The notes under the pieces: generated by a model | The model's database searches: none | The model's input: only the letters and a program-made list of their open reading frames with translations | What the model was told of the DNA's origin: nothing | Translations under genes and position numbers: made by a program | Shown here: positions 1-64,000 of the stretch, in pieces | How positions within the stretch are numbered: position 1 is the stretch's first letter | Layout: the number at the start of each line of letters is the position of its first letter | Source of the DNA: Macrostomum lignano | Taxonomy: Eukaryota | DNA length: 64,000 nucleotides | Direction of reading: 5' to 3' | NCBI GenBank assembly: GCA_002269645.1 | Contig: NIVC01000292.1 | Coordinates: 186,001 to 250,000, forward strand

Positions 1-16600: not shown

Positions 16601-18854
16601 CACATTCAGCGTGAAGCTGCAGCCGAACGCTCGCTTCAGAAACATCGAAGACCCAGCGCACACGATCTTGCCGCCGCACAGGAAGATCTTGCGGTCTGCC
16701 AGGATGTCCGCCTCGTCCATGAACTGCGTGCACAGGATGATGGAGCGGACGCTCTTCTCCTCCTGCAGCAGCTGCCACAGCTGCCGCCTCGACACCGGGT
16801 CCAGTCCGCTCGTTGGCTCGTCGAGGAACACAACGTCCGGGTCGCCCAGCAGAGCCAGGATCGTGCTCACCTTCCTCTTCTGACCGCCGCTCAGGTCGCA
16901 AGACAGCACATCCTCCTTGTCTCCCAGACCGAGTCTCTGCAGCATTCCGCGAGCTCTCTCCAGCTGGCTGGTGTCGCTGGCCGCCCTGCTGACCAGCGTG
17001 ACTCGGATGCACTCCATCACGGTGAGCGAGTCGCAGAGGGCGTCAAACTGCGGACACTTGCTGATCCGACCTCTGAGCGACAGACGGAGCAGCGGGCTCG
17101 TCACCAGACAGCCGCCGATGTGGGCCGTTCCCTCGTCTGGCAGCTCCTCGCCTGTAAGGACCTTGATGAGCGTCGACTTGCCAGCGCCGTTGTGTCCGAT
17201 GAGAGCCGTGATCTGGCCTCGGTAAATGGTGCCTACAACACAATTTGGGAGGCATGTTTACAGGTACAGATATTTTCAACTCGTTAATACTGAGCGACCA
17301 GCTTTGCTACTTACATGATAATTTGTTTAAAACAATCGGAGCTTCGGAGCAGCAAAGGCAGACGTTGCTGTAACTCTTGCTGAGCTCTTCAACAACAACA
17401 ACAGGGTTGAGCCGCATCACAGGCTCGATGTGCGGTTCGCTTTCAGTAGCTTTCTTTGTTCCCACACTTTCATCTCGCAGGTTTCGAGGAAACCAGAACT
17501 CGGCCGTGACTGGGTAGTAGGGCGCCAGGCAGAGTCCGTTGCCAGTCTTCAGAAGAAAGTCTAAGTACACCAGCAGCAGTATTTGAAGCAGAAGAGAAAC
17601 CAAATTGGCTGCCAGAATGTTGGAGAAGCGCAAAGCGTCGTCTTCTCCGATGCTCATTTCAGTCCAAAGCTGCTCAACGGCAGAGTTCATTCGCCCAGCA
17701 ACAAATTCCTTTGCGAACATTGGCGGGAAGAAATACAGCACGTAGGGCGCCTTTTTTGCCAAATAATCGCTGAATGAGAATGCCAAAACAAGGCCGACGT
17801 TAATTTTGATCGCCACGATAGACACAAGCAGCATTGACGGCAGCAGCATCTCCAGAAGCAGCAATAGGGCCGACAGGTTAAGGCTGAAAAGAGTTACAAA
17901 AAAATACATTTGAGCAATGGCTGCGGCTGAATAAAGCCCAGGACACTGCATAGCGTGGGACACCATGAATACTCCGGCGAACACGAGGCACTCGGTGAGC
18001 GTGAAGAGCCAGACAACAAGCCAGTAGGCAGACACGGACAGGCCGCATTGAAACTGCTGCTGCAGGAAGCCCTCAGATTTGAGAATGTGAACGCAGGAAA
18101 CGGTGGAGATGAGCAGGTAAAAAGTCACCCCAAAAGCTGCTAGTGAGACAGTAAAAGGTGTGCCATTTTCAGTGAGCCTGGACAGCTCGCCGCTATTGAT
18201 CCAGTCGGCGCAAACCGAGTTCGGTAGGGATAAATTTTTTCTTCTCTCCGAATTCTCGGCTTGTTGAGGCTTCACCGACTGTCCAAAGTTGTGCACTTCA
18301 AACAGCTGCACGTTTATCGCAGTTTCATTTCGCGGTCTCAAATGTGCTGACTGGACCATGGCCTGGTAGATAAAGGCGCACATGAGATGAGAATTCCCTT
18401 CGTTAAGACAGTCCAGGACGTGTCGCGACTTCTCCGATTTGCTTGAGTACCGCAGATGCGCAACGACTGAGGCATCGGACTGATGAATGAGCCTCTCTCT
18501 GCAGTCGGTCTCCGCTCGGCAGTCCTCGATCCAGCTGCCGTCGCCGCTGGCCAGGATAAGGCTCGACGTCTTTTCCTCGTCCGAACGATCCAACAGGACT
18601 TTCACCTGCGCTGCCGCGAACTCTCGGGTGCCATAGAACACAATTTGGCGTCCATCTCCTGCGGTACGAGTTCGAGGTCGCATGCTCATTTGCCAGGGCA
18701 GCACGTACAGGTTGGAAATCAGCAGCAGGACCGGAACAACAATGAAGACATTCCGCCATGCCTTCAGCTTCAGTAGGAGCAGAAGCAGAAATCCAAACTG
18801 ACGGATGCAGTTTGGAATGCTGGTCGATTGCTTGCACTCGACGCTCGGGGTCAT
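13621..18854 (-). CDS. Full-size ABCA-subfamily ABC transporter, about 1664 aa, 3 exons
   Basis: Exons 18854-17315 (T|GTAAGT), 17232-14112 (ttgtag| ... CG|GTGAGC) and 13954-13621 (ctgcag|), with matching phases. Architecture is TMD-NBD-TMD-NBD. NBD1 has GHNGAGKST, LSGGQKRK and VFLDEPTSG. NBD2 has GANGAGKST, LSAGSKRR, VIDEASTG and TTHSMEE, followed by the ABCA-type HGDAYTL segment. Confidence 0.95.
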
Positions 18855-20810
18855 GGACGAGCTGTACTATGTGCTCTGGTGGTTCGCGTTCCAGCTTTGT
18901 TTCTCGGTCCAGGCAATATGTAGTAACACACTGCTACTAATTGTCAGCGAATTTGGTTTGCTTGCCTTTCCTATTTACCCCATCCAAGGACTACTGAACA
19001 TAACAACTCAGGATGTTACACTCACGAATGGTGGAAATTCTAGAAAAGGCCGCTTGCTTCAGCTGTCTATGGCAATGAAGTCCCTTTTCAATAAAGCTGC
19101 GAACGCTTCATATATCGCCACCTAATTACATCCGGCATAAAATTTTTGCCCTCGTGTTTTATAAATATATATTTGTCGCTACTCAGTATAAAACTACGAG
19201 TATAAAGCAAACGTAGAAGGCTATAAAAAGTCGGAGCACACTCGTACGAGATATGCTGTTAAGTTTTTGTTCGAAAGAAACAGTTTTTTCGTTGAACCGC
19301 ATTGAGAATCAAATACATTGATACTACTGACACTCGCAAAAATCTCAGTGACAGTCGCCAGGAACTTGAAATTTACTGTGTTCCTTCACATCCAGACAGG
19401 TTTCAGTTTGTGAAGCCTCGAAGTTTCGGAGTCTCTGCGCGTTTCCTTTAGCCAGCCTCCGAGACACTCGACACAGCTGATCAGGATGCAGCTAAACATC
19501 CGAAACATTCTCGAAATGTTCTCAAACACAAGCGCGTAACTGTTAACACAGCGCTGCCCAGAGTCAAGAGGATGTGCACCAAGACTCAGTTGAAGACTCA
19601 GCTTCCCTCGAGACACTGGCATGGTGAACTCGCTACAAGCAGTCGAAGTATCCATACCAGGCAAGTTCGTTTCAATCGTTCGGTCGGCAGATTCTCTTTG
19701 TGGCGCAATGCAACCACAAATGTAGTAAAGAGAGGCTTTTTGCGCGATAGAAAGTCCAGCAACGGATGAAGGGTCGTTGGGTCGCGCATGGCTGCTGATT
19801 CGTTTTATCGGATGAGTCAGAAGGGAGCGAGGAGAGCCTGGAGAGATCAGGGCGAGTCAGGATTGAGCAGGGAGCAAGGGGAGTTAGGATGAATGAGTTA
19901 AGAGGGAGCAGTGTGAGAGTCAGAGGGAGCAAGGTAAATAATTTATAAACCTGTTAAGTGCTTTTAGAACAGGGAAGATGAAGGCTGAAAGTATACTGCC
20001 TTCATTCTGTCACCATTGCGACTCCAGACCGCTACGGTGTCACAAGACAAGTCGTATTCCAAAAATTCATGTAATAGGCATGTAAGTAGTAACTTTAGTA
20101 AAAAATTGCTTGTATTTAGTTAGTTAGGGCTAGAGATTTACTTTGAGAATTCGTATGTGTATGTTAAGTATAAGATATAACCAACTCATCTTACTTTTCA
20201 GGTTTCAGGATCAAGTAAGCAGTCTATAATAACTTGCTCAGCATGCATTCCAGATGCTATTTTAGAAACCTACGCCATTACGCTATCGCACTTTACTCTA
20301 TGGTATAGTGTGTCTACTTCAGCAGTCTTGCAGCTTTCATTTGATATTGAATTATTTATTTCATTATCCGACGCTTGCCGTGTGAGTCCGACGGAATGGT
20401 TCAACTGCAGCTTCTCCTGATGTTTCTCATTCTCTCAGACAGTTTTGGTGAGTCCAAGAAATTGCCAGTCATTTATGATAGAAATTGCAAAACATGATTG
20501 ATTAAATGAGGTATACAAGTTGTCACCAGATTCCAACGCGAGTTAAGAGTTTTGTTGCTGAAGAGGATCATGTGAACTTATGCTCATGCATCATGCTGCA
20601 ATATGTCAAAAAACTAAAGATTAAAGCCAGCTTGCACCTGTGCACCAACTACATTATAGTTTCGGAGGCCGCCGTCACGGACAAGACCATGTACTGCGCT
20701 CCGCTGGGCACTTCGTGCGACGACTTTTACGTTCGCTGCTGCGTGGGCCAGTGCAAATTCGCTTTTGTGTTTGACAATAAGCCAGTTTACATTTGCTCGA
20801 GACAAGACTA

Positions 20811-20835
20811 ACCCTAACCCTAACCCTAATCCTAA
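20811..20835. repeat. Short interstitial telomere-like (CCCTAA)n, about 4 units
   Basis: Sequence accctaaccctaaccctaatcctaa. Confidence 0.7.
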
Positions 20836-21697
20836 TTAGTTTGTTAACCGAACAAAAGTTACACCATGAAATTATTATTCAATTATAGCATTGAAGTTTC
20901 AAGATCAGTGCAACAAGGCGTATCTTTTTGTTTATTTCACGAATCGTTCCAGGCATGTAGCAGACGGTAGGTAAGCAAAAAGCATGATGATATTTACATA
21001 AAAGAACAGCTGGAATCCAGCTGTTCTGTGGCCGACTTTAGCGCCAGAAATCAGTTGCGTTGGACGACTCGAGCGGAACTCGCAACTTGTACAAATTTAA
21101 AATGTCACAGCTGTAGTAGGAAAATGGTACAGTTTGGCGCACGTCGCTGCGAGGGAGAGCCAATCAGCAATGAGGAGGCCCGGAGGCGGGGCGGGGCAGG
21201 CCGGAGGAAGGGGTGGGGCAAGCCTAGAGTGGGGGTCGGGCAAGCCAGAGGTGGGGAGCAGGCCAGATGAGGGGTCGGGTAGCTGAGTGTCTGGCTGAGT
21301 GTCCAAGGGTGAGTATCGAGATGCGAGTGAGTGTCCATTGGTGAGTGTCCTCTACCGTGTGTGGTGACACGCAAGACAGAGTTTCAGTGTGATCGGTCAA
21401 CGGGTAGAGGGTCCGATTGCTTGGAATTTCCGAGTAGAGTGGGGAAGAGATTCTATTGGTCGAGAAAGCATTTGAAGTGAAGTGATTGAAGTAAAGTAGC
21501 TCGTACTCATTTTTAGAAAAGTGGGTTTGCCTTTTTGCCCAGCAAGCGATGTCGACTTACTTTGGGAATGTTGCACAGGAGCACTTGAAATTGGAATTCA
21601 TTCATTTGGAATTCAGCAGTGCAGAGAGTGAGATGTTGGGAATATACAAAAACTAAAGGCTAATTGCATTTTGCATCGGCAGCGAGGTAAGTCTCAA

Positions 21698-22758
21698 CTA
21701 CCCAGGCACTGTGCCGGCCTCACCGGAGCTCTCCGAAGCCGCAGTCGCCGCGGACCTGCCGTCTGCTGGCTCGTCGGCATCATAGCGCCGCCGCCTGCGC
21801 TGCTCCCTCCAGCCGGCGCAGGTGATGAACTCGCGAAACTTGGGCATGAAGATGAGGTAGAGCAGCGGATTGACGGCGCTGTTGAGGCTGAGCAGGAATG
21901 AGTCCACGCTGTCGAGGGCGCCTCGCCTCTCAATCGGCACTCCAACGGTGAAGAGCAGGAAGCTGATCGAGTCCGTGGCGAACAGGAGGACAAAGGCGCC
22001 GCTGGTGACGCAGGTCATGAGGGTCAGTCGTTTGGTTGGGCCGTCCATTCTGCTGCCGCGGCTGCACATCTCGGCCTGCGTCTTGCTGGAACGCAGGAAC
22101 GTTCGCAGGATCACCAAGTACATGCTGATGGACAGGACTGTTGGCAAAATCCAAAACAGAATCACGTAGCTGATTCCAAAGGCGATCGCCATCTGCTGGT
22201 TTTCTCGGCTAAACTCGCAATGCTTCCACACGCCAGGTTCGGCGGTTGTATTCACTGATGTGCTGTTGCTAAGCAACGGCGAATCGTCCGGTGTCTTCAC
22301 CAGTATCATCGCCAGGAAGCAGAAGGGCACCTGCACAAAGAATGGGGCTGCCAGCACGGCCGCAATGAAGCAGCCCGCAAGCAGGCACTGGTGACTCTTG
22401 TACCAGCTGTGCGCGGAGAGACAGCAGCAGCGCTCAACGGCCAGGCATGCGAGGTTGTAGACACTCATGCACACCAGAGCCCAGTGGAAAATCTCGCTGT
22501 AGGCCAGCTTGCAGTAGGCCTCCCAAATCGAGTCGGGAAGAGACTGCGATGGCAGCGGGAAGAACTCAAAGTACTGAAGGTTAAGAAGATTGAGCAGCAT
22601 CTGGAGCGAGTCGATGACCGCTTGACTGCGAGCAGATGCGAGCAAAGCGGCTTGCCAATCTTGTGCCGGACGCCGAACACCAGAAATGTGATGTTGAGCA
22701 CCAGAGCCGGCACCAGCAGGACGCTGAGAACCACTCGGAGAACGGATGTGGCATCCAT
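21698..22758 (-). pseudogene. Intronless class A (rhodopsin-like) GPCR broken by a 1-nt frameshift near 22630 (pseudogene or assembly error)
   Basis: Frame A (ATG 22758) encodes MDATSVLRVVLSVLLVPALVLNITFLVFGVRHKIGKPLCSHLL. Frame B continues SQAVIDSL (TM2), LAVERC (DRY-like), FWILP (TM5) and NSAVNPLLY (NPxxY). Inserting one base after CTG CTC joins them into a roughly 353-aa 7-TM protein. Confidence 0.8.
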
Positions 22759-23589
22759 CTTTAGAGCGCGCGTTCGTCTACTTAGAAAGCGTATAACGAG
22801 TGCCAAATATTGATGTTGCCAAATATTTACAGTTATTGATGACTAATTCTTGTCGCCATGAAGGTAGACAGTTTACCTACTAACTAATTTCAAGAGTGAG
22901 GATGCTGTCTTTTGAAAATTGTTTTTCTTAATACTCGATGCACGGTGGTATGTTTTACTTTGAGTCCGTCTAGCAAGCAGAGACTAAATATATGCGGTGC
23001 AGAACGGTTTCTAACCGTGCTCACCGCACAGAAGATGTGCAGTGCAGCCTTTCAAGAACAATTTACTCAGCTCAAATAAATATTCGCTGCGTGCGTCTTG
23101 CCCCGTCCCGTTGAAACACAGAAGCGAAGTTTCTCTTGCCTCGCGTATACGTTGGAGCATTGCGGTGCACAATGGCTACTATTGAGCTAGACGAGCTAGC
23201 TGACAGAAGCTACATGCCTGACACTACTAGCAGTAGCATTATTTGTAGCAGACATCAAATTTCCACACTACTGTGAGGACCACTAGAAGAAGTGGAACGG
23301 GACTTGTCGCTTCTTGGAATCCGTTAAAAGTTTCAAGTTTCCAAAGAAAAATGCAAACTAAGAAGAGTTTATTTCTGCTTCAAAGGCTCGTTCTCATCGC
23401 CATAAAATTGGCCTTATTAGACGGCGATGTGAACGAGTAAAACTTTGCCTCCACTGACAACCCGACAAAGAACACATGACAAGGGACAAGGAACATATTA
23501 AGCTCTAGTATCAAAACAATAACATTGAATCGTTTCTTTGTATTGTCTCTAATACTGTCACACAGAGATGAACTCTTGTTTATCTAACT

Positions 23590-24160
23590 CGGGGATCTGC
23601 TTCCCGGCGTCCGCAAGGATCTGTGGCGTCGCCGCGGGCTTGCCTGGGCTGTCTGTCGTTCTTTGGGGGAAGTCCTGCAGTCCAAGGCCTGTCCTGTACC
23701 TGACTGCCAGTGGGCAGCGTTGTTCCAGGTGGTGGTCGAGACCGTCCTGCTGTACAACGCTGAAACCTAGAGGCTGACGGATGCACTCGAGCAACACTTA
23801 GACGGGCCTTGGCGTTCCTGCTGCTCGCTGCCATCAAGATCGGCGATGAGGGAGTCACCAAATGCGGCACTGTATCGCCACCCCGGTCTGGTCCGCCCAA
23901 GCGACCTGATGTGCCATCGGCGACTCCAGCTGGCGCCTCCATCCACGCCACTACAGGCACCCTACTGGCTGGGATGTCGTCGACTTCCTGCTGGCTGACA
24001 CCGGCGCCCCGGATTCGGTCGGCGGCGTGGTCATCGTTCGCCACCTATCCCAGAGGCGCGCCCTGCGAGGCTGCCTTCTAATGACCCTGACAGTGTATTT
24101 TTACCTTCTATTTGGTTTTTGTTACTGTTGTTGTTGTTGTTTTTGTTGTTGTCTCTAGTT
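23590..24160 (+). mobile_element. 5'-truncated, degenerate RTE-like LINE (end of the RT ORF plus GTT-rich tail)
   Basis: Translation RRRGLAWAVCRSLGEVLQSKA...LFQVVVETVLLYNAET*RLTDALEQHLD resembles the LLYxxETW motif of RTE-clade RT C-termini. It contains an in-frame stop and ends in (gtt)n. Confidence 0.7.
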
Positions 24161-24199
24161 GTCTCATTGGCTTGTTGTTAAGCTTTGTTATTCTTTACG

Positions 24200-24660
24200 A
24201 GTACAAGCGATGTCAGCTATTCGTTTACCTCGTCGGTCTGGTTCCTGACGTTCGCGAGGCTTGCCTATAGTTTTGTGAGGGTGGGTCCTGCAGTCCGAGT
24301 ACCACCAGTCCTTCGAGGATGATACTGTAGTGTCGTTGACCCAGTTGGTGGTCGAGGCCGTACTACTTGAACGCTGACGAACGAGCTTAGTCCAACGACC
24401 TTACTTACGCTTTCGCTGCGATACTTACGTTTTTGTGAGTTGTCCTTTTCTCAAAGATGCCCTTAAGATCAGCAACGACGGAATCTTATTGTCCTGACGC
24501 CGTATGCACCATACAAAGACCACTAGTGGTCCTTACACCCCACCGTCGAGGACTGGCGCACATTCAGCAGGATTTGGTCGGCGACGCTGCCTACGAGTAT
24601 GTTCGCGTTTGCGCTCAAGCCTGAGGCGCGGTCTGCACCGCTGCTCTCATTTACCTTAGG
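24200..24660 (+). mobile_element. Second, more decayed RTE-like LINE fragment
   Basis: Segments ctgcagtccgag and gtggtcgaggccgtactacttgaacgctga align by eye to the copy at about 23670-23765. Confidence 0.5.
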
Positions 24661-24745
24661 ACCTGCGTGACAGACAACGTATCTTGTTGCTGTTCATTAA
24701 TAAAATCAGTTAACCAAGCAGTTAGGAATACTTCGTAGGGAGCAC

Positions 24746-25350
24746 GAGAAATGCCCGCAGACGAATTGCCCGCCGAGATTTGCCCGCAGGAGATTTGCCC
24801 GTGGAGATTTGCCCGTGGAGATTTGCCCGCCGAGCTTTTCCCGCGGAGATTTGCCCGCAGTGCATTTTGCCCGTGAGCGAATTGCCCGTGGAGATTTGCC
24901 CGCCGAGAATTGCCCGCCGAGATTTGCCCGCAGTGCAATTTTCCCGCGAGTGAATTGCCCGCGAGCGAATTGCCCGCCGAGTTTTTTCCCGCCGAGGTTT
25001 GCCCGCAATCCTTTTTTTGCAGCGCATTTGGCAGCTAGATTCTGTCCATACATTGCTCCCCCAAAATATGCATTTGATATGCAGTTACTATCAAAACGTT
25101 TTGATCGTGTAAATCTCTTTATTAAGATTAACACGTACTAAGCATTGGGAAGGCAATGCAGACAAAATCTGCCGCGTGGCCAAATGCGCTGCAGGAAAAA
25201 GGATTGCGGGCAAATCTCGGCGGGAAAAAACTCGGCGGGCAATTCGCTCGCGGGCAATTCACTCGCGGGAAAATTGCACTGCGGGCAAATCTCGGCGGGC
25301 AATTCTCGGCGGGCAAATCTCGGCGGGCAATTCGTCTGCGGGCAATTCTC
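24746..25350. mobile_element. Foldback/MITE-like element with long inverted arms built from about 14-bp subrepeats
   Basis: The left arm (about 24746-25048, gagaaatgcccgcagacgaattgcccgccgaga...) is the reverse complement of the right arm (about 25160-25350, ...tctcggcgggcaattcgtctgcgggcaattctc). A roughly 110-bp spacer separates them. No clear TSD was found. Confidence 0.8.
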
Positions 25351-25633
25351 ATGGACCCGGAAGTAACTGTCATCTGCTAGTAGGAAGGACATCAATATCC
25401 TTAGTGACGTTTAGTTAGAAAGAATACGATAGAAACATTTAAACAACTGAATTAAGAAAAAGGGCAAAATAAAAAACGACTTTCAAGTGCCACCTGAACA
25501 GGAAACCCCATTTATGTGAAGCCTAAAATTGTTTGGCGAATTTTCCGGAAAACATCGCTCCCATTTAATGGGAAGCATACGAGCTAAAATTTTGAGTGGC
25601 TTGAGAATTTTGCAGTATTCCAGTGCAGAGCTC

Positions 25634-25849
25634 CCATAAATGGGAAGCATGTAGGGCCGGCGAATCCTGCAGTATTCCTGTGCAGAGCTCCCATAAATGT
25701 GAATCCTTTAGGTAATTTTGACTTCACTACAGAGCCTCGGCCAGGACACAATGCAGCAGAAGAGCTCTTATCTTATGTGAGAGCGCGCGCACAAAACGTA
25801 GCGTTATCGTGGGGGCCGCCTGGTCTATAAATACAACAGGGCTGCGCGC
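25634..25849 (+). promoter_or_regulatory. Promoter of the metallothionein-like gene: TATA box, two MRE-like motifs, one CArG box
   Basis: TATAAATA at 25826-25833. TGCGCGC (matches TGCRCNC) at 25843-25849 on + and 25785-25791 on -. CCATAAATGG (CC-W6-GG) at 25634-25643. Confidence 0.6.
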
Positions 25850-25937
25850 TGCCTCTGAGCCAAGGACAGCAAAGCAGATACTCCTGTTTTCCTCTACTTC
25901 CAAGTGATTGCTCTACGCCACCCGACTGTCAATAGCT

Positions 25938-26255
25938 ATGGAGAAGCCTACCTGCATCAATTGCAAGCGCGATTGCGAGGCCTGCGAGTGCGAGACTTGC
26001 ATCTGCGAGAAATGCGAGTGCGACACCTGCGAGTGCGACTATTGCGAGTGCGACAACTGCGAGTGCGAGACCTGCGACTGCACGGACGGTACCTGCAAGT
26101 GCGGCCAAAGCAAGTGCAGCAATGCCACCTGCAAGAATGCCACGTGCAAGATCAACGACCGTAGGACCTGCGTGTGCAAGACCTGCGTGTGCAAGACCTG
26201 CGTGTGCAAGACCTGCAAGTGCGAGACCTGCGTGTGCTGCAAGACATGCAAGTGA
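25938..26255 (+). CDS. Metallothionein-like Cys-rich protein, 105 aa, 34 Cys, intronless
   Basis: MEKPTCINCKRDCEACECETCICEKCECDTCECDYCECDNCECETCDCTDGTCKCGQSKCSNATCKNATCKINDRRTCVCKTCVCKTCVCKTCKCETCVCCKTCK*. It has 13 CxC motifs, one CC, no His, one aromatic residue and no signal peptide. A TATA box lies about 110 bp upstream. Confidence 0.8.
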   Translation: MEKPTCINCKRDCEACECETCICEKCECDTCECDYCECDNCECETCDCTDGTCKCGQSKCSNATCKNATCKINDRRTCVCKTCVCKTCVCKTCKCETCVCCKTCK

Positions 26256-27792
26256 AGAAACTGGACCGAGAGACCACATGCTACCAGACTTCAGCCTTCC
26301 CGTGACTTGAAACGCTAGGGATCCCCAAATTACTTTAAATATGTATTCCGAGATTTACCTATATAAAAGGACTACAAAGTTATCATATTGTTTTTTTTAT
26401 TCGAGCCTGTTAATAACTCGTCAATACTTCAATAATTTTGACAGATTAAGAACAAATTGATTAAAGACAACAAATAAACTACCAAAAGTAATTATATTAA
26501 AGGGTCTACCTACTGCAAACATACACAGGTCTCATCTTATTAGCTTAATTGATATCGTTTGAAGCTTATGCCCATTTACACATTCAACATCGGCTTACAT
26601 GTACATTATACTCACGTAAATGTGCTCACGATGATGTCGCTAGAGTAATGAATTGAAGGCGACGAGATCTTCGGCGAGGCGGCACCCAACTAATAGTCGT
26701 AGAAGCCGCGGATATTAGAATATATACATTTAGAAGGTTTGCGAAACACTAAGGACCTTACCTTCGTTCCTTCATTTTTGTTCTGGGAAGATAGAAGTCG
26801 GTTAATTTTGGCTTGTTCTGGCTTCTGCTGAATAAACGCTCGCTTTTTACTACTTGCGCAGTCAATAGCGACGTTAATTATATATTTTCCTAAATTTCCA
26901 ATAATCTAAAAAACCAAGTTTTGGGGTTCGTTCTTTCTTCTATAAAGCTCTGCTGCTTCCTAAATGACTAGCTGAACGACCTTCTGCGCCGTGATCGGTG
27001 GTTCGAGACTTCGAGTTGGCAGCGAATTTTCCGCGCTGAGCCATACCACCCACAGCCCGATGTATAACATGCTGTTGCTAATGCTGCAGCTACTCTTCCA
27101 ACGAGGACAGACAGAGGGTTACACCTGCCTCCCGGGCTCTGTCTCACTATGACGCATGACGGCGATGTGACCTATAATAGATACTTTCTCATCCAGGCCT
27201 GGTGTCATGCCACTCTGATTTTCAGAATAATTGTTGAGTATCAACTTACTTGGTTTCGATTTTTCACGATTGGATACTCCAAATATCTAATTAACGTCTG
27301 ACTCATCAATCCTCCCGTTTGACCCATTGGACTAAATTTTAAAGTTATGCATAGAGAAATTAGGTGGTTGAAGAACTACAGAACGTTCCAATTGACAAAG
27401 TTTTTCGTCGAAAAATCGAATTTTCATAATCAAAATTTTAAACTCAACTAAAGCAAGCATCCAGATCTTCAATGGTGCGAGTTTTAGTCAATTTCAGTTT
27501 TCGCGTCTAGTTATAACAAAAACACAATTAGGCACGTGTTCAAATTCGCAACCATACAACATTTTTTATAACTTAATGATAAATTCTAATACATCATGCT
27601 TATGTTGATTATTATAAAAATGATATTAAAAAAGCTCACTTACTATCATACCATATCATACCATCGTTTTAGGGGCTGCTCTGGACCTGTATTGTATTTT
27701 TTTGTGTTGGTAAATTAGTGTAATATTAAATTAGTGTAGCCTAACTTTAATCCACTAAATTTTGGACAATTGCCATAGTGTGGATCATGCTA

Positions 27793-28246
27793 AGTGCACG
27801 CGAGAAACGACCCAAAGCTAATTCCCAAAAGCACGCCGACGACAAGCGAATGCACGCCGATAAATTAAAATTCAAATTGAAGACAAAAAACGTATTTTAA
27901 ATTGCATTGTGTAAAACAAAGCAACAAACGATGTACAAAAGAAATGATATATCTTTAAAAACGTGTATTTCTAATACATTAATTTATTTAACAGTCTTAT
28001 ACACTGTTTATTTACAATAGTTTTTTTCAAAAGTTAAATACAATAATACGTATTTTATGTCTGCTTACCATTGCATCGGCAGCTTTGCCACATCAGGTGC
28101 CAGGCACGCGGCACGCGGCGCATGCCAGGCACGCCAGTGTATTTATGTAGTGTGCATTATACACGCCAAATGCACGACACTTACCTAATCGCACGCCGGT
28201 GCACGCCACTTTTGAAAATGCACGCGGGAAAATTCTCGCGTGCACT
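27793..28246. mobile_element. Putative MITE, about 454 bp, 14-bp terminal inverted repeats
   Basis: Left end agtgcacgcgagaa (27793-27806) and right end ttctcgcgtgcact (28233-28246) form a perfect inverted repeat. Internal gcacgc subrepeats are present. The TSD is unclear. Confidence 0.55.
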
Positions 28247-29867
28247 ACATGATCTACACTATGGGACAATTGGTCTATTGGCATCCAACAGTTGTTCTAC
28301 TAACTGCAAGTCCTTGCTCTGTTTAAGGTATTATGATTATATTTTATAATTTAGGTTCATAGGTAATACATTGTATCATAGATAGGCTTATCATTACTCC
28401 TTAGTTTTAAAAGGCCATCTAATACTAATATACATAATAGGCCTAGTCTATTTATATCTAAGCTGGGCCTCCTTACCCTCCTAAACAAGATTAGGTCTAA
28501 GCTAGCCTATATAAGACATAATTCTAATTTCTAACAAATAGCCAAACATAGTATAATAGGCTCTTATTAATTAATTTAATATTAGGCTACATAGTTAAAT
28601 TGTGTTTTATATATTTGAATTCATATCATAAACCAATTATAATACATACCTATTATAGTCTATACCTTATGCCTGTGGCTATACCCATGGTCTATTTATT
28701 TGATTATTTTCCATTTGCAATTATCTAATATTAAATAATTCAAGTTTAAACAAGTTATAATAAATAAAATTATAATTATTAGAATCAACAGATTCAAATC
28801 ATATGTATTGTTTTGTTTCATTAATTCAATAGGCCTATTTGCTTTTCAACTAGGCTTGGGCCTATACTAATATAGTCTATATTATATACTTAAAGCTATA
28901 TTATAAATAGGCTTTTTATGTTATCTAGATAAATTTATAGCATTTAAAGTTATGCTTTTTTGATATCATATAAATTAAAAAGCAAATATAAATATGGATT
29001 TTACTATATGAATAATGAATATTGATATTGTTTTAGCAAAAGGTATTATGACTAGTCTTAAAATAGTAGAATTTTTAGTTTTTTTATATATTAATAATAT
29101 TTAAACTAAAGATTCTTCTTACAAATGATAATTTAAATTAAAAAAATAAGAAAATAAAATTTATATATTTCCATCTAGCTAGGCCTATAGCCAATAAGCT
29201 ATAAATCAAATCAAATATCATTTAAAAACATGAAATAGTTTTATCTTGATTAGATCTGGTAGCTAAATAATATATTTAAGTATTTTGTTCCTTATCTTTT
29301 TATATAGACTAGATTATACTAATAATCTAGTATAATCTAGTCTAGACTTGTTATTAATCTAATATAAGTACAAAAAGCAATTTATTACTTAATAGAATAA
29401 ATAGTTAATAAAACCAAAAGTTTTATTCCTTTTACCATGTGTTGATTTTCTTAGTTTTTTGTTATATTTAGAATATACATATCAATTTTTAAAAAAAATT
29501 TACTAGGCCATCTTATTAGTAACTAATAGGTTAATATGAGCATAAATTAATCATATTATGACAGCTTCATACCTAAATAGCAACTTGAATTTGCATTGTC
29601 AATAGATTAAAAATGGTTAAATGATTCTAAAACTTATATAGTGCATAGTTGTCGTCTTAAACCTAAAGCTTAATGTTCTCAATATCAGTACCACTCTTAA
29701 TTTATAGAATTTATTTAGTATATTTGGCTGTATGAACTAGTTGACCACTTGGGCATGCATATGAGGAAGCATTGGCATCCATTGTGCTTGACTATTGTCA
29801 CTTTTGGTACCTGAGAATTTTCCCTTTGATACTTCACAACACCGATGACCTTCAGGCGGCCCAGTCC

Positions 29868-32580
29868 ATGTTCGTGGTGCTGGTGCACCCCAGCCTGAAG
29901 CTGTTCGTCCGCGCCCTCAACTCCCTTGCTCGGCTGGGCGACGAGCTCTACCTGGAGTTCGACACTACCGGAGTCCTGGCCAAGACCGTCAACTCCGGCC
30001 GCTCCGCCTACGCCGAGTTCGCCTTCCAGCCCGAGTTCTTCCACCGCCACTGCCTGGCTGACGCCTCCGACCGGCCCGAGGAGTCGCTGCGCTGCAAAAT
30101 TCCCGTCAAAGCCTACAGGCAGACGTTTCGGTCGCTGGGCCACATCGACCGGTCTGTGGAGCGGTGCCGCATCGAGCTGGACGGACCGGCCAGGCGGCTT
30201 ACGGTGGGTGCTTCTCGCATGCAGATAACCCGATGAAAACGATTCCTAGGCTAAGAAAGCGTCCCAGAGTCACCTGCATCGCCGCAGAGTCGTTGCAGGT
30301 AGCGTAGCTAAATTTCCGAGAAGTGACTCTAAAACGACAAGATGTCACGGTACAAGTTGCCAAAAGAGTCGCCTGAGAGCCAAGTTGAGAGGTTTGATTG
30401 CCTGCGACTCCGAAACGAATTTGGAACGACTCTGGGGCTACTTGAGCTAGTAAAACGAATTTGGAACGACTCTGGGGCTGCTTGAGCTAGTAAAACGAAT
30501 TTGGAACGACTCTGGGGCTACTTGATCTGGTAAAACGAATTTGGAACGACTCTGGGGCTACTTGAGCTAGTAAAACGAATTTGGAACGACTCTGGGGCTA
30601 CTTGAGCTAGTAAAACGAATTTGGAACGACTCTGGGGCTACTTGAGCTAGTAAAACGAATTTGGAACGACTCTGGGGCTACTTGAGCTAGTAAAACGAAT
30701 TTGGAACGACTCTGGGGCTACTTGAGCTAGTAAAACGAATTTGGAACGGGGGCTACTTGAGCTAGTAGAAAGTTAACCGCTAACACAGTAAACTCGTGGA
30801 CCATTTTTTATGCGACTCTTACGATTCTGCAACTCGCGTGAGGCGCTCGTGACTCAACTGTCGCCTCTCTGTCGCATTGCAGTCGTTTGAGTCACACCAG
30901 AGTCGATAGAGTCACCAGTGAGTTGTTTGCTATGAATCTTTAGCGATTCTTGTCACGGTAACGTTTTCAAGGGGTAATCCGAAATTTACCACTAATCTTG
31001 TCCGGTTTTTATCCCGCTAATGATGGCCTTGTACTAACCGCGGCCAGCTCTGCTTAACTTGGAACCCCGGCGCCTATCGCAGGTGCAATTCCAGTGCCGC
31101 ATGGGCATCAGCAAGCTGCACCAGCTGTACGTGCTGGAGTGCGAGTGCCTGCAGGCGGTGGTCCCGCTGCCAACCGGCCGCTTCACCCGCCTGTCCATCC
31201 GGCCGAAGCTGCTGGCCGACCTGGTGATGCAGAATTTCCAGACCTCCCAGGAGGAGCTGACGGTGACCTGCCAGCCCCGGGCCTGCGTCATCTGCAGCTA
31301 CTGCGACAACGGCGTGCCGGCTGCCGGCTCCGTGCAGACCTCGCTCAGCCTTCGGCCGGACGAGTTTCACGAATACCGGCCGTCCGGGTCCAAGGGTGTC
31401 ACCTTCTGCCAGCGGGAGCTCCGCTGCCTCCTCATGTTTGGCGACTGGCAGGTGCGACCTTGTCTCGTTTGCAGGATCCGCTGTTAGAACCCGCCCTCTC
31501 TATTAGAATCCACCCTCTCTTTTAGAATCCGCCCTCTATATTAGAACCCGCCCTCTCTTTTAGAATCCGCCCTCTATATTAGAACCCGCCCTCTCTTTTA
31601 GAATCCTCCCACTCTATTAAAATCAGCCCTCTCTATAAGAATCCACCCTCTCTATTAGAATCCGCCTACTCTATTAGAATCCGCCCCTGTTAGTATCCGT
31701 CCCCTGTTAGAGTCCACCCCTATTAAAATCCACCTCTGATCCAAAATCCACCCTCTATTAGGATCCGCCCCTCCTTATTAGAATCCGCCCCAGCACGCCG
31801 ATCTCCAATGAGCCGTCGCCCCCACCAAACTCCCAGGCGCCGGCCTCGTTCCCCCTGGAGATCGAATTCGAGCGGCCCGGCCGCCCTGTCCAGTTCCACT
31901 ACCACTGCCCGGAGATGGCTTTTGAAGGCCGCTACGTGCTGTCCACCCTGGCCGAGCCTCAGTCGGCCTCCGCGACCGGCCGCAGCGCCGGGCCGATCTC
32001 GGACACCGAGTCCGAGCTGACGGCCGACCCCGGCTCCCAGCTGACCGTCACGACATCGTCCCTGACGGACGGACCTTCGAGCCGGCGGCAGCGCCACCAG
32101 CCAGCCAGCCGGAATCAGAAGCGGCCGGCCGCCGCGCTTCTGTCGCCTTCGCCGACTTCCCGAGCCTCTCAGAGCAGCAGCGGCCCCCGATCCGCGGTGC
32201 TGGAGAATCTGCCGCCACCGGCGCCGCGACAGCCTGCCGCCTTCGCCGAGGAGGAGGAGGAAGATGACGAAGGCGACGAGACCATCGGCCCGGAGGAGGT
32301 GGCGGCGGCGGCGGCGGCCTCTGCGTCGTCCCGCGGAGGCCGCAAGCCGCTGCTGTCGATGCTGCAGGCCGATTCGCCAGAGCAGCAGCCGGACAGTCCG
32401 GCCAGTGACGCCCAGCAGCAGCCGCTGTGGTCGCCGCACTCGCCCGTCTTCGGCGGACCTCCGCCTGGCCGATTTGCCGACCGCCGGGCCGCCGGCGGCT
32501 GTCGCGAGCGGCAGAGGCGGCCGCCGGCTCCACTGTCGACCTCTCGAATTCTGGTGCCAGACTCGGACGGCGAGGACTGA
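29868..32580 (+). CDS. RAD9: Cell cycle checkpoint protein RAD9 (9-1-1 clamp subunit), about 482 aa, 3 exons
   Basis: Exons 29868-30203, 31083-31451 and 31837-32580. The exon 3 acceptor was chosen for phase compatibility and is less certain. Motifs LARLGDELYLE, TVNSGRSAYAEF, LRCKI, VTFCQRELR, EFERPGRP and YVLSTL match RAD9. The C-terminus ILVPDSDGED* resembles the human RAD9A S387 TopBP1-binding tail. Confidence 0.95.
30409..30775. repeat. 40-bp minisatellite in RAD9 intron 1, about 9 copies
   Basis: Unit gtaaaacgaatttggaacgactctggggctacttgagcta with period 40. Confidence 0.95.
31480..31790. repeat. Degenerate 19-23-bp minisatellite in RAD9 intron 2
   Basis: tattagaatccgccctctc variants. 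Confidence 0.85.
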
Positions 32581-32904
32581 CGCAGAGTTCCCGAGTCAAT
32601 TTTGTAGCATTTGAATCGCTGGCATTTCGCCATAGCGGTTTTTCTTGTCTTTTTTGGCACTTGGGTTTTGTTGGTCACTTTTTTTGTTTGCTCTCAGCCC
32701 CCTTATTCCAGCTTGCCGTCTACTTCCAGTAGTGCAGTTTTCGCGTTCGCATTTTTAAATCTTAAAATATAAAACATGGCTTAAAGTTTAGCGAAATTTG
32801 ATTTTAACTTTTACTTTTTTGTTGCGCTCGCTTTGGCCTACTGGTTTGAATTGAGCTTGTTGAGGGCATGGGTTTTTAGCCAGATGCGTCACTGGGTATC
32901 ACGG

Positions 32905-34510
32905 CACCACCCCAATCACAGTGCCACCCTCCAATCACAGTGCCACCCCCCAATCACAGTGCCACCCTCCAACCACAGTGCCACCCCCAATCACAGTGCC
33001 ACCACCCCAATCACAGTGCCAGCCCCCAATCACAGTGCCAGCCCCCCCCAATCACAGTGCCAGCCACCCAATCACAGTGCCAGCCCCCCCCCAATCACAG
33101 TGCCAGCCACCCAATCACAGCCCCCCAATCACAGTGCCACCCTCCAATCACAGTGCCACCCTCCAACCACAGTGCCACCCTCCAATCACAGTGCCAGCCA
33201 CCCAATCACAGTGCCACCCTCCAACCACAGTGCCACCCTCCAACCACAGTGCCACCCCCAATCACAGTGCCACCCCCCAATCACAGTGCCAGCCCCCAAT
33301 CACAGTGCCAGCCCCCCCCCCAATCACAGTGCCAGCCACCCAATCACAGTGCCAGCCCCCCCCAATCACAGTGCCAGCCACCCAATCACAGCCCCCCAAT
33401 CACAGTGCCAGCCACCAATCACAGTGCCAGCCCCCAATCACAGTGCCAGCCCCCAATCACAGTGCCAGCCCCCCCCCCAATCACAGTGCCAGCCACCCAA
33501 TCACAGTGCCAGCCCCCCCCCCAATCACAGTGCCAGCCACCCAATCACAGCCCCCCAATCACAGTGCCAGCCACCCAATTACAGTGCCACCCTCCAACCA
33601 CAGTGCCACCCTCCAATCACAGTGCCACCCCCAATCACAGTGCCACCCCCAATCACAGTGCCACCCCCAATCACAGTGCCACCCCCAATCACAGTGCCAC
33701 CCCCAATCACAGTGCCACCCCCAATCACAGTGCCACCCCCAATCACAATGCCAGCCACCCAATCACAGTGCCACCCCCCAATCACAATGCCAGCCACCCA
33801 ATCACAGTGCCACCCCCAATCACAGTGCCAGCCACCCAATCACAGTGCCAGCCACCCAATCACAGTGCTACCCTCCAATCACAATGCCACCCCCCCCAAT
33901 CACAGTGCCACCACCCAATCACAGTGCCACTACCCAATCACAGTGCCAGCCCCCAGTCACAGTGCCACTACCCAATCACAGTGCCACCCCCAATCACAGT
34001 GCCACCCCCCAATCACAGTGCCGCCCCCCAATCACAATGCCAGCCACCCAATCACAGTGCCACCCCCAATCACAGTGCCAGCCACCCAATCACAGTGCCA
34101 GCCCCAATCACAGTGCCAGCCACCCAATCACAGTGCCAGCCACCCAATCAAAGTGCCACCACCCAATCACAGTGCCACCCCCCCAATCACAGTGCCACCC
34201 CCCAATCACAGTGCCACTACCCAATCACAGTGCCACCCCCAATCACAGTGCCACCCCCCAATCACAGTGCCAGCCACCCAATCACAGTGCCACTACCCAA
34301 TCACAGTGCCACCCCCAATCACAGTGCCAGCCACCCAATCACAATGCCAGCCACCCAATCACAATGCCAGCCACCCAATCACAGTGCCAGCCACCCAATC
34401 ACAGTGCCACCACCCAATCACAGTGCCACTACCCAATCACAGTGCCACTACCCAATCACAGTGCCAGCCCCAATCACAGTGCCAGCCCCAATCACAGTGC
34501 CAGCCCCCAA
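32905..34510. repeat. 1.6-kb 18-24-bp minisatellite (ccaatcacagtgcc core) between RAD9 and RIC8
   Basis: Directly visible. It is the source of the PITVPP and QSQCH ORFs. Confidence 0.95.
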
Positions 34511-34626
34511 TCTCGGTGCCATTCCTGTCGAATAAGCCGCAGATAGTGGCAGCTTCGCCAGGCGCCACTACTAACAGTAGCATGTAAAAAACTCGCTCTG
34601 CTGCATGTTGCAGCCCTATCGACGCC

Positions 34627-36955
34627 ATGACCAGCCAACCGCTGCAGCTGCCCCTGTCGGATCCTCCGGCACCGGACGCTGATCCGGCCACCGTGGCCGC
34701 CGCCTTCTCGGCCTCTGAGCAGAAGCTGTCCGAATTCTCATTTAAACAGTTTAGCAATTTCCGGCCAGCCCTGGCCGAGCCGGAAGCGGACATTGGCCGG
34801 CTGTTGGCCCACCTGAGCCGGCCGGATCTGCCAACCGGCCTGGCCGTCCTCTGCCTTCGCTGCCTTCGCCTGCTGTGCCGCCATCGGCCCAACCTGGAAG
34901 CCTGCGACCCCGCCAGGTTCCTGGAGGCCGGCCTCGCCTGCCTGCTTGACCGAAGCGGCCTAGCCGACCTGGCCGATGGCGGCAAAGCTGAGCCGCAGCA
35001 GCGACCTGTCGAGGAGGTGACGGAGAGCCTGATGTGCCTGTGCAACCTCGGCATCCAGCTGGACGGCCTGGTGCAGCGGCTTGTCGACCTTCGCTGTCCA
35101 GCGGCGCTGCTCCGCCGGGCCGCCGGCCTCACCGCCGAGAGCCTCGAGCTGGACTGGCCGGCCTTCGACCTTCGCCTGCTGTTCCTGCTGGCCGCCAAGT
35201 GTCCGGCTGCCCGGCAGGACCTCCGGCTGCATCGCCGAGGCGTCGCTCAGCTCACCCAGCTGCTGCAGCTGGCCAGCGAGCCTCCGCTGCTCTCCGACAA
35301 GAGGTGCGACCTGCTTGGCGACCTGGTCAAAGTTCTCTACACACTGGCTGCCGGCACTGCGGGGCCCGGCGATAAAGACGATTCTTTGGTGAGCCACTCT
35401 TGGAGCTTTGCTCACAGTCTTTGTCTCAGTCCTTGTTCTTCGTATTTGTTCATAATGCTTGTTATTAGTCCTTTTTCTTAGTCTTTGTTCTTAGTCCTTG
35501 TTGTTAGTCGTTGTTCTTAGTCTTTATTCTTAGTCTTTGTTCTTAGTCCTTGTTCTTAGTCCTTGTTCTTAGTCTTTGTCTTAGTCTTTATCTTAATCCT
35601 TGTTGTTAGTCCTTGTTGTTAGTCCTTGTTGTTAGTATTTGTTGTTAGTCCTTGTTCTTAGTCCTTGTTCTTAGTCCTTGTTCTTAGTCCTTCTTAGTCC
35701 TGCCCCTCCTTGCAATCGCTTCCAGGCCGAGGGCGAGGAGACCGCCTTCCATCAGCTGGCGGGACTGCTGCGCCGTCTCCTGCTGGCTGACTGCACCAGC
35801 CCAGACAGACGGGACCGCCTCACCCAGCACTGCGTCAGCCTGCTGCTCTGCCTGCCGCGGGACAGCTTCGACCGCCTGCTTAGCGAGGACGTCCCAGCCG
35901 CCGCTTCTTCAGCAGCGTCGACAGCGTCCAACTTTGAAGGCAAAGGCGTTGAAGCCATCGATGTTGTGCTGAACCTGCTGGACACTCGGCTGGCTCTGTT
36001 CTCGGCCTCGTGCACCGCCGACCCGGCCGCCGTCGCTGCCGTCCTGCCGGCGGGGGTCAGCCTGACTGGCGGCGCCTTGGAGAACCTAGTGCCGGTGCTG
36101 TCCGCCCTGTTCGAGGCCTGCCGGTCTTCGCGGACCATTCGGCGATACTGCAAGCACCGGCTGCTGCCCAGGCGGAGCTCCGATCAGATGGCCCAGCTGC
36201 CCGAGGAAGGTCAGCAGGTCTCCTGATTGCTGACCCACCTGTGTGATTGATGACCCATCTGTGTGATTGCTGACCTACCTGTGTGATTGCTGACCCACCT
36301 GTGTGATTGCTGACCCACCTGTGTGATTACTGACCCACCTGTGTGATTACTGACCCACCTGTGTGATTACTGACCCACCTGTGTGATTGCTGACCCACTT
36401 TTGCGATTGCTGACCTACCTGTGTGATTACTGACCCACCTGTGTGATTACTGACCCACCTGTGTGATTGCTGATACATATCAGATTCTTGACCTACCAGT
36501 GCAGTCTATGACCCAGTTGTCCCATCGCTAACCAAGTTCACCTTGCTAACCAATTTGCCTGGTTTATCTCTGCTCAAAATTTGCAATAGTGAGTACTGCA
36601 GCTCCCACCATTCCCGCGCAGGCGCCTCCATGCGCAGCCGCCTGTGCCGCACGCTGACGCACCCGTGCACCCAGGCTGCCGACATGGCCGCCTCGCTGGT
36701 GCACGCGCTGTGCAAGGCCAGCATCGCCAGGGCTGTCCGCCACACCGGCTACGGCAACTTCGCCGGCTTCCTGGCCCGCCGCGGCCTTCTGGCTGCCGGT
36801 CCGTCGGCTGGGGACTCAACGGTGTACAGCTCCGACTCCTCCGGAGACGGCGAGGACGAGGACGAGGATGATGGAGCGGGGGCTGCCGATCAACAGGGCG
36901 GCGCGGCGGACGGAGACAAGGCAAACGGAGGTAGGCAGACATAGGCAGACAGACT

Positions 36956-36987
<32 letters not shown>

Positions 36988-37324
36988 TCACGAAGACAGT
37001 ACGACACTAAAATGATTTCTCCCCCCGCTTACCACAGCGGCCAGCTGGTCCTACAACCCCGTCACGGGCCGCCGCGAGCCGCCCCGGCCAGATCCCACGG
37101 CCGGCATGACCGAGGAGCAGAAAGAGTTCGAGGTGCACCGGATCATGCAAGCGATCGACCGGCTGCAGGCCACCGGCGTCATCAGCCCGGCTGTTATCGG
37201 CGAGGACGGCCGACCCTGCCCGGTGAGCCACCCGCTGGAGCTGATGGACCGCCTGGCCGAGCAGTCGGGCGGCAAGCGACGCGAGGGTGGCGGTGGGGAG
37301 GAGAGCAGCGACAGCGATGGGTAG
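34627..37324 (+). CDS. RIC8: Synembryn / RIC-8 G-alpha chaperone and GEF, about 613 aa, 4 exons
   Basis: Exons 34627-35388, 35726-36209, 36622-36930 and 37038-37324, all GT-AG with matching phases. Hallmark motifs ESLMCLCN, FDLRLLFLL, TGYGNFAGFLARRG, YNPVTGR and GMTEEQKEFE are present. Confidence 0.97.
35460..35700. repeat. 13-bp minisatellite in RIC8 intron 1
   Basis: ttagtccttgttc variants. Confidence 0.9.
36225..36475. repeat. 20-bp minisatellite in RIC8 intron 2
   Basis: Unit tgctgacccacctgtgtgat. Confidence 0.93.
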
Positions 37325-38400
37325 CCTTGAACTACTTGCAGTAGTTTGTTAGCGCATTCCCTGTGCATCGAAGCAATTACCATTGGATCAGAACCTTTGA
37401 CAGCCACCATGGGGCAGAGAACCCTTGACAGCCACCGGAGCAGAACATTTGATATGCTTATATATTAGTTCAAATCTTGACTCGTTAGTTACCATTTGTT
37501 ATAATGTCTGTTGTCAGTCTATTACTGATTGATCGACATCTTGCTATCAACACAGCTTTCTCTCATATCTCTCTGCTTCATCGGTTTCAAACGCAATTTT
37601 GCACTGTAAAGAGAAATTTTTGAGTAATTTGTGAAAATTGCAAAAGCAGTTTCGTGTCTTTCTACACTTCAGTCTGTTCTGATTACTATTATTATCTTGG
37701 AATGCTTGTATCAAATTTTTTTATCTTTTTTTTCATGAAGTTTTTTGTCCTTTTTAATGCTTCTTAGTTGTGGCATTGTTATAAAAACGATATATTAACC
37801 ACTTGTTTGTCCTTGCGTTACAAGTATATGACAATAAATTATGAATTTTTTACAGCTCGAATATGATTATATTTATTTATATAAATTTGTACCTCTAAAA
37901 TGCTTGCATGCACTTACGCCGGATTTAAATACAAAACGATACCCCATTGTTAGCCACACTTGATATTTGTGTCGTTTCTATGATGTGAGCTACAGTTCTT
38001 TAATTCATTTCAATAAGTTTAACATATTGTGTATGTGGACTAGCCATTGACCCCCCCACTGGGGAACTTAACTTATTGTGTATATGGACTAGCCATTGAC
38101 CCCCACTGGGGAGCTTAACTTATTGTGTATATGGAATAGCCATTAAACTAGCTTATTTATTAGTGCCCTATGTGATCTAAAAGCGACATAGTTATTTTGT
38201 TTAACTTAAGAAAAATTTACATTATATTCATACATTTATCGACGACCTATTCACTACATAATTAATGCTTTGACCCTATGAGCACAGACTCAGATGTTTT
38301 TTATTAGGTCCCTATGACCTACTCTCTACATATAATTATGACTGACTTTATGACCTATTCGCTGACCATGATCCTCCTTTAATGCATGCCGTGTTTCGGC

Positions 38401-38703
38401 ATGGAGGCGGCGTCACAGAGAGCGGGGGCGGAAGACGGTGGCCGCGGCAACGGCGGTCCTTGGCGCGGATTCTCCGGCGTCTTTGCCGGGTTTGCCGGTG
38501 CCGATTCGGTCGCCGGAGCCGGTTGGTCCGAAGGCGGCGGCCTGCTGCACCGCCTGCTGGGGACTCAGTGGGTGACCACCGCGGCGGCATCGAAGGCGGC
38601 GGCCGCGGCCTACGGAGGTCCGGGCGGCAACCCGGGGGGCCGCAACCGGAAGTGCTCGGCCGTCTATCGCGACCTCAACGCTGTGGCGCCTTCGGGTTTC
38701 TGA
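38401..38703 (+). CDS. Small Gly/Ala-rich protein (100 aa) ending in RDLNAVAPSGF
   Basis: This is a GC-rich island in AT-rich flanks, with the same C/G-ending codon bias as RAD9 and RIC8. As I recall it, the C-terminus resembles RDLNVLTPTGF of KIAA1191/P33MONOX; this was not checked by search. Confidence 0.55.
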   Translation: MEAASQRAGAEDGGRGNGGPWRGFSGVFAGFAGADSVAGAGWSEGGGLLHRLLGTQWVTTAAASKAAAAAYGGPGGNPGGRNRKCSAVYRDLNAVAPSGF

Positions 38704-39335
38704 TGATTGTGGTTTTTGGGCTGTCATTTCGAACTGCGAACGGGCCTTTGTCGGTTTTGGAATCGCCCTGAGCATCCACTCCTGAATCACCCTGAAGTAT
38801 CACCCTGATTAATCACCCCTGAAGAATCACCCCTTCGAATCGCCCCTGAAGACTCACCCCTGAAAAATCGCCCTTGAATTGCCCCTGCAAGAATCGCCCT
38901 GACGAAAATTGCCCATAAGAATCGCCCTGATTTCGTCTCTGTACTAGCGAGTTGCTTGCATCTCCAGCAAAGCCTGACTACTCCGAAGTTCGGGAATCGT
39001 AGCTCATGATTTACCTTTTTATGAATTGCGTGTAACTGTACGAGTATATGCTGTTAATTAAGCCAGTTGTTTTCTTAGCGTAAAAATATATCTTTCGATA
39101 CATATCGGCCGTTAAGAGTTTTAAAATCTCTTTAATTGTAGCATTAAATAAATAATATTGTTCCGCGGTTTCTTTCGCATAATCTCCTACAAAATTTTAT
39201 TGACGGTTACGTATGACGAGAGGTGACTCGTATAACTAATCTAAGCGTTTGGTAATAAGATACAATGCACTGCTTTTTACAGCAGAATCTAATTACTTCC
39301 TGGTTTTCAGCTCAACTTCTTGGGTTAAATTAAAC

Positions 39336-40090
39336 TGACACCAACCATAATCCCTACTGACACCAACCATAATCCCTACTGACACCAACCATAATCCCTA
39401 CTGACACCAACCATAATCCCTACTGACACCAACCATAATCCCTACTGACACCAACCATAATCCCTACTGACACCAACCATAATCCCTACTGACACCAACC
39501 ATAATCCCTACTGACACCAACCAGAATCCCTACTGACACCAACCAGAATCCCTACTGACACCAACCAGAATCCCTACTGACACCAAACAGAATCCCTACT
39601 GACACCAACCATAATCCCTACTGACACCAACCATAATCCCAACTGACACAAACGGGAATCCCAACTGACACAAACGGAATCCCAACTGACACAAACGGGA
39701 AGCCCAACTGACACAAACGGGAATCCCTACTGACACAAACGGGAATTCCAACTGACACAAACGGGAAGCCCAACTGACACAAACGGGAATCCCTACTGAC
39801 ACAAACGGGAATTCCAACTGACACAAACGGGAAGCCCAACTGACACAAACGGGAAGCCCAACTGACACAAACGGGAATCCCAACTGACAAAAAACGGAAT
39901 CCCAACTGAGACAAACGGGAATCCCAACTGACACAAACGGGAAGCCCAACTGACACAAACGGGAATCCCAACTGACAAAAAACGGAATCCCAACTGAGAC
40001 AAACGGGAATCCCAACTGACACAAACGGGAATCCCAACTGACACAAACGGGAATCCCAACTGACACAAACGGGAATCCCAACTGACTCAA
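39336..40090. repeat. 22-bp minisatellite with two sub-variants (actgacaccaaccataatccct, then actgacacaaacgggaatccca)
   Basis: Directly visible, with a gradual change from one variant to the other. Confidence 0.95.
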
Positions 40091-40207
40091 ACGGGAATCC
40101 CGCTGACTCTACTATCTACAACTGCTTGTACTTCATTCACTTTGCTTACTGCTGTCAATATCTTACTAGCCAGTAGTAAATATTGCGCTTGATCTTTTTG
40201 TTGCCAG

Positions 40208-41456
40208 CCGCGACTCGCCGCCCTGGAGCTGGTCGCTTCGGTCGCCATGGCAGCGGCCTGTTTGTCTGCGCCGGCGGCCGCCTCGGAGCCGGAGGAGGCC
40301 ACGGCCAGCGCGAAGCTCCGCCTGCTGTCGCTGCCGCCCGACGATCGGACAGCGGCCGCCGGCCTTGACGCCTGCCTTCGGGCCGAGCCGCGGCTGAGCT
40401 GCGTCTGGACTCTGATGCTGGCCGGCGGAGGCGGGTTGCGCTCCCTCAGGTGCCACAACGACGGGGCGCTGAGTTGCCGGTCCGATGCAGCGCACTCGGA
40501 GCCGACTGGGTGAGTCTTACAGGCTCTACTACAGAATCTGACAGGCTCTACTACAGAATTTGACAGGCTCTACTACAGAATCTGACAGTTTCTACTACAG
40601 AATCTGACAGGCTCTACTACAGAATCTGACAGGCTCTACTACAGAATCTGACAGGTTCTACTACAGAATCTGACAGGTTCTACTACAGAATCTGACAGGC
40701 TCTACTACAGAATCTGACAGTTTCTACTACAGAATCTGACAGTTTCTACTACAGAATCTGACAGTTTCTACTACAGAATCTGACAGGTTCTACTACAGAT
40801 TCTGACAGGCTCTACTACAGAATTTGACAGGCTCTACTACAGAATCTGACAGGCTCTACTACAGAATTTGACAAGCTCTACTACAGAATCACAGCACCAT
40901 CGCCCATTGAATTACCCGCAGCTCCTCAGCCTCCTGCGGCGGCTGTCCCGACTGCCTGAAACTATTCAGAGACATCAGCGGCGACAGCGGCGCCGACCTG
41001 AAAGTCGGCTGTCTGTGCTCCTGCGCCCCGGCCGAAGCCGGTGACCCCCCGGCCAACCGGACCTACCCGTGCGGCGCCGACCCGGCTGGCGCCTGCGGCT
41101 CCGGACAGCAGCTGTCTGAGGAGGAGGCGCCAGCGCAGAGCAGCTACCTGCTTGTGGGCCCCCTGGCCGGCCTGGCCGTCATGGCCGCCATCGGCTTCCT
41201 GGTGCTGCGCCGAAACCACATCTGCCGGAGCACAGACCCGCCCCGCATCACCGGCCAGATTGAGTTCGCCTTTTCCGCTGAGCAACAGCAGCCTCGCCAG
41301 TCTGTGGGCTCCGATCGGAGCGGCGGCGGCGGCGGCGGCGGGCGGAGGGAGAGCTGCACCAGGTGCGGCGCAGTGCGAGTTGAGGTCACCGGCCCGGACT
41401 CCGCTGCCGAGGAAGCGGCGCAGGAGCTGATGGAGCCGGCTGAGAAGCTGGGATGA
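40208..41456 (+). CDS. Uncharacterised type I membrane protein with a Cys-rich ectodomain, 2 exons (about 265-279 aa)
   Basis: Exon 40208-40509 follows a tttttgttgccag acceptor and ends GG|GTGAGT. Exon 40922-41456 is phase-2 compatible. The N-terminus is hydrophobic (PRLAALELVASVAMAAACLSA), there are 12 ectodomain Cys and an NRT sequon, and the TM segment YLLVGPLAGLAVMAAIGFLVL is followed by RR. The first in-frame ATG is at 40247. Confidence 0.72.
40520..40890. repeat. 22-bp minisatellite filling the intron of the type I membrane protein gene
   Basis: Unit ggctctactacagaatctgaca. Confidence 0.95.
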
Positions 41457-41485
41457 ATATTTCCAAGTGTTTGCTTATTATATTA

Positions 41486-41955
41486 CTGGAGTGCCAGCCT
41501 CTGTTCTGCATCACTCCTTCACTAGGGAACACTGGAGTGCCAGCCTCTGTTCTGCATCACTCCTTCAGTAGGGAACACTGGAGTGCCAGCCTCTGTTTTG
41601 CATCACTCCTTCACTAGGGAACACTGGAGTGCCAGCCTCTGTTCTGCATCACTCCTTCAGTAGGGAACACTGGAGTGCCAGCCTCTGTTCTGCATCACTC
41701 CTTCACTAGGGAACACTGGAGTGCCAGCCTCTGTTCTGCATCACTCCTTCACTAGGGAACACTGGAGTGCCAGCCTCTGTTCTGCATCACTCCTTCACTA
41801 GGGAACACTGGAGTGCCAGCCTCTGTTATGCATCACTCCTTCACTAGGGAACACTGGAGTGCCAGCCTCTGTTCTGCATCACTCCTTCACTAGGGAACAC
41901 TGGAGTGCCAGCCTCTGTTCTGCATCACTCCTTCACTAGGGAACACTGGAGTGCC
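41486..41955. repeat. 46-bp minisatellite, about 10 copies
   Basis: Unit ctggagtgccagcctctgttctgcatcactccttcactagggaaca with period 46. No spacers. Confidence 0.95.
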
Positions 41956-42300
41956 GTAGCCCAAGGTCAAGCGCGGCGCTCTGATGTGCCAGCGGCCCAG
42001 GCTCGATTCCAAGTGCAGTGACATTAATTTGGGGTCAAAATTGGAATCTCGGCTTGGCTCTGCTCGTGCAATTAACACCCTTGAAGGCCAACCCCCAAGG
42101 CACAGTGAAGTGTACATGCCTAACGATAAATAAAGTAGGGCCGCTGTACACTGTATCCTTGCGCTTGCTCAGGGGGGGGGCAGTAATGCCTCTCGCCGGT
42201 TGTGAGACAATGTCGGTTAGAGTGCGCCAGGGCGCATCCAGTGTCCCCGCATTTCTCCTCAGTAGTGAGTAGCGCATGCTTTATGCCAGCTGTTGTTCTT
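41951..42300 (+). mobile_element. Probable tRNA-derived SINE
   Basis: The head has A-box-like TAGCCCAAGG and B-box-like GGCTCGATTCC at tRNA-like spacing. The right boundary is approximate. Confidence 0.45.
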
Positions 42301-42764
42301 GACAGTAAGCCGAGTCCGTATTATCGCAGCTATATTTATTATTAATAGATGGATAAATTCGATATGCATTTTGCTTGTAATTGATGCCACAGAACTTTAA
42401 TAATATAAAATGTTTATTCAAATCATTCTTAATGAATTTTTATTACCGCTGCTATCATATTAATGTACATACAGAACTCACTGTGCTCACCTCAGCGCGG
42501 GCTCTAGTCATACCCGGACCTTTTTGTCACCGTTTTATCAATCTATCCGTTGTACCGCTTCTGTCTTATTTTATCAATTTGCGATTTTTGTTTTTACTCC
42601 CGCGATTCCTGCGCATGCGAGTCCCGTTTTAATCGAAAATTTATAAAATATATACAAGCAGCGCACACAATAGCAACCATTGCTTCACACAGACAGCTCT
42701 TCTCCCCGCATTGGCGGGCTGCAACCAATCCTATTGTCTCCGCTTACGCATTCATGGGGATTTT

Positions 42765-45700
42765 GATTTATGAGAATTCTTGTGAGATTTAAGAATTCTT
42801 TTGAGATTTATGAGAACTATTGTGAGATTTATGAGAATTCTTGTGAGATTTATGAGAATTCTTGTGAGATTTATGAGAATTCTTGTGAGATTTATGAGAA
42901 TTCTTGTGAGATTTATGAGATGCTTGTGAGATTTAAGAATTCTTTTGAGATTTATGAGATGCTTGGGAGATTTATGAGAGTTCTTGTGAGATTTATGAGA
43001 ATTCTTGTGAGATTTATGAGAATTCTTGTGAGATTTATGAGAATTCTTGTGAGAATTAGAAGAAATCTTGTGTGATTTATGAGAATCCCTGTGAGAATTA
43101 TGAGAGTTCTTGTGAGATTTATGAGAATTCTTGTGTGATTTATGAGAATTCTTGTGTGATTTATGAGAATTCTTGTGAGATTTATGAGAATTCTTGTGAG
43201 ATTTATGAGAATTCTTGTGTGATTTATGAGAATTCTTGTGTGATTTATGAGAATTCTTGTGAGATTTATGAGAATTATTGTGTTATTTATGAGAATTCTT
43301 GTGTGATTTATGAGAATCCCTGTGAGATTTATGAGAGTTCTTGTGACATTTATGAGAATTCTTGTGAGATTTATGAGAATTCTTGTGAGATTTATGAGAT
43401 TCTTGTGAGATTTATAAGAATTCTTGTGAGATTTATGAGAATTGTTGTGTGATTTATGAGAATTCTTGTGTGATTTATGAGAATCCCTGTGAGATTTATG
43501 AGAATTCTTGTAAGATTTATGAGAATTCTTGGTTGATTAATGAGAATTCTTGTGAGATTTATGAGAATTATTGTGAGATTTATGAGAATTCTTGTGCGAT
43601 TTACATGTATGAGAATTCTTTGTTTATTTATGAGAATTCTGGTAGATTTATGAGAATTCTTGTGTGATTTATGAGAATTCTTGTGAGATTTATGAGAAGT
43701 CTTGTGAGATTTGAGAATTCTTTTGAGATTTATGAGAATCCTTGTGTGATTTATGAGAATTCTTGTGAGATTTATGAGAATTCTTGTGCGATTTACATGT
43801 ATGAGAATTATTTGTTTATTTATGAGAATTCTGGGAGATTTATGAGAATTCTTGTGTGATTTATGAGAATTCTTGTGTGATTTATGGGAATTCTTGTGAG
43901 ATTTATGAGAATTCTTGTGAGATTTATGGAATTCTTGTGTGATTTATGAGAATTCTTGTGAGATTTATGAGAATTATTGTGTTATTTATGAGAATTCTTG
44001 TGTGATTTATGAGAATCCCTGTGAGATTTATGAGAATTCTTGTGAGATTTAGAAGAATTCTTGTGATTTATGAGAATCCCTGTGAGATTTATGAGAATTC
44101 TTGGTTGATTTATGAGAATTCTTGTGAGATTTATGAGAATTCTTGTGTGATTTATGAGAATCCCTGTGAGATTTATGAGAATTCTTGGTTGATTTATGAG
44201 AATTCTTGTGAGATTTATGAGATTCTTGTGAGATTTATAAGAATTCTTGTGAGATTTATGAGAATTCTTGGTTGATTAATGAGAATTCTTGTGAGATTTA
44301 TGAGAATTCTTGTGAGATTTATGAGAATTCTTGGTTGATTTATGAGAATTCTTGTGAGATTTATGAGAATTCTTGTGCGATTTGTGAGATTTATGAGATT
44401 CTTGTGAGATTTGAGAATTCTTTTGAGATTTATGAGAATCCTTGTGTGATTTATGAGAATTCTTGTGAGATTTATGAGAATTCTTGTTCGATTTACATGT
44501 ATGAGAATTCTTTGTTTATTTATGAGAATTCTGGGAGATTTATGAGAATTCTTGTGTGATTTATGAGAATTCTTGTGTGATTTATGGGAATTCTTGTGAG
44601 ATTTTTGAGAATTCTTGTGAGATTTATGAGAATTCTTGTGTGATTTATGAGAATTCTTGTGAGATTTATGAGAATTCCTGGTTGATTTATGAGAATTCTT
44701 AGGAGATTTATGAGAATTCTTGTGAGATTTAAGAGAATTATTGTGAGATTTATAAGATGCTTGTGAGATTTATGAGAATTCTTGTTGAAATTTATGAGAA
44801 TTCTTTTGAGATTAATGAGAATCCTTGTGAGATTTATGAGATGCTTGTGTGATTTATGAGAATTCTTGGGAGATTTATGAGAATTCTTGTGAGATTTATG
44901 AGAATTCTTGTGAGATTTATGAGAATTCTTGTGAGATTTATGAGATGCTTGTGAGATTTAAGAATTCTTTTGAGATTTATGAGATGCTTGGGAGATTTAT
45001 GAGAGTTCTTGTGAGATTTATGAGAATTCTTGTGAGATTTATGAGAATTCTTGTGAGATTTATGAGAATTCTTGTGAGAATTAGAAGAAATCTTGTGTGA
45101 TTTATGAGAATCCCTGTGAGAATTATGAGAGTTCTTGTGAGATTTATGAGAATTCTTGTGTGATTTATGAGAATTCTTGTGTGATTTATGAGAATCCCTG
45201 TGAGATTTATGAGAGTTCTTGTGACATTTATGAGAATTCTTGTGAGATTTATGAGAATTCTTGTGAGATTTATGAGATTCTTGTGAGATTTATAAGAATT
45301 CTTGTGAGATTTATGAGAATTGTTGTGTGATTTATGAGAATTCTTGTGTGATTTATGAGAATCCCTGTGAGATTTATGAGAATTCTTGTAAGATTTATGA
45401 GAATTCTTGGTTGATTAATGAGAATTCTTGTGAGATTTATGAGAATTATTGTGAGATTTATGAGAATTCTTGTGCGATTTACATGTATGAGAATTCTTTG
45501 TTTATTTATGAGAATTCTGGTAGATTTATGAGAATTCTTGTGTGATTTATGAGAATTCTTGTGAGATTTATGAGAAGTCTTGTGAGATTTGAGAATTCTT
45601 TTGAGATTTATGAGAATCCTTGTGTGATTTATGAGAATTCTTGTGAGATTTATGAGAATTCTTGTGCGATTTACATGTATGAGAATTATTTGTTTATTTA

Positions 45701-48700
45701 TGAGAATTCTGGGAGATTTATGAGAATTCTTGTGTGATTTATGAGAATTCTTGTGTGATTTATGGGAATTCTTGTGAGATTTATGAGAATTCTTGTGAGA
45801 TTTATGGGAATTCTTGTGTGATTTATGAGAATTCTTGTGAGATTTATGAGAATTATTGTGTTATTTATGAGAATTCTTGTGTGATTTATGAGAATCCCTG
45901 TGAGATTTATGAGAATTCTTGTGAGATTTAGAAGAATTCTTGTGATTTATGAGAATCCCTGTGAGATTTATGAGAATTCTTGGTTGATTTATGAGAATTC
46001 TTGTGAGATTTATGAGAATTCTTGTGTGATTTATGAGAATCCCTGTGAGATTTATGAGAATTCTTGGTTGATTTATGAGAATTCTTGTGAGATTTATGAG
46101 ATTCTTGTGAGATTTATGAGAATTCTTGTGAGATTTATGAGAAGTCTTGTGAGATTTGAGAATTCTTTTGAGATTTATGAGAATCCTTGTGTGATTTATG
46201 AGAATTCTTGTGAGATTTATGAGAATTCTTGTGCGATTTACATGTATGAGAATTATTTGTTTATTTATGAGAATTCTGGGAGATTTATGAGAATTCTTGT
46301 GTGATTTATGAGAATTCTTGTGTGATTTATGGAATTCTTGTGAGATTTATGAGAATTCTTGTGAGATTTATGGGAATTCTTGTGTGATTTATGAGAATTC
46401 TTGTGAGATTTATGAGAATTATTGTGTTATTTATGAGAATTCTTGTGTGATTTATGAGAATCCCTGTGAGATTTATGAGAATTCTTGTGAGATTTAGAAG
46501 AATTCTTGTGATTTATGAGAATCCCTGTGAGATTTATGAGAATTCTTGGTTGATTTATGAGAATTCTTGTGAGATTTATGAGAATTCTTGTGTGATTTAT
46601 GAGAATCCCTGTGAGATTTATGAGAATTCTTGGTTGATTTATGAGAATTCTTGTGAGATTTATGAGATTCTTGTGAGATTTATAAGAATTCTTGTGAGAT
46701 TTATGAGAATTCTTGGTTGATTAATGAGAATTCTTGTGAGATTTATGAGAATTCTTGTGAGATTTATGAGAATTCTTGGTTGATTTATGAGAATTCTTGT
46801 GAGATTTATGAGAATTCTTGTGCGATTTGTGAGATTTATGAGATTCTTGTGAGATTTCTGAGAATACTTGTGTGATTTATGGGAATTCTTGTGAGATTTA
46901 TGAGAAGTCTTGTGAGATTTGAGAATTCTTTTGAGATTTATGAGAATCCTTGTGTGATTTATGAGAATTCTTGTGAGATTTATGAGAATTCTTGTTCGAT
47001 TTACATGTATGAGAATTCTTTGTTTATTTATGAGAATTCTGGGAGATTTATGAGAATTCTTGTGTGATTTATGAGAATTCTTGTGTGATTTATGGGAATT
47101 CTTGTGAGATTTTTGAGAATTCTTGTGAGATTTATGAGAATTCTTGTGTGATTTATGAGAATTCTTGTGAGATTTATGAGAATTCCTGGTTGATTTATGA
47201 GAATTCTTAGGAGATTTATGAGAATTCTTGTGAGATTTAAGAGAATTATTGTGAGATTTATAAGATGCTTGTGAGATTTATGAGAATTCTTGTTGAGATT
47301 TATGAGAATTCTTTTGAGATTAATGAGAATCCTTGTGAGATTTATGAGATGCTTGTGTGATTTATGAGAATTCTTGGGAGATTTATGAGAATTCTTGTGA
47401 GATTTATGAGAATTCTTGTGAGATTTATGAGAATTCTTGTGAGATTTATGAGATGCTTGTGAGATTTAAGAATTCTTTTGAGATTTATGAGATGCTTGGG
47501 AGATTTATGAGAGTTCTTGTGAGATTTATGAGAATTCTTGTGAGATTTATGAGAATTCTTGTGAGATTTATGAGAATTCTTGTGAGAATTAGAAGAAATC
47601 TTGTGTGATTTATGAGAATCCCTGTGAGAATTATGAGAGTTCTTGTGAGATTTATGAGAATTCTTGTGTGATTTATGAGAATTCTTGTGTGATTTATGAG
47701 AATCCCTGTGAGATTTATGAGAGTTCTTGTGACATTTATGAGAATTCTTGTGAGATTTATGAGAATTCTTGTGAGATTTATGAGATTCTTGTGAGATTTA
47801 TAAGAATTCTTGTGAGATTTATGAGAATTGTTGTGTGATTTATGAGAATTCTTGTGTGATTTATGAGAATCCCTGTGAGATTTATGAGAATTCTTGTAAG
47901 ATTTATGAGAATTCTTGGTTGATTAATGAGAATTCTTGTGAGATTTATGAGAATTATTGTGAGATTTATGAGAATTCTTGTGCGATTTACATGTATGAGA
48001 ATTCTTTGTTTATTTATGAGAATTCTGGTAGATTTATGAGAATTCTTGTGTGATTTATGAGAATTCTTGTGAGATTTATGAGAAGTCTTGTGAGATTTGA
48101 GAATTCTTTTGAGATTTATGAGAATCCTTGTGTGATTTATGAGAATTCTTGTGAGATTTATGAGAATTCTTGTGCGATTTACATGTATGAGAATTATTTG
48201 TTTATTTATGAGAATTCTGGGAGATTTATGAGAATTCTTGTGTGATTTATGAGAATTCTTGTGTGATTTATGGGAATTCTTGTGAGATTTATGAGAATTC
48301 TTGTGAGATTTATGGGAATTCTTGTGTGATTTATGAGAATTCTTGTGAGATTTATGAGAATTATTGTGTTATTTATGAGAATTCTTGTGTGATTTATGAG
48401 AATCCCTGTGAGATTTATGAGAATTCTTGTGAGATTTAGAAGAATTCTTGTGATTTATGAGAATCCCTGTGAGATTTATGAGAATTCTTGGTTGATTTAT
48501 GAGAATTCTTGTGAGATTTATGAGAATTCTTGTGTGATTTATGAGAATCCCTGTGAGATTTATGAGAATTCTTGGTTGATTTATGAGAATTCTTGTGAGA
48601 TTTATGAGATTCTTGTGAGATTTATAAGAATTCTTGTGAGATTTATGAGAATTCTTGGTTGATTAATGAGAATTCTTGTGAGATTTATGAGAATTCTTGT

Positions 48701-49535
48701 GAGATTTATGAGAATTCTTGGTTGATTTATGAGAATTCTTGTGAGATTTATGAGAATTCTTGTGCGATTTGTGAGATTTATGAGATTCTTGTGAGATTTC
48801 TGAGAATACTTGTGTGATTTATGGGAATTCTTGTGAGATTTATGAGAAGTCTTGTGAGATTTGAGAATTCTTTTGAGATTTATGAGAATCCTTGTGTGAT
48901 TTATGAGAATTCTTGTGAGATTTATGAGAATTCTTGTTCGATTTACATGTATGAGAATTCTTTGTTTATTTATGAGAATTCTGGGAGATTTATGAGAATT
49001 CTTGTGTGATTTATGAGAATTCTTGTGTGATTTATGGGAATTCTTGTGAGATTTTTGAGAATTCTTGTGAGATTTATGAGAATTCTTGTGTGATTTATGA
49101 GAATTCTTGTGAGATTTATGAGAATTCCTGGTTGATTTATGAGAATTCTTAGGAGATTTATGAGAATTCTTGTGAGATTTAAGAGAATTATTGTGAGATT
49201 TATAAGATGCTTGTGAGATTTATGAGAATTCTTGTTGAGATTTATGAGAATTCTTTTGAGATTAATGAGAATCCTTGTGAGATTTATGAGATGCTTGTGT
49301 GATTTATGAGAATTCTTGGGAGATTTATGAGAATTCTTGTGAGATTTATGAGAATTCTTGTGAGATTTATGAGAATTATTGTGTGATTTATGAGAATTAT
49401 TGTGTGATTTATGAGAATTCTAGTGAGATTTATGAGAATTCTTGTGAGATTTATGAGAATTCTTGGTTGCTTTATGAGAATTATTGTGTGATTTATGAGA
49501 ATTATTGTGTGATTTATGAGAATTCTTGTGAGATT
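42765..49535. repeat. 6.8-kb 21-bp satellite (gagatttatgagaattcttgt, contains an EcoRI site) with higher-order structure
   Basis: Monomer period is 21. The variant marker acatgt recurs at 43603, 43795, 44495, 45481, 45673, 46240, 47003, 47989, 48181 and 48945, giving spacings of 1878, 2508, 1942 and about 567. Confidence 0.97.
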
Positions 49536-49621
49536 CGGAGACAGTCAAGTCTGTGGACGGATTCACAGCATACCGCTCCTCAGCAGCCGCCCCACCCTCC
49601 AGTTGCAGCCCCCATCAGGTC

Positions 49622-52074
49622 ATGAGCGATGAGCTGTACTTCTATGACGACCGGGCGGACTCTGCGGTCACCGGCCGTCGCTGCCGCGTCAACGGCCGCC
49701 TGCTGACTGCGGGCGCCGGCACTTCCGCGGCCGGAGCTCCGGTCGTCCTCCTGGGCCGGGTGGCCTCCATCAGCAGCGACTCGCCAACCGGCAGCCGCTG
49801 GACGGTGACCGCCTCCGACTCCGTGGAGGTTCGGGTCGCCTTCGCCAGAGGCGCCACGGCGCCTGAGGTTGCGCCCGGGCAGCTGGTGGAGATCGTGGGG
49901 CTGGTGGCGTCCGGCCCGAGTGCCAGGTGCGTTCTGGGAGTGCGGAGACCACCTTGCCTTGCCGCCCTCCCAGATCTTCGGTTGCTAGGCTACCGCCACC
50001 CTCCAGTTCCCTAGTTGCTGGGCCGCCCTCCCAGATCCTCAGTTGCTGGGCCGCCCTCCCAGATCCCCAGTTGCTGGGCCAGCCTCCCAGATCCCCAGTT
50101 GCTGGGCCGCCCTCCCAGATCCCCAGTTGCTGGGCAAGCCTCCCAGATCCCCAGTTGCTGGGCCGCCCTCCCAGATCCCCAGTTGCTGGGCAAGCCTCCC
50201 AGATCCCCAGTTGCTGGGCCAGCCTCCCAGATCCCCAGTTGCTGGGCCGCCCTCCCAGATCCCCAGTTGCTGGGCAAGCCTCCCAGATCCCCAGTTGCTG
50301 GGCCAGCCTCCCAGATCCCCAGTTGCTGGGCCGCCCTCCCAGATCCCCAGTTGCTGGGCAAGCCTCCCAGATCCCCAGTTGCTGGGCCAGCCTCCCAGAT
50401 CCCCAGTTGCTGGGCCGCCCTCCCAGATCCCCAGTTGCTGGGCAAGCCTCCCAGATCCCCAGTTGCTGGGCCAGCCTCCCAGATCCCCAGTTGCTGGGCC
50501 GCCCTCCCAGATCCCCAGTTGCTGGGCAAGCCTCCCAGATCCCCAGTTGCTGGGCCAGCCTCCCAGATCCCCAGTTGCTGGGCCAGCCTCCCAGATCCCC
50601 AGTTGCTGGGCCAGCCTCCCAGATCCCCAGTTGCTGGGCCAGCCTCCCAGATCCCCAGTTGCTGGGCCAGCCTCCCAGATCCCCAGTTTCTGGGCAAGCC
50701 TCCCAGATCCCCAGTTGCTGGGCCAGCCTCCCAGATCCCCAGTTGCTGGGCAAGCCTCCCAGATCCCCAGTTGCTGGGCCAGCCTCCCAGATCCCCAGTT
50801 GCTGGGCCAGCCTCCCAGATCCCCAGTTGCTGGGCCAGCCTCCCAGATCCCCAGTTGCTGGGCCAGCCTCCCAGATCCCCAGTTGCTGGGCAAGCCTCCC
50901 AGATCCCCAGTTGCTGGGCAAGCCTCCCAGATCCCCAGTTGCTGGGCCGCCCTCCCAGATCCCCAGTTGCTGGGCCAGCCTCCCAGATCCCCAGTTGCTG
51001 GGCCAGCCTCCCAGATCCCCAGTTGCTGGGCCAGCCTCCCAGATCCCCAGTTGCTGGGCCAGCCTCCCAGATCCCCAGTTGCTGGGCCGCCCTCCCAGAT
51101 CCCCAGTTGCTGGGCAAGCCTCCCAGATCCCCAGTTGCTGGGCCAGCCTCCCAGATCCCCAGTTGCTGGGCCGCCCTCCCAGATCCCCAGTTGCTGGGCC
51201 AGCCTCCCAGATCCCCAGTTGCTGGGCCAGCCTCCCAGATCCCCAGTTGCTGGGCCAGCCTCCCAGATCCCCAGTTGCTGGGCCAGCCTCCCAGATCCCC
51301 AGTTTCTGGGCAAGCCTCCCAGATCCCCAGTTGCTGGGCCAGCCTCCCAGATCCCCAGTTGCTGGGCAAGCCTCCCAGATCCCCAGTTGCTGGGCCAGCC
51401 TCCCAGATCCCCAGTTGCTGGGCCAGCCTCCCAGATCCCAGTTGCTGGGCCAGCCTCCCAGATCCCCAGTTGCTGGGCCAGCCTCCCAGATCCCCAGTTG
51501 CTGGGCAAGCCTCCCAGATCCCCAGTTGCTGGGCCAGCCTCCCAGATCCCCAGTTGCTGGGCCGCCCTCCCAGATCCCCAGTTGCTGGGCCAGCCTCCCA
51601 GATCCCCAGTTGCTGGGCCAGCCTCCCAGATCCCCAGTTGCTGGGCCAGCCTCCCAGATCCCCAGTTGCTGGGCCAGCCTCCCAGATCCCCAGTTGCTGG
51701 GCCGCCCTCCCAGATCCCCAGTTGCTGGGCAAGCCTCCCAGATCCCCAGTTGCTGGGCCAGCCTCCCAGATCCCCAGTTGCTGGGCCGCCCTCCCAGATC
51801 CCCAGTTGCTGGGCAAGCCTCCCAGATCCCCAGTTGCTGGGCCAGCCTCCCAGATCCCCAGTTGCTGGGCAAGCCTCCCAGATCCCATAAGCCCATCTAT
51901 CCCAGCTTAGCCAGTTCATCAGCCCCGCCCGCCTCTGCCCGCAGTCCGGAGATCCGAGTCACAGAGTCGGCCACGGTGTTCTCCGACTCGCAGAGCTCCA
52001 GCTTCGACATGGACTTGTACAACTCGGCCGTCGAGATCACGGAGAGGCTGCCCCGGTGTTACTATACCCAGTAG
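49622..52074 (+). CDS. RPA3: Replication protein A 14-kDa subunit (OB fold), 144 aa, 2 exons
   Basis: Exons 49622-49926 (AG|GTGCGT) and 51945-52074 (ccgcag|), phase 2. RVNGRLL, VVLLGRV, VEIVGLV and FDMDLYNSAVEITERLPRCY match RPA3 motifs RINAGML, VCFVGRL, VEVVGRV and FDLGLYNEAVKII. Confidence 0.92.
49950..51895. repeat. 28-bp minisatellite filling the RPA3 intron, about 69 copies
   Basis: Unit cccagatccccagttgctgggccagcct. It has no stop codons, which explains the spurious 600-700 aa ORFs in all six frames. Confidence 0.97.
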
Positions 52075-52339
52075 ACTTGATGAGATTGCACGTGACTGGC
52101 TATCGAAAAGAAACCGAACAATCCGTTTACGTCTGTTTTGAAACTAAATACAAGCTAATTGCATTTCTGTAAATGCTGTCTTCTTATTTTAAACTTTTCA
52201 GATCGAATACTTGTTGTTAAGCGAAGTTCCAGATAACTGCAAAATATAGCCGAGTTTTTGAGCCCAGTTTGAATGAATGACCTAAATTGTCACTGCTTTT
52301 GTGAGTTGTTCTCTAAGATTCTTATTGAAACCGAGCTCA

Positions 52340-64000: not shown

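What the first reader, a model, noticed from the sequence alone, without database searches (positions are those of the whole stretch)
25938..26255. Charge-polarised CxCxx pentarepeat metallothionein
Seen: 34 of 105 residues are Cys. An acidic N-terminal block of seven CxCxx units (CECET, CICEK, CECDT, CECDY, CECDN, CECET, CDCTD) is followed by a linker with NATCK repeats and a basic C-terminal block (CVCKT x3, CKCET, CVCCK). The promoter has a TATA box, two TGCRCNC motifs and a CArG box. Established: metallothioneins are small, Cys-rich, aromatic-poor cytosolic metal binders, and TGCRCNC is the MTF-1 element. Inference: a long, internally amplified metallothionein type that does not fit the vertebrate alpha/beta or mollusc patterns I know, possibly with two metal-selective domains.
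Basis: partly seen in the sequence, partly recalled or inferred. Interest (0 to 1): 0.7.

Follow-up and report, generated by a model that had tools for sequence, protein, structure and literature searches.

The report
Repeat-built metallothionein-like gene in a flatworm
A small gene of the flatworm Macrostomum lignano, apparently transcribed, encodes a 105-residue protein that is one-third cysteine and built from 15-base repeats; it looks like a new kind of metal-binding metallothionein, in a phylum whose parasitic members are reported to have none, but its function is untested.

Summary
Window 25938-26255 (+) is an intact ORF of 105 codons with 34 Cys, all TGC. Seventeen Cys lie in an acidic half (residues 13-50, net charge -13) and 17 in a basic half (residues 51-105, net +10). 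Residues 16-105 keep a strict five-residue register.

The window is Macrostomum lignano assembly Mlig_3_7. This ORF is a called gene there, and the deposited annotation was built from RNA-seq transcripts. Repeat units differ at 37 nucleotide positions, none in a Cys codon. Repeat similarity stops at the ORF boundaries. There is no signal peptide and only one aromatic residue.

The protein meets the sequence criteria that metallothionein (MT) researchers use to pick candidates. It matches no Pfam family, no PDB chain and no credible protein among 1.84 billion representatives. A control search showed these databases cannot see Macrostomum relatives, so conservation remains untested.

The promoter reading is weak. 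The TATA box is convincing, but TGCRCNC and CArG occur at chance density in the window.

Best reading, at 0.5: a lineage-specific MT-like metal-thiolate protein that grew by expansion of a 15-bp coding repeat. Rivals are a disulfide-crosslinked structural protein and a young ORF without function. Metal binding, metal induction and domain selectivity are all untested.

The parts
25938..26255 (+). Complete single-exon CDS (105 codons plus TGA) of the Cys-rich protein
   Evidence: Translation. It is a called 105-residue gene in GCA_002269645.1. The start context has G at -3 and G at +4, and there is no upstream ATG between the TATA box and the start.
25983..26087 (+). Acidic array: seven 15-nt units encoding CxCxx (residues 16-50; 14 Cys, rich in E and D)
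   Evidence: TRF reports period 15 with 7.5 copies and 77% matches. The units show 17 differences from consensus, none in the TGC codons.
26088..26168 (+). Linker that keeps the five-residue register (GTCKC GQSKC SNATC KNATC KINDR RT), with a 2-copy NATCK repeat
   Evidence: Register shown. TRF reports 26121-26151, period 15, 93% matches. The two NATCK units differ only by a synonymous ACC/ACG change.
26169..26252 (+). Basic block: CVCKT x3 (45 nt identical at DNA level), CKCET, CVCCK, TCK (residues 78-105; 12 Cys, rich in K)
   Evidence: TRF reports 26165-26237, period 15, 4.9 copies, 91% matches. Units are listed.
25826..25833 (+). TATA box (TATAAATA), 112 nt upstream of the ATG
   Evidence: Six sites in the window against 0.86 expected, and this one has the right orientation and distance. 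That it works as a promoter element is inferred.
25843..25849 (+). TGCGCGC, a match to the MRE core consensus (significance doubtful)
   Evidence: 66 matches in the window against 62.8 expected. Poisson P for two or more in 150 bp is about 0.01.
25785..25791 (-). TGCGCGC on the minus strand, second match to the MRE core consensus (significance doubtful)
25598..25711 (+). 57-bp tandem duplication in the upstream region; the first copy holds the CArG-like CCATAAATGG (25634-25643)
   Evidence: Family D5 (82% identity between copies). CCW6GG occurs 3 times in the window against 4.3 expected.
26473..26478 (+). AATAAA polyadenylation signal candidate, about 220 nt after the stop (ATTAAA also at 26460 and 26496)
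   Evidence: Its use as a polyadenylation signal is inferred.

Best explanation
This is a real, single-exon gene of Macrostomum lignano that is very probably transcribed. It encodes a cytosolic, intrinsically disordered, metallothionein-like protein.

Proposed mechanism (inferred, not shown): the 34 cysteine thiolates, almost all in alternating CxC and CxxC spacing, wrap soft metal ions (Zn, Cd or Cu) into metal-thiolate clusters. By analogy with known M3Cys9 and M4Cys11 clusters, that would be roughly 10-12 divalent ions or more Cu(I). The protein would buffer or detoxify metals.

The gene grew by stepwise tandem expansion of a 15-bp coding unit (TGC-nnn-TGC-nnn-nnn). One sub-array diverged towards Glu/Asp and a younger one towards Lys/Val. 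The result is two halves of 17 Cys each with opposite charge. The basic half resembles ordinary Lys-rich MT domains. The acidic half is unusual. It may add carboxylate ligands or need the basic half to neutralise it, or both; this is speculation.
For: Shown:
- The ORF and its composition.
- It is one of only two called genes in the 10-kb locus L001 of GCA_002269645.1. The deposited annotation was built only from RNA-seq transcripts plus TransDecoder (PMC5730564). A nearby GPCR ORF is not called.
- Nucleotide differences between repeat units avoid the Cys codons completely: 0 of 17 in the contiguous acidic array (P = 1.7e-4) and 0 of 37 overall. The conservation pattern follows the codons of this reading frame.
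- Identical peptide units differ by synonymous Thr changes.
- Repeat similarity is confined to 25965-26256, inside the ORF.
- Codon choice follows the preference of neighbouring genes, more strongly: GC3 is 0.89 against 0.70, and neighbours use TGC for 83% of Cys.
- There is a TATA box at -112, no upstream ATG, and AATAAA downstream.
- There is no hydrophobic N-terminus, and the longest stretch without a charged residue is 6, so the protein is not secreted.
- AlphaFold gives no fold (pLDDT 43.7), as expected for a metal-free MT.
- It meets the published candidate criteria for MTs (PMC13168519).

Established background: MTs are heterogeneous, may have several independent origins, arise de novo often and grow by tandem repeats (PMC13168519, PMC7826182, PMC8476144, PMC8283569).
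Against: - There is no metal-binding, induction or localisation data.
- It has no homologue in any library: Pfam 0 hits at E<=10, PDB 0 hits, word-index search 0 hits, and the exhaustive HMMER search gave one dubious hit. Conservation and purifying selection between species are therefore unshown.
- A control shows those libraries miss Macrostomum proteins, so this absence is uninformative rather than negative.
- The acidic half (net -13), once metal-thiolate clusters add further negative charge, would be far more negative than typical MT domains.
- Gly and Pro, common in MT turns, are nearly absent (2 Gly, 1 Pro).
- MRE-like motifs are at chance density.
- The window is 42% tandem repeats, so repeat-derived ORFs are common here, and every frame of this array stays open over long stretches (ORFs of 41-116 aa).
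Confidence: 0.5

Rival explanations
1. It is an intracellular structural or self-assembling Cys-rich protein. The acidic block of one molecule would pair with the basic block of another, and the assembly would then be locked by disulfides. That would be functionally like ultra-high-sulfur keratin-associated proteins or Cys-rich sperm structural proteins. Candidate sites are the intracellularly formed stylet, sperm or eggshell material of this hermaphroditic worm.
For: It has 32% Cys, a pentapeptide periodicity and no signal peptide, features shared with keratin-associated proteins (general knowledge). The strict charge polarity suits head-to-tail electrostatic assembly better than it suits a typical MT domain.
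Against: The protein has only one CC doublet and almost no Pro, Gly or Ser, unlike keratin-associated proteins. Nearly all Cys are in CxC or CxxC spacing, the chelating geometry typical of MTs. It is very hydrophilic and rich in Lys, Thr, Glu and Asp. No tissue expression data were available to me.
Confidence: 0.2
2. It is a young, repeat-derived ORF without an established function. A 15-bp minisatellite next to a promoter is transcribed and happens to be open in the Cys frame. Any peptide made is neutral or barely selected.
For: Tandem repeats fill 42% of the window, and many give long spurious ORFs. Every frame across this array stays open over long stretches, including a 116-aa ORF on the minus strand. 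The 45-nt perfect triplication shows very recent expansion. No homologue was found. The only database 'relative', P0001, looks like a non-coding repeat that reads as CECxx.
Against: Differences between units avoid the Cys codons completely and follow the codon structure of this frame. The repeat ends exactly at the ORF boundaries. Cys enrichment extends into the non-array N-terminus and the linker. Charged residues are sorted into two blocks rather than scattered. Codon choice is strongly in the preferred direction. The start context, the TATA box and the gene call on this strand all fit a real gene.
Confidence: 0.2
3. It has some other Cys-dependent role, for example as a redox or thiol buffer, or as a protein with a zinc-cluster interaction module of the kind found in CXC/tesmin or pre-SET domains, rather than as a bulk metal store.
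For: The dense CxC motifs also occur in Zn3Cys9-type CXC domains (general knowledge). The basic half could bind nucleic acids.
Against: No Pfam CXC, pre-SET or zinc-finger family was hit even at E<=10. There is no non-repeat domain that could carry another function.
Confidence: 0.1

Closest known systems
Modular or repeat-expanded animal metallothioneins (Oikopleura dioica OdiMT2, multi-domain mollusc MTs, tunicate MTs; PMC8283569, PMC7826182, PMC9781358, PMC8476144)
   Same: They are small to mid-size, hydrophilic, 20-30% or more Cys, with CxC motifs and few aromatic residues. They grew by tandem internal duplication, and large forms exceed 100 aa. They are lineage-specific and lack homology across phyla.
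   Different: Their repeat unit is a whole 9-12-Cys domain of about 30-40 residues, not a 5-residue (15-nt) unit. No sequence similarity was detectable here. None is described with one strongly acidic and one strongly basic half, to my knowledge.
De novo emerged MTs or MT domains (spider MT2/MT3, limpet gamma domain; PMC13168519, PMC10235030)
   Same: They have no ancestor among other MT families and are proposed to arise easily, because a chelator needs only enough Cys in a short peptide.
   Different: For those cases the source sequence 'remains unknown', and short ORFs in long non-coding RNAs are the published hypothesis. Here the source is visible as a 15-bp tandem array in a genome that is rich in minisatellites. 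Their metal binding was shown experimentally; here it is not.
Ciliate (Tetrahymena) Cu-metallothioneins with reiterated CKC-containing units (recalled from memory, not tested here)
   Same: They are long, internally repetitive and Lys-rich with CxC units. This resembles the basic half (CVCKTCVCKTCKCETC).
   Different: They come from an unrelated organism. There is no Pfam hit to any MT family, and they have no acidic half.
Ultra-high-sulfur keratin-associated proteins (functional analogue for the structural rival; recalled from memory)
   Same: They are cytosolic, more than 30% Cys, and have a pentapeptide periodicity.
   Different: Keratin-associated proteins use CC doublets with Pro, Ser, Gln or Gly. 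This protein uses CxC with Glu, Asp, Lys and Thr.

Membership tests
Metallothionein (operational class definition used in the field; PMC13168519) | High Cys content (typically 20-30%) | tested here: met
   34 of 105 residues, or 32%.
Metallothionein (operational class definition) | Cys arranged in CxC, CC or CCC (and CxxC) motifs | tested here: met
   Thirteen CxCxx units. The gaps between successive Cys are almost all 1 or 2 residues. There is one CC.
Metallothionein (operational class definition) | Few aromatic residues, small size, and a short (3-10 aa) N-terminal stretch before the first Cys | tested here: met
   One Tyr and no Phe, Trp or His. The mass is 11.6 kDa, at the upper end for the class. 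Five residues (MEKPT) precede the first Cys.
Metallothionein (operational class definition) | Cytosolic, with no signal peptide or membrane segment | tested here: met
   The highest mean Kyte-Doolittle value in any 9-residue window of the N-terminus is 0.96. The longest run without a charged residue is 6. No dedicated signal-peptide predictor was run.
Metallothionein (operational class definition) | Binds several metal ions in metal-thiolate clusters | not testable with these tools
   This needs recombinant protein with ESI-MS, CD or UV spectroscopy.
Metallothionein (operational class definition) | [quoted passage not shown] | tested here: inconclusive
   It is a called gene in an assembly whose deposited annotation is RNA-seq-based. 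I could not see read counts or strand information.
Any sequence-defined MT family (Pfam MT families; MTs with solved structures) | Significant profile or sequence similarity | tested here: not met
   Pfam gave 0 families at E<=10. PDB chains gave 0 at E<=10. It should not be filed in any existing MT family.
MTF-1/MRE-regulated metallothionein genes | Functional MRE (TGCRCNC) clusters upstream, and MTF-1 present in the organism | tested here: inconclusive
   Two core matches lie within 65 bp around the TATA box, but the motif is at chance density in the window (66 against 62.8). Poisson P is about 0.002 to 0.04 depending on the interval chosen afterwards. Presence of MTF-1 in flatworms could not be tested, and no literature was found.
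Keratin-associated-protein-like structural Cys-rich proteins | CC-containing pentapeptide repeats rich in Pro, Ser or Gly | tested here: not met
   One CC, 1 Pro, 2 Gly and 2 Ser.

The most novel reading that the evidence does not exclude
A new metallothionein family arose de novo in the Macrostomum lineage from a 15-bp minisatellite that reads as CxCxx. It has since been shaped by selection into two complementary 17-Cys halves, one acidic and one basic, that act together. This would be the first sequence-defined MT candidate I could find for flatworms, whose parasitic members are reported to lack MT genes (PMC3561135). It would also be a concrete example of where new MT sequences come from, which the field calls unknown (PMC13168519).
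Probability: 0.3. Interest if true: 0.65.

Novelty: new variant of a known kind. Interest (0 to 1): 0.45.

Why it matters
[quoted passage not shown] For planarians, the one review I checked cites MT only as a marker that rises on metal exposure and gives no sequence (PMC13253666). A sequence-defined MT candidate in the genetically tractable flatworm M. lignano, where transgenesis is established (PMC5730564) and RNAi is in use (general knowledge), would allow direct tests of how flatworms handle metals.

It would also give MT evolution a worked example. A chelating protein would be seen assembling itself from a 15-bp coding repeat in a genome that is 15% tandem repeats (PMC5730564). The array is still visible at the DNA level, and an older acidic block sits next to a younger basic block.

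If it instead proves to be a structural protein or a functionless ORF, it is a caution against calling MTs from cysteine content alone in repeat-rich genomes.

Tried and rejected
- **Homology searches.**
  - The word-index search of 5.8 billion proteins found nothing.
  - Exhaustive HMMER against 1.84 billion representatives gave one hit, P0001 (E = 6.5e-5).
- **P0001 rejected as a homologue.** It comes from a 964-bp JGI metagenome contig. Its CECxx stretch is a 15-nt DNA repeat, fragments of that repeat also lie outside the ORF, and the rest of the 'protein' is not Cys-rich.
- **Control search.** The Rad9 exon ORF from the same window hits Pfam Rad9 at 9e-19 but finds nothing in the protein database. 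The databases therefore do not cover Macrostomum. 'No homologue' cannot be read as 'orphan', and paralogues in this neopolyploid genome could not be looked for.
- **Exact-sequence look-ups.** The sequence is not in the clustered collection. It occurs on one contig only in the encoding index.
- **Family and structure look-ups.** Pfam and PDB sequences gave nothing.
- **AlphaFold2.** The single-sequence model had pLDDT 43.7, too poor for a fold search, so none was run.
- **Other copies in the window.** tblastn and a scan for Cys-dense stretches found none. The other Cys-dense frames lie in unrelated repeats.
- **Literature.**
  - No paper contains any of six peptide strings from the protein.
  - No paper links Macrostomum or flatworms to a characterised MT.
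  - No paper links MTF-1 to flatworms.
- **Contamination.** I considered a ciliate origin, because ciliate MTs have CKC repeats and ciliates parasitise flatworms. I rejected it because the gene lies inside a 910-kb M. lignano scaffold between ordinary metazoan genes.
- **Hidden upstream exon with a signal peptide.** This is unlikely, because the annotated product is exactly the 105-aa ORF and a TATA box lies 112 nt upstream.
- **Rfam scan of the window.** It gave no matches.

Full report
**1. What is there**

Window 25938-26255 (+) is an uninterrupted ORF of 105 codons plus TGA. It translates to MEKPTCINCKRDCEACECETCICEKCECDTCECDYCECDNCECETCDCTDGTCKCGQSKCSNATCKNATCKINDRRTCVCKTCVCKTCVCKTCKCETCVCCKTCK.

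It has 34 Cys (32%), all encoded by TGC. It has one Tyr and no His, Phe, Trp or Leu.

The charge polarity is real.
- Residues 13-50 carry net charge -13, and residues 51-105 carry +10.
- Residues 1-50 have pI 4.05, and residues 51-105 have pI 8.97.
- Each of those halves holds exactly 17 Cys.

From residue 16 to the C-terminus the protein stays in one five-residue register, including the 'linker' (GTCKC GQSKC SNATC KNATC KINDR RTCVC ...). Tandem Repeats Finder independently reports period-15 arrays at three places:

| Array | Copies | Matches |
|---|---|---|
| 25969-26081 | 7.5 | 77% |
| 26121-26151 | 2.1 | 93% |
| 26165-26237 | 4.9 | 91% |

The three CVCKT units are identical at the DNA level.

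**2. Where it comes from**

An exact look-up places the ORF on NIVC01000292.1 of GCA_002269645.1, a 910-kb scaffold. Several papers cite that accession for the Macrostomum lignano genome. Wudarski et al. 2017 deposited the annotated Mlig_3_7 assembly as NIVC00000000 (PMC5730564).

Neighbouring ORFs are ordinary metazoan genes:
- an ABCA-like transporter at 14108-18854 (-);
- a rhodopsin-type GPCR at 21698-22645 (-);
- Rad9 from 29772 (+);
- Ric8/synembryn at 34627-36226 (+).

Tandem repeats cover 42% of the window. This fits a genome described as 15% simple and tandem repeats.

**3. Is it a gene or just a repeat that happens to be open?**

This is the main technical worry. In this window minisatellites produce many long spurious ORFs. 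Every frame across this array stays open over long stretches, including a 116-aa ORF on the minus strand.

Six observations favour a real coding gene in the Cys frame.

(a) The ORF is one of only two called genes in the 10-kb locus L001, with exactly 105 residues. The deposited annotation was derived from RNA-seq transcript assemblies plus TransDecoder, not from ab initio prediction. The nearby GPCR ORF, though long and with a Pfam hit, is not called. I infer that the gene list reflects that annotation. I could not see read depth or strand.

(b) Among the seven contiguous acidic units, 17 nucleotide differences from consensus all fall outside the six Cys-codon positions (P = 1.7e-4 if placed uniformly). 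Across all 13 CxCxx units the count is 37 differences and 0 in Cys codons. The second figure is partly circular, because those units were chosen by their CxC pattern. The conserved and variable positions follow the codon structure of this frame.

(c) Identical peptide units differ by synonymous changes: CECET uses ACT or ACC, and NATCK uses ACC or ACG.

(d) Similarity to the 15-nt unit is confined to 25965-26256, entirely inside the ORF, with none in the flanks. The ORF is not a random stretch of a longer satellite.

(e) Cys enrichment continues in the non-array N-terminus (3 Cys in 15 residues) and in the linker.

(f) Codon choice follows the preference of neighbouring genes, more strongly. 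GC3 is 0.89 against 0.70, and the neighbours use TGC for 83% of their Cys codons.

Sequence signals around the ORF also fit a simple transcription unit:
- TATAAATA lies 112 nt upstream, and the motif is rare in the window (6 sites against 0.86 expected).
- There is no upstream ATG between it and the start, and the start has G at -3 and G at +4.
- AATAAA lies about 220 nt after the stop.

I put the probability that this is a real protein-coding gene at about 0.75.

**4. What it most likely does**

The protein has no hydrophobic N-terminus or membrane segment, and its longest stretch without a charged residue is 6. It should therefore stay in the reducing cytosol.

Nearly every Cys sits in alternating CxC and CxxC spacing, which is the chelating geometry of metallothioneins. 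AlphaFold2 gives no confident fold (mean pLDDT 43.7). That fits a metal-free MT but does not discriminate between readings.

The sequence meets the criteria MT researchers use to nominate candidates: 20-30% Cys in CC, CxC or CCC motifs, few aromatic residues, and a short N-terminal stretch of 3-10 residues, here MEKPT (PMC13168519).

My best explanation is a lineage-specific MT-like protein that binds Zn, Cd or Cu in thiolate clusters. By analogy with M3Cys9 and M4Cys11 clusters, 34 Cys would hold roughly 10-12 divalent ions. That figure is inference, not measurement.

One feature counts against a textbook MT. Metal-thiolate clusters are themselves negatively charged, and MT domains usually carry Lys to compensate (general knowledge). 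A half with net charge -13 is therefore unusual. Either its carboxylates take part in coordination or selectivity, or the basic half folds back to neutralise it, or the polarity serves something else.

**5. The promoter reading**

All the motifs exist where stated, but only the TATA box stands out.

TGCRCNC occurs 66 times in the window against 62.8 expected from shuffles. The two copies near the gene are both TGCGCGC in GC-rich core-promoter sequence, at 25785 (-) and 25843 (+). The latter sits between the TATA box and the presumed transcription start. A Poisson estimate for two or more copies gives 0.002 to 0.04, depending on an interval chosen after the fact.

CCW6GG occurs 3 times against 4.3 expected. 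The one upstream copy lies in the first unit of a 57-bp tandem duplication whose second unit has lost it.

I found no literature on MTF-1 in flatworms, and I could not search the M. lignano proteome. Regulation through MRE and MTF-1 is therefore not supported, though not excluded.

**6. Relatives and novelty**

No Pfam family is hit even at E<=10. No PDB chain is hit, so none of the MTs with solved structures matches. The word-index search found nothing.

The exhaustive HMMER search of 1.84 billion representatives returned one protein, P0001 (E = 6.5e-5). P0001 comes from a 964-bp metagenome contig. There, a 15-nt DNA repeat reads as CECxx for about 40 residues and then runs into unrelated sequence, and fragments of the same DNA motif lie outside the ORF. 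I do not accept it as a homologue.

A control limits what these negatives mean. The Rad9 exon ORF from this window hits Pfam Rad9 at 9e-19, yet it finds nothing in the protein database. These libraries therefore cannot see Macrostomum proteins. M. lignano also has 180 Mb of duplicated blocks that are at least 95% identical, so paralogues may well exist. Conservation is untested rather than absent.

[quoted passage not shown] For planarians, the one review I checked mentions MT only as a marker upregulated under metal exposure (PMC13253666). No paper in the held library contains this sequence or describes a flatworm MT sequence.

The MT field accepts that MTs are heterogeneous with possibly independent origins, that they arise de novo often, and that they grow by tandem repeats. 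[quoted passage not shown] This locus would add a visible source: a 15-bp coding minisatellite.

I class it as a new variant of a known kind. It belongs to the MT functional class by composition but to no existing MT family.

**7. Rivals**

(i) A structural, disulfide-crosslinked or electrostatically self-assembling protein, at 0.2. The pentapeptide periodicity, the lack of a signal peptide and the charge polarity fit. The absence of CC, Pro and Gly motifs and the chelating Cys spacing do not.

(ii) A young, transcribed, repeat-derived ORF without function, at 0.2. The repeat-rich context, the recent 45-nt triplication and the lack of known relatives fit. The codon-specific constraint on Cys, the coincidence of the array with the ORF, and the sorting of charges into blocks argue against it.

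(iii) Another Cys-dependent role, such as a thiol buffer or a zinc-cluster interaction module, at 0.1.

**8. Verdict**

The MT interpretation is plausible and is the best available reading (0.5), but it rests on composition, motif geometry and internal repeat statistics only. The promoter argument should be dropped apart from the TATA box.

The decisive data are listed under next steps: Macrostomum orthologues and paralogues, expression site, metal induction, and metal stoichiometry of the recombinant halves. All of them are ordinary experiments in a laboratory model.

Noticed in passing
window 1-64000 (for example 42765-49535, 10210-12849, 49995-51886, 32905-34521): About 42% of the window lies in tandem arrays. 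They include a 6.8-kb 21-bp satellite, a 2.6-kb AATC microsatellite and many minisatellites with periods of 19-40 bp. Most periods are not multiples of 3, and many create long spurious ORFs in several frames.
   Followed up: partly
window 24867-25016 and 25196-25345: A foldback-like inverted repeat lies about 600 bp upstream of the Cys-rich gene. Its arms are 150 nt long, 95% complementary and 179 nt apart, and they are built from 14-bp subrepeats (TGCCCGCAGAGATT). It may be a foldback or MITE-type element.
   Followed up: partly
window 21698-22645 (-): A 315-aa ORF with a rhodopsin-family 7TM Pfam hit (8e-11) is not among the called genes of the assembly in locus L001, whereas the 105-aa Cys-rich ORF is. 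This would fit an RNA-seq-based annotation that misses unexpressed receptors.
   Followed up: no
window 14108-17104 and 17307-18854 (-): An ABCA-like transporter is encoded in two very long uninterrupted ORFs of 998 and 515 aa (Pfam ABC_tran 3e-34 and ABC2_membrane_3). These are unusually long exons for a genome that averages about 5 introns per gene.
   Followed up: no
L002 565-700 (JGI metagenome 3300031569, contig Ga0307489_10355566): A 15-nt repeat in an anonymous 964-bp environmental contig reads as CECAK/CECDN/CECDK/CECAN. This is the same CxCxx acidic pattern as the flatworm gene. It is probably non-coding repeat DNA, but I could not exclude a first exon of a similar gene in an unknown eukaryote.
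   Followed up: partly
window 25768-25773: TTATCT (reverse complement AGATAA, a GATA-factor consensus) lies about 55 bp upstream of the TATA box. In C. elegans, GATA elements drive gut expression of the metallothionein genes (recalled from memory). This is a single short motif whose significance was not assessed.
   Followed up: no
protein database control (window 29772-30236): The Rad9 exon ORF hits Pfam Rad9 at 9e-19 but finds no protein in the search for homologous proteins. Negative results from that tool therefore carry little weight for this eukaryotic window.
   Followed up: yes
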